From a virus: 64,000 nt of DNA. Positions 1-64,000 of this stretch are shown piece after piece. Position numbers and translations under genes: made by a program. The DNA lies in the IMG/VR virus record IMGVR_UViG_3300036826_000567, positions 34,898-98,897 of that record. One strand, 5' to 3'. Below the pieces are notes generated by a model that worked only from the letters and a program-made list of their open reading frames with translations, was not told where the DNA came from and searched no databases. Numbering within the stretch: position 1 is the first letter of the stretch; each line of letters opens with the position of its first letter.

Positions 1-969
1 GTCAATTCGCTCATCTACATCTATGATCGGCAACCCGAGCCGAAACTTCGCGCTGTCTTGGGCAAGCTCGGGCCGCTGGGGGCAGAATTTGGCCTCCAAC
101 TCCTCAATAGCCTTGGGCAAATCGTCTTTGATGCGCGTACGGGCATGAATGAGCATGGCATTGAAGACAGCGCGATCACGGCGGGCAAGATCCGAGTTGG
201 AGCTATTAATGCCGGCCATCTGACCACGACCAGCGCCGTGATCACGGCCACGGCCCAGATGGCCAATGCCATTATTGGCGATGCCCAGGTGAGCACGATT
301 ACCGTCAACAAGGTCATCAATGGCGTGATGGCCAACCTCTGGAACATCGGCGTTGGCAACAAGTTCTTCATCGATGGCTTCAACAGCAACCTCTATGTCT
401 ACGATGCCCAATTTGAATTTCCCGATAACCGGATTCGCGTCTTGCTCGGACGTGTCGGGAGTGGCGTGCAGGATTATGGGTTGCGGATCTGGGATGCCAG
501 CGGCACTCTCCAATGGGATTTCACGGGCGTGCGGACAGCAGGTATTACCCCCGGCAATGTCACCACGCCAACGGTGGCCGGCTACGCCATCACGAAAACC
601 GCCACGATGGTGGCGCCAGGACAGGTTACTACCGACAACACGCTGACGTCCGGGGGAGCCATCGCTATTGGCCCGCTCGCGAGTGAGGATCGTGTCCACA
701 TCATCATGAAGGTCAATGGTCAGAATATCGGCTCAACGGCGGCGCAACTCGAAACAACCCTGCGCGAAGATGATGGCTTTGGCTCCGTGCTCGATGTCGG
801 CTACCTGAAGGATAGCGGCCTGGGGACTGTGGTGATGCAGGGTGTCTTCATCGCACCTGTGGGCGGATTGGCGTCGAAAACGTTCGTCCTGATCTTCCGC
901 AATGCCATCGGAACGGATCTGGTGGGGGTGTCCAATCGCAGCTTTGTTGCCACGCTGCTTCAGAGGTGA
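1..969 (+). CDS. Phage tail / host-specificity-like protein, C-terminal part (5'-truncated by window)
   Basis: Frame is open from base 1. Contains internally repeated unit (IYIYDRQ..LRAVLGKLG / LYVYDAQ..IRVLLGRVG) and 'SAITAGKI..ITATAQMANAIIGDAQ' repeats typical of tail-tip proteins. Confidence 0.55.
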   Translation, partial: VNSLIYIYDRQPEPKLRAVLGKLGPLGAEFGLQLLNSLGQIVFDARTGMNEHGIEDSAITAGKIRVGAINAGHLTTTSAVITATAQMANAIIGDAQVSTITVNKVINGVMANLWNIGVGNKFFIDGFNSNLYVYDAQFEFPDNRIRVLLGRVGSGVQDYGLRIWDASGTLQWDFTGVRTAGITPGNVTTPTVAGYAITKTATMVAPGQVTTDNTLTSGGAIAIGPLASEDRVHIIMKVNGQNIGSTAAQLETTLREDDGFGSVLDVGYLKDSGLGTVVMQGVFIAPVGGLASKTFVLIFRNAIGTDLVGVSNRSFVATLLQR

Positions 970-1394
970 GAATGCAGCTTATCCACTATCGGCGGGAAGA
1001 TGGCAGTATTGAGGCGGTCTATGAATCAGGGCTCCGGGAGATCCTGGAACTCAACCGCCGCGAGGATGACGTGATTGCCTCGGTCTTCGTCGATGATCCC
1101 GTTCTCGCTGCCCACCATGAGCGCTACCAGATTGTGGATGGCTGGGTCCAATTGAAAAGCCAGCTCCTGCTCAGCGCGGAGCCTCCCGCTCTTCCTGCTG
1201 ATGGCATCTCAACGAGTACCATTACCGTGACGCCGTTTGTCCCTTGTCGGCTCGACGTCAACGGACGGCAGGTCATACTTACCCAGGATGATCCTATGCT
1301 GGTCCTGACGACGGATCAGGTGCAGCCAATCACCATCACGCTTGTGGCTATGCCAGGGTACTGGGCGCAGCCCCTCACCGTGGAGGCTGTCTAG
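966..1394 (+). CDS. Hypothetical tail-associated protein with Ig-like segment
   Basis: Overlaps the upstream stop codon; ALPADGISTSTITV Ig/invasin-like motif. Confidence 0.4.
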   Translation: MRMQLIHYRREDGSIEAVYESGLREILELNRREDDVIASVFVDDPVLAAHHERYQIVDGWVQLKSQLLLSAEPPALPADGISTSTITVTPFVPCRLDVNGRQVILTQDDPMLVLTTDQVQPITITLVAMPGYWAQPLTVEAV

Positions 1395-1396
1395 CC

Positions 1397-1606
1397 ATGC
1401 CCCGGCTTGACTTGCGCTTTGACCTGGCAGATCGCTTCACGCTCAACGAGCAGGTACTCTTGCGTGTGATGCAGCGCATGGTCAATCATATGCGGTTTTC
1501 AGCGTCAGGCTTTCTCAGTGACGAGGATGTGCGCGTGTTCGTCCAAGAGGTATTTCGCGATCTACAACCTCGCACCCCTGGCATGCCCAGCCAGGAAGGA
1601 TCGTAG
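1397..1606 (+). CDS. Hypothetical protein
   Basis: GGAGG RBS; tight operon spacing. Confidence 0.5.
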   Translation: MPRLDLRFDLADRFTLNEQVLLRVMQRMVNHMRFSASGFLSDEDVRVFVQEVFRDLQPRTPGMPSQEGS

Positions 1607-1608
1607 GC

Positions 1609-2721
1609 GTGGCATACCTCGGACACGACGGCACTGGCCCAGACTGGCCTTACGAAATTGACACGATCCAGACGTTCGTCAATGGGCCGTCACCTGCGCC
1701 GGACAGTGATACTCGCCTGGACGCTGAGCTGGTCAACGATCTGTTGCGCACCCTGCGTGTCTTCGAAGTGACGATGGGCACGCAACCCCAGGGTGGTTTT
1801 GCCTCGGTCGCAGCCCGTCTCAACTTCTATCTCCCTGACGTGGGTGTGCCGCCCAACGTGATCGGCTTCGTCAACGAGACGACGCTGATCGTCCCAGGCA
1901 CGCAGCACCAGCTTGGCACACCGCAACTGGTCTGGAATCTGTGGGATGCCGGGACGCCTCGGCATACGATTGAGCCAGGAAGCTTCACCGTGCATCCGAC
2001 GTCCTATGATGTGCAACTCACCTTCAACGTGCCCCAATCAGGCACGCTGGTGCTCGATGCCCCTACGGCTCGCTATGAAGCCGCTATTACGACCGTGGCC
2101 AATACCCCGTTGACCATCCCTGGCACGGCGCATAGCCTGGCGACGGCTGATCTGTTCTGGGCGTTGTACACGGATGCCACGCCGCGTGTGGCCCTCGTCC
2201 CCCAGCGCTTGACAGTGCATCCCAGCAGCTTTGATGTCCAGATCACGACGAGCACCTCGGGCACGTTTCGCCTGGTCCTCACCCCTGGCCGCACGGCCTA
2301 TGCCACCAATTTTAGCGCAGTCTCGACGCCACCGTTCACCGTACTGGGGACGACCCATGACCTGCTCAGTGCCGCACTCCTCGCCCAGGTGTATGACAAT
2401 GCCACGCCGCGGGAAGCGATTCCGCCTGGCAGTTTAACCGTCGATCCCGCGAGTTTTAACGTGGAGTTGGCCTTCAACGTGGCACAGAGTGGGCGCCTCC
2501 TCCTCGCGGCTGTGGCGCCTCCCCCTGGAGCACCCTTGACGCTCTCGGCGCTCGCGGTGCAACAGCAGACCCAGTGGCCGCGTACCGGTCCGATTGATCC
2601 AGTCCCCGTGCTGATGCGCACCGTGCAGGCCCTTGAGGCACGGATTATGGCCCTCGAGGAATCGCAGCTTGCGCTTTTGAGCCACCTGACTGCTCCTATG
2701 CCAGAGGAACCTTCAGCATGA
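1609..2721 (+). CDS. Putative structural protein with three ~75-aa tandem repeats and C-terminal coiled coil
   Basis: Repeats of GTxHxL..L....D..TPR..I.PGSxTVxPxSFDV; C-terminal 'VQALEARIMALEE'. Confidence 0.6.
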   Translation: MAYLGHDGTGPDWPYEIDTIQTFVNGPSPAPDSDTRLDAELVNDLLRTLRVFEVTMGTQPQGGFASVAARLNFYLPDVGVPPNVIGFVNETTLIVPGTQHQLGTPQLVWNLWDAGTPRHTIEPGSFTVHPTSYDVQLTFNVPQSGTLVLDAPTARYEAAITTVANTPLTIPGTAHSLATADLFWALYTDATPRVALVPQRLTVHPSSFDVQITTSTSGTFRLVLTPGRTAYATNFSAVSTPPFTVLGTTHDLLSAALLAQVYDNATPREAIPPGSLTVDPASFNVELAFNVAQSGRLLLAAVAPPPGAPLTLSALAVQQQTQWPRTGPIDPVPVLMRTVQALEARIMALEESQLALLSHLTAPMPEEPSA

Positions 2722-4706
2722 GAAAAACGCTCTATCGTAGTATGGCTTTGCTCCTCCTGATGGTCTCACTCGCTTTTGGCCAGGCGCAGTTGATCAATGG
2801 CAGTCGCGTCATTGCCGGCTGGATCAATGCCGGCACGACCGCAGGCACGCAGCCGGCCTATACCCTCACGCTGAGTCCAGCCCTCCCTGGCTATGTCACT
2901 GGCACCTGCGTCCTCACGACCATCCATGCGGCCAATAGTGGTGCAAGTACGTTGAATGTCAATGGTCTTGGGGCCAAGCCGTTCAAAAAGTGGTCGAATG
3001 GCATCCTTGTCGATCTCGTCGCGAATGACTTCGCCGTCGGGCGCATGATTTCCGCCTGCTACGACGGCACCAACATGCAGGTGATGTCGCTCGGCGGGGA
3101 TGCCCCCTTAGCGACGGCCCCCGATGACACGATCATCATGGGAAACGGCACGGCCTGGCAGCAGGTGGCCATTCCCAACTGCGTTGATCCTAATCATCTC
3201 AACTACACGGCGGCAACCAATACGTGGTTATGTGGGAGCGGCGGTACGGGGACCGGTGGGCACATCATCAAAGATGAAACGACAACCTTACCTGCCCAGC
3301 CCATCTTAACCTTTTTGGGTGCTGGCATTACGTGCGCCAACAATATTCCGAACACCGCGACCGAGTGTGTTGTGACCGGGACAGGAACCGGGCTCCCAGG
3401 CGCCGCAGGTACCGGCATTATCGTCCAGAACTCTATGACCCCAACGACGATCAACCGCACGCTCCAGGTTGATACCAGCCAACTCCAGATTGCCAATGCC
3501 AACGGCGTGGCGGGTGATCCGCTCATCAGTATCAAGCAAGGCGCCGTCCTCAGCAATCCAGTCATCTCCAGCGTCAATGCGCAGACCGGCACGACCTATA
3601 CCATGCTAGCCTCCGATGTCTGGAAGCTGGTGACATTCTCCAATGCCTCGCCCATCGCTGTGACGCTGCCCCAGGCGACGACCGCGGGCTTCACCGCCGG
3701 CACGGTCTTTCCGGTACGCAATCTCGGGCCAAGCATCGTCATCATCACGCCGACCACCTCGACCATTGACAGCGCGGCCTCGCTCAGCCTAGCAGCCAAT
3801 GATAGTGCGCTCATCTACTCCAATGGGGCGCACTATGTGACGCAGCGCATGGGGCCTCCGCTCGGATTCACGGCAGTGCCTATCACGCGCCAGGTGAACA
3901 GCCATCCGCTCTCCAGCGATGTCATCGTGACCAAAGCGGACGTGGGGTTGAGCAACGTCGATAACACCAGCGACGCCACAAAGAATAGCGCGACGGCCAT
4001 CCTGGAAAATAAGCAGGTCGTCCCCCGCGTCCTCTCGCTCTCGGGTGGCACCTGCACCGTGGGTGGCACCTGTACCGGGACCGTCAGCGCACCCAATGCC
4101 GACAATGGCGACATCTACTACCACTACAACATCACCGGCGACATCACGATCCCAAACCCCACCGCCACCGGCAGCAACCCGCGGCATGGCCAGGTCATCA
4201 CGTTCATGTTCTTGTGCGACACCCCGCACAGTATTGCTTGGGGCGGCAATTTTTCAGCAGAGAACAGTCTCCCACTCTTGCCGAGTTGCACCGGGGGCGG
4301 GACGTACGATCAAGTCGCCACCCGCTACAACACCAACTCCCTGAAGTGGGGCGTTATAGCTGGAACGAGAAGTGCTCGTGGCGTGGTGGCGTTCAATACC
4401 ACGAGCACCAGCTATACGCTCACGTGCCCCGCCGACGCCGCCAGCCTCTGCGAATTACAGAACACTGCCGTGAGTACCGGCGCGATTACGGTAGCTGCCC
4501 CTACCGGGACGTTTTTTAATGGCCAGCAGTTAAGGTTTAGGTTTCTATGTACTAATGCGCAGTCGATCACCTGGAATGCCATCTTCGTCAATTCGCCCAA
4601 TGTGACGGCTCCCGCGAATTGCCCTGCGGGCACCTCGGCTTTCACGATGGCGGGCGCCGAGTATAGCACTGTTTTATCTAAGTTCCAGATTATTGCAACA
4701 AATTGA
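2718..4706 (+). CDS. Tail-fibre-like Thr/Gly-rich protein with N-terminal signal peptide
   Basis: Signal-like MRKTLYRSMALLLLMVSLAFGQA; fibre motifs NSGASTLNVNGLGAK, NAQTGTTYT and VTKADVGLSNVDNTSD; two repeated C-terminal domains. Confidence 0.6.
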   Translation: MRKTLYRSMALLLLMVSLAFGQAQLINGSRVIAGWINAGTTAGTQPAYTLTLSPALPGYVTGTCVLTTIHAANSGASTLNVNGLGAKPFKKWSNGILVDLVANDFAVGRMISACYDGTNMQVMSLGGDAPLATAPDDTIIMGNGTAWQQVAIPNCVDPNHLNYTAATNTWLCGSGGTGTGGHIIKDETTTLPAQPILTFLGAGITCANNIPNTATECVVTGTGTGLPGAAGTGIIVQNSMTPTTINRTLQVDTSQLQIANANGVAGDPLISIKQGAVLSNPVISSVNAQTGTTYTMLASDVWKLVTFSNASPIAVTLPQATTAGFTAGTVFPVRNLGPSIVIITPTTSTIDSAASLSLAANDSALIYSNGAHYVTQRMGPPLGFTAVPITRQVNSHPLSSDVIVTKADVGLSNVDNTSDATKNSATAILENKQVVPRVLSLSGGTCTVGGTCTGTVSAPNADNGDIYYHYNITGDITIPNPTATGSNPRHGQVITFMFLCDTPHSIAWGGNFSAENSLPLLPSCTGGGTYDQVATRYNTNSLKWGVIAGTRSARGVVAFNTTSTSYTLTCPADAASLCELQNTAVSTGAITVAAPTGTFFNGQQLRFRFLCTNAQSITWNAIFVNSPNVTAPANCPAGTSAFTMAGAEYSTVLSKFQIIATN

Positions 4707-4725
4707 ACTATAAGGAGACTTCTCT

Positions 4726-5265
4726 ATGAAATTTTCCTCTATCGGCCCCGCCTGGTGCTTCCTGGCGCTCCTGCTCTACGCTGCCTATGGCCAGGCGCAA
4801 GAATGTACACAGGCTGAATTGTCAGCCGAGTTCTCTACAGATCCCACCGCCCGTGGCTATGCCACCTGCACGGATGATCCGTGCTATCTGGACAAGCTGA
4901 ACGAACCATGCATCGGCAATGCGAACTGCAACAAGGTGGAGAATGTCCTGACGCGCGAGCAGATTTATCAGACGATCATTGACGCTACTGAGCTTGACAC
5001 GCTAGCGAACGGCACCGCGCCTGCCGATGTCAAGCACCAGAAGGAACTCGGGTGGCTGCTGAATGCGACCACCTGGAATATGGCACTCAATAGTTCGCAG
5101 AAACACTGGAAAAATCCGTTTCCAAGTTCTACGAGTCCTATTACAAACGCCGCGATAGACGCGGCAAAACTCCGGGATGCGTCGCGGTGTCAGGCCGTGT
5201 GTAGTAAGAGTGCCTGCACCCTGTCCGAGGTGTCATGTGGGTTGCGCGGCGATGATTGCCAGTAG
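4726..5265 (+). CDS. Secreted Cys-rich hypothetical protein
   Basis: Signal peptide ending YGQA; AAGGAG RBS; multiple Cys. Confidence 0.6.
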   Translation: MKFSSIGPAWCFLALLLYAAYGQAQECTQAELSAEFSTDPTARGYATCTDDPCYLDKLNEPCIGNANCNKVENVLTREQIYQTIIDATELDTLANGTAPADVKHQKELGWLLNATTWNMALNSSQKHWKNPFPSSTSPITNAAIDAAKLRDASRCQAVCSKSACTLSEVSCGLRGDDCQ

Positions 5266-5274
5266 AGGAGATCG

Positions 5275-5781
5275 ATGCCCATGATGAGACGCCTACTTGT
5301 TTTCCTGCTCATCAGCCTGTTGCTCGCGTCCCCGACCTGGGCCGCCACTGTCACCAAGCTCCAATCCAGTACGCAGGACACCTGGCATACCGGGGGTGCA
5401 GGGCTCACCAGCGGCTCGACCGTCCTGAGTAGCGCGGTCACCGTCACGAGCGCCGGCTATCTCGGGGCCAACTGTCTCCTCAATGTCGCGTCCTTCTCGA
5501 CGAATGTCACGGCAGGGACCGCGGTCGTGGCCTGGTTCATCGTCTCGCCAGATGGCGGCACGACGTACCCTGATACCGCTTCCACGCCGCAGTGGACTCC
5601 CGACATGATTTTTCCCCTGCAGGGGGGCATCAGTACGCAGCAAATCATTCCCTTTGAGATTCCGCTGGGCAAACTGCCCGTAGGGAGCTTCAAAGTGCTC
5701 ATTAAAAACGATGCGACCGGCGCCACGATGAACACCGCATGGACACTCAAATGCAAACCTTTCACGCTCCAATCCAACTAA
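5275..5781 (+). CDS. Secreted beta-sandwich hypothetical protein
   Basis: Signal peptide ending TWA; GAGGAG RBS. Confidence 0.6.
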   Translation: MPMMRRLLVFLLISLLLASPTWAATVTKLQSSTQDTWHTGGAGLTSGSTVLSSAVTVTSAGYLGANCLLNVASFSTNVTAGTAVVAWFIVSPDGGTTYPDTASTPQWTPDMIFPLQGGISTQQIIPFEIPLGKLPVGSFKVLIKNDATGATMNTAWTLKCKPFTLQSN

Positions 5782-6554
5782 TCCTGCTGGTGCTCCTCGG
5801 CTGGGTGGCCCTCGCCTCGGCCCAGAGCAATGATAAGCCCATCCTCTGGTGGCGCTTCGATGAGGTTGGCGGCAACAAAGCCTATGATGCCAGCGGCAAT
5901 GGGAACACCGGCGTCTTCAGCTCGGCGACGATGACGCGGCCCAATGACCCCGTCCATCGCGGCGTCGTACAACAGCCAAGCACCTATGCGACGGTGACGG
6001 CCACGCATGTGCCCGAACTCAATCCGGGCAGCAGTAATTTTACGGTGACGCTCTGGATCAAAAATAGTCAGCCCACCATTGATTCGGTGTTCTTCGTGAA
6101 GGGGAACTATGCCGGGCCGTTTACCTCCATTTACCTCTGGACAGCCTCGGCGGGAGGCGGCGTGGACAATTATTACAATGGCTCAGCGGATATCAGCCTG
6201 GGCGCCTCGACGTCTGCCTGGAAGCATCTGGCCGTGACCCGGGCAGGGACCAGTATTACCACCTATGCCAATGGCAGTCAGGTCGCGACGGGCACGCATA
6301 GTACCTCGCTGAGCAACACCAACAACCTGACACTCGGTGGGGCGAGTGACGCGACGGCCTGGTGCGTGTGTAGTTTTAGCGATGTGCGCCTCTATTATCG
6401 CGCGATGACGGCCGCTGAGATCCGCCAGGTCTACCGCGAGGGGCTGATGCCACCTCCTGCGCCCGCATCGGTGACCGATCTTGCTGCCGCCCTCCTCCTG
6501 AGCCCTGCTGGAGGCGCCAAAGGGAGCTTTTTCCGGTTCTTCGAGCCGCAATAA
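5739..6554 (+). CDS. LamG / concanavalin-A-like domain protein with signal peptide
   Basis: WWRFDE..AYDASGNGNTG, FTVTLWIK, WKHLAVT and SDVRLYYRAMTAAEI are characteristic LamG-like motifs. Confidence 0.85.
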   Translation: MDTQMQTFHAPIQLILLVLLGWVALASAQSNDKPILWWRFDEVGGNKAYDASGNGNTGVFSSATMTRPNDPVHRGVVQQPSTYATVTATHVPELNPGSSNFTVTLWIKNSQPTIDSVFFVKGNYAGPFTSIYLWTASAGGGVDNYYNGSADISLGASTSAWKHLAVTRAGTSITTYANGSQVATGTHSTSLSNTNNLTLGGASDATAWCVCSFSDVRLYYRAMTAAEIRQVYREGLMPPPAPASVTDLAAALLLSPAGGAKGSFFRFFEPQ

Positions 6555-6565
6555 AGGGAACGCTT

Positions 6566-9160
6566 ATGCCGCTCTGCTCCATCGTCCTCGGTCTTCTCGC
6601 TCTCCTGCTCTGGCTCCAGCCGGTTGACGCGCTCAATGCCCAGTATTACTTGCATCCGGGCAGTGGCAACGATAGCTGGGCTGGTACCAGTCCCACGCTG
6701 AGTGCGCCCAACGGTCCGTGGAAGACGCTCAACAAAGCCGCTGCCAGTACGGGGCAGGGCGATGTCGTCACGATTCTGCCAGGCAGCTACACCAGCACCC
6801 AGATTATCAGCAGTGGGAGCGCGCCGAATCGCTGGTTGCGTTGGACCGAAAGCCTGGGGAAGGGCGTGGCTGGGAACCCGATCACGATCCAGGCCACGCC
6901 CGGTACCGTCACGATTGATGCCCAACTGAACGACTACCTCATCTCGTTCTGGCCCAACGGCGTGACAACCGCCTTTTATGTGGTCGTCAAGGGCCTGACT
7001 ATCACCAACACGCGGGGGGGCGGCCTGGATGTCTCGGGTGATCCCACTATCAGCTCGGCGCCCAGCGCCTATTTCAGCACCCATGTGGCGTTCCTCGACA
7101 ACCGCATCACCAATGTCGGCTCGCTGTGTAGCGCGCCATTTGGCACCACCTCGGCCAACCATATCATCTGGCAGCATAACTCCCTCTTCAATAGTGGCGA
7201 TCCGAGCATTTATGCCGCGGGCTGTGGGGCGGATACGTCCTCGCAACACTGGGTCTACCCCGGCCATAATGTCCAGTATAGCGTGGTGGACGGCAATACG
7301 TTCGAGAGCAATTCTGGCCACGGCGTGCATTATTTCGGCAATGATAGTGCCTTTGCCCACCTCTACGACCACACGATCATTCGGCGCAACATCCTCATTA
7401 ATGCGGCGGTGACTGGGATGATTACCAGTCGATCCAATTTTGACCACACGTATATCTACCACAATACGCTGTATCAGGAGGCCGACCCCTATCCTGCCGC
7501 CCCCTGGACGCCGAGCGGGCGGGCGAGCTACGGCATCGCGCAACATCTGAGTACGTCGCTGCAGCGCACAATCATCAAAAATAATATTGTCTATGGCTAT
7601 GCCGATTCAGGCATGCTGTTTGCCGACGCGAATAGCAACTTTAATGGCACCTTAACGCTGGACTATAATCTGATTGACAACCTCTTTGATAGCACCAAGG
7701 CGTACAATTTCGATGGGACCGGGCGGAACTTGACGAGCTTCAAGGCCGCCTATCCGACCTATGCGCAGCACAGCCTCCAGGCCAATCCCCAGTTTACCAA
7801 TCCGGCCAGTCCCACGCGGGATTTCAGCCTGGGGGCCACGTCACCCGCCAAGAATGCCGGCGATTTTCTCACCCAGGCGACGAACAGCGGGACGGGCAGC
7901 ACGAGTCTCCAGGTGGCGGACGCCGGATATTTCCATGACGGCTTCGGGTTGATCGCAGGGGATACGATCCAGGTTGGCACCGGGCAGGCCCCGGTCGTGG
8001 TCACCGCCGTGAATTATAGCACCAACACTCTCACCCTCCAGAATGCGCGCACCTGGACTTCGGGGACCAACGTGTCGCTGCCCTATAGTGACACCAAGCC
8101 GGATATGGGGGCGCTGGAGAGTGCAGTGGTGGCCAGTCCAGTCACGGTGTTTGTCGATGACGATGCGGCCAATGACAGCCAGCCCTGCGCGAGTGTGGAT
8201 ATCACCCATCCCCGCAAGACGACGGCGGGCGGCGTAACCTGTCTCACCCCGGGCTCGACGCTGTATTTCCGGGCCGGCACCTATGATCTGCTCACGTCCG
8301 CGACGATGACGATTCCCGGCGGCAGTGACTGGGCCAGTGCCACGACATTTGCCGCCTACGGTGGCGAAGCCGTCACCCTGCGGACGACGGCCATCAACTC
8401 GTCGGTCGTACAATTAGCAGCGCCAGGGACGAATCAGTACATCGTCTTTGACCGCCTGACCCTGGATGCCCAGAGTCTCGCCAACACCTATGGGCTCCAG
8501 CTCAATGGCGTCAGCAACATTCGGTTCCAAAATGGCACCATCAAGAACGCGACGAACCCGTGCGTGTATACCCCGGGCAGCAGTGGCATTGAGATCCTGG
8601 CGAGTCGGATCTTTGGGTGTGACGATGGCGTAAACATGGGGACGACGACCAGCAGCCTCGTCGCCAACAACCTGCTCTATGGCAACAATCGGGGGGTCGC
8701 GGTGCGCTCGGGCAGTACCGGCGTCAAGGTCTACTACAACAGCGCAGGGAACAACGCGGTGCGCGGGCTGAACATTGTCACCGGCGCCGTCAATACGGAG
8801 CTGCGCGGCAACATCAGCTTCGCCAACACGAGCGACCCGAGCCAGCAGATCCTCGATGAGACGGGGGGCACCAGCGGCAATGTCGTCGCCAACAACCTGA
8901 CGACGGACCCAGCCTGGCTCAACGGCCCGGCCAACGATTTCCACCTGACGAGCAGTAGCACCGGGGCACTCAATACGGGGGTAGCCCTGCCCGAGGTGAT
9001 GACGGACTTCGAGGGGACGGTGCGCCCAACCGCTCCCGGGAGCAATCCGGACCTCGGAGCGCTTGAGTGTGGCGCAGCCTGTGCGGGGCCGCCGGTGCCC
9101 CCCTCAGTCTCGACGCCACTGCCAGCGCCGCCGTATATCACGCACTTTTTGGCACGGTGA
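6566..9160 (+). CDS. Secreted right-handed parallel beta-helix (pectin-lyase-like) protein with two beta-helix modules
   Basis: Signal peptide; GSGNDSWAGT..PWKTLNKA, Asn-ladder repeats, DFSLGATSPAKNAG and PDMGALE motifs, repeated in the second half. Confidence 0.85.
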   Translation: MPLCSIVLGLLALLLWLQPVDALNAQYYLHPGSGNDSWAGTSPTLSAPNGPWKTLNKAAASTGQGDVVTILPGSYTSTQIISSGSAPNRWLRWTESLGKGVAGNPITIQATPGTVTIDAQLNDYLISFWPNGVTTAFYVVVKGLTITNTRGGGLDVSGDPTISSAPSAYFSTHVAFLDNRITNVGSLCSAPFGTTSANHIIWQHNSLFNSGDPSIYAAGCGADTSSQHWVYPGHNVQYSVVDGNTFESNSGHGVHYFGNDSAFAHLYDHTIIRRNILINAAVTGMITSRSNFDHTYIYHNTLYQEADPYPAAPWTPSGRASYGIAQHLSTSLQRTIIKNNIVYGYADSGMLFADANSNFNGTLTLDYNLIDNLFDSTKAYNFDGTGRNLTSFKAAYPTYAQHSLQANPQFTNPASPTRDFSLGATSPAKNAGDFLTQATNSGTGSTSLQVADAGYFHDGFGLIAGDTIQVGTGQAPVVVTAVNYSTNTLTLQNARTWTSGTNVSLPYSDTKPDMGALESAVVASPVTVFVDDDAANDSQPCASVDITHPRKTTAGGVTCLTPGSTLYFRAGTYDLLTSATMTIPGGSDWASATTFAAYGGEAVTLRTTAINSSVVQLAAPGTNQYIVFDRLTLDAQSLANTYGLQLNGVSNIRFQNGTIKNATNPCVYTPGSSGIEILASRIFGCDDGVNMGTTTSSLVANNLLYGNNRGVAVRSGSTGVKVYYNSAGNNAVRGLNIVTGAVNTELRGNISFANTSDPSQQILDETGGTSGNVVANNLTTDPAWLNGPANDFHLTSSSTGALNTGVALPEVMTDFEGTVRPTAPGSNPDLGALECGAACAGPPVPPSVSTPLPAPPYITHFLAR

Positions 9161-9171
9161 GGAGGAAACGT

Positions 9172-9333
9172 ATGGCCCTGATCCTGATTATCGTGTTGCT
9201 CATCCTCGCCCTCGGCGGGCTCCCAGGCCCGTGGTGGCCGGGGACGGTCCATTCATGGGGATATGGCCCGTCGGGCGTGATTGGCATAGTATTAATTGTC
9301 CTCATCATACTGCTTCTCATGGGCCGTATATGA
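9172..9333 (+). CDS. DUF3309-family small membrane protein
   Basis: ILIIVLLILALGGLP..W..HSWGYGPSG..LLLMGRI pattern; GAGGAGG RBS. Confidence 0.8.
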   Translation: MALILIIVLLILALGGLPGPWWPGTVHSWGYGPSGVIGIVLIVLIILLLMGRI

Positions 9334-9599
9334 GGGGATGGCTGCTCCTCGTCTGCCTGCTGTGTGGGGGGTGCCATTCTGGCACCAGTCAGACCGCATT
9401 TATGCTTGGGACAGCGGCGCTGGCTACTGAGAATATGACACCCAGGGCCTGCCTCTGGGTGGTCGGTTCCGTGGGTGGGTTTCGAGGCGCCCAAATTTTG
9501 ATCGCTCATGGCGGAGCATCACTTGAAGAATGCGCCAAAGTTCATGCCCTGAGCCAATATTATTCCTCTCCACTACCTCCAACATCCCCGCCACCATGA
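9330..9599 (+). CDS. Putative lipoprotein
   Basis: MRGWLLLVCLLCGGC lipobox-like N-terminus; ATGA overlap with the upstream gene. Confidence 0.5.
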   Translation: MRGWLLLVCLLCGGCHSGTSQTAFMLGTAALATENMTPRACLWVVGSVGGFRGAQILIAHGGASLEECAKVHALSQYYSSPLPPTSPPP

Positions 9600-9802
9600 T
9601 TGACTCCAGCTTAGATGTGTCGCCACGTCAGCCTCTCCACAATATCATGGACAGTTCGTCTGCTCGTGTCATGTTTTATAGCTATGTGCGTTTTCCTCAT
9701 CCCATTCGAATAATCGGCCCGTATAGCAAGAGCTTTTTCTACGGTTATAAGAGCTCTTGGGTGATCTGCCCGTTCCACCGCCCCCCCCTCAATGATCCCT
9801 TT

Positions 9803-10936
9803 TTATTCTCCCCGCTCCGCCTGCCTCGTATGCTCAGGCTTGTCTTTCTTCTCATGCTTCGTCTTCTTGGGCCTCCGCTCCTCGGGTGGGTCGCTAGGCG
9901 GAGGGGGCACCACCGGCGTCAACAGCAGCGCATAATCCGCATTGTCCTTCGTGCCATAGACCAGCATCATGCCGGCGTCGTTGAGGCGTACCGCGTTGTA
10001 GAGGTCCCACCCGGGCTCGGTCAGGAGGGGGCTGACATCTTGCGGCGTGGCCGGATCGGGCCACCGCAGCACCCGTTGCGCGAACATGCCATTGCCTTCA
10101 CCGACGCCGATGGTGAGTGCCTCGGTGATGTCGCTCGCGGTGGTGCTCGGAAAACCTGGGAACGCATCGTAGAGCGTCAGCCCCGTGCTCATGGTCCACT
10201 GGAAGAGCCGGATGCCCTGTCCGATAATCGTGGCTTCGCCCAGCACCACATTGAGGGCCGTCAGCGCGACCGCCCGGCTATTGAGCGCTGTGGGAGGGTG
10301 AATGTCTTGCGGCACGCCGCCAATACTCACATAGGCATGCGAGGGACCCGCGGGCGTCTGGTAGCTGCCCACGACCACGCCGGACGGATTGAGCCGCGCA
10401 CCATCGCCATCGCCCCCACTCGGCGTCGTGAGCAAATGCGGCACGCCACTCACCCAGAGGCATGGGGCCTGGCCGGTCGTCAGGGTACAGCGGCCGATGA
10501 TGAGGTTGCCCTTCACGGCGCCCACTGTCGCCAAGAGCATCGGGGCGGTGATGTCCACCATGCCGGTCTCGACGGTCCACTGCCAGGCATGGTTGGCCCC
10601 CGTGGCGTCAAAGCCATTGCCGACCACCGTCCCCCCGTCCACATCCTGGGCCGTCGTATCAAAGCCGGGGGTGAGAGCGCCGAGCAGCTGGAAGGTGGGA
10701 TAGAGGATCGCGGCCTGCACGCGCGTGCCCATCAGCACGCCGCCGACGACGGTGCCCGCTTCGTCCAGCCCCTCCACGAGCACACTGCCCTCGCCACCGG
10801 CAAAGCGCCTCGCACCGCCGGGGCCGGCGCGACCAAGATTCACGACGTCATAGGCGATCGGGACTTCAGCCTGAAGCGGCCAGGGGACGATGAGGACGAG
10901 GGCGAGGAATATCAGACTGTACCGAAAACCACGCAT
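9803..10936 (-). CDS. Secreted HAF-repeat-like (beta-propeller) protein
   Basis: Signal peptide; repeats of the type A..LN..G.VVG....HA.; AGGAG RBS. Confidence 0.7.
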   Translation of the reverse strand: MRGFRYSLIFLALVLIVPWPLQAEVPIAYDVVNLGRAGPGGARRFAGGEGSVLVEGLDEAGTVVGGVLMGTRVQAAILYPTFQLLGALTPGFDTTAQDVDGGTVVGNGFDATGANHAWQWTVETGMVDITAPMLLATVGAVKGNLIIGRCTLTTGQAPCLWVSGVPHLLTTPSGGDGDGARLNPSGVVVGSYQTPAGPSHAYVSIGGVPQDIHPPTALNSRAVALTALNVVLGEATIIGQGIRLFQWTMSTGLTLYDAFPGFPSTTASDITEALTIGVGEGNGMFAQRVLRWPDPATPQDVSPLLTEPGWDLYNAVRLNDAGMMLVYGTKDNADYALLLTPVVPPPPSDPPEERRPKKTKHEKKDKPEHTRQAERGE

Positions 10937-11170
10937 ATGCTATGCTCCTTCTGTCTGTGGATGCTGTGCCGGGGGCCTGCTGCGAGGCCCCCTTCGTTGT
11001 TTCGAGCGCTTATTGTAGAGATTTTCGCCTTAGGGTGCGAGATATTCCCGCGCCGGATCGCCATTGGGCCTCCGACGCATCGTTTTGTGATTTCTGTACC
11101 ACCCCATAGGTGCATCGCCTTCGCCCTGCCACTGCTCAGCGGCTTGACAAGCCGCGTCGATATTCGCATA

Positions 11171-11311
11171 TCAAAAACTGTCGTGCGGCCCGAACTCATC
11201 GCCCACCCAGAGGCGTGCGTTGCCCCAGAGTTGGAGAGTCACGCCGATCCAACGGCCTGAGGGCAGGCGCCGGAGGTAGGCATGGTCATCGGGGTCGAGG
11301 GCGTTAGGCAT
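11171..11311 (-). CDS. Small hypothetical protein
   Basis: GGAGG RBS before MPNALDP. Confidence 0.45.
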   Translation of the reverse strand: MPNALDPDDHAYLRRLPSGRWIGVTLQLWGNARLWVGDEFGPHDSF

Positions 11312-11420
11312 GAAACACCTCCATTGTGCTATACTCCTTCTGTCTGTGGTACACGTACCAGCCAGTGCAGACCCTCCTGGGGCACCTGCCAGAGAGCGTC
11401 CCAGGAGGGCAGTTAAACGC

Positions 11421-11849
11421 TCAGAACCGCGCTGCCGTCCTCCGCAGCGCCTCAATGATCGCCACATAATTTTGCGGTTCGGGCTCGAGCCCGGTCAACT
11501 CCCTCGCCACGCGTTGTGCCTCCAACTTCGTGCCACCCCGCCACCCGTTGTCGCGGAGCAGGTCGAGAATCTGCTGCTTCAGCATGCGAATACACCGAGG
11601 ACAGAAATCTTTATCCGGCTCGACGTGGACAGCGCAGTGGACACAGATCGGCGCGTCACAGGTCTTCTTGCGCCGCCCGTCCGTGCGGCCATCACAGAGC
11701 CGCATCGCCACACACGGGTCCGCCGTCCCACAGACCACACAGCGCTGCATCTTCTTCTGGCGACGTCCGCGCGAGCAGACGATGGTGTGGGCATACTTGA
11801 CGGTGCCATCGGGGTTGTTGATGGGAATAGAGACGCGTTCACAGGGCAT
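11421..11849 (-). CDS. Cys-rich (zinc-finger-like) hypothetical protein
   Basis: Several CxxC pairs; AGGAGG RBS. Confidence 0.55.
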   Translation of the reverse strand: MPCERVSIPINNPDGTVKYAHTIVCSRGRRQKKMQRCVVCGTADPCVAMRLCDGRTDGRRKKTCDAPICVHCAVHVEPDKDFCPRCIRMLKQQILDLLRDNGWRGGTKLEAQRVARELTGLEPEPQNYVAIIEALRRTAARF

Positions 11850-12069
11850 CGCGATGTCCCTCCTGTCGCAATACCGCCCGGTCGATATCCGCCATCCAGT
11901 CATAGCACTGCTCGCTGGCATAGCAGGCGGCTTTGGCCAGGGCCGCCCACTCCTCATCCGTGGCACGCCCGCCCATAAAATGGACGAGCACGCGCCGCTC
12001 GTACGTGGTGGTGGATATGGTGCCGAGGGCCTCCTGCTCAGCCTGGGTCAGGGTGTCGGTCGTGCTCAT
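11839..12069 (-). CDS. Hypothetical protein
   Basis: GGAG RBS; operonic overlaps. Confidence 0.5.
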   Translation of the reverse strand: MSTTDTLTQAEQEALGTISTTTYERRVLVHFMGGRATDEEWAALAKAACYASEQCYDWMADIDRAVLRQEGHRDAL

Positions 12070-12503
12070 ATGGTTTCTCCATGCGCGGTGAAATCTGGGG
12101 TCACGTCCCCCTCTAGGCAATGCCACAGATGTAATATCGGCGCGATATTCACATGCTTTGCCCGCGGCGGCATGACCTGTAAAGCAGTTCGATCTGCGCC
12201 AATAAACACGTCCTTGACCTGACTCATCAGATCCCAGTTGGGTAACTCGCGATTCTTGCGGGAGACACTGACATGCAGCCAGTGCTTCTCGTCACCATAG
12301 TGCGCACAGGAGACCAGCACCCGTACCGTGCCATGGCGCACATAGATGCGGTTGTAGTCCCGATCCCAGCCATAGGGTGGCGGATATTCTTCCCAGCCAG
12401 CGGGCAGAGCCTCGGGAAACCAGGCAGGTAAGGGCACAGGGGCGTGCGTCGCATCTCCCCCGACTTGATAGGTCTGTCCACGAAACGTGACGATATCAGG
12501 CAT
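12066..12503 (-). CDS. Conserved phage hypothetical protein
   Basis: WLHVSVSR..LPNWDLM..VKDVF..HVNI..LHLW pattern, common in phage early regions. Confidence 0.6.
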   Translation of the reverse strand: MPDIVTFRGQTYQVGGDATHAPVPLPAWFPEALPAGWEEYPPPYGWDRDYNRIYVRHGTVRVLVSCAHYGDEKHWLHVSVSRKNRELPNWDLMSQVKDVFIGADRTALQVMPPRAKHVNIAPILHLWHCLEGDVTPDFTAHGETI

Positions 12504-12539
12504 GCGTTTCCTCCAGTAACGACGTAAAAACGTTATTTA

Positions 12540-13986
12540 AGGCCCCTGGGAGCCAAATCTAGCCACCCTCTTAGCGTGGTATGAGTCATTTTTTCAGAGA
12601 AAGTGTCCCCTGGGGCATCCTGGGCAGCGAGAGGGGCACTTCTACGCCGCCTGTCTAACCCCACCATGAGGCAAGATTCCGCAAGCCCAAAGATTGAAAT
12701 ATTTGAGATGGGACACACTATTCTATATACATATTGCCACTTAGCATTTAAAGATGGTAAATATAACAATATTTTTATATACTCTCTCTATGAGACGAAT
12801 GTTCAGATATAAGCTTTACCGTAGTAAGCATAATGGCAGACTCCATCGCCTAATTAATATAGGCGGAGCAATTCATAATCATGTCATTGCATTGCATAAG
12901 CGCTACTATAGGCTATATAAGAAGCATCTCTCTCACTATAAGCTTAAAGCTCATCTTGCAAAACTAAAGCGTCTGCCGAAATATGCCTGGTGGAAACAAC
13001 TGCGCGCTCAAGTCATTCAGAACATTGTTGACCGGATTGACAAAGGCTATGAGCGTTTCTTTCAGAGCCTGCGCGATCGCAAAGCCGGAAAGGCCACGCA
13101 GCGAGTGGGATCCCCCACATTTCGGAAGATTGCCAAGGCTAAATCGTTCACCATGACGCAAGATGGCTGGAAGCTTCTTGGTGCCAATCGCATACAAATC
13201 CATGGCACTGTCTACAAGTTTGCCAAGTCTCGCGATATAGAAGGCACTATCAAAACGGTTACTGTCAAACGTGATGCCCTCGGAGAGTTGTATATCTACT
13301 TCTCTTGCCTTCTTGATGCACAGCCTATTGACAGAACTATGACGGGTCAAAGCGCAGGTTTTGACTTTGGGCTGACTACCTACCTCACAGGGAATGATGG
13401 CACCGAGATTCAGGCTCCCCAACCGTTCAAGCGTAGACTGAAGCAGATTGCCCAAGCCAACCGCCGCCTCTCGCGCAAAGCGAAGAACTCTCACAATCGC
13501 AAGAAAGCTCAGCAGCACCTGGCCCGTGTCCACCGTCGCGTGGTCCATGTGCGTGAAGCATTCCACTGGCATCTTGCCCGCGACCTCTGTCAGCGCTATG
13601 ACCATATAGCCTTGGAGACACTGAATCTGCGGAGTATGCAAGCCTTGTGGGGTCGCAAGATCTCGGATCTGGGTTTTGCGGGGTTTGTGTGTATCCTGCA
13701 TCATGTCGCCTCGAAGCTAGGAAGCGTCGTTCACCATATTGATCTCTGGTTCCCCTCGACCAAGCTTTGTTCTATCTGCGGCGTACTCAATGAGCATATC
13801 ACCCTTAGAGACCGCGCCTGGACCTGCGATGCCTGTGGTACAACCCACCGCAGAGACCAGAACGCGGCCACGAATATTTACCGGGAAGGGGCATCTTCCC
13901 GTGGAGAAGAGTGCATCAGACTGCCAATGGCAGCTGCGCTTGTTGATCCCAGAATCTCCCGGCTTTAGCCGTGGGGAGTATGTCAA
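12540..13986 (+). mobile_element. IS1341-like (tnpB-only) element; left end approximate
   Basis: Right-end hairpin GAATCTCCCGGCTTTAGCCGTGGGGAG followed by TATG-TCAA (TCAA at 13983-13986); no tnpA. Confidence 0.75.
12790..13968 (+). CDS. tnpB: IS200/IS605-family RNA-guided endonuclease TnpB
   Basis: RuvC-I GFDFG, RuvC-II IALETL, zinc finger CSICG..CDACG, RuvC-III RDQNAA; lower GC than flanks. Confidence 0.95.
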   Translation: MRRMFRYKLYRSKHNGRLHRLINIGGAIHNHVIALHKRYYRLYKKHLSHYKLKAHLAKLKRLPKYAWWKQLRAQVIQNIVDRIDKGYERFFQSLRDRKAGKATQRVGSPTFRKIAKAKSFTMTQDGWKLLGANRIQIHGTVYKFAKSRDIEGTIKTVTVKRDALGELYIYFSCLLDAQPIDRTMTGQSAGFDFGLTTYLTGNDGTEIQAPQPFKRRLKQIAQANRRLSRKAKNSHNRKKAQQHLARVHRRVVHVREAFHWHLARDLCQRYDHIALETLNLRSMQALWGRKISDLGFAGFVCILHHVASKLGSVVHHIDLWFPSTKLCSICGVLNEHITLRDRAWTCDACGTTHRRDQNAATNIYREGASSRGEECIRLPMAAALVDPRISRL

Positions 13987-15128
13987 CTCCCGTTCCCATG
14001 CCCCAGGTCGAGGGTGGCCTGGCGCGCATCGGCGTCCCGCTCCCGCTCGGCGTCCTCCTCAGCCTGCATGAGGTCGGGCTGCGTCGTATCCTCACCCGGG
14101 TGGATGCCTGGGCTGCCGGCCTCTGGCCGTTTCGTCGCGGCCTTTTGCTGAAGCTTTTCTAGGAGCATCGTCAGGGTGAAGACCGTGCGTCCCCCATATT
14201 TCTGATCCATGCGCCCCCACCAATCCTTACGCTGCTCCGGGTCCATCCCCTGTGCCGCCAGGAGTGTGTCAATCTGTGCGACCAGCGCCGCGGCGCCGGG
14301 CTCTTGTTCGCCATAGAGGACGTTGATGGTCTCGGTAAGCGCGTGCGGCTGTGTCGGCGTTGGCGGCGCAGCCAGCAAGACCTGTTGCGCACCCGCAAGG
14401 ATCTGCCGTGGCGTGTACTTCGGCCACAACACTGGCACGGCAAACTTCAGTGTGCCTTTGCCTTCCCCTTTCCCAGGCCGCTTGACCATGCGCTGTTCGA
14501 GACGGAGCACGGCTTCGATAATCGTGTGCGCCTGCCCAGCCATCTGGAGCATTTCGAGCGTGCCTATGACCTCGGACGTCGCATAAAAGGCATCGTGGCA
14601 TTCGAGGCGCCAAGTCCCCATCCCTGGGAGATCAGGGAGTAAGACGTTGAGCCGCAGCACCCGTGCACACGCTTTTCCTGACTTGGCCATAGATGCCCGT
14701 TCGCGGTCATTCTGAGGGCACCTGCAGGCGGTGCCCTCTAATGCCGGTTCGAGCGGACACTCGCGAATGGTTGCCCCATCACACCTCCGCTGACACCCTG
14801 AGCCGCTCCATTGCTCAAAGGATATGGAGGCCGCACTCATCGTAGGAATCAGCACATCCATGCTATTGACGGTGGTATAGAGCTCGAATTGCTGAGGACG
14901 CCCATGCTCATCTCTCGGCGCCCCCTCACTCTCCCAGGGATGCACCTCGCCGCCATAGGCCAACGCCGCGTAGTGGAGCAGTGAGCCATTGCTCGACGTT
15001 AAGCGAAACGTGTCTAATTTATGGGGATGGGTCCCTTTGCCATTGCTATTCGCCTCGCGATTTCCTATGCGAATCCTGCCGAGTTCCGTAAGTTTTTTCG
15101 GTAAGGTTCTGACCATTGCTGTCGCCAT
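13983..15128 (-). CDS. Phage Gp3/recombination-directionality-factor-like protein
   Basis: LGRIRIG..PHKLDTFRLTS..YGGEV.PW..WSGSGCQRRCDG..LNVLLPDLPGMGTWRL. Confidence 0.7.
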   Translation of the reverse strand: MATAMVRTLPKKLTELGRIRIGNREANSNGKGTHPHKLDTFRLTSSNGSLLHYAALAYGGEVHPWESEGAPRDEHGRPQQFELYTTVNSMDVLIPTMSAASISFEQWSGSGCQRRCDGATIRECPLEPALEGTACRCPQNDRERASMAKSGKACARVLRLNVLLPDLPGMGTWRLECHDAFYATSEVIGTLEMLQMAGQAHTIIEAVLRLEQRMVKRPGKGEGKGTLKFAVPVLWPKYTPRQILAGAQQVLLAAPPTPTQPHALTETINVLYGEQEPGAAALVAQIDTLLAAQGMDPEQRKDWWGRMDQKYGGRTVFTLTMLLEKLQQKAATKRPEAGSPGIHPGEDTTQPDLMQAEEDAERERDADARQATLDLGHGNGS

Positions 15129-15187
15129 TGTCTTGGGCCTTTCTTTTGTGTTACGCTAGGAGTGCATCTCGTCTCCTAGTAGGGTTG

Positions 15188-15553
15188 TTACTCCTGGGCT
15201 GTGGTTGCCCCCACGCCCGGGAGTCCTCCTTCACGCGCCATCCCGCCACAGTGATGGACGGCATGACCACGCGATTCATACAAGCACGGCCGCTCTGCCC
15301 GTGCGTTCCACCCGATGACATACATCGGGATCTCCAGGTCCACCGCCAGCCGTCTCCCATCGGCGGTGTCTCCCATGAGCACCAGCTGCCCACACGCCTC
15401 ACAGGGCACGTAGCAGGGGGCTGGCTCCTTCTTGTGTTTCTTTGTCGGGACGTCCGCTGTGGGCGCCAGGCCGCTACTCACCTCGCGGGGCGCACGGCTG
15501 CGCTCCGGACTGTCGGTATCAATCTGGTCGGGCTCCAGCATAAACTCAGGCAT
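15188..15553 (-). CDS. Hypothetical protein with CxxC
   Basis: AGGAGGAG RBS; PCEACG. Confidence 0.5.
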   Translation of the reverse strand: MPEFMLEPDQIDTDSPERSRAPREVSSGLAPTADVPTKKHKKEPAPCYVPCEACGQLVLMGDTADGRRLAVDLEIPMYVIGWNARAERPCLYESRGHAVHHCGGMAREGGLPGVGATTAQE

Positions 15554-16106
15554 GGCTCGGCTCCTCCTGCCTTGGCATGCGCACGAGGTCACACGTCCAC
15601 CGCAGCGACCAGTCTCCACTCGCTCGTGGGATACTCGCCATGATCCGCGGTGCGATTTCCTCATCCCACCACGTCAGGGGGACCCACGCTCCACGTTGGT
15701 CCGACTCCGGACCCTGGTCCCACTCCCTTCGCACATTCACGTCATAGACCATGCGGCCATACTCCACCGTCTCGGCGACTGCAACCCAATGCGTGTAGCG
15801 ATACGCCGCCCTCCCCGGCCCTCCCGGCTCGATCCAGGGGCCATGCCACTGTATGACGGCCAGGCCATAGGTCGGCCACTGGCTCCCGCGCTTGATGGCC
15901 GTGTGGCCCGCTAAGCGGATCGCGGTCCACATCGTGGAGGGCGTTACCCACGGTTTGCGGTCAAACTCGGGAAACACCCGGCGTACCCTCCGCACGAGGA
16001 CGCCGAGGATGGCCGCCAGGGCGCACGGCCCACAATTGGCGCCGAAATTTTTATGAGCTTCTTCAACATCAGAAGGTGCATAAAGGTCCTCATATTTAAA
16101 CATCAT
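15546..16106 (-). CDS. Hypothetical protein, possible C39/papain-like fold; AT-rich recoded N-terminus
   Basis: NCGPCALAAIL and THWVAV..VYDVN give a Cys-His-Asp arrangement; the first 24 codons are AT-rich. Confidence 0.55.
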   Translation of the reverse strand: MMFKYEDLYAPSDVEEAHKNFGANCGPCALAAILGVLVRRVRRVFPEFDRKPWVTPSTMWTAIRLAGHTAIKRGSQWPTYGLAVIQWHGPWIEPGGPGRAAYRYTHWVAVAETVEYGRMVYDVNVRREWDQGPESDQRGAWVPLTWWDEEIAPRIMASIPRASGDWSLRWTCDLVRMPRQEEPSHA

Positions 16107-16696
16107 GCGACCTCCGGAAAATTGAGTACAGCGAACTCGCCATGATATATTCTCGCAGCCGTATCGTAGGCTTGTGCGGCATCTTCTTCTGCATAAAAGC
16201 GCCCCAAATGTATTATGCGATGATTAATCTGTACACTTGCCCGCCATTTCCCAGTCTGTTTGTCCCAAGCAACTCCTTTGAACGTCGATTTGCCCACAAT
16301 TACACGCCGATTACAATTATTTCCACTGGCTGTTGTTATGCGAAGATTCTGGCGTCTATTGTCCAACCCATTGCCATTTCTATGGTCCGTACGCATACCA
16401 GCAGGCGACTCCATAATGAGGCGATGCATATAGATTTGGGTTTTCTTCCGTCTAAATTTTTTTGTCCGTGCCGCATATCCAGCACTGTGGTAATGCCACT
16501 TCCACTGTGAGAGCCATTCATGGTCAATAGCATCCACTGTGGCGTAATACCCTTTGGTGAGCGGAATGAAGGCAAATAAGGTAGACTCTGGCATACTCAT
16601 AGACACATGCACCTCCAATGCGTGTGATATGGGGAGAGCCCCTTCGAGTGTTTCCAGCACTTGTGGGGCTCGTTTTTTAGTTTTAAAGAATAGCAT
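16103..16696 (-). CDS. HNH-AP2 homing endonuclease
   Basis: YMHRLIM..TDHRNGNGLDNRRQNLR (HNH_3) plus FKGVAW..KWRA..HLGRF..AAQAYD.AA..HGEFA.LNF (AP2); low GC. Confidence 0.93.
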   Translation of the reverse strand: MLFFKTKKRAPQVLETLEGALPISHALEVHVSMSMPESTLFAFIPLTKGYYATVDAIDHEWLSQWKWHYHSAGYAARTKKFRRKKTQIYMHRLIMESPAGMRTDHRNGNGLDNRRQNLRITTASGNNCNRRVIVGKSTFKGVAWDKQTGKWRASVQINHRIIHLGRFYAEEDAAQAYDTAARIYHGEFAVLNFPEVA

Positions 16697-16727
16697 ATAC
16701 TGCTCTAATGTGCACTATAAATAGTTC

Positions 16728-16838
16728 TCAATTCGCGCCCCACGCCCGGTACGCGACCTCCACATCCTCAGGGGCATAGAGGTCATCGTAGGCCATGAGG
16801 CGTTGCTGGGGAACAGTCGTGTCGTCAGTAGTCATCAT
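16728..16838 (-). pseudogene. Orphaned original N-terminus of the 15546-16106 gene
   Basis: Translates MMTTDDTTVPQQRLMAYDDLYAPEDVEVAYRAWGAN*, matching MMFKYEDLYAPSDVEEAHKNFGANC of the downstream gene. Confidence 0.8.
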
Positions 16839-17647
16839 CCTCGTCCTTCTCTGCACGCTCTCGCTCGGCTTCCTGCGGCTCATAGCGGGCAGTCGCATAG
16901 GGATCGGTGTACGGGCAATACTGCTCCGCGGCTACATGCGCCATGCGCTCCTCGCCACAGTGCTGACAGGGAGTAGTCCGGTGCGAGGGTGCGTCGCTCC
17001 TGTCTCTCGGCTCCATCACGCCTCCTCTTCCCAATTGGCATGCAAATGTTCCCAGGTCATGAGGAGATGGCGGACCAACTCAAAATCAGGTGTCTTGTCT
17101 TCGCACATCTGTTGAAACACGTCGGGCCCTTGCGTCCAATCAATGGGCAACGCCAATAACCGCTGCTGCAAGGCTCGCGCCTGCACGTAGCGGTAATAGG
17201 TCGGCGCTACGATCAACCCAGACTGGTGTGTGACGCCATAGACAATTCCCATGGCGCTGTTATGCTTCTGGATCCAGAGGCCACCCTCTAGGTCACTGCC
17301 CCAGGCTACCGACTCGTGGCATTCGCCACAGGGGCATGGTACTCTCTCGTCCTCGGGACGCTGCTGAATTGGGAAACGAATCATTCTTCCTCCTTTCCTG
17401 GCCCTCGCCGGCTCGCTATCGGGTCCGTATAGGGCAGACTTCGATGCTGCATGCCCTCCTCACTCTCAGGGATAATTACCACGGTAAACCCCTCGCCGTC
17501 GTTCACGAAAAAGGGGCCAGCGGTCATGAGGACGGTGTCCTCGACTATCGCCATCAGCGCCTCCCGCAAGCGCCGCAGGTCGTCCAGCGTCCCAACAATC
17601 ATGGCATCGTCATGCCACGCCTCTTGCGCATAGATATGCAGGGTCAT
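16825..17647 (-). other. Three small hypothetical CDSs (16825-17016, 17016-17384, 17381-17647)
   Basis: Overlapping stop/start codons, each with a GGAGG-type RBS. Confidence 0.5.
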
Positions 17648-18543
17648 CCTACCTCCTCTCTTGCGTCCCGCCATAGGCAGCTTGCGATCCCCTTCCCATT
17701 GCGCGCAAACAGCACTTCCTGGCGGGGGTGTTTCGCAGGCGCGCATGCAAACAGGCTCGGCTGCGCTTGCGCCTGCTCAATGCGCTGACACGCCAGGTCA
17801 AAATACTCCGGCTCTTGCTCAATCCCGATAAACGCCCTGCCTAGTTCTACGGCGGCTACGCCTGCAGTGCCAGAGCCCATAAACGGGTCAAGAATGGTAT
17901 CTGGCGGCAGGGACCAACCTTGCATCACCCCTCTCGCCATCACGAGCGGCATCGGACATGGATGCCCTGGCACCGCTTCAGGCTGGATATGATCCCAGAC
18001 GCTCCGACACCAGAGCGCTTTCGCCTGGGGCGAGAGTTCGGGATAGGCATAGGCGCCCGGTCGACCTCCCGGCTGCCGGGCAAACAGGCAGTGGCTGTGC
18101 TGCGTCAGCACTGCCGGGCTTCCTGGCGCGCAGATAAGTCTGCTCGCGTTCCCGCCCCAGCGCCCCCGATGCCAGATGACCGTTTCCTTGAACAAGAGCC
18201 CCGCCTCGCTCATCGCTTGGGAGATCACCGCATGGGTGTTCATGCAGACCTGCTCAGTCTGGCCCCGAGTCGCATGGGGATGTTCTGGCGAGAGGTGCAT
18301 ATCCTGGACCTCGACAAAGCACCAGCCCCCGGGTCGGAGAAGTTGCGCCACGGACGCCACCCAGGTCCTGGTAAACTGGAAAAACGCCTCGAGCGATGTC
18401 CAGGCCCTGCGCTCATACGCACGCCCGGCGTTAAAGGGCGGGCTGGTCAGCACCTGCCCTACGGGTTCCAGGGTCGGTAAGATCGTCAGGCAATCGCCGC
18501 GATACAGCGTGCAGGCGCCAATCTGCTCACACTCCGTACTCAC
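17644..18543 (-). CDS. DNA methyltransferase, beta class (N4-C/N6-A)
   Basis: LYRGDC, catalytic TSPPF, HPCPMP, SAM-binding ILDPFMGSGT and FIGIE. Confidence 0.92.
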   Translation of the reverse strand: MSTECEQIGACTLYRGDCLTILPTLEPVGQVLTSPPFNAGRAYERRAWTSLEAFFQFTRTWVASVAQLLRPGGWCFVEVQDMHLSPEHPHATRGQTEQVCMNTHAVISQAMSEAGLLFKETVIWHRGRWGGNASRLICAPGSPAVLTQHSHCLFARQPGGRPGAYAYPELSPQAKALWCRSVWDHIQPEAVPGHPCPMPLVMARGVMQGWSLPPDTILDPFMGSGTAGVAAVELGRAFIGIEQEPEYFDLACQRIEQAQAQPSLFACAPAKHPRQEVLFARNGKGIASCLWRDAREEVG

Positions 18544-18982
18544 TCAGCGTCTCTCCTCTCCCTGGCCTGCCCCAGACGGCGGACTTTGGTCCCGCGCTGC
18601 TTCTGGCGCACGCCCCGGCATGGCCCCACCGTGAGCGCCCCGCTGGGGTCCTTGTCCCCCCAGGCGTTCGCGATAACCTGCATGACATTGCCATAGCCCC
18701 ACGTCTCGCATACGGCCAAGACGCGCTTCATCGCCTCAATCTCGCCAAAGAACCACTGACGGTTCTTCCAGTCGCTCATCCCTCCTCCTCTCCCACACGC
18801 CCCAGGCGGCGGGCTTCCTCTACCGCATCCAGGATGTCGCGGACAGCGGGGTCCACCGGCCTTGCATAGCAGTCGTCACACTGCCACACGGCGGGTAACT
18901 CCCCGACGTTGAGCCGATGGACGGCGATCCCGTCCCGCTCGGCACTCCGACCACAGTCTCTACAGATACTCAGTGCCATCAC
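18540..18982 (-). other. Two small hypothetical CDSs (18540-18779, 18776-18982)
   Basis: Translationally coupled; RBSs present. Confidence 0.5.
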
Positions 18983-19449
18983 GCCTCCTCTCGCTCACCC
19001 CGCCACCGGCGGTGCGCTGCTTCCATGGCCGGTACAATCTCGGCCATCGTCAAGCCCTGTGCATAGGCCGCTGACTCATGGCCCGGAAACACGGCCCGCG
19101 CAATGGCTTCGGCAGCCTCGACTGCTGCCCGCACTTCCTCGTCGGTCATCCAGCGCTCGGGCTCACATCCCCAGGGACAGCGCAAGCGCGGGTCCTGGCT
19201 CAATGACCACAAGCGGCAGATGAGCGGACGCACCCGATAGACACTGCACGCACCTGCCTTGAGGAGCGGACAGGTGCCGTCCGGCAGGAACTTCGGCTTC
19301 AGGGGCCGCTGGCGCTGGATGCGCCGCCATTCAACCCGTGTCATGATGATGATGCCGCAACTCTCCTGGCACTGCCGCTGACAGGCCACCCGCGGCAGCG
19401 TCGCATAGAGGGCGTCCAGTTGCGTCACGGCTTCCGCGTAGGTCATCAT
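18979..19449 (-). CDS. YkgJ-family cysteine-cluster protein
   Basis: CQRQCQESC..CPLL..CSVYRVRPLICR motif. Confidence 0.8.
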   Translation of the reverse strand: MMTYAEAVTQLDALYATLPRVACQRQCQESCGIIIMTRVEWRRIQRQRPLKPKFLPDGTCPLLKAGACSVYRVRPLICRLWSLSQDPRLRCPWGCEPERWMTDEEVRAAVEAAEAIARAVFPGHESAAYAQGLTMAEIVPAMEAAHRRWRGEREEA

Positions 19450-19470
19450 CGCTCCTCTCCTCTCCCATTG

Positions 19471-19898
19471 TTACGCCTTTGCCTCATGCAGCATGACGTA
19501 CCGCTGCCGGGCCATCTGCTGTCCATGCGGGAGCAGAGCCACCCCGCGCTCCCAGGCCGCGCACACCGCACAACTGCCGCCGCCCTGATGCGCCGCGGGG
19601 TCACATGGCAGGCGCGCCGTGGTCGGCGTCGGCAACGCGAGCACGAGGGCGCGCTGCTGCGGGCGCCGGGGCTGGGGGGTGCGGGGGTGGTTAGGCATCG
19701 CCATTAGTCAATCTCCCTCTGTTCAAACACGCGCTCGCGGGCTTCTTCCCACACATCCTCCCAGGCCCCAAACGGATCACACTCGCAGGTCTGCGACAGC
19801 AGCGTGACGTCCAAGTCGCGGCCACGGCCACTCACCTGACATTCCAGGGCTTCACGATCACCACACTCTGGACACTGGAGCCGGAGTTCATGCGACAT
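19471..19898 (-). other. Two small CxxC hypothetical CDSs (19471-19704, 19704-19898)
   Basis: Coupled ORFs with CxxC pairs. Confidence 0.45.
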
Positions 19899-21639
19899 AG
19901 TCGTTCTCCCCGTTCCAATGACGGCGCTCTGTCATATCACCGATGTCGTGATATCTCCCCACTCTCGGATCAAAACGCATGCGGACCATCCCCACTTTGC
20001 CAATTTCCCGAAACCGAATTTTCTGAATATGCACTTCGACGCTCTGGTCGTCGGCAGCAAGGTTACGCCAGACAGCAATACAGTTATCCGGCATGTTGCG
20101 AAAGTGCGCACTCCCCGAAACGTCATAGGGCGTTGGCACGGGATACTGGCCTTCCATCTCCCCTTTCTCGATTTTCCTGAGCTTCGTCGGATGCGCGACA
20201 AGCCACACATGGACGCCATGGTGCTGGCCAAACAGTTCGAGCTTGTTGAGGACACTTCCGACATACTCTGTCTCTGTCTGCCAGGTGGGTCGTTGATGCT
20301 CCATGCGGTTCCAGGGGTCAAGGATGAGTCCCTTGATGCCCTGGCGATAGACCTGGACTTCAGCCAATTCGAGCAGGCAGTCCAACGTCGGAGCGGTGGT
20401 CCGTGGCAAGAGAAAACTGACATGCTTGCCCAGCCAGCGCTTGCCGTGATCGAGTTCCGCCCGTGTCATCTTGGGACTTCCCTCAAACGGGATACCCAAG
20501 GAGGTTTCAATGAGGAGTGCTGCATAGCGTTGGAGCGGCAGACTTTCCAAGCTACAGATGGCAAACTGCCAATCGTGCACACTCGCCATGTTGACTGCAA
20601 GGCCACTCAGCCACTGAGTTTTGCCATGGCCTGGCACGCCAGTCACCAGGGTCAATTCCCCTGGGCGAACCGTGTAGTGACGATCCACCGTCGGCCAGCC
20701 GGTACTGAGCCCTGGGGGAATACCATACTCGTAGATGTGGTCAATCAGGCTACTGAGGTCCTCGACGGTCACGATGCCACTCACCGGCCAGGGGGCCGCC
20801 TGCTCGATACACTCCTTCAGGACGGCTGCACCATGTGAGACCAGCACCTCGTTTGCGTCTTTACACCCACTCGACCACGCGACCGTATAGCAGCGCTCTG
20901 GCCCCACGCGTCGCGCCAACTCTTGCGCCAGTTTTACGCCGGGAGCATCCGTATCCACCGCGAGGATAATCCGCTTCAGCGGCGCGAGAAGACTTTCGGC
21001 TGAGCGGAGAAACTCAAACTTCTTCTCGTACTCCTTGCTCTCGATGGCTGGTGCCCCATCGGGCACGGAGAGCACAGACGTGTACCCCGCGACCTCCAGG
21101 GCCAAGGCATCCATCTCGCCCTCGCAGATAATCACCGTGTCCCCCTGTACATCGTCCAGGCCATAGAACAGCCGTTCCGCGCCGCCGACCATGCGAAAGT
21201 GCTTGTGGCCATCGCGGTATTTGCAGTTGACCACCTCACCCTGGCGAAAGTAGGGAAACTGGATTGTGGGCACCTCTTGTTCCAACTGCGGCATATAGAC
21301 CGGGCCATAGCTAATCCGTCGCCGTGCCAAGACGTTCACGGGAATGCCGCGCCCAGCAAACCATTCAATGACGCGGCTCGGGAGCGACGTTTCCCGGTAC
21401 ACCGGCTTGCGATAGAGGAGCGGAGTCGCCGCAGGATTGGACTGGTGCTCTTCGCCGCCCTTCAGGCTCCCAGACCAGGCGCAGTGCCAACAGTTCCACA
21501 ACCCTTTGTCCAGGTTCGCGTTGAGGCACGGATACGTCTTCTTCTTGCGGTAGGGTGAACAACGCGGGCACGTTGTTTTGATTTCTCCCGTCGTCTTGCC
21601 ATGGGTCTCAATACCCAGTTCGCTCCACGTCACCATCAC
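19888..21639 (-). CDS. Twinkle/T7 gp4-like bifunctional primase-helicase
   Basis: Zinc finger CPRC..CWHC; TOPRIM ICEGEMDAL..AVDTD..G; Walker A TGVPGHGKT; LILDPW; LVAHP; SGSAHF. Confidence 0.95.
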   Translation of the reverse strand: MMVTWSELGIETHGKTTGEIKTTCPRCSPYRKKKTYPCLNANLDKGLWNCWHCAWSGSLKGGEEHQSNPAATPLLYRKPVYRETSLPSRVIEWFAGRGIPVNVLARRRISYGPVYMPQLEQEVPTIQFPYFRQGEVVNCKYRDGHKHFRMVGGAERLFYGLDDVQGDTVIICEGEMDALALEVAGYTSVLSVPDGAPAIESKEYEKKFEFLRSAESLLAPLKRIILAVDTDAPGVKLAQELARRVGPERCYTVAWSSGCKDANEVLVSHGAAVLKECIEQAAPWPVSGIVTVEDLSSLIDHIYEYGIPPGLSTGWPTVDRHYTVRPGELTLVTGVPGHGKTQWLSGLAVNMASVHDWQFAICSLESLPLQRYAALLIETSLGIPFEGSPKMTRAELDHGKRWLGKHVSFLLPRTTAPTLDCLLELAEVQVYRQGIKGLILDPWNRMEHQRPTWQTETEYVGSVLNKLELFGQHHGVHVWLVAHPTKLRKIEKGEMEGQYPVPTPYDVSGSAHFRNMPDNCIAVWRNLAADDQSVEVHIQKIRFREIGKVGMVRMRFDPRVGRYHDIGDMTERRHWNGENDYVA

Positions 21640-21759
21640 ACTGCTCCTCTCGGATGATTGCTATGGTCAGTAACGCATCACAGACAGGGCACCAGGGGCT
21701 GTCGAGTGCCGGCATGTCGGTATGGACATGCGTCGGCTCGCCTGGCGCCAGGGGGCCGG

Positions 21760-22647
21760 TCATAACTCCACATGCTCATGGTAGTAGCCGCCATTCCGTG
21801 GCCTCTTGGCCTCTGGTGGGAGTGCCTCCCATGCCTTGCGCATCCAGTTCCGCCACGCCATATTCCAATCACTGCGCCCGACCTTAAACTCATAGTCACG
21901 AAATTTGCCGGTTTCAAAGTCGATATTTAGGCCAGGGACTTCCCTAGCAGCCCACGTGCACAATTCGTCTGTCACGGCGAAGTTTTCTGGGACAAAACGT
22001 GCCGGTCGCCGTTTCGGTTGCACAGCGGCTTGCACACCATTCACCGCTGCTAGGGTCTGAGGGGGGACTACAGGGGGGAGATCTTTGTTTTGTTTCTTAA
22101 GAGGGTTTTTATTTGGTTCATGTGGTGAACAACTGAGTTCATGTGATGAACAACCACTGATTACTGGTTGTTCATGTGGCGAACAATCAGGGCTCATATC
22201 CAAGGTATTTGAATGATTTAGCGGTTGTTCATGTGGCGAACAATGTTGTTCATCTCGTGAACAATCATCTTTAGGTTGTTCATGTGGCGAACAACCGCGA
22301 TTCTTGAATTCCTCCATGTTGTCTGGCCATATATCAACAATGCGGATTTTGACCGCCTCGTGGTATCCTTCACGTTGAGTCGCGATAGTAATCAGGCCGG
22401 CCTTGGCGAGCTCTTCTTTCGCTGCGGGGATTGTTCCTCGACCGAGTTGGGCTTCTTTGGCGATAGTAGTAGTGCTCTTGCCACATTCACCATTCTCATT
22501 AGCCACGCTCTTGAGATAGACATAGAGCCACCGCGCAGGGAGTGACAGACCGCGCCCTCGCCTCCCTTTTATAAAGGTGTGAGGGAGCATCGCAAAGTAT
22601 TTCCGGGATTCCCCATCGTCAGAGGTTTCATGCTTTCGTGTAGCCAT
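21760..22647 (-). CDS. Lambda-O-like phage replication initiator (N-terminal HTH, internal iterons)
   Basis: HTH-like N-terminus; repeated CSPHEQ encoded by iterons; C-terminal 'FRDY..DWNMAWRNW' domain; lies directly upstream of the helicase. Confidence 0.8.
   Translation of the reverse strand: MATRKHETSDDGESRKYFAMLPHTFIKGRRGRGLSLPARWLYVYLKSVANENGECGKSTTTIAKEAQLGRGTIPAAKEELAKAGLITIATQREGYHEAVKIRIVDIWPDNMEEFKNRGCSPHEQPKDDCSRDEQHCSPHEQPLNHSNTLDMSPDCSPHEQPVISGCSSHELSCSPHEPNKNPLKKQNKDLPPVVPPQTLAAVNGVQAAVQPKRRPARFVPENFAVTDELCTWAAREVPGLNIDFETGKFRDYEFKVGRSDWNMAWRNWMRKAWEALPPEAKRPRNGGYYHEHVEL
22081..22293. repeat. Replication origin: six palindromic 16-bp iterons plus AT-rich tract
   Basis: GTTCATGTGG(T/C)GAACA-like copies start at 22116, 22137, 22170, 22227, 22248 and 22278; T-rich stretch at 22081-22115. 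Confidence 0.85.
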
Positions 22648-22661
22648 GGCCGTCTTCCTAC

Positions 22662-23258
22662 TTAGTTAGCCTTCAATATTGAAGGGTCAAGCGTTCTGTA
22701 GTCCTGTCGTATCGCCGCAATATCTTCCTCATCGAGGCTGAACCACTCTCCCCGTTGGTGCTTGGCATCAAAGCGCCGGTGGAGTTCTTGCTCTGTCTGC
22801 ACCATATCTGCCGTGGGGATAAGCAGAAGCGTCTCCAGTGGAAATGGCGCGTGGGCCGTCATAGGTGTCAATCGCTTGTAAGGGTCTTCAGTGCGACCAA
22901 TTTTGTAGTAGGACTCTCCGCGAATGATGTAGACAAACCCTTTCGATGATTTTGCTGGAGGTGCTCCCTGTGTGACTTTACGTCGTATTGGCATTGGCTG
23001 GCTTGGCAGGCTTCTCTGCCTTTCTCTGGTCGCCATCGCTTCTTCAATTTCATCAAGCGTGGTAAGCCCAGAGCCACGGTCTAGCCAAAATTCACCCGCA
23101 TGTCGCGCCAGGTTTTGCATTCTTGGAATCAGGGCTAGTACGCGCTCGCCAATTTCTAAAGCACTGAGTCCTTGGACCTGTGACACCCCAATTACCATCT
23201 CGTGTGGCGATACAAGCCATCTATTCCCGTCCTGATAGATCATGTCTGCAAAGGTCAT
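22662..23258 (-). CDS. GIY-YIG (T5orf172/MUG113-like) nuclease-domain protein
   Basis: GFVYII..YYKIGRT..KRL..EQELHRRF..RGEWF. Confidence 0.85.
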   Translation of the reverse strand: MTFADMIYQDGNRWLVSPHEMVIGVSQVQGLSALEIGERVLALIPRMQNLARHAGEFWLDRGSGLTTLDEIEEAMATRERQRSLPSQPMPIRRKVTQGAPPAKSSKGFVYIIRGESYYKIGRTEDPYKRLTPMTAHAPFPLETLLLIPTADMVQTEQELHRRFDAKHQRGEWFSLDEEDIAAIRQDYRTLDPSILKAN

Positions 23259-23297
23259 CTTTCCCCCTCTATCATTATCACACGCCAAAATGTTCAC

Positions 23298-23335
23298 TTG
23301 ACAATATGGTAACATACTGGCATAATTGCTGTCAA
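23298..23335. promoter_or_regulatory. Overlapping divergent sigma70-type promoters
   Basis: Plus strand: TTGACA(23298)-N17-CATAAT. Minus strand: TTGACA(23335)-N18-TACCAT. Confidence 0.65.
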
Positions 23336-23401
23336 GCATTGGCTGTGGTATTCTTTCAATCAAGAGGGGTTGACAACATGCAAACATCAGAGGTGATCCT
23401 T

Positions 23402-23581
23402 ATGGCCGAGAAAAAAGACATTAAACAAACTGCGGTACGTGTTGAGCGTGCCGTACTCAGGAAGGCCAAGTTTTACCTGGATGAGGAAAACAAGAGCCTT
23501 CAGGAGTTCCTAGAGAGCTGCCTTGTTGGCTACGTCCAACAACGTGACCAAGAACGGGAGCGTGACGCCGTCTCCGCCTAG
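23402..23581 (+). CDS. Ribbon-helix-helix-like regulator
   Basis: KQTAVRVERAVLRKAK..SLQEFLE pattern; GAGGTG RBS. Confidence 0.6.
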   Translation: MAEKKDIKQTAVRVERAVLRKAKFYLDEENKSLQEFLESCLVGYVQQRDQERERDAVSA

Positions 23582-23645
23582 CCCCCGTCTCCCTGGTACG
23601 CCCGGTGGTCGGTGCGCGCCGTGTGTTCCTCACTCTGGAGGTGCT

Positions 23646-23759
23646 ATGCCCTTGGACGGACTGTTTTCCGATTCCGGTTTCATCCGTGGCGTTGGCTATC
23701 TGTTCATGGTCGCCGCGTTCATCCGTCTCGTCTTGCTCATCGCGGAGCCTGATGCCTAA
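23646..23759 (+). CDS. Small membrane peptide (array unit 1)
   Basis: CTGGAGGT RBS; one hydrophobic helix. Confidence 0.55.
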   Translation: MPLDGLFSDSGFIRGVGYLFMVAAFIRLVLLIAEPDA

Positions 23760-23792
23760 TGCTGTGTCGTTACCCTGTCCCATGGAGGTGGT

Positions 23793-24017
23793 ATGTCTTT
23801 GCCCTGGCCGCAGTTGTTCTTCGAGACCCTGGCGCTCTTTCCTGCTCCCCCGGCATCGTTGCGGCCCGCGGACTGCTGGCACTGCCTGCGGTCCCGCCCG
23901 GCCTATCGTACGATGCCGTATGGGACCGCTCAAAAAGCCGTGGCACGGTTGTGTCAGCGCCGCTTGCTCGTGCGCGTAGGCCATGGCCGGTATGCTCGCG
24001 CCCCCCTGGCGCCGTAA
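23793..24017 (+). CDS. Small winged-helix-like protein (array unit 2)
   Basis: TAQKAVARLCQRRLLVRVGHGRY resembles a wHTH wing. Confidence 0.55.
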   Translation: MSLPWPQLFFETLALFPAPPASLRPADCWHCLRSRPAYRTMPYGTAQKAVARLCQRRLLVRVGHGRYARAPLAP

Positions 24018-24032
24018 CCCTGTTGGAGGTCT

Positions 24033-24293
24033 GTGATGCCTGTTGTTATTGCTGGTGCCGTCCCCGTCCAGTCCCTCAATATGCACCAGCGTGCCTGTGA
24101 GGTGTATATCGAGGCCGAGCAAGCGAAGATCCTGCCCGATACGCACCTGATTGCGCTCCTGTGCGACTCCGTGCGATTGGTGCGGGAGAACACGGCCCTG
24201 CATGCAGAGTGCTTGGCGTTGGCTGGGCGCTTGATCGAGGCCAAAATGGAGATTGAGCGGCTGCGCCACTCTTGTGCCCCGCTGGTGCGCTAA
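24033..24293 (+). CDS. Small coiled-coil protein (array unit 3)
   Basis: Linker RBS; heptad pattern. Confidence 0.6.
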   Translation: MMPVVIAGAVPVQSLNMHQRACEVYIEAEQAKILPDTHLIALLCDSVRLVRENTALHAECLALAGRLIEAKMEIERLRHSCAPLVR

Positions 24294-24308
24294 CGCTGGA
24301 GGTGTGGT

Positions 24309-24512
24309 ATGGAAAAACGTATTGGTACGTGTGGTTCCTGTGGTGGTGATGTTATGGGCCATCGTGGCGGTTGGATGGGGATCAATCCCCCGCCTCCGGA
24401 TCAGTGTCGGTCCTGTGGCGCAGTGGTCCGTGGACAGTCGGATATGCTGGCGATGGGGCCAACGCCCCGCCGTCCGATCCCGCAGGGACCGTCGCGTCCT
24501 CGCACGCCCTAA
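24309..24512 (+). CDS. Small zinc-ribbon protein (array unit 4)
   Basis: CGSCGG..CRSCGA. Confidence 0.65.
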   Translation: MEKRIGTCGSCGGDVMGHRGGWMGINPPPPDQCRSCGAVVRGQSDMLAMGPTPRRPIPQGPSRPRTP

Positions 24513-24527
24513 CCCTGGAGGTGGTCT

Positions 24528-24734
24528 ATGTCCTTGTTGGACGTCTGCCTTGTGAGCCTCGCCGGCCTTGTCGGCGTGGCTCTGCTGACTCTGTGTGTCG
24601 GCTCGCTGCTGCTCTCGCTCCTGGCCGGTGTGCTGGGATTCAGTCTTCCACTTTGGATGCAGGCGCTGGGGGGACTGACGGCCATCGCTGTCTTCTGGGC
24701 GGGGGCCATGCAGCTCGCACAGCCCCCCGCATAA
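24528..24734 (+). CDS. Small membrane protein (array unit 5)
   Basis: Two hydrophobic helices. Confidence 0.6.
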   Translation: MSLLDVCLVSLAGLVGVALLTLCVGSLLLSLLAGVLGFSLPLWMQALGGLTAIAVFWAGAMQLAQPPA

Positions 24735-24749
24735 TTCTGGAGGTCTCTG

Positions 24750-24980
24750 ATGCTGACCTATCACGTGTGCTGTGCAAAGCCGCTCGCTGGGGCCGTGTGC
24801 TGCCGCACCATGGCCGAGTCGCATCGCTTGTTCTGTGGCGCCATCGAGGCCCTGCGCTGGCATCGCGGGCAACCGTGGGAGCGTGTCGGGCTTCATACGG
24901 TGGTGCGCGAGGATGTCAGCGCTGCTGCGGTGGTAGAGCCGCAACAAGGGCTGTTTCCTGACGTTCCCATGGGGCCCTAA
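24750..24980 (+). CDS. Small hypothetical protein (array unit 6)
   Basis: Linker RBS; QQGLF clamp-binding-like motif near the C-terminus. Confidence 0.55.
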   Translation: MLTYHVCCAKPLAGAVCCRTMAESHRLFCGAIEALRWHRGQPWERVGLHTVVREDVSAAAVVEPQQGLFPDVPMGP

Positions 24981-24995
24981 CCCTGGAGGTATGCT

Positions 24996-25235
24996 ATGGC
25001 GCATGATGCCCTCGATGTCATCGCGGAATCCTACAAGTCGCTCGCCCTGTCGCAGCGCTTGGCATTGCGTCTGCATGGCCTGGCCTTCCTGATGCTGGGA
25101 CTGGCCCTGCTGGTCTTGGGCTGGGTCGCCTACCAGCAGATCCAGGTGCAGTCCGTGCTGCGCCAGCATACGGATACGCTCACGGTCCAGACGCAGGCCC
25201 TGCAGGTGCTGCTGCAACGCGGCGCTGGACACTAG
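24996..25235 (+). CDS. Small membrane-anchored coiled-coil protein (array unit 7)
   Basis: TM helix followed by Gln-rich heptads. Confidence 0.6.
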   Translation: MAHDALDVIAESYKSLALSQRLALRLHGLAFLMLGLALLVLGWVAYQQIQVQSVLRQHTDTLTVQTQALQVLLQRGAGH

Positions 25236-25238
25236 GAG

Positions 25239-25604
25239 GTGCACTTGGCTCGACAGAAACCTCACTATTCGCGGTACTGGTCCCTGTTCTCGCGCTATAT
25301 TCGCTATGTCCGGGCTCAGGGGCGCTGTGAGTGCGAAGGGGAGTGTGGATTGCACCGGACGCATCCTGGTCCACGTCGCTGTGTTGAGGTGGATCATCAG
25401 CCTGCAGTCTGGGCCAAGGGCCGCGTGGTGCTTACCGTGGCCCATCTGTGCACATGTGAGCCGCCTTGTACCCTGATTACTCATGTCAAAGCTCTCTGTA
25501 ACCGTTGCCACTTGTTGGCCGATGGCCCCTTACATCAGCGTCATGCGGCGGAAACGCGCCGCCAGCAGAAAGAAGCGGCGGGCCAACTCTCGTTTCTGCG
25601 CTAG
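25239..25604 (+). CDS. HNH-like zinc-finger protein
   Basis: RAQGRCEC..VVLTVAHL..ALCNRCHL..D; C-terminal QLSFL clamp-binding-like motif. Confidence 0.7.
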   Translation: MHLARQKPHYSRYWSLFSRYIRYVRAQGRCECEGECGLHRTHPGPRRCVEVDHQPAVWAKGRVVLTVAHLCTCEPPCTLITHVKALCNRCHLLADGPLHQRHAAETRRQQKEAAGQLSFLR

Positions 25605-25612
25605 GAGCCGCT

Positions 25613-25906
25613 ATGCCTGACACCGATGACCATCCTGACCATCCCTCCATCCCTGATGCGCTGACGCTTGATCCAGTGACCATCGACAACGTGCTGCTGC
25701 GGCGTCTGGTGGAGGAGGTGCAGCAGGATGAGGTGCGTGGGCCACAGCTCTATGACCGCGTGCACAATCGCCACAACCGGGGCGGCCCCACGCGCCCCTG
25801 GCCCACGCCACCGCGGCCTACCCCACCGCGGCCTACCCCACCGCGGCCTACCCCACCGCGGCCCGCGCCTGAGAAGCCGCCGGAGGAGCCAGTGCTGGAG
25901 CCGTGA
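25613..25906 (+). CDS. YhhA-like cyclophane (triceptide) RiPP precursor with Pro-rich tail
   Basis: IDNVLLRRLVEEV..YDRVHNRHNR resembles the YhhA leader and core; 15-bp tandem repeat encoding (PTPPR)4 at ~25802-25862. Confidence 0.55.
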   Translation: MPDTDDHPDHPSIPDALTLDPVTIDNVLLRRLVEEVQQDEVRGPQLYDRVHNRHNRGGPTRPWPTPPRPTPPRPTPPRPTPPRPAPEKPPEEPVLEP

Positions 25907-26065
25907 GGACTGTCGCCCGGCATACCGCACACGGCACCTGTGCTACCCAGTACCCACACTGACACCGCTGCAGCCGTGGCGCCGGCCGTTCGAGGATCTG
26001 GCGGTGGAAGGCATGTTTGAGACGGCCACTAATCGTGGACCGGGCGTTGGTGGGTTGGGGCATGG

Positions 26066-28884
26066 CTATGCCTCCTCTCCTATGACCCACTGGCTCTGAT
26101 CCTCGTAGGGATCTTCCCATTCACTCGGCTCTGCGCCAAAGCACACGCCATGGTAGCGATATTGATCATCCGCATTGGTTACGAAGGCCCGTATGGCTAT
26201 CGTGCCTTCATGAATCGTCTGGTGACACCGGCTACACAAGCACCCCGGTCCCTCTTCGATATGCGTTGGCCATCGTGTATCCGTAGCGGCGACGGTCAGC
26301 GGCGGAATGTCTGGTACTTCGGGATGGCGATGCCGCACGTGTTGATGTTCCCCGCGCAGATCCTCAAAGGGAATACGGCCTTCCGTCGCGGGGTAGCCAC
26401 GACAGGCCCACTTGAGGTGCAGCTCAATGTTGGGCGCATCGCTGTGCTCATAGGCGCCTGCGCATGGCTTACAGAGCACGGCTATCGCGCCATTGGCCGA
26501 AATGCCACACACCGCACACCCCCACCCATGATCAGCGACAGGACTGCGCGCCGTGAGGAAGACAATGACCACGGCATTGTTGCCTTCACAGAGGCAACAC
26601 ATGCCAAACGACGTTTGAGCTGCAATATTCTTTACAGATGGCATGCTTACAGCTCCTCGTGCATCATCTGGATCGCGCACGTCATACAGACGATCAGCGG
26701 GTTGGCAAAGCGGCGCCCGGCAGCTGCTGTCTCCGGCGCTATCCAGACCTGGGCCAGACATTTCCCGCAGGTCTCGCGCTTGGACGGTACGGCCGGCGCC
26801 CCATCGGTCACCCGCATGCAGACGACCGGCTGTACCTCTTGGGCGGCGTTGAGGTCGTCATAGGACGCAAAGCGTTCGACCTCCAGGTCGGCGTTGAGCT
26901 GGACCAGGTCCAGGGCATGGCGTTGGTGCTGGGGCATGGTGTTCCTCCTAGCGCGCGACATGGCGCCGCGTACGCCGCTTCGGCAGCCGCTGCGGTTGTT
27001 CCTCCATGGTGGGCCCACCCCATGTCTCGACGACTTGGGTCGCGAGATCGTCCCATGCCTGCTGCATGGAGGCCGGGAGCACGTCCCAGGGCGCGAGCAG
27101 CGCTGCCGGGCGTACCCGCAACTGGTACATCTCATAGGCGATATGGCCGAGGGATTTGCCCTGGCGCACGTACCGAGGGGTGAAGACGGTCGTATGCTCG
27201 ATCATGCGGATTGCCTCGCGTTTCTCTCAATCGCCAGGATGGCGGTGACGAGCTTGTCATGGCCTGTCTCCTTGAGAAAGCCCATCACCGCGCCCAAGGC
27301 AAAGAGCAAGGTGAACTGGTCGCATGGCCCGTCGGCCAGATCGTGGAGCGTGGTCAGCAGTTCGGCTTCGGTCATGGTGCTCCCTCACGCTGTGCGGGTT
27401 CGGGGTATCGCGGTGCCGTATAGGATTCCAGGGTCAAGAGTCCTCCATGTTCCAGGACAATGCGCTCATGTCCATCGACATGCAGGAGCGTGGCGACGCC
27501 ATTCTCGTCATATTCCACGACGAAGCATGCTATCTCACGCATGGCGCTGCATTTGCCTGCGCCTGGCTAACCCGCCTTGCGAGGTCCAGCATGGCGGCGG
27601 CGATCTCGCTATAGCCCTCGTGCTCGAGCCAGCCGAGCAGCGTGCCGACCGCGAATCCAAAGGTATTCTGGTCGCACGGACCCTCGGCTAGTGCGTAGAG
27701 CGTGGCGAGGAGTTCGTCTTTGGTCATGGGGTTCTCTCTTCTCTCTGGGTCAGCGCGAGTACCCGCCCACAGCATCCTGCCCGTAAGGGGTTGAACACAA
27801 TGGGGTGAAACGCGCCGTTGCAACACGCAATCTGGGGGCCACTCCCTGCCTGCTTCCCCTGTTGCAGTTCCTGATAGCGTCGGCGGTACTCCAGCGTATT
27901 CGCACGCACGCCGGGGAAGAGTGGCGCGGGCCGTGGCTTGGGCGTGTAGCAGTGCGAACAGCAGACGTAGGGTGGCTGGTCGCAGAGACCACCACAGTGG
28001 CCACATACGCCCTGGTCTCGCCAGGTGCGATACTGCGCGTGCGTCGGCATGACTGTCCTCCTGCGTGCTAGCGTTGCCCCATCTGCCGCACGCCTTGCCG
28101 CGGTGGGGCCGTGATGTCCGCCTCGGCGACCGCCTCGGGATAGCGGTCGCCGGTCCATTCGTGGACGAGATCATAGGTGATATGGGGCGTAGCATCCGGG
28201 TGATAATGCCGCTGCACTACGCGCCAGCGATCCGGGTTCCCGCGCACGCCGACTGACTCATCGAGTTCATAGCGAAAGAGGACGCGGTGGCGTTTAGCGC
28301 CCATGAAGGTTGTCCTCATGGAAGACATGGCAATTGCCACAATAGCGCTGTCGCACATCTTCGAGGTGCCAACTGGCACGACCGCACGTCATGCAGAGAA
28401 TGCCCTGCGCCCCATTTGGCCGTGTAATGATGAGGTAGCGATCCTCCGTGGAATGCACAATCCAGTCCGCACGTAAACCTATGATCGGCGCCACCATTCC
28501 CTCCTACAGTGCCGGCCATGCTTCGCCTTTGACCGCCGCCTCTAGCCACCGCGTCGCCCACGCCAGCGCTGGTCCCGGCCACTCCACCGCCACTGGCCCG
28601 GTCGTGACGACCTGCCGCGGCGTCAGCACCCAGAGGAGCCACTGGCCCGGCTTCCGGGCTGAGCCGATCTGGTAGACGAGGGCGTCCTGATAGGCACCGC
28701 TGCCTAGCAGCCCGAGGAGCCGCTGCCAGAACCACCAGGCCGCGTCACTGGCCCCCCAGGCAGGCCCATGTAACGCCAGCGCCGCCGTCCAGAGGGTGCC
28801 AAGACGCGAGGGAATCTCTAAGACCTGCGACGGCAGGCTGAATTGGTAGACCTCGGGACGGGGGAGGGTTGAGGTGTCGTGCAT
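26066..28884 (-). other. Operon of small phage-type hypothetical CDSs (26066-26644, 26647-26937, 26948-27205, 27202-27375, 27530-27727, 27724-28050, 28068-28304, 28294-28497, 28504-28884)
   Basis: Coupled ORFs with RBSs; many CxxC motifs. Confidence 0.55.
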
Positions 28885-28889
28885 CGGGC

Positions 28890-29384
28890 TTACCTCCGTC
28901 TTATATCGCGCAGAGCGAGGCTCTCATAGTTGACGGCTACTAGCTTCCACTGCAGTTTGACCTCGTCATAGCGCAAGGTGTAGGTGACATCGGGAATGAG
29001 GCCATCACTGGCGGGCTCGCAGATCGTCGTAGGAAACCGCGCCATAAAGGCCCCATTGCCGTCGAGATACTTCTCCGCAAAGGTGACATGGAGTGGTGGA
29101 CGGGCGGGATCGCAGCTGATCTCGATGCGGAGTTCCTGGCCCAGGTAGGGCGAGCCCTTGGGGTCCTCAAAGCGCGTATCCTGCTGCAGCCCACGAATGA
29201 TGATCATGTCCCAGTCGTCGATGTTGGGTGTGATGCTCGCCACGTTGTTTTTGAGGAGCACCGTGCCATGGTCGGCGGTGCTGCTGGCCTTGGCGGTCTT
29301 GAGCACGAGGGGGTCTTGTGCCTTGCAGCTACCACTGGTGGCTAGGAGACCGCAGAGGGCGAGGAGCAAGAGAGGTCGTCGCAT
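28890..29384 (-). CDS. Secreted protein; stand-alone homologue of the C-terminal domain of 2718-4706
   Basis: Signal peptide; PNIDDWD..PYLGQELRIEISCD..TLRYDEVKLQWKLVA versus PNADNGD..PRHGQVITFMFLCD..TRYNTNSLKWGVIA. Confidence 0.6.
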   Translation of the reverse strand: MRRPLLLLALCGLLATSGSCKAQDPLVLKTAKASSTADHGTVLLKNNVASITPNIDDWDMIIIRGLQQDTRFEDPKGSPYLGQELRIEISCDPARPPLHVTFAEKYLDGNGAFMARFPTTICEPASDGLIPDVTYTLRYDEVKLQWKLVAVNYESLALRDIRRR

Positions 29385-29766
29385 GAGTTCTCCTAATTTC
29401 GTGGACCGGCCCAGCGCCGGGTGATTTCGAGGGGCATCCGCACACTGCGCCACTTGTGCCACCGTAGCAGCCGCAAGGTCGTCTGTGCCTCGTCGCGGGA
29501 CTGTCCAGGCATGAGATGGAACTGTCCGCGTGAGAGGAGCACAGGTGCACATTCCGCAAGGCGTTGGTCTGCGGTAGGCCGGGTCACCAGCATGGCTTAA
29601 CTCGCTTCCTGCGTACTCGCCCGTTGCCGCTCGGCTTCCTGCTGCAGCAGACGTACGGCCTCATCCAGGGTTGCTAGCGCCCGTTGTAGTAGGAGCAGTT
29701 TGAGAGTTGGAGCCAACTCATAGGGCTGATGTGCAGGGGGTGCATAGGGGCACGGATCGACGTGCA

Positions 29767-30255
29767 TCATGGTTCGCCTCGCTTTCGGGTCAGTCGTTCT
29801 ACAATTGCAGCCCACTGGTTTGGACGCCATATACCCGCCTCGACCTTCCCCGTGTGCTGCAAGAGTTGGAGCCATTGCTCTTGCTCAACCGTGGTCTTAC
29901 GGCGGTTATCTTTGAGCTCATATATCAGCACTTCGTCGCCATTGGTGAGCACCACATCGGGAAAGCCTAGCTCACTTTTGCGGCTGTCCCGCGTGTGGTA
30001 GCACTTCCAGCCGGTCATCTTGGCCAGCCGCCGTACTTTGGCGAGTAGTTCCTCTTCAGTTGTGCTATCAGGCAAGCACGGTGTCTTTGGCAAATCGACA
30101 TACGCGATAAACGGCTCCTCGGGCGCTGTGCGTACGGCAGTGAGGGCCACGCTAGGACGAGCCGCGAGATTGAGCCTGCCGTTGTGCCGCATACCTCCCG
30201 GTGCGAAGTCCTGATCCGTCAGGGTCCGTGTCCACTCCCAGCCACCTCGGCTCAT
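29767..30255 (-). CDS. VRR-NUC domain nuclease (phage Holliday-junction-resolvase-like)
   Basis: TEEEL..GWKCYHTRDSRKS..GFPDVVL..IYELK..EQEQWL. Confidence 0.85.
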   Translation of the reverse strand: MSRGGWEWTRTLTDQDFAPGGMRHNGRLNLAARPSVALTAVRTAPEEPFIAYVDLPKTPCLPDSTTEEELLAKVRRLAKMTGWKCYHTRDSRKSELGFPDVVLTNGDEVLIYELKDNRRKTTVEQEQWLQLLQHTGKVEAGIWRPNQWAAIVERLTRKRGEP

Positions 30256-30464
30256 GCCACCTCCTGCGTCAGGAGGCGCGCATCACGCAGGCCCAGCACG
30301 CGGGCGAGCTTGCCGAGCGTGCCCGACTGCGCGCGGTGCTTGCCGATGATGAGATGCCAGACCGTTTCAGGGCGTAACCCCGCCTGGCGCGCAACGTCTT
30401 GCACGCTGAAACCGCTCGCCTTGATGAGGGGCAAGAGCCGGGGGACGGGAAAGCCGGTGTTCAT
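30252..30464 (-). CDS. XRE/Cro-like HTH regulator
   Basis: SVQDVARQAGLRPETVWHL..LGKLARVLG. Confidence 0.8.
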   Translation of the reverse strand: MNTGFPVPRLLPLIKASGFSVQDVARQAGLRPETVWHLIIGKHRAQSGTLGKLARVLGLRDARLLTQEVA

Positions 30465-30510
30465 GAAAGTACCTTTCTTGTGGGGATGCGGGTCACATTG
30501 TAAGCGTGCA

Positions 30511-30831
30511 TCAGCCATGCTCCTTCTTGGCACCATTTTTCGATACCTGCGAGGGGAACCCGACGGGGCGATGAATGCTCGCATAGACTTCGCACTCTCG
30601 CAGAAATGCAGCAGAACAGAAGACCATCGGGTCCACGCCGAGATAGGCCGCGATCAGCACCATTTCGATGCGTCCCAGATCACGCTTGCCGAGTTCGACG
30701 CGTCGGAGCGTGCGCACGGACATGCGCAGATACCCGGCCATCGTCTCGCGGCTCACGCCATACTCGCGGAGAAGTTTTTCGAGGAACGGACCAAGAGCAG
30801 GATCGGAAACTTCCACTGTGGGAGCAACCAT
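30511..30831 (-). CDS. XRE HTH regulator
   Basis: GVSRETMAGYLRMSVRTLRRVELG. Confidence 0.75.
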   Translation of the reverse strand: MVAPTVEVSDPALGPFLEKLLREYGVSRETMAGYLRMSVRTLRRVELGKRDLGRIEMVLIAAYLGVDPMVFCSAAFLRECEVYASIHRPVGFPSQVSKNGAKKEHG

Positions 30832-31060
30832 AGCGCCTTCCTATATCCAGCGGACACATGAGCTATAGGAATGTCCTTGTGGGATCACAAATTGGTTTCT
30901 TTGCTCCTTTTTGTAGCCTATTATGAGGGCAAAGTAAAGAGGAATGCAATATCTTTATTGCCCCCTTGTTGTTTAATGGCACAAGTGCTATCCTTCCCGC
31001 GTGTTTGACAAAATTGGACGCATATTTGTCCATTTCTCAGGGGGGGGTAGCGAGTCTTTT

Positions 31061-31429
31061 ATGCCACACATGAAGCAGCAGGCCCTTGCGCGTGCCTTTG
31101 CGCACCGCCTCAAAACGCTGCGGCAGGCCCGGCAGATGAGCACTCATGCCCTGGCGGTGCGGGCCGGCATGAAGCGACGCCAAGACATTGAGCAACTCGA
31201 AAGTGGTGAGCATTGCCCCAACCTCTATACCGCTCTCATGCTCGCCATGGCTCTGGGCGTGCCGCTGAGCGCCCTCGTCCCACGAACGTATCTCGTCCCC
31301 GCTGGTCAGGCAGACGTGCCTCGGGTGATGACGTCCGTGCTGGCCCATTCCTCCGTAGACTGCGGACTCTGCGGGGAAGATGCACTGGATGAGGGCCTCT
31401 CCCCCAGCTTCTTGGACTATGGCTGCTGA
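31061..31429 (+). CDS. XRE HTH regulator
   Basis: RLKTLRQARQMS..LA..IEQLESGEHCPNL..LAMALGV. Confidence 0.8.
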   Translation: MPHMKQQALARAFAHRLKTLRQARQMSTHALAVRAGMKRRQDIEQLESGEHCPNLYTALMLAMALGVPLSALVPRTYLVPAGQADVPRVMTSVLAHSSVDCGLCGEDALDEGLSPSFLDYGC

Positions 31430-31680
31430 CGGGCGTTCGGTTCCTGCCCCTGCCCACACTGATGACAGAGCTGGTACTGCACACATCCCCCTTCCCGTAC
31501 GCAATAAAATCGGTACTCTGTAATCGCGAACGCCCGTAGAATCGTCTGTCCAGGCAGGCGCTTCCCACTGAGCGTCTCGCTCAGGATGCTGTGGGAGCAC
31601 CCCACCTCGGCGGCGACTTCGCGATGCGAGCGGGTGCCGATGAGGCGACGGAGGTAGGTACGAACTTGGTCGAGGGTCAT
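31417..31680 (-). CDS. XRE HTH regulator
   Basis: SHREVAAEVGCSHSILSETLSGKRLPG. Confidence 0.75.
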   Translation of the reverse strand: MTLDQVRTYLRRLIGTRSHREVAAEVGCSHSILSETLSGKRLPGQTILRAFAITEYRFYCVREGGCVQYQLCHQCGQGQEPNARQQP

Positions 31681-31757
31681 AGACTCCTTTCGTGAGAGAG
31701 TGAGTAAGATCGCTTCTTCTCTATCAACGTGCGCACACAGTATTATACATCTTTGCC

Positions 31758-31786
31758 TTGACATGCGGAAGCGGAAAGTGTAACCT
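31758..31786 (+). promoter_or_regulatory. Sigma70-type promoter
   Basis: TTGACA-N17-TAACCT upstream of AAAGGAGG and the ATG at 31806. Confidence 0.55.
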
Positions 31787-31805
31787 TACTGAGAAAGGAG
31801 GTGCG

Positions 31806-32081
31806 ATGGCCGAATCCATCGGATCACGTATCCGAGCGGCCCGACTCAAGTACGGCATGAGTCAGGCAGAGCTGGCTCGCCGGATCGGCATTTCGCCCAA
31901 CTCGCTGAATGAAATTGAACATGGCCGTAGCGAACCGCTGGCCATGCGCGTTGAGGCGATTGCCAGGGTGTTACAGGTGAGTACGGATGTCTTGCATGGC
32001 TTGAAGAAAGCTGAAGACGAGGACCAAGATCATCGAAGGGTCCCCCACACGCGAGCGCTCTGGAAAAGTATCCGCGTGTGA
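31806..32081 (+). CDS. XRE HTH regulator (CI-like)
   Basis: IGSRIRAARLKYGMSQAELARRIGIS..IEHG..IARVLQVSTD. Confidence 0.9.
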   Translation: MAESIGSRIRAARLKYGMSQAELARRIGISPNSLNEIEHGRSEPLAMRVEAIARVLQVSTDVLHGLKKAEDEDQDHRRVPHTRALWKSIRV

Positions 32082-32351
32082 GGGTAAGGATAGGCCACAA
32101 AGGGACTAGCCATGTCAAGTATTATACTACGATACGCCTATACCCCTGCAAGACCCACATCTATTTTTTGTTCCCGTATTTCTCGCTATTGGTGTCCGAT
32201 CGCAATCATCATGGGCTTGTGCACCAGCCTCATCGTGCGTCTCATGGTGGGGTAGGCGGTGATGGCGTTCTTCTGTCATGCGCTCTCGCGTGGGAGCGTC
32301 CTGTCCGGGCAGGTTTCCCGGTTGTCTATGTGTCGGTGTAAAGGAGTGTCT

Positions 32352-32792
32352 ATGGAGAAAGTATGGGCCGCAGCGTTGGTCGCTGCGATAGTGCTGGCAA
32401 CCTTCGCCATGGTGCCGGCGGCTCTGGCCAATCAGATCCAGGATGGCACGGTGGTGGATTTGAAGGGGGCCAATGATCTTGGCAAAACCTTCGACTTTTA
32501 TATCCGCAACTATGGCGTGCAAATCCTGGGTTCGGTGGTCGCGATTGGTGGCGCAACTCAACTAGGTTCGCGTCCAGGGGTTGCAACGGGAGGCATTGGT
32601 GGCGGCGTCGTCATGATGTTTATCCCGTCGATTATTGGCTCAGGCACCACCCAGGCCCAGGCGTTTGCGGGACGTCTCCTGGGGTGGTCGCCCCAGATGC
32701 TGATCCAGAGTGGTCAACTCATCATGGAAGCCTCGCTGATGACGATTGCGGCGAGGGTGTATCAACTCCGGCATAGAAGGAGCCTTGCGTAA
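32352..32792 (+). CDS. Putative conjugative pilin (TraA/VirB2-like)
   Basis: Signal-like leader ending PAALA, two hydrophobic helices, first gene of the tra operon. Confidence 0.5.
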   Translation: MEKVWAAALVAAIVLATFAMVPAALANQIQDGTVVDLKGANDLGKTFDFYIRNYGVQILGSVVAIGGATQLGSRPGVATGGIGGGVVMMFIPSIIGSGTTQAQAFAGRLLGWSPQMLIQSGQLIMEASLMTIAARVYQLRHRRSLA

Positions 32793-32793
32793 G

Positions 32794-33084
32794 ATGTGGA
32801 CCCCCTGTTCCCCGATCCTGGACGAGCCCGTCATGGTGGTGTTCTGGGAGTTTCGCGACTTCCAGATCATCCTCATGTCCCCGTTTCTGCTCTACTGGCT
32901 CGTTGGCCCCTTTCTCGGCTTTGGCGGGGCCCTGGCCTTTGCCGGCATCACGTACTGGTTCAAGCGGGGCAAACCATCAGGAGCGCTGCAACACCTGTTG
33001 CACGCGTGGGAGTTCTGGATACGGCCAGGGGGTCTGCTTCCGGGGGTCCTCTCCCCTTATCCGCAGAGGTATAGCCAATGGTGA
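32794..33084 (+). CDS. traL: TraL-like (VirB3-like) protein
   Basis: P.LDEP..VFWE..D, TM pair and KRGKP.G.LQH pattern; conserved gene position. Confidence 0.7.
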   Translation: MWTPCSPILDEPVMVVFWEFRDFQIILMSPFLLYWLVGPFLGFGGALAFAGITYWFKRGKPSGALQHLLHAWEFWIRPGGLLPGVLSPYPQRYSQW

Positions 33085-33269
33085 AAGCGTGTATTCTTCT
33101 GCTAGCGATGCTCTGTGCCGCATGGGCGTTCAGCGTCCTCCTAGATGAGGGGCAACGATGACTGATACGGTTTTATTTTTGATCGGTTCTCTCGTTGGCG
33201 CTGTCCTTGGCGTGGTGGGGTTCTATCTAGGGATATGGTCTGAGAGGCATGCCTCGCTGAGGGACACCG

Positions 33270-33872
33270 ATGATTAATACGCCTGACAGCCTCACGACGG
33301 TTGCGACACGCCAAAGCGTCAACATCTATCTGGTGTTCGCGGTCGCCATGCTCAGTGCTGGGGCGTTCCTGGCGATCTGTGGCCTGCTCTATGTCGCTCT
33401 CTGGCACCCGACGTATTTTGTGGCGTCGGGCACGCATGGGCCGGTACGGGCGAATGAACCCAGTGATGCCTTTCTCTTCGAGTTCGCCGAGCGCTGCGTC
33501 CACGACCGCTATACCTGGAGCTATCTGGATATTGAGCGGGCGCAAAAGAAGTTCCTGGCGTGTCTGCATCCTGCCATTCGTACGGACTATGAACGTAAAG
33601 TGCTCAAAGACGAGCAGAAACAAGCCCGCGAGTGGGAGGCGACGAGTGGCATTGTCCATCTCCAGACGTGGGAAGTGGAGCGCGACGGCCTGAACCGTCA
33701 TCTCAAAGTACGGGTGATTCGGCATCGCTGGTACAAAGGTACGCCCGATGCCGACGACATGACCGTGGACATGATTCTCGTCCCGCTCCTGGAGGGGGGC
33801 TGGCCAATTGACGTGGCCGTCTGGGGCTGGGCTGATGATAAGCCCCTCAAATTGACGGGGCAAAAGAAATGA
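33270..33872 (+). CDS. traE: TraE-like T4SS protein
   Basis: Single N-terminal TM plus periplasmic domain; position between traL and traK. Confidence 0.55.
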   Translation: MINTPDSLTTVATRQSVNIYLVFAVAMLSAGAFLAICGLLYVALWHPTYFVASGTHGPVRANEPSDAFLFEFAERCVHDRYTWSYLDIERAQKKFLACLHPAIRTDYERKVLKDEQKQAREWEATSGIVHLQTWEVERDGLNRHLKVRVIRHRWYKGTPDADDMTVDMILVPLLEGGWPIDVAVWGWADDKPLKLTGQKK

Positions 33873-34636
33873 GGAGTCGTGTGCGTTCTCGCGTTGCTCT
33901 CAGTGTGCTATTAGTGCTCTTGCAGGTGCTCCCCGTGGCGGCGAAGCGCACGATTGCGCTGGAGGAACCCATCAAGATCCGTCTGGAGATTGAGCAAATT
34001 ACGGGCGTGATCTTTCCGGAACCGATCTCCTCGGCGACCCGCATCCTCCCCAAAGAACGCATGGAGGTCGGCGAGCGCGGCGCGTTGTTGTTCCTCGCGC
34101 CGTATGATCCGACTATCCCCAAGGGTCGCATGTTTGTCGTGGGCCAGCAAACGGGCACCGTGTATCCCGTCTATTATGAGCTGGTGGCGACGAAAGGGGA
34201 TGATGAAGTCTACATCTCACGCGCCACACCCACCGCCAAAAAGACTGATGCGACGCCGGAAACCCTGATGCGTGCGCTCCTTGCTGCCCCTCATGCGCCA
34301 CTAGCGCTGCCGGGGGTGAAGGCGCATGACAATCCGACGCCCTTCCTACCGGTTCCTCCCGCTGAGGATCTGCGCGTCATCCTGCGTTCCAGCCGTCTGG
34401 AGAGCGTGGGTGGGATGTATGCCTTGCGCGTTCAGCTGGAGAATGGGCTGGACATGCCCCTCATGCTTGATTACCGCGTTGGGCAGGTGAGCACGGCAGC
34501 GGGGACGTCTACCGTGGTCCTGGACCGCTGGGTGTGGCCACCCAAGTATGACCTGGCGCTCTTGGTGCTCGATCAGGACATCCTGCCGGCCCACGGCACC
34601 ACGACGCTCTACGTGATTTATAAGGAACGACAATAA
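33869..34636 (+). CDS. traK: TraK-like (VirB9-like) outer-membrane core protein
   Basis: Signal peptide; VIFPEPI; C-terminal 'ILPAHGTTTLYVI'. Confidence 0.6.
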   Translation: MRSRVRSRVALSVLLVLLQVLPVAAKRTIALEEPIKIRLEIEQITGVIFPEPISSATRILPKERMEVGERGALLFLAPYDPTIPKGRMFVVGQQTGTVYPVYYELVATKGDDEVYISRATPTAKKTDATPETLMRALLAAPHAPLALPGVKAHDNPTPFLPVPPAEDLRVILRSSRLESVGGMYALRVQLENGLDMPLMLDYRVGQVSTAAGTSTVVLDRWVWPPKYDLALLVLDQDILPAHGTTTLYVIYKERQ

Positions 34637-35892
34637 TGCGGCTACGGTTGCCGGTCGGGCTCTCGACGAATCTCCCGGCCTTTCTGCGGAAATACCTCGG
34701 GGCCGCTATCGGCCTCGGGGCCATGCTCATGTTGGTCCTCCTGAAATTTGTCTTTCCCTCAACGCCTGTCACGCCCGTGCAGCAGTCGCTCAAGATCAAG
34801 GAACCGCAGCAGATACGCTCGCAGCTCAAGGACGAACAGCCATTGCAAGCTCTGGTGGAAAACCAGCGCCGGCTTGCAGCAGACCAGGCCGACGTGCTCA
34901 AGAATGTTCAGCAGGAAGTACAGGCATTACGAGCTGAATCAAAAGAGGCCCGGCAAGAGCTGAAAAACTACAAGGAGCAGTCGGCTGAGAAGGAAGCCCG
35001 ACTCCGCGACCAGTTCAACAAGGAAGTGGCTGCAGCCCGCAAGCGGGCCAGTGAGAACGCGTCGAAAACTGCCGCAGCAACCCAGACCGTCAAGGTAGAT
35101 CCGGCACGGACGGCACCCTCGCTTCTTACTCCGAGCACTCCGTTTGCTCCAAATGGTCGCTTTAAACTTGAAACGCTGGACGCGAAACCTTTAACGACTC
35201 CGACGCCCCTGCCGCCTGTTGGCGGCTATGAAGAGACAGCCTATCTGTCGATAGGCTGTCACGCTCAGATCAAATTTGTCAGTGGCACGCTGGCGAGTAG
35301 CCATGCCGGCGAAGAGTATTTCAATGACTACGTGCTCTTCACCATCAACCAGACGTTTCATTGTCCCATGCGGCTGGGCATGCCTGGCGCCCTCCCGACG
35401 CCGACCGGCATTGATGCCGCCGGGTGTCTCGGCCTGGCGCGGGCCAAGGCCGATCTGGCCAAGGGGCGCGTGCAGATGCGGGCCGAGTATCTGTCGTGTG
35501 TCGGACCCGATGGCGCTGCGTATGAGCCCCAAATCAAGGGGTTTGTGCTCGACGAGGACGGCACCCAGGGCGTCGTAGGCGAGCTCATCAGCTACGAAAG
35601 CGCTAAGGTGGGCAAAGCGTTTATCGCGGGCTTGATCCAGGAAGCGAGTGCAGCCTTTGGTCTCGCGAAAAGTCAGATTGTGGTGACGGATCGGGGCTTA
35701 GGAGGCTCGCAGTTTCCCGGCGCCGCGAGCCAGTCGATCATTCAACAGATTGCGACCTATTGGCTGACGCAGGCGCAGGCGCTTCAGCCGGTACTCTGGG
35801 TGCATGCTGGCGGCAAGGGCTATCTCGTGCTGCAGCAAGGGCTGCCGCTGCATGGGTATCCTGTGGCAGCACTGGTGAAGGGAGTCTCATGA
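34636..35892 (+). CDS. traB: TraB (VirB10-like)
   Basis: TM, coiled coil, Pro-rich linker, then GC..A.ADL...RVQMR..LSCV..IKGFVLDEDG..GVVG TrbI-type domain. Confidence 0.85.
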   Translation: MRLRLPVGLSTNLPAFLRKYLGAAIGLGAMLMLVLLKFVFPSTPVTPVQQSLKIKEPQQIRSQLKDEQPLQALVENQRRLAADQADVLKNVQQEVQALRAESKEARQELKNYKEQSAEKEARLRDQFNKEVAAARKRASENASKTAAATQTVKVDPARTAPSLLTPSTPFAPNGRFKLETLDAKPLTTPTPLPPVGGYEETAYLSIGCHAQIKFVSGTLASSHAGEEYFNDYVLFTINQTFHCPMRLGMPGALPTPTGIDAAGCLGLARAKADLAKGRVQMRAEYLSCVGPDGAAYEPQIKGFVLDEDGTQGVVGELISYESAKVGKAFIAGLIQEASAAFGLAKSQIVVTDRGLGGSQFPGAASQSIIQQIATYWLTQAQALQPVLWVHAGGKGYLVLQQGLPLHGYPVAALVKGVS

Positions 35893-36080
35893 TGCGCGTG
35901 GTTCGCAAGATTGGTTGGGTGCTCGTGTTTTGCTGGGCGCTTTTTGGCCTGGCCACGCACTATGCCAGCCAAGAACAGCTGACGGCTGTCGCCCTATTCG
36001 GCCAGACAGCGGTGTGTGTCTTGACGAGGAACCACACCCCAGGTTGTGTGCCCATCGACTTACTCTGGAGGAATCGCTAG
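35889..36080 (+). CDS. Small membrane protein
   Basis: AAGGGAG RBS; TM helix; coupled to traB and traV. Confidence 0.5.
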   Translation: MMRVVRKIGWVLVFCWALFGLATHYASQEQLTAVALFGQTAVCVLTRNHTPGCVPIDLLWRNR

Positions 36081-36544
36081 TGCTACGGTCTCTCATGCTT
36101 GTGGGTTGTCTTGGCTTTAGCGTCCTGGGGTGTACAGGCATTCTCCAGGATCATCCGGCAGACATGGTCGCCAACTCAACGCCTGATGCGGTGCTCAAGG
36201 CGGCCTCACAGCCTCCTCCCCCGCCGCCTCAACCTGCGATCGACGTGACACAGGCCCGTCGGGTGGGGTGGGTGCCACGGCATGCGACCCCTGCCGGGGA
36301 TGTCGTCGAGGGGCATGAGATTGAGATTGCGCTGCGTCCGTCCACGCAGGAACAAGTAACTCCTGGGCTATTTGTGCCCCGTGCCCCAAAGTTTGCCACA
36401 CCCGCCACGGGAAGTCAGGGGAAAGGTTCTCGCATGATGGCGCCAGCGCCGCCGCCCCAGATGCCTCCGAATGACAGCGTCCCGCAGCCACTGCCCGTAC
36501 ATCCTTTGCTTCAGGGAGGTGTGAATGGCACTCTTACGCCCTAG
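36080..36544 (+). CDS. traV: TraV-like lipoprotein (VirB7-like)
   Basis: Lipobox VLGC; RRVGWVP....GDVVEGHEI motif. Confidence 0.65.
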   Translation: MLRSLMLVGCLGFSVLGCTGILQDHPADMVANSTPDAVLKAASQPPPPPPQPAIDVTQARRVGWVPRHATPAGDVVEGHEIEIALRPSTQEQVTPGLFVPRAPKFATPATGSQGKGSRMMAPAPPPQMPPNDSVPQPLPVHPLLQGGVNGTLTP

Positions 36545-39080
36545 ACATGGCAGTGCTCTGCCATCCTTTGCCCAGCATCTGCCCTACGATATGCCGATTG
36601 ACCTGGAGAACGGGATTATCCTGCTGCAGACGCCGCAGAGTCCGAAGCCGCGCTTTAGTCTGGGCTGTACCTGGTCGGCGGTCCCGGTCAACATTCAATG
36701 CCTCGATGAGGAGGAATGCCTGGCGCTTGGCCGACATCATGAGCAGCTCCTGCGCGGCATGCCGATTGGGTCGGCGGTGCAGACCATTATGACGATCTTG
36801 CCATCCACACAGATGCCTACCTGGGAAGCAGAACGCGCTGGGTTGCCCGAGAGTCAAATGCTCGCGGTCCAACGGCAGGCGATTGCCGAGGGCCTGCCGC
36901 ATAGCGCTGGGACCATGAAGGCGCGGCTGCGGGCGATCCCCCATCTCGTGACGTTGCGCTGGCCGCTGGCCTCGCTCGACCCTGAGTTGCCCACGATCCT
37001 GAAAACCTTACTGAGTCGGCCCCAGTCGTCGAGTTGGGCCTGTCAGGCGCAGTTGGCGGGCTCCCTGGCGCATGCCCACCAGTATTTTCTTGGTCTCCAG
37101 GATGCGATGGAAGGCACCTTGAAGGGGTTAGGGCATGACGTGACACGCTTGGATGTCGAAGCGCTGGGGTACGCGGTGGTCAAGGCACTTGATCCGATGG
37201 ATATGGCGGCCTGTCCCCCACGACTGATTCCTGAGCATCCCTTGCGCGGCCAGGTGCTGGCCATGCCCGAAGCGGAAAACATTGCGGGCGGCTGGCGCTT
37301 TGGCTATGGGCTTCCCTCCGGGGAGTTTGTCGAGCAATATCGCCATCAGCTCTTGAGCCTGCATCAAGTCCCGTACCGGACCTATCCTGGCATGCTCTCG
37401 GCCCCGCGTGCGCCCAAGGAAAGTAAGCCCATGGCCCTGTGGGACGCCTCCGAACGCCCGGTGACGGTCGTCGTCAATGCTGCGGTGGTTGAGCCCGCTG
37501 CCGAAGACTCGCGTCTCTTGCAAAAGTCCCTCCTCGCGGGTTTCCAGGCGAAGATCAGTAAGAAGAATCAGACGATCAAGGAGAATGTGGACAAGGTGCT
37601 CGAAGACCACATGATGTCAGGCTCCCAGACGGGATGGGCGCGGATTCATCTGGTCGCCTGGAGCAAGCCCGAGGAAGAACAGCGTGTGGTCGAACAGGTG
37701 CGCCGCAGTCTGCATCACTTCCGGCTTGCCTTTGCTCCTGAACCAACGCTGGGATCGACCCTCGCCTTGCAGGCCTTGCCGCTGGGGTTTGATCCGGACT
37801 GGCCCCCCGAGTGGGCCCTGAATCGGGCGCGCCGCTTTGACTCGCTGGAGCAGCTGAGCCACCTCCTCACGCTCTATGGTGGGCCGCAGGGCACGAAGCG
37901 GCATAGCATTCCGTACGTCAATATGTGTGGCGAAGGGATCGGCTTTAATCCCTTCGATAACCCGCTCAACCCCCATTTCAACATCATCGCCACATCGGGA
38001 GGCGGGAAGACGTTCGAGGTCAATCGCATTCTCAACCATATCATGCCGCTTGGGGCGATTCCCGTCGTCCTCGACCCTCTCCACAACTATCGGGCTGCTT
38101 GTGAATATCATGAGGGGGAACTCATTGTTCTCAATGCGAACAACCCGATCTTTATTAATCCCTTCTATGGCCCGCTGGACCATGCGCATGTGGATGCCCT
38201 GGCGGCGGGCCTCGGCGAGATGGCGGGGGGGGGGACGGACCGCCTGTCTTGGACGCAGTTTACCGTGCTGGGTCGTGCCCTTACGTACTTTGCGCATCAT
38301 TGGGACCTGCCCACCCGGGGCGAACCCATCCTCCAAGATTTCGTTGACGAGGTACTGGAAACAGGGGCCTTTGCCCCGGACAATGACGAGGCCCGTCTGA
38401 TTGCCAAAGACCTCTCCCTCAAATTGAGCCTGTTTTATGGCGATGGCATGTATGCCGGGTTTGTCAATGGTCGTAACAGTTTCACCCTGACCAAAAACCT
38501 CACCGTGATTGAGTTTGGGGAGTTGAATAATCAACACCTCCAGGGGACGTTGTTCTTCTTCATCTTCAACCTGGTCACCCAACGCTTCAAGAATCCAGCC
38601 TTGCGCCGCATCTGGAAATGCATTTTTGGCGATGAGCTCTGGAAGCTCCTCAAGTACCAATCAACGGCGAATGTCATGGAGGAAGTGATCCGGACTTACC
38701 GCAACTTTCGGGCGAGCGCCTGCTTTTTGTCGCAGCGGGCCGAAGACTGGAATAGCCCAGTGGGCCAGGTGATCAAGGGGATTGCGGAAAGCAATTTGTT
38801 CCTCAAGCAAGGCTCCGGGGAGCTGCCGTTGGTCAAAAAGCTGTTCGATCTCAGTGACGCGGAAGAAGACCTCTTTCAGTATGTGGGCAAATATGACACG
38901 TTCAACTCGGGCTTTCTCCGACTGGTCGACAAGAAAGGCGGTATCGTCCGCATGATTCCGAATGCCCTTGATTTCCTCTTGGCAGCCCAGACGCCTGAGA
39001 TGCAGGAGCGTCGGGATCACCTTGCCACGCTGGGTGATCGGCCCTTGTGGGAACGGATTGCGGAGGCTGTCTATGTCTGA
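36525..39080 (+). CDS. traC: TraC / VirB4 ATPase
   Basis: Walker A ATSGGGKT; INPF; Walker B FGDELW; RTYR..SQ; 851 aa. Confidence 0.93.
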   Translation: MALLRPRHGSALPSFAQHLPYDMPIDLENGIILLQTPQSPKPRFSLGCTWSAVPVNIQCLDEEECLALGRHHEQLLRGMPIGSAVQTIMTILPSTQMPTWEAERAGLPESQMLAVQRQAIAEGLPHSAGTMKARLRAIPHLVTLRWPLASLDPELPTILKTLLSRPQSSSWACQAQLAGSLAHAHQYFLGLQDAMEGTLKGLGHDVTRLDVEALGYAVVKALDPMDMAACPPRLIPEHPLRGQVLAMPEAENIAGGWRFGYGLPSGEFVEQYRHQLLSLHQVPYRTYPGMLSAPRAPKESKPMALWDASERPVTVVVNAAVVEPAAEDSRLLQKSLLAGFQAKISKKNQTIKENVDKVLEDHMMSGSQTGWARIHLVAWSKPEEEQRVVEQVRRSLHHFRLAFAPEPTLGSTLALQALPLGFDPDWPPEWALNRARRFDSLEQLSHLLTLYGGPQGTKRHSIPYVNMCGEGIGFNPFDNPLNPHFNIIATSGGGKTFEVNRILNHIMPLGAIPVVLDPLHNYRAACEYHEGELIVLNANNPIFINPFYGPLDHAHVDALAAGLGEMAGGGTDRLSWTQFTVLGRALTYFAHHWDLPTRGEPILQDFVDEVLETGAFAPDNDEARLIAKDLSLKLSLFYGDGMYAGFVNGRNSFTLTKNLTVIEFGELNNQHLQGTLFFFIFNLVTQRFKNPALRRIWKCIFGDELWKLLKYQSTANVMEEVIRTYRNFRASACFLSQRAEDWNSPVGQVIKGIAESNLFLKQGSGELPLVKKLFDLSDAEEDLFQYVGKYDTFNSGFLRLVDKKGGIVRMIPNALDFLLAAQTPEMQERRDHLATLGDRPLWERIAEAVYV

Positions 39081-39546
39081 TTTCAAGCTCTTTCAACTCG
39101 CCGCGATGGTCACTGGCCTGGTGCTGTTATGGCAGGTGCTGGCCTGGATCGCCAGGTCGCCGCAGGACCGTTGGGTGCAGTTAGCGACGATCGCTGAACA
39201 AGAACACCTCCAGTCCACACCGCCGCAGGCCCTGCTGGAGCAAGCCCGCTGGCTCCTCACGGCCCGGCTCCTGCGGCTTCGCGGGCTGAGCGTGGTGCTG
39301 GGTGTCGCACTGTTGATCGGTGCGGCCGAGGGTCTGGGCTGGCGCCGGACCGATGCGCGTGGGGGCTTCCGGTTTAGCCTGTGGGTCTGTGGCATCATCC
39401 TCTTTGTGGTGTTGGTGGGAGCACTGGCATTCTCGCTGGTGATGCCCTGGGCACTCCCGCTGACGTGGCAGGTGAGCGCTGGATTGGCGCTGTATGTGGG
39501 ACTGATGGCCTATTGCTGTGCGGCAGGACTGCCGCATCTGTCGTGA
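39073..39546 (+). CDS. ICE-type integral membrane protein (DUF4400-like)
   Basis: Four TM helices; 'LIGAAEGLGWRR' pattern. Confidence 0.45.
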   Translation: MSDFKLFQLAAMVTGLVLLWQVLAWIARSPQDRWVQLATIAEQEHLQSTPPQALLEQARWLLTARLLRLRGLSVVLGVALLIGAAEGLGWRRTDARGGFRFSLWVCGIILFVVLVGALAFSLVMPWALPLTWQVSAGLALYVGLMAYCCAAGLPHLS

Positions 39547-39549
39547 AAG

Positions 39550-40818
39550 GTGGCCCTGTCTATGACGTTACATAAGACCCTCTGCTATGGCCTCGCTGGC
39601 TACCTCTGGCTTGCGCCGCTGGCGGCGAGCGCAGAATGGTTTGATAATGCTCGCAATGCCATCAATATCAATGCCCAGCAGTCCGACTATGGCGGGGCCT
39701 CGCTGCATGCGGGCATCAATCTGCGCACCGGCCATAGCACCACGACGCTCATGCGCGGTGAGGCCGGGATTGGCGGTGGCTGTGGCGCCTTTAACTTCGT
39801 GGGCTCGTTCAAAGAGGCGATGGAAGCGGTTCCCGACGTTATTAAGACCATCGCCGTGCAGTTCATCTCCTCGCTGCCGATGGTCATTGTCTGTAGCCTC
39901 CGGCCGATCCTCTGTGATGTGGCCAAGCACATCCAGCAATACATTAATTTTGTCCTGCAATCCAAGTATGCGCAGTGTCAGAGCGCCACCAACGCGGCGA
40001 TGTATGTGGGCCTGCGCATCCGGGGCGATCAGGTGTCCAAGTGCCTGGTGCAGCAGCAAGAGCAAGGGGCCACCCTGAACGCGGCGATGGAGACGTGTAA
40101 CAACAGTCCCTTTAGCCTCACCGGGCCGGATGGACAGCCGTATCGCGAGTTCAACCTCATTCAGAAGAGTCTCGAGTTTGCCGGGGCGTCGGACGAGACG
40201 AAAGCGGTCGCCAAAGACCTCCTCGGGGATATTACGCTGCGCGCGGGCAATAGCCTCGGGATCAATAGCACACAGTCTCCCGATGCGGTGCGTGGCAAAT
40301 TTGAAGCCTACCGGGATAAATATGACACGGCGCTCCGCACGGTGACGGACCAATATGTCGATGGGCAGGTCTCGAATGATGCGCTCCGTGCGGCCTCGAT
40401 TCCGGACAAGCCGTTGCCGATCCTTGCGGTGCAAGCGCTCGCCGCTGCCAAACAAGATCCCCGTGCCTATGAGGCACATATCTCCCGGCTCAGTACCGCC
40501 AGTGCCCTGAGTCAGCTCACGGTGGACTGCAACGAGCTGGAAGCTAAACTGTTTCAGGCGATGAACAGCAGTGAGCACCTGGGCAAGGAAGAACGTGAGG
40601 CGATGGAGCGGCAGTTGCAGGCGGTGCGCCTCGCGATTGCCGGCCTGAATGCCCAGGCCGAGATCCAGAATAAATACTATGACCCGGCCATCACGACGCT
40701 GATGACGGGCTATCAGGCGATGATGGACCGGGCCACGGCAGCGGGCCTCTCGGCCCCGGCGGTCACCGTGCCGCAACCGCGCTATGGCACGCAGTCGGCG
40801 CTGGGATACTCGCGATGA
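39550..40818 (+). CDS. traH: TraH-like / PFL_4711-like conjugative protein
   Basis: Signal peptide; GGGCGAFNFVGSF; SSLP..C..P.LC; C-terminal coiled coil. Confidence 0.65.
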   Translation: MALSMTLHKTLCYGLAGYLWLAPLAASAEWFDNARNAININAQQSDYGGASLHAGINLRTGHSTTTLMRGEAGIGGGCGAFNFVGSFKEAMEAVPDVIKTIAVQFISSLPMVIVCSLRPILCDVAKHIQQYINFVLQSKYAQCQSATNAAMYVGLRIRGDQVSKCLVQQQEQGATLNAAMETCNNSPFSLTGPDGQPYREFNLIQKSLEFAGASDETKAVAKDLLGDITLRAGNSLGINSTQSPDAVRGKFEAYRDKYDTALRTVTDQYVDGQVSNDALRAASIPDKPLPILAVQALAAAKQDPRAYEAHISRLSTASALSQLTVDCNELEAKLFQAMNSSEHLGKEEREAMERQLQAVRLAIAGLNAQAEIQNKYYDPAITTLMTGYQAMMDRATAAGLSAPAVTVPQPRYGTQSALGYSR

Positions 40819-42350
40819 TTGACTACTATGTGATGTCCTTTCCCGAAATGATTGGGTTGTTTCAGGGCCTGGAACTGCAAGCCATGTTGCGGACATGGCT
40901 CCCCTATCTGCCCTATCTGTTTCTGGTAGTGGGGGCCTTGATTCTGACCACACGAGCGAGCACGCAGGGAACGGTGTGGGCGTGGGTGCGTTTGGGGCTC
41001 TATGTCTTCTGGGGCTTCCTGCTTATTGCCCTGTTCTGGCCGGAAGTGAGTCCCTTTGGACGGGCGAAGCTCCTCAGTCCGTCGCAGATCGCCTCCTATC
41101 CGGCCAGTCAAGACCCCCAGGCACAAATGGTCACGGCGGGCGATACGCAGGAAGTCAGCAATCGCCCGGTGCTCGAAACACCAGGGTTCAAACTCATCCT
41201 GGGCTATCTGATTGATACCCCGCTCGGCTTTGCGCGCGCCCTCAACCCCAATACCCACCAGGTCTTTCGCCCCATGCAGTCGATTGCCTGGTATCTCGGC
41301 CTGGAGCTGACCGCGGAAGTGACGCGGAGTCTCGATGACTGGATTCAGGGCTGTTACAAGCCGGTCATGACCACGGATCAGGAGTTTCAGGACGCGATTA
41401 CCAGCAAGGACCTGATGCCATGGGGTGAGGGACCGGTGGCGCGTGCTCTGGCGACGAGGCAAACGGTGCCGGGGTCCTCAACCGGCGGACGGTATCTGCG
41501 CACCACACGGCCTCTCGGCACGCTCTTCCTGGCCAATCCCGACAGCCCCAGTACCGTGCGGTGTGATGTCTACCTCCGCGCCGTCGAACTGGATGTGCAG
41601 CGCTGGCTCTTTGAGACCAAATCGCCTGCCGGTGCCCCCCTGTCCCAGGTCTTTCAGGAAGACTTTGGGCGCACCGTGGATGAGCAAGCCAAGTGGCTGA
41701 TCTACCGTGACATCCTCAAGCTGATTGATCGTCCGTCTATCGTTCCTGGCCTGGGCGGCATCTATGCCGGCCTCTCCAGCGGCAATAGCCTGCGCGGGGC
41801 CGTGACGGGTGCGGTTACGGGGGCTATAGGCGGGGCGGCATACGGCGGTTACGGGGCCGGTGCAGGGGCTCTTGTGGGGGGATTGATCGGCTTCTGGAAT
41901 GCCGGCCAGGGCCAATTTGCTGATGTCTTGCGAACCATTACCTGGACGGTGGGCATGGCCATGGTGTTTATCTGGTCGGCTCCTGAGATTTTTGGCACGG
42001 CCTTGCTGATCCTGATCGGGCTCTTTCCGATCCCCTTCCTCTTCATGTTGACCCCATTTGCCGGCTTCAAGTCCGTCTTCATGTATTTCCTGACACTGCT
42101 CTATGTGTGCTGCTCGCCGCTCTGGTTTGCGCTGATTGACCTTCGGATGCGCGCCGCTATGGCAACAGCACCGCAGAGCCAAGACGCGATGCTGGGGCTG
42201 CTCAACTGGGCACCGCAGCAAGCCGCTGGTGCGCGGGCCGTGGTGGTTGGGCTCTTTGTCGTGTCTGTCGTCGGGGGGATTATGTTCTTTTCACTGGCCC
42301 GTGGGGTGGCTGGCAATATCGCTGGTGCGCTCCGTGCGTCACAAGGCTAG
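40815..42350 (+). CDS. traG: TraG N-terminal-like (VirB6-like) membrane protein
   Basis: N-terminal TMs, periplasmic domain with conserved Cys (GCYKP, VRCD), C-terminal TM bundle. Confidence 0.7.
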   Translation: MIDYYVMSFPEMIGLFQGLELQAMLRTWLPYLPYLFLVVGALILTTRASTQGTVWAWVRLGLYVFWGFLLIALFWPEVSPFGRAKLLSPSQIASYPASQDPQAQMVTAGDTQEVSNRPVLETPGFKLILGYLIDTPLGFARALNPNTHQVFRPMQSIAWYLGLELTAEVTRSLDDWIQGCYKPVMTTDQEFQDAITSKDLMPWGEGPVARALATRQTVPGSSTGGRYLRTTRPLGTLFLANPDSPSTVRCDVYLRAVELDVQRWLFETKSPAGAPLSQVFQEDFGRTVDEQAKWLIYRDILKLIDRPSIVPGLGGIYAGLSSGNSLRGAVTGAVTGAIGGAAYGGYGAGAGALVGGLIGFWNAGQGQFADVLRTITWTVGMAMVFIWSAPEIFGTALLILIGLFPIPFLFMLTPFAGFKSVFMYFLTLLYVCCSPLWFALIDLRMRAAMATAPQSQDAMLGLLNWAPQQAAGARAVVVGLFVVSVVGGIMFFSLARGVAGNIAGALRASQG

Positions 42351-42361
42351 AAAGGCTGATT

Positions 42362-42889
42362 ATGGAAAACACCGTGGTTATCACCGTCATTCTGCTGGTG
42401 CTGAGTTGTCTCATGGTCGCTCTCTGGGGCTCACGGAAAGAGTGGGCCTCGCGGCGCTGCCCCTTCTGCCGAGTCTATGTGTCCGTGCAGGCGACGGTAT
42501 GCTGGCGCTGCACCCGGGAGCTTCCGCCTCGCGGCACGAAGTATGCTATGCCCGTTCTTGTGGCTGGACTGCTCCTTGCTGGGACTGCCCAGGCACAATT
42601 CTTGAGCCCGACCGCGTGTGCTCGGATGAGCTTCTTTGCCGAAGAGGACTGCTCACCGCTGCCGGTCATCGCCCCTGTCCCGCCTCCTCCTGCCGCCGCC
42701 CCCTTGTTCACGAAGGAAACAGTTTCCCCGTACACTGCACCTGAACTCTTGGCCCTCTCGAATGACCGGACTCTCGAGAATGCCCGCTTCTATGTCCGGC
42801 GGCAGATCGAGCGCAACAACGCCACTGAGGAAGTGACGCGGTTGGTGCAACAAGCCTGGGACGAAGTAGGACGGCCCCATGTGCCGTAA
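42362..42889 (+). CDS. Protein with zinc ribbon and TraF-N-terminus-like helix (possible internal start at 42548)
   Basis: CPFC..CWRC; second signal-like stretch MPVLVAGLLLAGTAQA; 'RTLENARFYVRRQ' recalls the TraF PT.EN..Y..Q motif; no thioredoxin domain. Confidence 0.4.
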   Translation: MENTVVITVILLVLSCLMVALWGSRKEWASRRCPFCRVYVSVQATVCWRCTRELPPRGTKYAMPVLVAGLLLAGTAQAQFLSPTACARMSFFAEEDCSPLPVIAPVPPPPAAAPLFTKETVSPYTAPELLALSNDRTLENARFYVRRQIERNNATEEVTRLVQQAWDEVGRPHVP

Positions 42890-44159
42890 CGCGCTGCTGC
42901 TCGTCCTGTGTTTCGTCTCCTGGGCCGAGGCTGGTGACCATCTCCTATCATGGAAATATCAGCTAGACCTCCAACCCCAGGTGAAATATGTCCTCAACAT
43001 CGTGTCGATGAGAGGCGATAAACCCTTCATGGAGGAGCGCTGGATTGACCCCCTCTCGCGCCAAGAGTGCAGCCAATATACGATCGAGGGCGCAACGGCT
43101 GAGACCCAGTGTGCCGCGATCTGTCTGGACCCCGGTGACTATAGCCTGACGCTCTATGCTACGGCGGGCGATGTGCGCAGCCCGCGTAGCGTGCCCGTAC
43201 TCGATGTGGACCTGAGTACGGAGACCCCGTGCGCCGGTCCACCGCCTGGCCAGAAAACCCCGTTTCCAACCGTACCGGTGATCGCCGGCGTTACCGTGGG
43301 CGGAGGCGCCGCAGCCTATGCCGCCTTGCAAGCCCGTGACGAGGTTGCCCCGCTGCTTACCGGCATGGTCAACATGGGCTGCGTGACGTGGAAAGTGCTG
43401 GGTCCCTGTTTCTGCGGCCCAGCGGCCTGCGTGCAGGTGGAATACTGGGAGCCGGGCTGGCTCGTCGAGACCTCTATCCGCCCTGGCGATACGTCGTTAC
43501 CAGCGCCCTTTGGGTCGCTCGTGTCCGCAGCCATTGCCGCCGTCGCCCCCACCATCGGTGCCAGTGGGGGTGCTGGGGTCGCCACCAGCAGCAATATCCG
43601 CTTTGGCGATGTCCATGTGATTAGCCTGCCCAACCTCTTCGGCGGTCCCTGTACCGGCTGCGTGCCCTCCGGGGCCCCAGCCTTGAACTATGCGAGCGAG
43701 CTGGATGCGCCGAGTTGGCGGGTCGTTCCCCCCGTCGTCGGTCCGCTGGCGTTAGCGCTGCAGATTGGTTTCTGGGGTCCGCTCTATCCCCGCGTGGGGC
43801 ATGTGATCCATAGCTCGCCAGTGATTGCGAGCGGACTCCAGGCGGTGCGCGGGCTCAATATTGCGTTTCAGCCGGTGGGCGTGAACCCTCCGCCGGATGT
43901 CCATGTGGTGACCGCCCCGACCGATGGCACAAGTTTCTGTTGCCAACTCGCCGCCCCTCGCCAGACCCCGTGCTTCACTGCAGGGAGCCCGCCACCCTTC
44001 TTTGAACTCGGCTCAGGGAGTGTGTCCGGGAAGTACGCGTGGATTTTTTGGCGACGCAGGACGTGTTGTCTGCCCGCGCCGCCGGTGCCCTGTGGCATTG
44101 CCGCCCTCGGGTTGACGCAACCGCCGCAGAACGCCTGTCTGCCTCTTTCCACCCCGTAG
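42879..44159 (+). CDS. traU: TraU-like protein with extra N-terminal domain
   Basis: C..WKVLGPCFC..VEYWEP..VET; YASELD; WGPLYPR.G; YAWIFWRRRTCC. Confidence 0.85.
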   Translation: MCRNALLLVLCFVSWAEAGDHLLSWKYQLDLQPQVKYVLNIVSMRGDKPFMEERWIDPLSRQECSQYTIEGATAETQCAAICLDPGDYSLTLYATAGDVRSPRSVPVLDVDLSTETPCAGPPPGQKTPFPTVPVIAGVTVGGGAAAYAALQARDEVAPLLTGMVNMGCVTWKVLGPCFCGPAACVQVEYWEPGWLVETSIRPGDTSLPAPFGSLVSAAIAAVAPTIGASGGAGVATSSNIRFGDVHVISLPNLFGGPCTGCVPSGAPALNYASELDAPSWRVVPPVVGPLALALQIGFWGPLYPRVGHVIHSSPVIASGLQAVRGLNIAFQPVGVNPPPDVHVVTAPTDGTSFCCQLAAPRQTPCFTAGSPPPFFELGSGSVSGKYAWIFWRRRTCCLPAPPVPCGIAALGLTQPPQNACLPLSTP

Positions 44160-44390
44160 AAAGGGCTCATATGCTACTGCTCATCCTGTTTTTGGGACTG
44201 TGTTGGTGCTTAGGAACCGGCCTTTGGAACTACGTCAATCATCGCCGCTGGTCCCTCTGTACCCATACCAAAGGCGTGCATCAAGTGGTGCTCCCACCAG
44301 AAGTCTGTCCAGAAATCGCCATTTATCGGGTGATCTGTAACCGTTGCGGCGTGCAGTTGGGGGAATTTCACTATCCAAGAATGATGAACT

Positions 44391-44795
44391 ATGACTGATC
44401 CTCATGAGAAAGGATGCTCCATGGTTGCTGCGCTCAAGGTGAAACGTGTATCGACCCCGAAATGGGACCGCTGGCAGTCGACGGCGGTGGCGAAAAAGTA
44501 CCTGTCAGTCGAGATGCGCCAGTCGGGCTATACCATCGTACGTGTGTCTCCCGCCTGCCGTGAGGCGTTTGTCGATACGGCGGCGCTGATGCGGGCCTAT
44601 GGCGAATGGGCCGGTCGTGAGCAGATGCCCACGATCATCGATCACGCCTTCAAGACCTGGTGGCAATGGTCGTATCGCCTGTATGCCGTGCTCTACCGCA
44701 TGCTGGACAAGCGGTCTGGGGCAGTGCCGCCGATCCCGGCCAGCCTGGATGCCTTTGTCTCCCATGGGGAAGCCTTCTATGCCGACAAAAGTTAA
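44391..44795 (+). CDS. Hypothetical protein
   Basis: Operonic; coupled to neighbours. Confidence 0.5.
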   Translation: MTDPHEKGCSMVAALKVKRVSTPKWDRWQSTAVAKKYLSVEMRQSGYTIVRVSPACREAFVDTAALMRAYGEWAGREQMPTIIDHAFKTWWQWSYRLYAVLYRMLDKRSGAVPPIPASLDAFVSHGEAFYADKS

Positions 44796-45036
44796 GGCGC
44801 GGACGGACGTGGTCGTATGTTGTCTGGCGGCTGGGCTGTTCGCGGTCCTCTCCGCCGTGGAGTTTCCTGCGGCCTATGCCGCCCCTGCGCATACCTGGCT
44901 GGCACACGGCCTGGCGGGGCTCTGGCTCGGCGTCTGCTGTGTGCGGGTGCAGCATACTAGTCGCCAGCGCTGGCATTTGAGCCACAATACACCGGTGGCG
45001 ATGTCGGCCACTGCGGTGCGTAAACTGTATGACTGA
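44779..45036 (+). CDS. Two-TM protein equivalent to the membrane anchor of TraD
   Basis: Two TM helices; ends RKLYD* one base out of frame with the TraD start. Confidence 0.55.
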   Translation: MPTKVKARTDVVVCCLAAGLFAVLSAVEFPAAYAAPAHTWLAHGLAGLWLGVCCVRVQHTSRQRWHLSHNTPVAMSATAVRKLYD

Positions 45037-46582
45037 CGCCAGCGGACGCCTCTATTTTGGGCAGGGATTTCGGTGGCACCAGCAGCACACGCAGCAGATC
45101 GAATCCCTCATTTTCCATGACGGGTATGTGCCCACCGCCACGGATAGCCAGGGGGGGTGCCCGGCCTTTGCCGCCGTTGGCGCACGTGAGGCGCGTCCCG
45201 TCTGGCTGGATGACAGCCGTCTTGAAGGGCACGTCGGCGTCGTGAGCACGACCGGCTCGGGCAAAACGTCGCTCTTCAAGATGCTCATCCTCGGCAGTAT
45301 TCCGCAGCGGGGGCCAACCATCGTGATTGATCCCAAGTTCGACAGACCCGATGATCTTTGCCTGCCTACGGCACTTGCTGCGTATCGGGCCGGCAAACGT
45401 TTTGTGCTCATCATGCCGGCCTTCTATCGCCATTCCGCCCATATGAACGTCCTGGATACCGCGGAAGAGGCTCCAGAAGTCGTCGCTCGCATCCAGGCGC
45501 TGCTCCCTGGTGGAGGCGGGAGCGTTGGTGAGCCCTTCTTTAACGAGTTCGCGCTGGGCTTGATCCAGCGCATTGCCACCGCACAGCAACGCCTGCGGCA
45601 GCCGTGGACGCTGGAAGGTGTGTACCGGGCGGCGCTCTATCCCCAGGCTCTCCGTCAACTTCTCAGTGACTATCTCGGCGCGCTCGGGTTCGCTGGTCCC
45701 TTGCGGGACGCGACCCAAGCCTATCAGGCCAGCGGTCTCCAGGACCTGGTGGCCGATGGGCTCATTAATGATCAGCGGCGTGATCCTGACCATTTTCAGC
45801 GCATTTCGACCTCCCTTGATCCGGCCTTTCGTGGCGTCATTGGGCAACCCTATGGCGATCTCTTCAGCGATCTGACGACGGATGTGACCTGGACCAACAT
45901 CGTCCGCGAAGAGATGGTGGTCTATATCGGGCTCAGTAGTCTCATCCTGCAAGAGATGGCCAACCGCATCGGGCGCATTATCCTGCAAGACCTGGTGGGC
46001 TACCTGGGGCGGCGTTCGACGCGGGAGCCCATCGCCTCCGCTGCGACCATTCGCGTCTTTATCGATGAGTTTGGGGATATCATGTATCCCCTCTTTACCA
46101 ACGCGCTCAATAAGGGGCGCAGTCCCAAAGCCCGCTTCTTCCTGGCCATGCAAAGCCTGGCGGACCCGGAATCCGCCTCCAGCCCGGTCGAAGCGAAGCG
46201 CGTCCTGGACAATCTCGGGACGCAAATCTGGATGCGGCAAGCCAGCGCTGAGACGGCGGAGATCGTCTCCCGGGGCTTCGGACTGTGTCGCGTCATGTTG
46301 CCAGATACCCGCGTCGGGCAGGGGATGGGAGGCCAGGGTGGCCTCAGTGCCAATGCCTCACGCGGTCTGACGCCTGAATCTGCCTCGCTGCTTGACCTGA
46401 CCTGGTTCACGCAATTACCCAAAGGCCACGCCTTCATGCGGCTCGATGGGGAGCCCTGGTATCTGCAAGTGCCCTATGTCACGCCCTTCACCCGGCGCGA
46501 TATGCTCGGTCTCGACGCCTCATTGCTGGGGATGTCGACGGTTCTTCAACTGCCTCAAGGAAAGGAATCTGCCCATGTCTAG
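45029..46582 (+). CDS. traD: Type IV coupling protein TraD (SXT/PFGI-1-like)
   Basis: LYFGQGFRW..HTQ; Walker A STTGSGKT; VIDPK; Walker B VFIDEF; LNKGR; Q..AD. Confidence 0.92.
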   Translation: MTDASGRLYFGQGFRWHQQHTQQIESLIFHDGYVPTATDSQGGCPAFAAVGAREARPVWLDDSRLEGHVGVVSTTGSGKTSLFKMLILGSIPQRGPTIVIDPKFDRPDDLCLPTALAAYRAGKRFVLIMPAFYRHSAHMNVLDTAEEAPEVVARIQALLPGGGGSVGEPFFNEFALGLIQRIATAQQRLRQPWTLEGVYRAALYPQALRQLLSDYLGALGFAGPLRDATQAYQASGLQDLVADGLINDQRRDPDHFQRISTSLDPAFRGVIGQPYGDLFSDLTTDVTWTNIVREEMVVYIGLSSLILQEMANRIGRIILQDLVGYLGRRSTREPIASAATIRVFIDEFGDIMYPLFTNALNKGRSPKARFFLAMQSLADPESASSPVEAKRVLDNLGTQIWMRQASAETAEIVSRGFGLCRVMLPDTRVGQGMGGQGGLSANASRGLTPESASLLDLTWFTQLPKGHAFMRLDGEPWYLQVPYVTPFTRRDMLGLDASLLGMSTVLQLPQGKESAHV

Positions 46583-46952
46583 GACCATCAGCCTCCTGCT
46601 CGCCCTCACCGTGTTTGGCTGTGCCACGCTTGGTCGGCGTGTGAACGAAGGACAACTCACAGATTTTGTCCCTGGAGAAACCACCTATTTTGAGGTGGTC
46701 GCAACCCTCGGCCTCCCGACCAATGAGCTGCGCAATCCTGATGGCACACGCCAGATTGTGTATGCCTATCAGCATGACCAGATCAATCCCGAAGCGGTGA
46801 TTCCCGGCGTCGGGATGCTGTTTAAGGAGCGCAGCACCGAGTATGCGCAGACCACCATCTACTTTGATCAGCAGAACCGCTACCTCTCTTACTCTCAAAG
46901 TCAGGGCCGCACCGACTATGGGCGCGGGCCGATTGCCGGTGGCCGCCAATGA
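46575..46952 (+). CDS. SmpA/OmlA(BamE)-like lipoprotein
   Basis: Lipobox VFGC; G.TT..EVVATLGLP..DGTR..YAY..IYFD. Confidence 0.65.
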   Translation: MSRTISLLLALTVFGCATLGRRVNEGQLTDFVPGETTYFEVVATLGLPTNELRNPDGTRQIVYAYQHDQINPEAVIPGVGMLFKERSTEYAQTTIYFDQQNRYLSYSQSQGRTDYGRGPIAGGRQ

Positions 46953-47290
46953 AGAAAGGATCTGCAATGCCGCTCTTATCCTCCGCATTCTTGGTCGCAC
47001 TCTTATGGGCGCAGCATGTTCCCATGACGTGTACGCCTGCTGGCGCATGCCAGATGGATGGCACTCCGACCCTGACGGTTGTGGCCAACTTTGAGAGCTG
47101 GGAACTGTGCCAAGATGCTCAACAGAGGTGGACACAGGCAGCGCATGTTGGCCTGCTTGCCCGCTATCATCCCCAGGTCGGGGAGCCTTTTCAGATGATC
47201 GACACGCTCTATCGTTGTGAGGAGCCCGGGGATGAGCCCCCTCGCGTGCAGGGACTTACCTTCACGTTTCCTCCCAAGCGACCTTCCTAG
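46949..47290 (+). CDS. Secreted hypothetical protein
   Basis: Hydrophobic leader; Cys pairs. Confidence 0.5.
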   Translation: MKKGSAMPLLSSAFLVALLWAQHVPMTCTPAGACQMDGTPTLTVVANFESWELCQDAQQRWTQAAHVGLLARYHPQVGEPFQMIDTLYRCEEPGDEPPRVQGLTFTFPPKRPS

Positions 47291-47341
47291 AGGGATCGAC
47301 ATTGTCCCTCTCCCTGTCCCGTAGCGACTACGGGATGCCCT

Positions 47342-47367
47342 GCCTCCCGGCGATTTGGGAGGTTTTT
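47342..47367 (+). terminator. Intrinsic terminator ending the tra operon
   Basis: CCTCCC-loop-GGGAGG followed by TTTTT. Confidence 0.6.
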
Positions 47368-47390
47368 GTCCCCAAGACAAGGAGTCGTTC

Positions 47391-47603
47391 GTGAAGAGAA
47401 TGACCATCGAAGTGCCAGAAGACGTCTGCGTGGCCATTGAGGACGAGGCCGTGCGTGAGTTCCGCACGCCGCCTCAGCAAGCCAGTTATCTCCTCCTGAT
47501 CTGGGCGCGTGAGCAACAGACGAGGCGCCAGAAGACCGAAAAAGCCGCGCCTGGGGGAATGCGGGCGCGGGGTGACGAGGTGCTAAACGGGGCAGCGGTC
47601 TAG
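47391..47603 (+). CDS. Ribbon-helix-helix (Arc-like) protein, possible relaxosome accessory
   Basis: KRMTIEVPEDVCVAIEDEA..FRT..QQA.YLL; AAGGAG RBS. Confidence 0.55.
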   Translation: MKRMTIEVPEDVCVAIEDEAVREFRTPPQQASYLLLIWAREQQTRRQKTEKAAPGGMRARGDEVLNGAAV

Positions 47604-47795
47604 CCCTTCTCCTTCCTCTCCCACGCCGGGCCGGTGTCCCCTTTCCGGCCCCCCCTCTCTCGCATTTTCCCCAGCCGGTTCTCAGGATGACGCCACCTGT
47701 CCGCATCGTCATGCAGGCGGCAATAACAAGGCAGGTGAGCAGCCAAGGACGCCTGATCGCGGCTGGCGGCGAGACAATCGTGTGGTAAAACGATC

Positions 47796-47825
47796 TTGAC
47801 TTTTGTGCCGCAAACAGGGTACATT
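47796..47825 (+). promoter_or_regulatory. Sigma70-type promoter
   Basis: TTGACT-N18-TACATT immediately upstream of the structured region. Confidence 0.55.
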
Positions 47826-47831
47826 GTCGCA

Positions 47832-48245
47832 TCTGATGTGCTGGGGACACATCCTGCTTCGGCAGTGCACGCGGGAGCGTGCGGAGTCATCACAGCTGCT
47901 ACCCATACTCCTAGCAGCAGCAGTACCGACCGCATCGTTCAGGTGCGGCGGGTGTCGCGGGGATGCAAGAGGCCCCTTGGAGCAGCAGCTCCACGACGCC
48001 GATCGAACGCATCGGCGGTAGACACGTTTTCCCATGTTCGCCACAACTGAAGAGTGGTCTGTGCCATCGCGCATGGCTACGTCCGCGTCAGGGATTGGGC
48101 ACCCGCCACTGCGGCTAGCACCGATGGTCCGACGTGTGTGGACGGCATGTCGTCTCAGGTACGAGCTGTCGAGCCGCCGTACGTGAGACACCCACATGAC
48201 TGGCACAGGGTCAGTCGTGATGTCGAGGACTCAGCCCAGATCAAG
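47832..48245 (+). ncRNA. Candidate large structured RNA or ssDNA element (unassigned)
   Basis: More than ten consecutive stem-loops, including CTGC-TTCG-GCAG and GCACGC-GGGA-GCGTGC; long-range helix 47947-47956/48098-48107. Confidence 0.55.
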
Positions 48246-48266
48246 GATCATAGAGGAGAATCTACT

Positions 48267-48800
48267 ATGACAGGGCACCAGCAGACAGGGCTAGCGCAGG
48301 TGAAGGCGCTGGTGGTCGCAGTGAGAGGGTTTCTGGAAGGGACACGCGTGCGGGCGGCCTGGATGGAGCCGGCATGCTATGTGTTGTTTGGCGTCGCGAT
48401 GATGGCGCTGGCAACACAGGCGCATTTTCTGTGGGCCGTGATCCCGCTCGGCGGGATTGGGGTGATCTGTGGGATTGGGCGCCACTTGGAGACCCTGGAA
48501 TGGCAGGAGCAGGCGGAGGCGCTGGAAGCGGACACGATCTGCTGGCGCTATGGGATGGAGGACGGAACCGCCCAGCAAGTGCTGTTCGAGTGGCAGGAAT
48601 TTCTCGAGCAGGGGGAAGACGCGTGTGATCCGTTTGAGGGGCTACCACCGCAAGGCCAGGCAGCCAGGGGCAGTGCAACTGCCGCGTCGATGGCAGCGGA
48701 GCTCAACGTTCCGCACGAGTCATCGATGGTGGGCGAGCAGCCAGGGGATGACGTCTGGGGCCATTATTGGTTCTGCGACGAAGTCCCGGATCTGGACTAA
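48267..48800 (+). CDS. Hypothetical membrane protein with acidic tail
   Basis: AGAGGAG RBS; two TM helices. Confidence 0.55.
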   Translation: MTGHQQTGLAQVKALVVAVRGFLEGTRVRAAWMEPACYVLFGVAMMALATQAHFLWAVIPLGGIGVICGIGRHLETLEWQEQAEALEADTICWRYGMEDGTAQQVLFEWQEFLEQGEDACDPFEGLPPQGQAARGSATAASMAAELNVPHESSMVGEQPGDDVWGHYWFCDEVPDLD

Positions 48801-49053
48801 GCCACCAGCAGGACGCTGAAGGGCACGCAGAGGGGGTGGGAGCACTCGGCCCCCTCGGCGTGGAGAGCGACGAGTGTTGACATAGAGTCGGTTGGACGGT
48901 TCATGCGGACTGAAGCCGGCCCTCGAAAAAGAGCGCGGGTCGTCAGCCTACGGGGGTCAGTCCAGATCATCACACATCCCGAGGGAAGGAGACACGGGCA
49001 TGCAAGGACCGTGGGCTCAGGGAGTAGCACTCAACACATGGAAGGCAGGTGTG

Positions 49054-49944
49054 ATGCATACGTTACTGTGGGAACTGAAGGCATTATGTGATCGCGTGCA
49101 TGAGGGGAGTTACCACTATCGCCAGAAGCGCAGTGAGGTGCTGTTGCTGGCGGCGCGGCAACTGACGACGCGGGTCGAGCGTGGGGGGCTGGGGTATACG
49201 CAGATGCGGCTGGGGGATTTCGAGCGCAAGCATAGCCGCAAGCTGCTGGCGCTGTGGCAGTCGCAAGGGTTGACGGTAGAGACCCTGATGAATCGGTATG
49301 CCCATCTCCGGTGGTGGTGTGAAAAGATCGGCAAGCCGGACGTCATTCCGCCCACCAATGACTTTATCAAGGGGGAGCGCACGGGCGAGGTGGCGACGGT
49401 CTCGAAGGGGCAGCGGCTGACGCCAGAGGAACTGGAGCGGATCAGCGATCCATGGATACGGCTCTCGGTGGAATTACAGCAGGCGTTTGGGCTCAGGCGC
49501 GAAGAGGCCATCTGCATCCGGCCGCACCGGGCGGACCAGGGGGACCGGCTCTGGCTGAAGGGGAGCTGGTGCAAAGGGGGCCGGGAGCGGACGATCCCGA
49601 TTGAAACCGCCGAGCAGCGGGCGCTCCTCGACCGGGCCAAGGCGTTTGTGCGCTGGAAGGACGCCAGCCTGATTCCGCCAGGGAAGCAGAGCTATCAACA
49701 GATCAATCGCTATACGTATGTGATCAAGCAGGCGGGGCTGGCGGCGCTGCATGGGCTGCGCCACGGGCATTTTCAGGAGAAGTATGCCGCACTCACGGGG
49801 CATCCGGTGCCGGTCGAGGGTGGACCCTCGCGCCGAGAGATGACCGAGGACGAGCGCCAGCGGGATAGCGAGGTACGCCAGCAGCTCGCCGAGGAACTCG
49901 GGCATGGGCGGGCACGGGTGACCTCACACTATTTTGGACGCTAG
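49054..49944 (+). CDS. Tyrosine-recombinase-fold protein (Phage_int_SAM_2 + Integrase_1 type)
   Basis: LKALC..EGS..R..L..Q..LGY..KH..W..T..NR..LRWW.EKIGK N-domain; FGLRREEA, KGGRER, HGLRH, ELGHGR..TSHY catalytic set. Confidence 0.88.
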   Translation: MHTLLWELKALCDRVHEGSYHYRQKRSEVLLLAARQLTTRVERGGLGYTQMRLGDFERKHSRKLLALWQSQGLTVETLMNRYAHLRWWCEKIGKPDVIPPTNDFIKGERTGEVATVSKGQRLTPEELERISDPWIRLSVELQQAFGLRREEAICIRPHRADQGDRLWLKGSWCKGGRERTIPIETAEQRALLDRAKAFVRWKDASLIPPGKQSYQQINRYTYVIKQAGLAALHGLRHGHFQEKYAALTGHPVPVEGGPSRREMTEDERQRDSEVRQQLAEELGHGRARVTSHYFGR

Positions 49945-49952
49945 GGAGCGGT

Positions 49953-50312
49953 ATGCCGCCGCGGGGGTATCGCAGTCCACAGTATCAGGCCTATATCCAG
50001 TCGCCACCGTGGCGGGCGTTGGCGGCCCAGGTGCGCCGGCGCGATGGCTACCGCTGTCGTCAGTGTGGGGCTCGAGGGCGATTGGATGTGCACCACCTGA
50101 CCTATGTGCGGTTCGGGCATGAACGTTTGGAGGATCTGCTCACGCTCTGCCGTCCGTGCCATGACGCGGCCCATGACCGTGTACCAGTGTCCGCGCCGAC
50201 GGGCCAAGGCCAGGGTTGTCTGCTGGCCGTGCTGCTCAGTCTGTGCTTCATCGTCATCCTCATCGTGCTCGCACATTTTCACCGCTTTGACGTCCTCCCC
50301 CCACTAAAGTAG
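49953..50312 (+). CDS. HNH endonuclease with C-terminal TM helix (3' end altered by IS)
   Basis: YI.SP.W..RRDGYRCRQCG..LDVHHLTY..DLLTLCRPCH; hydrophobic tail. Confidence 0.8.
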   Translation: MPPRGYRSPQYQAYIQSPPWRALAAQVRRRDGYRCRQCGARGRLDVHHLTYVRFGHERLEDLLTLCRPCHDAAHDRVPVSAPTGQGQGCLLAVLLSLCFIVILIVLAHFHRFDVLPPLK

Positions 50313-51350
50313 GGGGATTCCCGCAGGCGTAGCACGTCCGCTACGGAGTAAGATGTTATGTGCAGCATTGGTATCGCGATCATGCAGAACACCGCAACTG
50401 GTACAACACCATACCCTCACGTCCAGGCAACTCAGTCCACTCGGGCCGGTGCGACTACCACAGGCCGAGCAAGTTACCGTGGACCCGGATTCATTCACAT
50501 CGCAATATTCCACGCCAAGCCTCATGGCTTTGTATACAAGCATGGTACGAAACATGGACCAACCCGCATCATAGATCGATTTCGCCATGCGGGTCTTGGC
50601 AAGCTTCGAACTGGAGATATTGCCCACGGCAATCAACCGTGCCCGCTGCGCAATAGTGGTCGAGGTTTTATGTGCCCAGTCTTTGCGGCAATTGGCGATC
50701 TTGGCATGGATCGCGCTAACACGCCGCTTCTTATGGGCTCTCTGTACCATGGCCAAAGCATCTTCATAGGTACGCGTCAGATTCTTTCTCGAGTATTTGA
50801 CGCCATCGGAGCAGGCAATCAAGTCTTTCAAACCAAGGTCAAGACCAATGTCAGCGGTCGAAGTCGAGGGCTGTGGCAGCTCAACTTCACACTGGATGTT
50901 GACGTACCAGCGTCCACGTGCGTCTTGCGTAAAGCTCCCAGTCTTCGGTGTGCCTTCGATCGGACGCGACGCCCAAAAGCGATAGCGGCGTTTCAGGTAC
51001 GTCAAGCTGTCGTCGTCCAGCTTGAGAAAGCGCAGCTTGAAGGGCACCCAGCCGAGCGAGCGCTTCCGACTACGCCACTTCAGCCGTCGCTTGCGACTGG
51101 CATAGCGCTTCCCCACATATTCCCGACAAATCTCGGAGATGGTGTCACTGTGCAGGCCAAGCTCCGCACTGGCACCAGCGGTCAAATTAATCAAGTCTAC
51201 CGCCGTCAAGAAGCGCTTATCACGGCGCAGCGCAAGCATGCTGACTTCATTACACCAGTTCCAGACAGTATTGACAGCCCAGCTCAGCCGCCTGAGGTGT
51301 TTGCCTTTGGTCGCATCTTTGATGCGGTAGCGAAACGTCAGTATCGACAT
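50304..51350 (-). CDS. tnpB: TnpB with rearranged RuvC-II
   Basis: GLDLG; IAVGN in place of the canonical Glu; alternative Glu in VNES; CSACG..CTSCG; DRDTNAA. Confidence 0.93.
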   Translation of the reverse strand: MSILTFRYRIKDATKGKHLRRLSWAVNTVWNWCNEVSMLALRRDKRFLTAVDLINLTAGASAELGLHSDTISEICREYVGKRYASRKRRLKWRSRKRSLGWVPFKLRFLKLDDDSLTYLKRRYRFWASRPIEGTPKTGSFTQDARGRWYVNIQCEVELPQPSTSTADIGLDLGLKDLIACSDGVKYSRKNLTRTYEDALAMVQRAHKKRRVSAIHAKIANCRKDWAHKTSTTIAQRARLIAVGNISSSKLAKTRMAKSIYDAGWSMFRTMLVYKAMRLGVEYCDVNESGSTVTCSACGSRTGPSGLSCLDVRVWCCTSCGVLHDRDTNAAHNILLRSGRATPAGIPLL

Positions 51351-51496
51351 TATTTGACACCTTCGCGCTTAGCCTGGTTTCGAATGGCAAGTTCGAGCAC
51401 GGCAGCTTGGCTAATGCTCAGCTTCTCCGCGATGGCAGCGAGTAACCGTTTAGCCTCTAAACTCAAGCGAACACTCGTTAATTGCTTCGTTTTCAT
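51350..51496 (-). CDS. RHH/CopG-family protein in the TnpB element
   Basis: TSVRLSLEAKRLLAAIAEKLSISQAAVLELAIR. Confidence 0.8.
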   Translation of the reverse strand: MKTKQLTSVRLSLEAKRLLAAIAEKLSISQAAVLELAIRNQAKREGVK

Positions 51497-51609
51497 AGCG
51501 CATATTGTAACACATAATGCGCTACATTTCAACCATGTTGCCCTTGTGGGGCAAGGCGCATTCCTCCCCGGCCTTTAGTCCGGGGAGGAATGCACCGTTA
51601 GGAGCGCCT

Positions 51610-53139
51610 ATGTCCCGACTCGTATGCTCGGCTTATGTCCTCGCGTTGCTCCTTCTGACGGCTTCCGCTCCCTCGGCGGCGACGTTCTACCTCAATCCCG
51701 CGACCGGCGCGGACAGCAACCCTGGCACCCAGGCGGCCCCGTGGAAGACGCTCCGCAAGCTCATGGCCAGTGTCGGCCCTGGCGATACCGTGACCATCCA
51801 GCCCGGCAGCTATACGCAGGACCAGTGGGTGCCGGGCGGGGGCTATGAGCTCTGGACCGAGGCGCAGGGGCGGGGCCACCCGGGGGCGCCGATTACGATC
51901 CAGGCCGCGACCCCTGGCAGCGTCACCTTCAACGGGCAGCAAAACACGTACTGGGTCTACCTGTATAGTACCGGGGCGCCGTACTACCTCGTGTTCAAAA
52001 ACCTCACGTTCCAGAACTATCGCGGCGTCGCCCTCGGCATTGGCGGGAGTTACGTCGCGGTGCTCACCTGTACGTTTGAAAACTTCTCGCCGCAGTTGAC
52101 GGCTCCGATCGCCATCGGGGACGCGCATCACGTGATTGCGCAGGGGAACCGCATGAAGAATATCGGTGATCCGCGCCTGGGCGGCGCGCCGCCACCGGAT
52201 AGTCAGCATTTCATCTATGTCGCCGAGAATGTCCAACACGTGGTGATCGACCGCAATGTCATGGAAGGCAACTCTGGCTTCGGCATCCACTTCTGGGGCC
52301 ATAGCAACTTTGGCGTGACGACGCAGCAGAGCATCGTGCGGCGCAACGTGGTGGTCAATGCGTGGGATACGACGATGATCCTGGCCGGCACCAACTACCG
52401 CAACACGTATGTCTATAACAATACGTTCTACCAGGAGCGCGTGCCCTTTCCGGCGGTGAACCAGGACATGGCCCTGACGATGCTCTCCTGGCACCTGGGG
52501 ACACAGCTCAGCCATACGCGGGTGGTGAATAACATCGGGCGCGGCTATGTGCAGTACGGCGCCGTGTGGTCCGATGACAATAGCCGGTTTGGCGGCGATC
52601 TCCTGCTTGACTACAACCTCTGGCAAAACCTGGCGGCCCCCGCGCAGCTCTATACCTGGAGTGCCGCCGCCTATGACCAGCAGACCTTTCGCGGGGCACT
52701 CGGCTATGAGCCGCACAGCCTGGCCGTCGATCCGCGCTTCGGGGACGAGACGGGCCGCGATTTCACGCTGCAGCCGGGCTCCCCCGCCATCGACGCGGGG
52801 ACGTTCCTCACGACGACGGTGGGGAGTGGTAGTGGCACGACCCTCCCGGTCCAGGACGCGGGGTATTTCCACGATGGCTATGGGTTGGTGGCGGGCGACG
52901 TGGTGCAGCTGGAAGGGGGCCCGGCGGCGCAGGTGACCGCGGTCGACTACGACCGCAATGTGCTGACGCTGGCCACGGCGGTGACGTGGCGGGCCGGCCA
53001 GGGCGTGGCGCAGCGCTACACGGGGAAAGCGCCCGACATGGGAGCCAAGGAATTTGGCCTCAGCAGTGACGATGACGCGCCCCTGCCCCCGGTCCTGCCC
53101 GCGCCCTATGACCTGCGGCTGGGCAAGATCGTGCGCTGA
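51610..53139 (+). CDS. Secreted beta-helix protein, paralogue of the N-terminal half of 6566-9160
   Basis: Signal peptide; shared PWKTL, PITIQA, GSG.T.L.V.DAGYFHDG.GL.AGD and PDMGA.E motifs. Confidence 0.85.
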   Translation: MSRLVCSAYVLALLLLTASAPSAATFYLNPATGADSNPGTQAAPWKTLRKLMASVGPGDTVTIQPGSYTQDQWVPGGGYELWTEAQGRGHPGAPITIQAATPGSVTFNGQQNTYWVYLYSTGAPYYLVFKNLTFQNYRGVALGIGGSYVAVLTCTFENFSPQLTAPIAIGDAHHVIAQGNRMKNIGDPRLGGAPPPDSQHFIYVAENVQHVVIDRNVMEGNSGFGIHFWGHSNFGVTTQQSIVRRNVVVNAWDTTMILAGTNYRNTYVYNNTFYQERVPFPAVNQDMALTMLSWHLGTQLSHTRVVNNIGRGYVQYGAVWSDDNSRFGGDLLLDYNLWQNLAAPAQLYTWSAAAYDQQTFRGALGYEPHSLAVDPRFGDETGRDFTLQPGSPAIDAGTFLTTTVGSGSGTTLPVQDAGYFHDGYGLVAGDVVQLEGGPAAQVTAVDYDRNVLTLATAVTWRAGQGVAQRYTGKAPDMGAKEFGLSSDDDAPLPPVLPAPYDLRLGKIVR

Positions 53140-53148
53140 TCCTCGGCG

Positions 53149-53478
53149 CTAGACGTTGTGGCCCTCTCCCGGCGCGGCCTCATCCTCTGCGAAACTCTCC
53201 AGGGCCGCATAGCATGCCTCGGGCAGTCCTGCCATCAGGGCTGGTGCGCCATGGTGCTGCGCCCACCCGACGGTGCCAGGGACGCAGGTGCAGGGCTCGT
53301 CGGGGGGCGTGTGTATCTGGGCGGGGGTCGGGAGAGGGAGAGGCTTCCAGTTGACGACCAGGCCGCGGAGATAGTGCGTGATGACCGCTGAGGGACTCGT
53401 TTTGTGCTCCTCGCAGGCACGGTAAAACTGTGCCCACAGGTCCTTATCAACGCGGATTGCAGGAAAGATGTCTGCCAT
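53149..53478 (-). CDS. RHH-like hypothetical protein
   Basis: AIRVDKDLWAQF..C..TSPSAVI..YLR. Confidence 0.5.
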   Translation of the reverse strand: MADIFPAIRVDKDLWAQFYRACEEHKTSPSAVITHYLRGLVVNWKPLPLPTPAQIHTPPDEPCTCVPGTVGWAQHHGAPALMAGLPEACYAALESFAEDEAAPGEGHNV

Positions 53479-53487
53479 CCTCTCCTC

Positions 53488-54066
53488 CTAGTCCACCGGT
53501 GAGGCGGTGGCTTTGGCCTGGTTGAGGGCCTTGCTAATCGTCTGCCGCGAGCAGTGCAGCTCTTTGGCCATGTCGGTAATCGTCCTGTGGTCCCGCTCCA
53601 TCCCATAGACGCGGTATAAGTCCTGCTGGCTCAGGCGTGGGGGTCTGCCGCCTTTTCTGCCCCTGGCACGGGCAGCCTGGAGTCCGGCCTGTGTCCGTTC
53701 AATAATCAGATTGCGCTCCAACTCGGCAAACGCGGCGAGGATGGTAAAGAAGCATTTGCCAGCGGGCGTGGTCGTATCGATGTTATCCTGGAGACTCTTG
53801 AGCCCAACACCCTTGTGCGCAAGCTCCTCGGCAAACTCAATCAGTCCCTTCACGGTGCGTCCGAGGCGGTCCAGCTTCCAGACCACGAGGGTATGGGGGC
53901 CAGCTTGACAGCACCGGACAGCCGCGGCCAGTTGGGGGCGTTCCATGCGGGCACCAGACGCCACTTCTTCATAGACATCGACGCAGCCGGCTTGATAGAG
54001 GGCGTCCTTTTGGAGGTTCAAAGATTGGTCCTCGGTACTCACGCGTGCATACCCTATGAGGTTCAT
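53488..54066 (-). CDS. Small serine recombinase (resolvase/invertase)
   Basis: IGYARVSTEDQ, LVVWKLDRLGR, AELERNLIIERT..GL.AARARGRKGGRPP; C-terminal HTH. Confidence 0.95.
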   Translation of the reverse strand: MNLIGYARVSTEDQSLNLQKDALYQAGCVDVYEEVASGARMERPQLAAAVRCCQAGPHTLVVWKLDRLGRTVKGLIEFAEELAHKGVGLKSLQDNIDTTTPAGKCFFTILAAFAELERNLIIERTQAGLQAARARGRKGGRPPRLSQQDLYRVYGMERDHRTITDMAKELHCSRQTISKALNQAKATASPVD

Positions 54067-54107
54067 GATAGAATAGAGTCCTTCCAGCTAAGCAGATGGT
54101 GGTTGAT

Positions 54108-54141
54108 GGCCCTAGAAGACGTTGCAGGTCTTGCTAGGGCC
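54108..54141. promoter_or_regulatory. Inverted repeat upstream of the resolvase (candidate res/binding site)
   Basis: GGCCCTAGAAGAC-N7-GTCTTGCTAGGGCC. Confidence 0.4.
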
Positions 54142-54149
54142 GTTTGTTG

Positions 54150-54878
54150 TTAGGGCACTATGCGCCCACTATAGAGGCCAATGCTTTCCTTGTTTGGGTC
54201 TGCCTGCGGTGTCGCTTCAGCGCTCGTCCTCAGCGGGATCATTCGGTGTTGCCAGGGAAAGCGTCGCAAGGCATCATGGAGAAGATCGGCCCGCCGAAGA
54301 CGCCCGGATGCCATCCATTCCCGCGCTTCGAGCTCCAGGTATTCAGCAAATTGGAGCGGGTCGAGCGCCATAATCTGGGCGTGTAGTTCATCCACACACC
54401 GGCGTTGGAGTTGTCGCCACTCCCAATACTTGGCACCTAAGAACGCGCCGCCAGTGGTGAGTCCCAAGCTCAGCACACCAGAACCGATCCACCAGAGCAC
54501 CGTCCAAACCGTGCTCCAATCACGTGGGGTGCCACGGCGGTCGATCACCACCACAGATCCAGGATCAAGGGTGATGCTTTGTATGGGAGGGCTCGTGGCG
54601 TCCAGGAACAACGGCAGTCCTATAAGTACTCCCGCTAGCACCATACACATCATGCTCCGCATCACCATACCCTCTGCGAGTATGGACATGGCGCCCAGGA
54701 TGGCGAACAGGACCGCCGCGCCCTGGAGCGCGATGCGCAACATCTCCCCCGTGCGAGCGTGGCCAAAGTCATCAATGTCTGGAATGGCGCCTTGTGCAAA
54801 GACGCTCGGACTCATGAGCGTCATGATCACCACGACCACCGCTGCGATTGCTCCGACTTTATTCACGCACACCTCCAT
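54150..54878 (-). CDS. Membrane protein with pilin-like N-terminal half
   Basis: Leader ending SVFA, two hydrophobic helices, an additional TM and a soluble tail. Confidence 0.5.
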   Translation of the reverse strand: MEVCVNKVGAIAAVVVVIMTLMSPSVFAQGAIPDIDDFGHARTGEMLRIALQGAAVLFAILGAMSILAEGMVMRSMMCMVLAGVLIGLPLFLDATSPPIQSITLDPGSVVVIDRRGTPRDWSTVWTVLWWIGSGVLSLGLTTGGAFLGAKYWEWRQLQRRCVDELHAQIMALDPLQFAEYLELEAREWMASGRLRRADLLHDALRRFPWQHRMIPLRTSAEATPQADPNKESIGLYSGRIVP

Positions 54879-55053
54879 TCTGTTACGTTACTCATCGCTC
54901 CTCTCTCATTCTTGAGCATTGATACTTGATACGGGTTCTTTAACACTAAAGCAGTCTCCAGGGGGGGCTCCTCTCTCTGCTGTTCCCCCTGCCGCAAACC
55001 GGACGTTTGTTAGCCCTCGCGGAGGTTGCAGGTCTGGCGAGGGTCGTTGTCAT

Positions 55054-55797
55054 TTATGGATACCAGTTCCACACCGGGTCTTTCCCGGTCACGCTGGGCA
55101 AGTACGTTCCATCTTGCTTATCAGGACGCACGTACTTGGCCAAGAAATCGACCTTCAGGGCGCGTGCGCCTCCCCGTTTCGGATCAATCAACTCATGACG
55201 CTCTACCCGCCACACCGCGCCCTCGACCGGATCAAGTGCGCCATGGCCCGAGGTCGTGATGGCCTCCAAGGCTGCCTCAATACTGTAGGGGCCACCGACA
55301 TGCAACACGCAGGGGCAGGCGACATCATAGGGCAGCACGCGCTCGACCAGCTGTCCCCATGGGAGTCGCACGTCGCCGCGCATCAAATCAAAAGCCACGA
55401 ACGGATCATCGTCTTTGATGGCGTAGCGGGTGCCATGCGCCTGCATCAGCCACTCCCCACAGAGGCGCTCACCATCTTCGAGTAAGTCGAGGAAGCGCTG
55501 CTGATGGCGATACACCCACTCGCCAAACCGCCAGTGCTGCTCATAGGGTGAGCTACTGGCGATATAGCCAGCGCGCGTCAGGGGGTAGAGGCGTCCGTCG
55601 ATCTTCGCTATCCCTACGTTACTTCCGTCTACTTTCTCTTGTACTATAATCACGTCATGCTTATCGCGGACCTTTTCGGTGGCGATGCGCTTCTGACCCT
55701 CATGACATTTGTGATCGCCAGGCCCCATACGCGACCCGGGTAAGTGCGCTATATGTCCATAGCTTTTCTGGCCTAGGGGCTTGCGGATATCTCGCAC
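55054..55797 (-). CDS. RNA ligase (Rnl2-like nucleotidyltransferase)
   Basis: Motif I QEKVDGSN; CGEW; FVAFD; EGAVWR; AKYV. Confidence 0.85.
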   Translation of the reverse strand: MRDIRKPLGQKSYGHIAHLPGSRMGPGDHKCHEGQKRIATEKVRDKHDVIIVQEKVDGSNVGIAKIDGRLYPLTRAGYIASSSPYEQHWRFGEWVYRHQQRFLDLLEDGERLCGEWLMQAHGTRYAIKDDDPFVAFDLMRGDVRLPWGQLVERVLPYDVACPCVLHVGGPYSIEAALEAITTSGHGALDPVEGAVWRVERHELIDPKRGGARALKVDFLAKYVRPDKQDGTYLPSVTGKDPVWNWYP

Positions 55798-55925
55798 GAG
55801 CTGTTTCCTTTCCACCGTTTTAGACTCACAACGAATCTTCACACATTGTTCCCCACACAAAGGGTCTCTAGAGGCCCTAAACTCTCCCGTTCCTCCTGTG
55901 TCCCTGAAAGAGGTGTTTGAGGATG

Positions 55926-56147
55926 TCAAACGTCAAACGCCCAGACCGGGTCATCATGCCCGCAGGCCTCACAGTGGCAGGCGTCCATGTCCTCCCAGGG
56001 CCGCGTCTCGTCCGTCACGGCTCCGGTGACCAGTGCCCGCTGTGGAGCATGGACATGCCAGGCCTCCCCCTCCTGGGTGAGCCGTATCTCCAGTGGATGC
56101 GTAATGAAGAACTCGCCCGTATTGCCACAGGCCGGACATTGGAACAT
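55926..56147 (-). CDS. Small zinc-ribbon protein
   Basis: CPACG..CEACG. Confidence 0.55.
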   Translation of the reverse strand: MFQCPACGNTGEFFITHPLEIRLTQEGEAWHVHAPQRALVTGAVTDETRPWEDMDACHCEACGHDDPVWAFDV

Positions 56148-56297
56148 GGGTGCCTTCCTTTCCTCGAAGGCAGTCGTCGCTGCCGTATCTCACGCTCCGA
56201 GACAACTTGGTTATGGTAGAATCGTCTCGACGGGAAGCAAGCCCGTCGGGACAGGGTGGGAGGGAGGAGGCCCGGCCTCCTCCCCTGCTTGCCTCCA

Positions 56298-56705
56298 TCA
56301 GCTGAGTCGCGTCAGCAAGCCCACCTCACTGTGCTGCGCCACAAATTCACGCCCCAGATGGCCTTTTAATGCCGGATCGGGGCGAAAGCCCTGGGGGAAC
56401 ACGAGCCTGAAGACCAGCGCCGTGTCCCCCGGCTCCATGGTAATTGTTTGTGGGTTCACGGGGATTGTCCCCGCGGGAAGCGCCGCCATGTCTTCCAGAC
56501 CGGCTGCGGTTTCGGGATACCTTATTGTCGAATGCCACGGGTACCCCGTACCCTGGCAGGTGCGACAGGTCTCCCCATCCACCTGCCCGCTGCTGTGATC
56601 GCAGACACAGGTGGTGAGCCAGGCTCGGGCCTGGTCCACGGTCAGGGGTGTGTAGCGCCAGTCACCGAAGGTGGTCAGGACGGCGCTGTTCAGCAGATAT
56701 TGCAT
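56298..56705 (-). CDS. DUF1874 / STIV-B116 / AcrIII-1-like protein (in frame with an upstream extension to 56969)
   Basis: LLNSAVLT..G..LTVDQARAWL..STIRYPETA..IPVN..ITMEPGDTALVFRL..GLLTR; strong internal RBS GAGGAGG. Confidence 0.7.
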   Translation of the reverse strand: MQYLLNSAVLTTFGDWRYTPLTVDQARAWLTTCVCDHSSGQVDGETCRTCQGTGYPWHSTIRYPETAAGLEDMAALPAGTIPVNPQTITMEPGDTALVFRLVFPQGFRPDPALKGHLGREFVAQHSEVGLLTRLS

Positions 56706-56931
56706 GGGTATCCTCCTCGGCATGGACGGCAACTGCTCCAGCCCGGTATGCACCTCCCCAAGCCCGTCCCCCGTGCCAACAATAATGAAATCCCCTGCGA
56801 TTCTATCGATACCCAGCTCTGCGAGCTCTCGCATGACGGTTGGTAGCACCGCCCAGGCCTCGGCCTCAGTCGCAAAGCCGGTTTCGTAGGCCCCACGCTC
56901 TTCGTCCGTTGGGTCCGCTTTATATGCCTCT

Positions 56932-58276
56932 CTATCCCATAGGCCCCATGGGCTCATAAAGCACCTCATACTTTCTGCTGCGATCGCCTCCTCCCGGATT
57001 GGTGGTGCGGCGGATCACATAGGCAAATCCGTCTGGCACTTCGATAATATATCGTGTGTGCGCTGCGGCGCCGCGACCGTCTGTCTTGGTATGCACGGTG
57101 AGGCCCGAGAACTTCTTGGCATAGCCTGCCCGCTTCCACACCTGGTCACCAAACCGATCTTGCTCATAGGTTCCGACCTCAAGGTATTGCGACCAACTCC
57201 CGTTGTCTTTCGTCTCCGTGCGGATTTCGATCATTCTCACGCTCCCTCTGGGGCACTCACGCCCCGCTAGTCAGCGTTGTTGGCGAGCGTCAGCACCAGC
57301 GTATTGCCAGCGGTGGCACTCACGACGAGGTGCCGGTGGGCATTGCCTCCCACCTGGCGGACCCGGATGCCAGTGGACAACAGGGCCACTTCAATGATGC
57401 CGCCCGCGAGCGGCACGGTGATCACCGCATCGTGCGGCAGGTCATGCTCGGGTGTGCCCTGCGCTGGGCTGCGGTAGGTGGCACTTTCCCATGGAGCCAT
57501 CGCCCTCTCCTTCTGGGGGCCGGGTGGCCCCGCCCATGTTCTTCTCACGCCCGCGTGCCGACCACCCAGCCCGCACGCCAGCACCATCGTTTACGCACTG
57601 AGTACAGCCCGCAGCTGCTCCACGATCTCGACCATCTCCGGGGGAACTTCGGGCAGGGCCACGTTCCCCAGGAAGTAGTCCCAGGCCTGCCACACACACG
57701 GCGTCCACGGGAGCGGTCGCTGGTCATCGATGCGCACCCAGGGCGTGTGGATGCCCTCGCCGCTCCCCTCCGTGCAGAGCTCCAGCCGGGTGATGCTGCC
57801 GTACCGGGGCTGGGAGACCCTGCAGCCCTCCATCACGGCGGTCGTGCGGTAGTGCGCCACAAAATATTGCACGCCCGCGACGTCGAACACCAGCCCGTGC
57901 TCGTCATAGAGATGCCCCACAAACGCCTCACAGGGCGCCATCAGGGCGTCGTCAAAGGCCACATCATTGACGGGTGGGACTATCGTGAGTACACTTGCCA
58001 TATCCTGCTACTCCTTCTTCGCAGAGGGTCAGGGGTGAGCCCCACCAGCCCGGACAGGGGCGCGGTGGGGCTTGGGGTTTACGCCGGATAACTCCAACCT
58101 TCCACTTTCGCGGGCCTACTAAAGTCACCATTGACACCTTGACTGGCCGTATAGAGCTTGCGCCCTTGCCTGAGTAAGACAGGTCGCAGAAGCGTATTGT
58201 CTGACTGCACTTCGACAACGGTATAATACTGCTGCCGAATCTTTACGGTATCACCTGGCTTGCTCCATGCGACCAT
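56932..58276 (-). other. Four small hypothetical CDSs (56932-57240, 57267-57500, 57591-58001, 58079-58276)
   Basis: Each has an AG-rich RBS, most preceded by a GC hairpin. Confidence 0.55.
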
Positions 58277-58320
58277 CGTTCTCTCTCCTCACGTAAGCGT
58301 TACGCCACTTTATATTTTTA

Positions 58321-58397
58321 ATTTTACACCCTTTCATAGCCATAGTCAAGCATTGTTTCATAGAAACTTTGCACTCTTTTATAGAAAGCGGTATACT
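58321..58397. promoter_or_regulatory. Divergent promoters with repeated operator-like TTT(C/T)ATAG(AAA)
   Basis: Minus strand: TTGACT-N17-TAAAAT. Plus strand: TTGCAC-N17-TATACT. Three TTTYATAG copies. Confidence 0.65.
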
Positions 58398-58423
58398 AGA
58401 GGGTGGAGATGAAAGGAGGGACT

Positions 58424-58654
58424 ATGCAAGCTCCAGTCGGCAAGCGTGTACGAAAAGTGCGGCGAGCACAAGACTTGACCCAAGAAGCCTTGGCAGAGAA
58501 AGCCAAGGTGAACGTGATTACGATTTCACGGCTCGAGAATGGGACAGCAAAACAGACCTATGCAGATACCGTGGTCGCCTTAGCCAAAAGCTTAGGCGTC
58601 AGTGCCGATTATCTCTTAGGATTGACCGACAATGAGGTGTGCGATGGACGCTGA
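58424..58654 (+). CDS. XRE HTH regulator
   Basis: GKRVRKVR..LTQEALAEKA..TISRLENG..LAKSLGVSADYLLGL. Confidence 0.9.
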   Translation: MQAPVGKRVRKVRRAQDLTQEALAEKAKVNVITISRLENGTAKQTYADTVVALAKSLGVSADYLLGLTDNEVCDGR

Positions 58655-58907
58655 CGCGCTCGATGACCTCCTGCGCCGCCTCACTGCCCTCGTGGTGAAA
58701 ATCGACGAGCGCGATACCCAGAGGGCCGAGCGCTTCGCCCACTACGATGCGATCCTGGATGAGCAGCGCGGCCTCAACGCCCGCCTCACCACCGCCATTG
58801 AGCGCATTGACGGAACGCTGGCGCAACTGGGCCGCACCCAGGCCGACATCACGGCACTGCTGGCCAAGGTATTCGAGAGTGGCGAGAATGGGCATGAGCG
58901 ACACTGA
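58644..58907 (+). CDS. Coiled-coil hypothetical protein
   Basis: Heptad repeats; coupled to the HTH gene. Confidence 0.6.
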   Translation: MDADALDDLLRRLTALVVKIDERDTQRAERFAHYDAILDEQRGLNARLTTAIERIDGTLAQLGRTQADITALLAKVFESGENGHERH

Positions 58908-59032
58908 GCCCCACCCTAGCTAACAAGGGCAGGGGGGCGGAGCTGAGGGACCGCTTCAGCGCATCCGTAGACGGCGTGGTACGATCCCCAACCTTGCGTG
59001 CGTGATCGGGGGAAGTCGCACACAGAGGCAGA

Positions 59033-60332
59033 CTAGAGGGGCACGATATCCCAGCAGACACTCTCAGGGGGATAGAGCGCCTCAATCGCGCAGAAATCGG
59101 GATAGGTGTCGCTCACGTACATGGTGCACCAGCCATTCAGGATGCCTAGATAGATCAGCCAGGGACCCGGGTGGTCGCTGGCGTCCTCGGGCTCGCAATA
59201 GGCCAGATCAGCGACATCATCCAGTGGCAGATATGCATACGGCAAGACTATCATGCTCTCCTCTCGTGCCCCCCAGCGCACCAGGGGGCGAGTGGTGCGT
59301 GGTTAGCTTCGCCGATTGCGTAGATAGGCGCGGTACCAGCGTTGACAGATCTGGGCAAAGGCACCCTCGTCCTCGCCACCATAGGTGAGTGTTGACCCTG
59401 TGAGTCCTCCGCGCTCGCAGATCTGTTGGCCCAACGTGCCGGGATGGCCGCCGCCCCAGTCGAGGTAAATGTACTGGCGGCCGGGCCTGGAAAACGTCAG
59501 GCGTTGCCTGAGCGTTCGACTGTGTATGGTATACGTCATACTGTCTCTCCTCTCATGCCCCCTAGCGAGCCAGGGGGCGGGGTGGTCAGTTCATTCCCTC
59601 AATGTAGCGCCGCATATCTTCAACTGTCATCCCTTCCCCGAACAGCATCAGGGACATGAGATGGTATACGGCCCGGTGGTCCTTGGTCTCGGGGTGCTTA
59701 TCCAAATCACTGGCGAGGGAGGTAAACGCCTCGTTGATCTGGCCCTCGTCACAATACGCGAGGGCGCGGGCCTTCGCCCAGGCGAGATGGTCAGCACGTG
59801 TCATCATGGCTCACTCGCTCCTCTGTGCCCCACCCGGCTAGGCGGGGCGTGATCGTGTGGCTAGGCGGTGCTCATCCCGCCGGTCGCACGCTCAGACTCC
59901 TCGCGGGCGCTGCGCCTCCAGCACGTCCAGCGCCCGTGTGAGGGAACTGCCCGGCAGCAGGATGACCTCGCGTCCCCCGTGCCGGACGAGCACGCCCGTC
60001 CGGAGTTTCTTCGCCACGCTCAGGGCCTCGGCCAGCGCGTCCGGGGGTGAGACACCTGGCAGGGCGTCAATGGTGATGTGGATGCTACTGGCCATCCTGT
60101 CTCCTCTCGTGTCCGTGTGCCCCAGATGGGACAGGCCGGGTGGTTACGCCCGGCGCTGGTTTGCATCAAGCGCAAAGGCAATCTTCTTCTCACTCGTGAC
60201 GACGATCACGGGTTCACGCATATTCTGTTTGTAGCACAACTCAAAGATGTCATCCTCGAGCGCAATGGAGGACCAACTTCCCTCGTCCCATTGCCGGCTC
60301 TGTTCGGTGGTGAGTTGCAAGCACCGGGCCAT
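59033..60332 (-). other. Five small hypothetical CDSs (59033-59254, 59303-59539, 59586-59807, 59892-60095, 60144-60332)
   Basis: Separated by related hairpin-plus-AGAGGAG linkers. Confidence 0.6.
59255..60146 (-). repeat. Repeated intergenic element TRRCCAC..GCCCC-loop-GGGGC-A..AGAGGAG
   Basis: Copies at 59255-59305, 59540-59588, 59808-59863 and (degenerate) 60096-60146. Confidence 0.7.
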
Positions 60333-60334
60333 GG

Positions 60335-61078
60335 CTAGTCCAGCTCCTCGACGCTACAGACGCCGATGCTTAGAGCATCGCGCAATGCCCTCGCCTTTGC
60401 CCGTGTCAGTGCAATCCGCAACCAGTGCACGGCAACATCTTTGTGAACATTGCCTGGGGTTGCATCGGCGCAGGCCCTGAAGATGCGACCATCGGCAAAT
60501 TCGGCCGTCGCCATGGTTAAGGCCAGTTTCTCCGTTGGCACACCAATAAAGTCTTCCGACAGCTTCACCAACCCTTGCTGCGTGGCCATCTCCAACAAGC
60601 CGAAATATTTGACAAAGGGCTTGCCGCGAATGAGCTGGATGTACTGCTGGGGAATCGCCCTGCTTGCGTGCAGGTCCGCTTCATCTGGGCTGTGGTCGTC
60701 CGCAGGTGCGTCCGGACCGAGGACCTGATCGGGTGCGGGTGGTCCTGCCCGGAAAAGTTCATCGGCTTTGAGATAGAGCGCTGCGCCGAGTCTGTGCTTG
60801 CAGTAGCCCTTGTGGGCCTGCTTTGCCCGCTCGCAGTCACAATGTCCGTTGACCGCGTAAAAGACGGTCGCGTCCTTGCCGCTGCGGACCTGGCAGGTGG
60901 CGCCATTGTCCTCATAGAAAACCGCGCCGCTGAGCACCAAGCTGGTCGCCCGTTCCAGATCGCCATGGAGACTGGCGGGGAGTTTCGCGTGGGCGATGGC
61001 GCTCGCCTGGTTGACGGCCTTGGTCCAACCCCAGCTGTGGGGCTCGACAGTCGGGACGGGATGGGGTACAGTTGCCAT
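60335..61078 (-). CDS. SWIM zinc finger fused to a putative ssDNA-annealing-like domain
   Basis: CDC..YCKHR (SWIM); GKPFV..GLL..ADATPGNV..RIALTRAKARALRDAL. Confidence 0.6.
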   Translation of the reverse strand: MATVPHPVPTVEPHSWGWTKAVNQASAIAHAKLPASLHGDLERATSLVLSGAVFYEDNGATCQVRSGKDATVFYAVNGHCDCERAKQAHKGYCKHRLGAALYLKADELFRAGPPAPDQVLGPDAPADDHSPDEADLHASRAIPQQYIQLIRGKPFVKYFGLLEMATQQGLVKLSEDFIGVPTEKLALTMATAEFADGRIFRACADATPGNVHKDVAVHWLRIALTRAKARALRDALSIGVCSVEELD

Positions 61079-61272
61079 ACGGACCTACCTTTCTGGGGGT
61101 AGTGGTTCGACCAAGGGGGGTGCTGGGATGGCCGTCCCAGTCTCCCCCGCTGTGGCAGCCGTGCGGGCCTGCCACTCACGCTCAATTCTGTCGATGTGCT
61201 CCTGTTCACAGGTCTTATACCAGTGACTAGCGTTGCGCCGTTGCCGACGCAATCCGGTAACGTGCCCATGCT

Positions 61273-61488
61273 TCATGCCTGCTCCTGTTCTTCCTCTCCT
61301 GCGGCCATCTCCTGCCATTCACTGTCAATCATCCCTGAGATGACAAACTCCCTCTCACTCTTGGATAACTGAGGCATCGCTCGTTGAATGAGCATGCCGC
61401 ATGGGAGGGCGGCATATTGGTCAGGGGTGATGTTGAGGTCGAGCGTGCGCGTGGTGCCCGACCAGAGCGACGTCCGTGTAATCTGCAT
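61273..61488 (-). CDS. Conserved phage small protein
   Basis: RTSLWSG..TLDL..LIQRAMPQLS..EREF.ISG....EW. Confidence 0.6.
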   Translation of the reverse strand: MQITRTSLWSGTTRTLDLNITPDQYAALPCGMLIQRAMPQLSKSEREFVISGMIDSEWQEMAAGEEEQEQA

Positions 61489-61735
61489 GCTATACTCTTT
61501 CTGTGCTTGTCAGGGTGGGGGGGCCGGTGCCTCTGCCAGGAGGGCCGGCCTCGCTGTCATTGCGGTGTCTCCTGCATTCCCCTTGCGGGCTACGTCGAAC
61601 TCGGCAAGGCTGTCAGAGAACCAACATCTATTATGTATAAATAATACCATAAAAATCATTGGTTATCAACAGAAAATACACCTATTAGGTAATTATTTTT
61701 CTATGGTATACTTATACAGAGAAAGGAGGAGGTCT

Positions 61736-62029
61736 ATGCCTGTTTCGTCGGTCGAAGTCTTCACGGATATGGATATGGCCGCGCTCGGTCAACGCCTGCA
61801 CCGAGCGCGGCTCGCTAAGGGCTTGAGCCAGGATCAACTCGCCTGGCGCGCAGAGATGACCCCCAATCACTATGGACTTGTGGAGCGCGGGAAGGCGAAG
61901 GGGTTGCGCGTCCATGCCCTCCACGCCCTCTGCCACGTACTCGGTGTGAGTGCCGACTACCTCATGGGTATCTCTCTTCCCGATCCTGGCGCTGGCCTGG
62001 CGCCGACAGAGCTTACCGGTCGACCCTGA
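61736..62029 (+). CDS. XRE HTH regulator
   Basis: LGQRLHRARLAKGLSQDQLA..VERG..LGVSADYLMG. Confidence 0.88.
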   Translation: MPVSSVEVFTDMDMAALGQRLHRARLAKGLSQDQLAWRAEMTPNHYGLVERGKAKGLRVHALHALCHVLGVSADYLMGISLPDPGAGLAPTELTGRP

Positions 62030-62085
62030 GAGGAGGGACGGCATCGCAGCGGGCGTGAGCCTTCCCTTGCCAACCAAAAGAAAGG

Positions 62086-62307
62086 ATGGATATGCCGCAG
62101 GCTGTCGCGATTGCCGAAGCCCTCCGGAAGCTCCGCGAGGTGCCCTTTGCGCTGGACTCGCTTGATGACCAGTTTCGGCGCTCCTTCCAGCGCTACGGCT
62201 GCAAGAGCCCCAAACAACGCGCGGTGCTCGCTAGGATGGTGGAAGTGCATCTTCAGGATGCCGCCCTCGCCGCCGAAATCCTCGGACAAGAGCGGCTGTT
62301 TGCCTAG
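62086..62307 (+). CDS. Hypothetical protein
   Basis: AAGGA RBS. Confidence 0.5.
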   Translation: MDMPQAVAIAEALRKLREVPFALDSLDDQFRRSFQRYGCKSPKQRAVLARMVEVHLQDAALAAEILGQERLFA

Positions 62308-62336
62308 GTGGCGGGCTTCTGCCGCCACCGCTTGCC

Positions 62337-63326
62337 CTAGAAGAGCATGAGTTGCTCGCTGGCGCGGACAGATGGCTCAGCCTGCGGCACGGCAGGGGTC
62401 TGCGGTCTCTGGAGGGCCGCTTCCATCGCCGTCTTCTGCGCGTGCCCGTCCTCATTGTTCTGGCCCTGTATTGCCGCGACCAGGCCGGTCATAACATCGC
62501 GTTGATGCATACCCGTCTTGTGCGGACGCACACATTTGACCAGGACGGACTTGACGTTGGCCCCCGATTCCTTGAATGTGTCATCCGGGAGTGGGGTGAG
62601 GGTGGCGTTCCAGATATCAAGCAGGCTGCGGAAGCACTCGGCCCGGCTGCCCCGGTGCCACTGGATACTCTCCGGCATCACGGCGACCAGGCGTCCTCCG
62701 TCCTTAAGCCATCCCAACGCATGCGTCACATGGGCAATGTCCTGCCCCTTCGTCCAGGGGGGATTCATGACAATGGCATCGTAGAGCAACGGCTCCTCGT
62801 GCGTCGGCAGGCACTGCTCCAGCCAATCCTCACACCAGACCACGAACCGTGGCCAGCCCTTCTGGCGTAACGCGTCGACCAGGTGCGGTTGAATCTCATA
62901 GGCAATCAGGGAACTCTCCCTGTTGTCGAGAAAGCCAGGTACACGCACCACCGCTTCAATGAGACGGCCCGTGCCGGCATTGGGCTCACACACGTCCTCC
63001 CCCGGACGAATACCCGCCTCGCTGACGATCTGATCGGCCAGCCAGACCGGCGTCCAAAATTCCTGATACACCTGCTGGGCGGTCGGTTGAACGGTGACGG
63101 TGCCTTGGGCGAGCACCTGGGCGAGGGCGGCCTGGGGATCGGTCGTAAAGAGATGGGCCTTGGCCTTCCGATTCCAGGCTCCCCCAAGCTCTTCCAGGAC
63201 ACGGTTCACTTTTGTATACAGCGTGCGCTCAAGTTGGCGCGCAGGCAGGAGGATGCGATCTGCCTGCGCCGTCGCCTGCTGCAGCACCAGGAGCACATCG
63301 GCGTCACACTGGATGGTTCGCGACAT
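62337..63326 (-). CDS. Class I SAM-dependent (N6-adenine) DNA methyltransferase
   Basis: FWTP, EPNAGTG, AYEI, catalytic MNPPW, GGRLVAVMP, FKESG. Confidence 0.85.
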   Translation of the reverse strand: MSRTIQCDADVLLVLQQATAQADRILLPARQLERTLYTKVNRVLEELGGAWNRKAKAHLFTTDPQAALAQVLAQGTVTVQPTAQQVYQEFWTPVWLADQIVSEAGIRPGEDVCEPNAGTGRLIEAVVRVPGFLDNRESSLIAYEIQPHLVDALRQKGWPRFVVWCEDWLEQCLPTHEEPLLYDAIVMNPPWTKGQDIAHVTHALGWLKDGGRLVAVMPESIQWHRGSRAECFRSLLDIWNATLTPLPDDTFKESGANVKSVLVKCVRPHKTGMHQRDVMTGLVAAIQGQNNEDGHAQKTAMEAALQRPQTPAVPQAEPSVRASEQLMLF

Positions 63327-63397
63327 AAAGTCAGTTCCTTTTCTCGGCTAGGTGTCAGAAATAAACCCCTGGTCTCTTTCTGTATCTTCTGTTGCCC

Positions 63398-63616
63398 TCA
63401 CTCCTGGCGCCAGCCCCGGGCGGCCAGACATTTGCCCATCAGGTCATAGTACGTCACCAGGCTCATGGACGGCATGGCCACCGACGAGGCTTCATAATCA
63501 CAGCGCGCCTTATCGGCTTCAAAGTCGGCCGTGGTGGCGCCGGGCTTCTGGTAGTGGGTGGTGCAGGCGGTCAGCGTCAGGGCCAGGGTGAGCATTACCA
63601 GGACATATCTATTCAT
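63398..63616 (-). CDS. Small lipoprotein
   Basis: Lipobox LTAC; KPGAT..DF..D..C....C..ARGW. Confidence 0.7.
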   Translation of the reverse strand: MNRYVLVMLTLALTLTACTTHYQKPGATTADFEADKARCDYEASSVAMPSMSLVTYYDLMGKCLAARGWRQE

Positions 63617-63914
63617 CGTGGTCTCCTGGCCAAGTGCGTCCTGGCGGATTGAGGGTGCCGAGGGCGGTATGGACCGCATTATAGACCGCATTGTAAATAC
63701 TCGTACGCTGATGCGGGGTCATGGCCTTGTGGACGTCAGGGTACATCTGGCGGACATACTCACGGACATACAGGCGCACGTCCTCCGCCACCCGTCGTTT
63801 CTCGTCGGGACTGATGCGGTCCCAGCAGTCGCAACCCACACGTATGGGCGTATCACACTTGGCACAGCGCCAGTCGACACGGTCAAGCAGATGATCGATG
63901 GAAGATTTCGGCAT
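63609..63914 (-). CDS. Hypothetical protein
   Basis: AAGGGAGG RBS; CAKC. Confidence 0.5.
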   Translation of the reverse strand: MPKSSIDHLLDRVDWRCAKCDTPIRVGCDCWDRISPDEKRRVAEDVRLYVREYVRQMYPDVHKAMTPHQRTSIYNAVYNAVHTALGTLNPPGRTWPGDHDE

Positions 63915-64000
63915 GGGGCACCTCCCTTGTGCTTAGTCAAACATCCACGCATGCCTGTCGCTATAACTCCATCCTGCACCACGCAGGGTGGCAATCTCCG

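Follow-up and report, generated by a model that had tools for sequence, protein, structure and literature searches.

Using a 64-kb window of viral DNA (bases 34898-98897 of a 98,897-bp IMG/VR record that is classed as linear and has a CheckV completeness of 88%), we identify a tyrosine recombinase gene near traD that most likely encodes an MpsA-type (MOB_M) relaxase, and which would carry out DNA processing for the adjacent F/G-like T4SS. We favor this reading over the others, with real room for doubt, and it draws on four lines of support: kinship with MpsA, an intact catalytic set and fold, no canonical relaxase found on the element, and a recurrent linkage of the family with genes for type IV coupling proteins (T4CPs). 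In the mechanism we propose, the recombinase would bind a site within the non-coding DNA that separates its gene from the tra operon (47.6-49.05 kb), and Tyr293 would attack one strand to form a covalent 3′-phosphotyrosyl link. The SXT-type TraD would then hand the nucleoprotein to the T4SS, and in the recipient the DNA would be rejoined by the same chemistry in reverse.

Should the relaxase reading be true, many genes described as “integrase domain-containing” or “phage integrase N-terminal domain-containing” (PF12834/PF12835) would be relaxases, on a scale of more than 1368 homologues (E≤1e-3) and of matches in 605 of 5426 complete E. coli genomes. Mobility would in that case be underestimated by standard typing tools, e.g., in 46 orphan-T4CP plasmids that are typed as non-mobilizable and nearly all of which carry the gene. 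It would also supply the missing DNA-processing enzyme for a T4SS located on a tailed-phage genome, and would make the idea of conjugative phages directly testable.

The recombinase protein and its kinship with MpsA

The ORF at 49054-49944 (+) encodes 296 aa with the C-terminus TSHYFGR in the ORF list of the window, and the open frame around it extends to 48892-49944. Its Pfam matches are marginal, with 26.5 bits to PF12835 (Integrase_1; gathering cut-off 23) and 23.9 bits to PF12834 (Phage_int_SAM_2; gathering cut-off 22), and these are the only two; no arm-binding domain was detected, whereas the arm-type integrases of relatives match PF13356. At E≤1e-3, the protein collection has more than 1368 homologues with both domains, the closest being of equal length with 43-48% identity. 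An alignment of 31 homologues demonstrated that R148, K174, H233, R236, H237, H284, and Y293 are invariant, with the catalytic set R148-K174-H233-R236-H284-Y293 intact. The AlphaFold2 model (pLDDT 93.9) is a two-domain tyrosine recombinase with a core-binding and a catalytic domain, and Foldseek matched it across both domains to IntI4 (2a3v), XerH (5jjv), lambda Int, Tn1549 Int, and Cre (260-346 columns, probability 1.00). NCBIfam has no model matching the protein, and a sequence search found no solved structure for it. By fold and catalytic residues, the protein is a member of the tyrosine recombinase superfamily (DNA_BRE_C). The first-pass annotation had described a protein of ~296 aa with the full R-K-H-R-H-Y set and the Tyr at the extreme C-terminus; Pfam, the 31-sequence alignment, and AlphaFold2/Foldseek bear this out, and given the homologues, the invariant residues, and the two-domain model, that observation is therefore correct.

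An alternative in-frame start (48983-49002), consisting of an ATG at 49000 preceded at a distance of 8 nt by a strong Shine-Dalgarno sequence (GGAAGGAGA), would add 18 residues; homologues begin at the position equivalent to 49054. An inverted repeat (48968-48980 / 49044-49056) flanks both candidate starts.

The same early annotation had suggested an unrecognised relaxase class. This class is already named: tyrosine-recombinase-like relaxases are MOB_M, and include TcpM of pCW3, MobK of pIGRK (PMC8152469), for which nicking is Tyr-dependent, and MpsA (PMC6414798), with the window protein joining them through its MpsA-type kinship. MpsA of Salmonella genomic island 1 (SGI1), together with MpsB, is essential for mobilisation, the oriT lies 5′ of the gene, and SGI1 carries its own Int besides MpsA (PMC6414798). 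A 2026 preprint connects MOB_M with MPF_G elements and describes it as very common in chromosomes, with a separate integrase nearby in 96% of cases (10.64898/2026.01.13.699239).

Our search of 301 Enterobacterales genomes with a profile of the recombinase family identified 321-aa ORFs in three genomes (E 2e-35 to 5e-39), in which R162, H247, R250, H251, and Y319 coincide exactly with the published MpsA numbering (PMC6414798). Each of these ORFs is followed by a small ORF, and one has a TraG_N gene 4 kb away, an arrangement resembling that of SGI1-like islands; their numbering, length, and TraG_N neighbor suggest that they are MpsA orthologues. The one that we scanned against Pfam (L108) scores 38.6 bits to PF12835, aligns with the window protein at 31% identity (E 5e-18), and has the motifs FGLRxEE, KGGRxRxxPI, HGxRH, and ELGHGRxxxTxxYxG in common with it. 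The profile matches, the PF12835 score, and the L108 alignment argue that MpsA-type proteins and the window protein form one family, and at the level of sequence the window recombinase and the MpsA-numbered proteins both belong to PF12835.

Comparison of the two systems shows likeness in the protein and differences in the setting. Both proteins are over the cut-off for PF12835 with a PF12834-like N-terminal domain and the same catalytic motifs; the spacing from the Arg to HxxRH is identical (85 residues), an unusually long insert precedes the C-terminal Tyr, which is 3-4 residues from the end, and both are associated with SXT/IncC-type transfer systems. However, identity is only 31% and limited to the catalytic half, and a quick ML tree places MpsA in a clade apart (SH-aLRT 99). 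The window protein instead pairs in that tree with its 290-aa homologue (44% identity) from the related phage IMGVR_UViG_3300026067_000001 (G003), as sisters with an SH-aLRT of 84 and both on long branches, near small-plasmid sequences. Unlike the MpsA system with its MpsB, the window gene has no MpsB-like small ORF directly downstream, with an HNH gene there instead, and this absence counts against the relaxase reading. SGI1 itself is a mobilisable island that carries an integrase but lacks a full T4SS; the window gene, by contrast, is found with a complete T4SS, on a phage-type genome, and with no other integrase.

TcpM and MobK provide the precedent for a tyrosine-recombinase-related catalytic domain acting as a conjugative relaxase, although MobK is likened here by description (PMC8152469). 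The GLRxxE, KG, HxLR, and HxR...Y motifs of TcpM align with those of the window protein family in what is a weak match (profile-sequence hhalign probability 17%, E 1.4e-3). Both lack a core-binding domain (PMC8152469) whereas the window protein has one, and its full core-binding and catalytic architecture, i.e., that of a working recombinase, is a point against a relaxase role. XerH/XerD, IntI4, and Cre are alike in their two-domain fold and R-K-H-R-H-Y active site, but are only 12-17% identical, and the window protein has ~25 extra residues between HxxR and the final His/Tyr; the context of its gene is one of transfer genes, not of dif, attC, or lox sites as for simple tyrosine recombinases.

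The MOB_M gene layout is present in the window, with a putative oriT in the non-coding DNA, and linkage of the gene with traD is also seen in G003 and in 16 of 20 related contigs. A separate integrase nearby, another MOB_M feature, is seen in one related contig and in 35 of 85 family loci (both described below), but the PF00589 searches of this contig and of G003 found none. Judged from its protein and gene layout, the window gene is a further member of the MpsA/MOB_M kind, in an unusual host element.

Gene neighborhood and the search for canonical relaxases

The features around the recombinase gene are listed in Table 1. At least 11 genes of the T4SS operon are syntenic with G003 (24-47% identity), and TraD matches TIGR03743 (SXT_TraD, NCBIfam) with E 6.9e-67 and is 47% identical to TraD of G003.

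Table 1. Features of the window from the T4SS operon to the HNH gene, with the basis for each assignment.
Feature	Coordinates	Strand	Basis or remark
T4SS (mating-pair formation) operon	33270-44159	+	Pfam PF03743, PF19044, PF06834; NCBIfam TraC-F-type, TraB, TIGR03756
TraB/TrbI-like gene	34636-35892	+	Within T4SS operon
TraC/VirB4 ATPase gene	36525-39080	+	Within T4SS operon
TraU gene	42879-44159	+	Within T4SS operon
traD N-terminal transmembrane part, in other frame than main ORF	44779-45036	+	Aligns to G003 TraD
TraD type IV coupling protein, SXT/TOL subfamily-like, main ORF	45029-46582	+	PF12696, PF10412, PF02534
Lipoprotein gene after traD	46575-46952	+	Lipobox ...LTVFGC; kept in relatives
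Small secreted protein gene	46949-47290	+	Signal-peptide-like N-terminus
82-aa ORF, read as RHH in the first-pass annotation	47355-47603	+	Coding-type GC3 0.71
660-bp tract without convincing ORF, from tra operon to the side of the 48264-48800 ORF	47604-48263	.	Overlapping short ORFs only
178-aa predicted membrane protein gene	48264-48800	+	No family match (Pfam, PHROGs); absent from G003
Leader 5′ of recombinase gene	48801-49053	+	GC-rich hairpin 48824-48862; further inverted repeats (I2, I4, I5)
PF12834 + PF12835 tyrosine-recombinase-fold protein, candidate relaxase of MpsA/MOB_M family	49054-49944	+	
HNH endonuclease-like gene, 119 aa	49953-50312	+	PF01844; starts 8 nt past recombinase stop

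The traD gene (44599-46582) is split over two frames, from an ATG at 44779 to a stop at 45036 and with the remainder at 45029-46582. The product of the first part aligns with residues 1-79 of G003 TraD (score 62, versus 29±5 for shuffles), and in the main frame similarity to this protein starts as early as 44984. The window traD therefore appears on its sequence to be frameshifted, which could reflect a sequencing error, a programmed shift, or gene decay, and which weighs against the relaxase reading.

From traD to the recombinase gene is 2.5 kb, of which 0.9 kb is non-coding. The order reported earlier for this interval, i.e., lipoprotein, secreted protein, small ORF, ORF-poor tract, and the ORF at 48264-48800, holds, but the RHH label given to the small ORF finds no match in either Pfam or PHROGs; its product is a possible relaxosome accessory factor. 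The secreted protein also has no Pfam or PHROG match and no homologue in G003. The lipoprotein gene is found in five metagenome loci (L149, L161, L165, L169, and L172), and its product is 38% identical to that of the G003 gene abutting the recombinase gene there. Downstream, the HNH gene is not a conserved partner, with its G003 homologue located elsewhere, at 1986-2609.

We regard the 660-bp tract, which contains scattered inverted and direct repeats, as a candidate oriT region, and its position agrees with the MOB_M layout (10.64898/2026.01.13.699239). The DNA fold of the 253-nt leader is overall not significant (z-score -1.2), with one strong GC hairpin at 48824-48862, and that of the G003 leader has a z-score of -2.7. 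A blastn-short comparison of the DNA upstream of the two recombinase genes found none conserved between the window and G003. The leader z-score and the lack of upstream DNA in common with G003 both stand against the relaxase reading.

Our relaxase models covered the MOBP/Q, MOBF, MOBH, and MOBV types in Pfam. On the whole 98,897-bp contig (88% complete), PF03432, PF07514, and PF08751 gave no match at E≤10 and PF03389 and PF01076 gave none at E≤1, Pfam scans of about 70 contig ORFs found no relaxase domain, and all five models were without a match on G003, which is 141,598 bp long with terminal repeats and 100% complete. The earlier statement that no canonical relaxase is present is thus upheld for the MOBF/P/Q/V/H models on both genomes. 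Two long ORFs, at 23457-25511 (-) and 9530-11260 (+), were considered as hidden relaxases and rejected because of their implausible composition, as spurious antisense frames; the 23.6-25.6 kb stretch contains a series of small +-strand ORFs. As a relaxase candidate, the recombinase is the best and the only one that we found on the element, and belongs to a family linked to T4CP genes, which is as much of the first proposal as stands; an integrase or resolvase role, the two taken jointly, is a possibility of distinctly lower weight.

The first of these is that the protein is the integrase of the element, i.e., a simple tyrosine recombinase without an arm-binding domain that would serve lysogeny or ICE-type integration by recombining an attP beside its gene with an attB of the host, and for which the place beside traD would be only the end module of an ancestral ICE. 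We consider this unlikely, and the evidence is divided. The full two-domain recombinase fold with its catalytic set is what such an enzyme requires, and PHROGs places the protein in the general integrase family phrog_1 (E 7e-9). Neither the contig nor the complete G003 contains a PF00589 integrase, so that these phages, if they integrate, would have no tyrosine recombinase other than the PF12834 + PF12835 protein. The recombinase gene of G003 is preceded by a weak HTH_17 (excisionase-type) ORF and by 0.8 kb of non-coding DNA, an int-attP-xis-like picture that, like the missing PF00589 integrase, speaks against a relaxase. However, MpsA, the one member of the family for which genetics exist, acts in mobilisation, in an island with its own Int (PMC6414798), no arm-binding domain was found by Pfam, and there is no tRNA in the 64-kb window or adjoining the gene in 18 related loci. 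That the gene is not beside a tRNA had been pointed out in the first-pass annotation and is confirmed by our survey, but for a phage-type genome neither this nor the position away from an element boundary is a strong argument. The boundary point in particular carries little weight, as any int/attP pair would likewise be internal in a genome that, like this record, has been excised or packaged.

Linkage of the recombinase family with coupling protein genes

A single-sequence search of viral contigs found no related loci, and an alignment-based scan was needed. Scanning metagenome contigs with a TraD alignment, we identified 47 loci, 20 of which extend at least 1.4 kb beyond traD, and in 16 of these 20 contigs of this TraD clade a recombinase gene is located 0-3.6 kb from traD. 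These 16 recombinases are 41-47% identical, represent at least 12 distinct sequences, and include seven genes on the same strand as traD and nine that are convergent with it; that adjacency is kept despite inversion argues for a functional linkage between the two genes. In one of the contigs, L145, an arm-type PF00589 integrase is directly beside the recombinase gene, so the recombinase-family protein is not the integrase there, and the arrangement is the relaxase-plus-integrase layout of MOB_M ICEs. Four others (L148, L150, L160, and L138) contain IS elements and metabolic (host-like) genes that begin just past the recombinase gene, as at the end of an element, a position that fits an integrase and counts against a relaxase.

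A distinct and unrelated VirD4-type T4CP is encoded on 46 small plasmids, all typed as non-mobilizable by MOB-suite, of which 41 are from Acinetobacter and three from Psychrobacter, with the remainder being Vibrio pSIO1 and one from Pleionea. At least 42 of the 45 orphan-T4CP plasmids listed (PLSDB hits H51-H95, H96-H155) contain a PF12834/PF12835 recombinase gene, with recombinase identity among these plasmids down to 45%. Our inspection of plasmid records showed that the recombinase gene is upstream of the T4CP gene and on the same strand, and that a small ORF separates the two in pSIO1 (L010, NC_006860.1, 1934-4819) and in pAS78-3 (L012). Only with a relaxase would a T4CP gene be of use on a 5-kb plasmid, and the sole candidate there is the recombinase gene. 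The recombinase and T4CP gene set of these small plasmids is probably an unrecognised mobilisation module. The presence of family members on replicating plasmids of 4-15 kb, where they share an operon with a T4CP gene, disfavors the integrase reading, as does L145. The family is tied to T4CP genes far above chance.

Plasmids also supply evidence for a third reading, in which the protein is a Cre- or ResD-like resolvase or cyclase that would keep a plasmid-prophage in monomer form, or close incoming DNA into a circle, by acting at a site in the neighboring non-coding DNA. Plasmids commonly carry the family, and of 211 with a member 127 are typed as non-mobilizable; tiny Pasteurellaceae plasmids contain only a rep gene, the family gene, and cargo, and the element itself resembles a phage-plasmid, with a tailed-phage module, its own initiator and primase-helicase, and no classical integrase. 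This reading leaves unexplained why T4CP genes of two unrelated clades both have the gene as a conserved neighbor, and also the homology to MpsA. A serine resolvase/invertase is, in addition, already present in the window at 53488-54066, and the matches in E. coli are all chromosomal: a search with the gene of a Salmonella family member gave matches in 605 of 5426 complete E. coli genomes, none of them on a plasmid, and the island copies inspected are near a P4-type integrase gene. We consider a resolvase role more doubtful still than an integrase role.

Not all of the plasmid data favor the relaxase reading, as the remaining 84 of the 211 plasmids with a family member are typed as conjugative or mobilizable, i.e., they have a canonical relaxase recognized by MOB-suite. 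Of the two checks proposed at first, co-occurrence with TraD/VirB4 and mutual exclusion with canonical MOB relaxases, the former finds the gene beside traD in 16 of 20 contigs, and the latter is contradicted by the 84 plasmids that have both.

Elsewhere, family members usually occur together with a separate integrase, which favors the relaxase reading. For example, in E. coli tRNA-Asn islands with a family member, a P4-type integrase is found at the tRNA, and in 35 of 85 family loci a PF00589 gene is located about 200 bp downstream. The order in these 35 loci (L017, L018, L024, L049-L060, and others) is a PF12835 gene, a small ORF 4 nt past its stop, and the PF00589 gene; identical protein copies in six Halieaceae genera mark this set as a two-recombinase element that has moved recently (a minimal IME, or SE-like). 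None of the small ORFs that follow plasmid or island family members matches PF13495. Some records from these searches have unusual settings: one family match (H50) is in a scrambled stretch at an assembly end, a 473-kb Salmonella “plasmid” (L013, NZ_CP022016.1) contains chromosomal-type islands with P4-type integrases, and the end of the E. coli IH5 chromosome record (L098, NZ_CP168949.1, last 22 kb) is a patchwork of gene fragments and an assembly artefact.

The host element and its relative G003

A siphovirus-type module takes up the first 47 kb of the contig, with genes for a large terminase, portal, major capsid protein, tape measure, and tail, and including the tail fibre-like and beta-helix proteins at 1-9.2 kb of the window. 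Beyond this module are two TnpB genes, a Gp3-like protein, a methylase, a replication initiator, and a primase-helicase, followed by the T4SS operon region with its TraB/TrbI-like, TraC/VirB4, TraU, and SXT/TOL-type TraD proteins. Located 3′ of the recombinase gene are the HNH gene, the second TnpB, a beta-helix protein, a small serine recombinase, an RNA ligase, and an HTH regulator.

G003 and the contig have in common (24-56% identity) the tail and head-tail genes, the Gp3-like gene, and the replication initiator, as well as the whole T4SS, TraD, the lipoprotein, and the recombinase. The arrangement differs, in that the recombinase and lipoprotein genes of G003 are convergent and directly abut, whereas in the window the two are on one strand and 2.1 kb apart, with three extra ORFs and 0.9 kb of non-coding DNA between them. 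With a tailed-phage structural module, a full F/G-like T4SS, an initiator, and a primase-helicase, both genomes are candidate conjugative phages or phage-plasmids. One further reading combines roles described above, with a single enzyme serving as both the MOB_M-type relaxase and the sole site-specific recombinase (for integration or multimer resolution), and with the contig and G003 representing a lineage of tailed phages or phage-plasmids that would conjugate their whole genome besides forming virions; the oriT and the recombination site would then be one locus. We judge this to be quite improbable, and retain a MOB_M-type relaxase as the preferred role.

Several observations on the element stand apart from the function of the recombinase. 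The two TnpB (OrfB_IS605/Cas12f-like) genes are located at 12754-13968 (+) and 50304-51350 (-), the latter directly after the recombinase-HNH pair. The serine resolvase/invertase (192 aa, - strand) has no homologue in G003 and adjoins the beta-helix (tail-fibre-like) protein at 51517-53139 (+); the two may form a host-range switch of the Gin/Cin type or else serve in resolution. Two contigs, of 103,070 bp and 107,001 bp, appear to carry homologues of TraD and of the recombinase and are probably two further such elements. The closest named relatives of TraD are in Candidatus Tectomicrobia MAGs, a hint at the host group.
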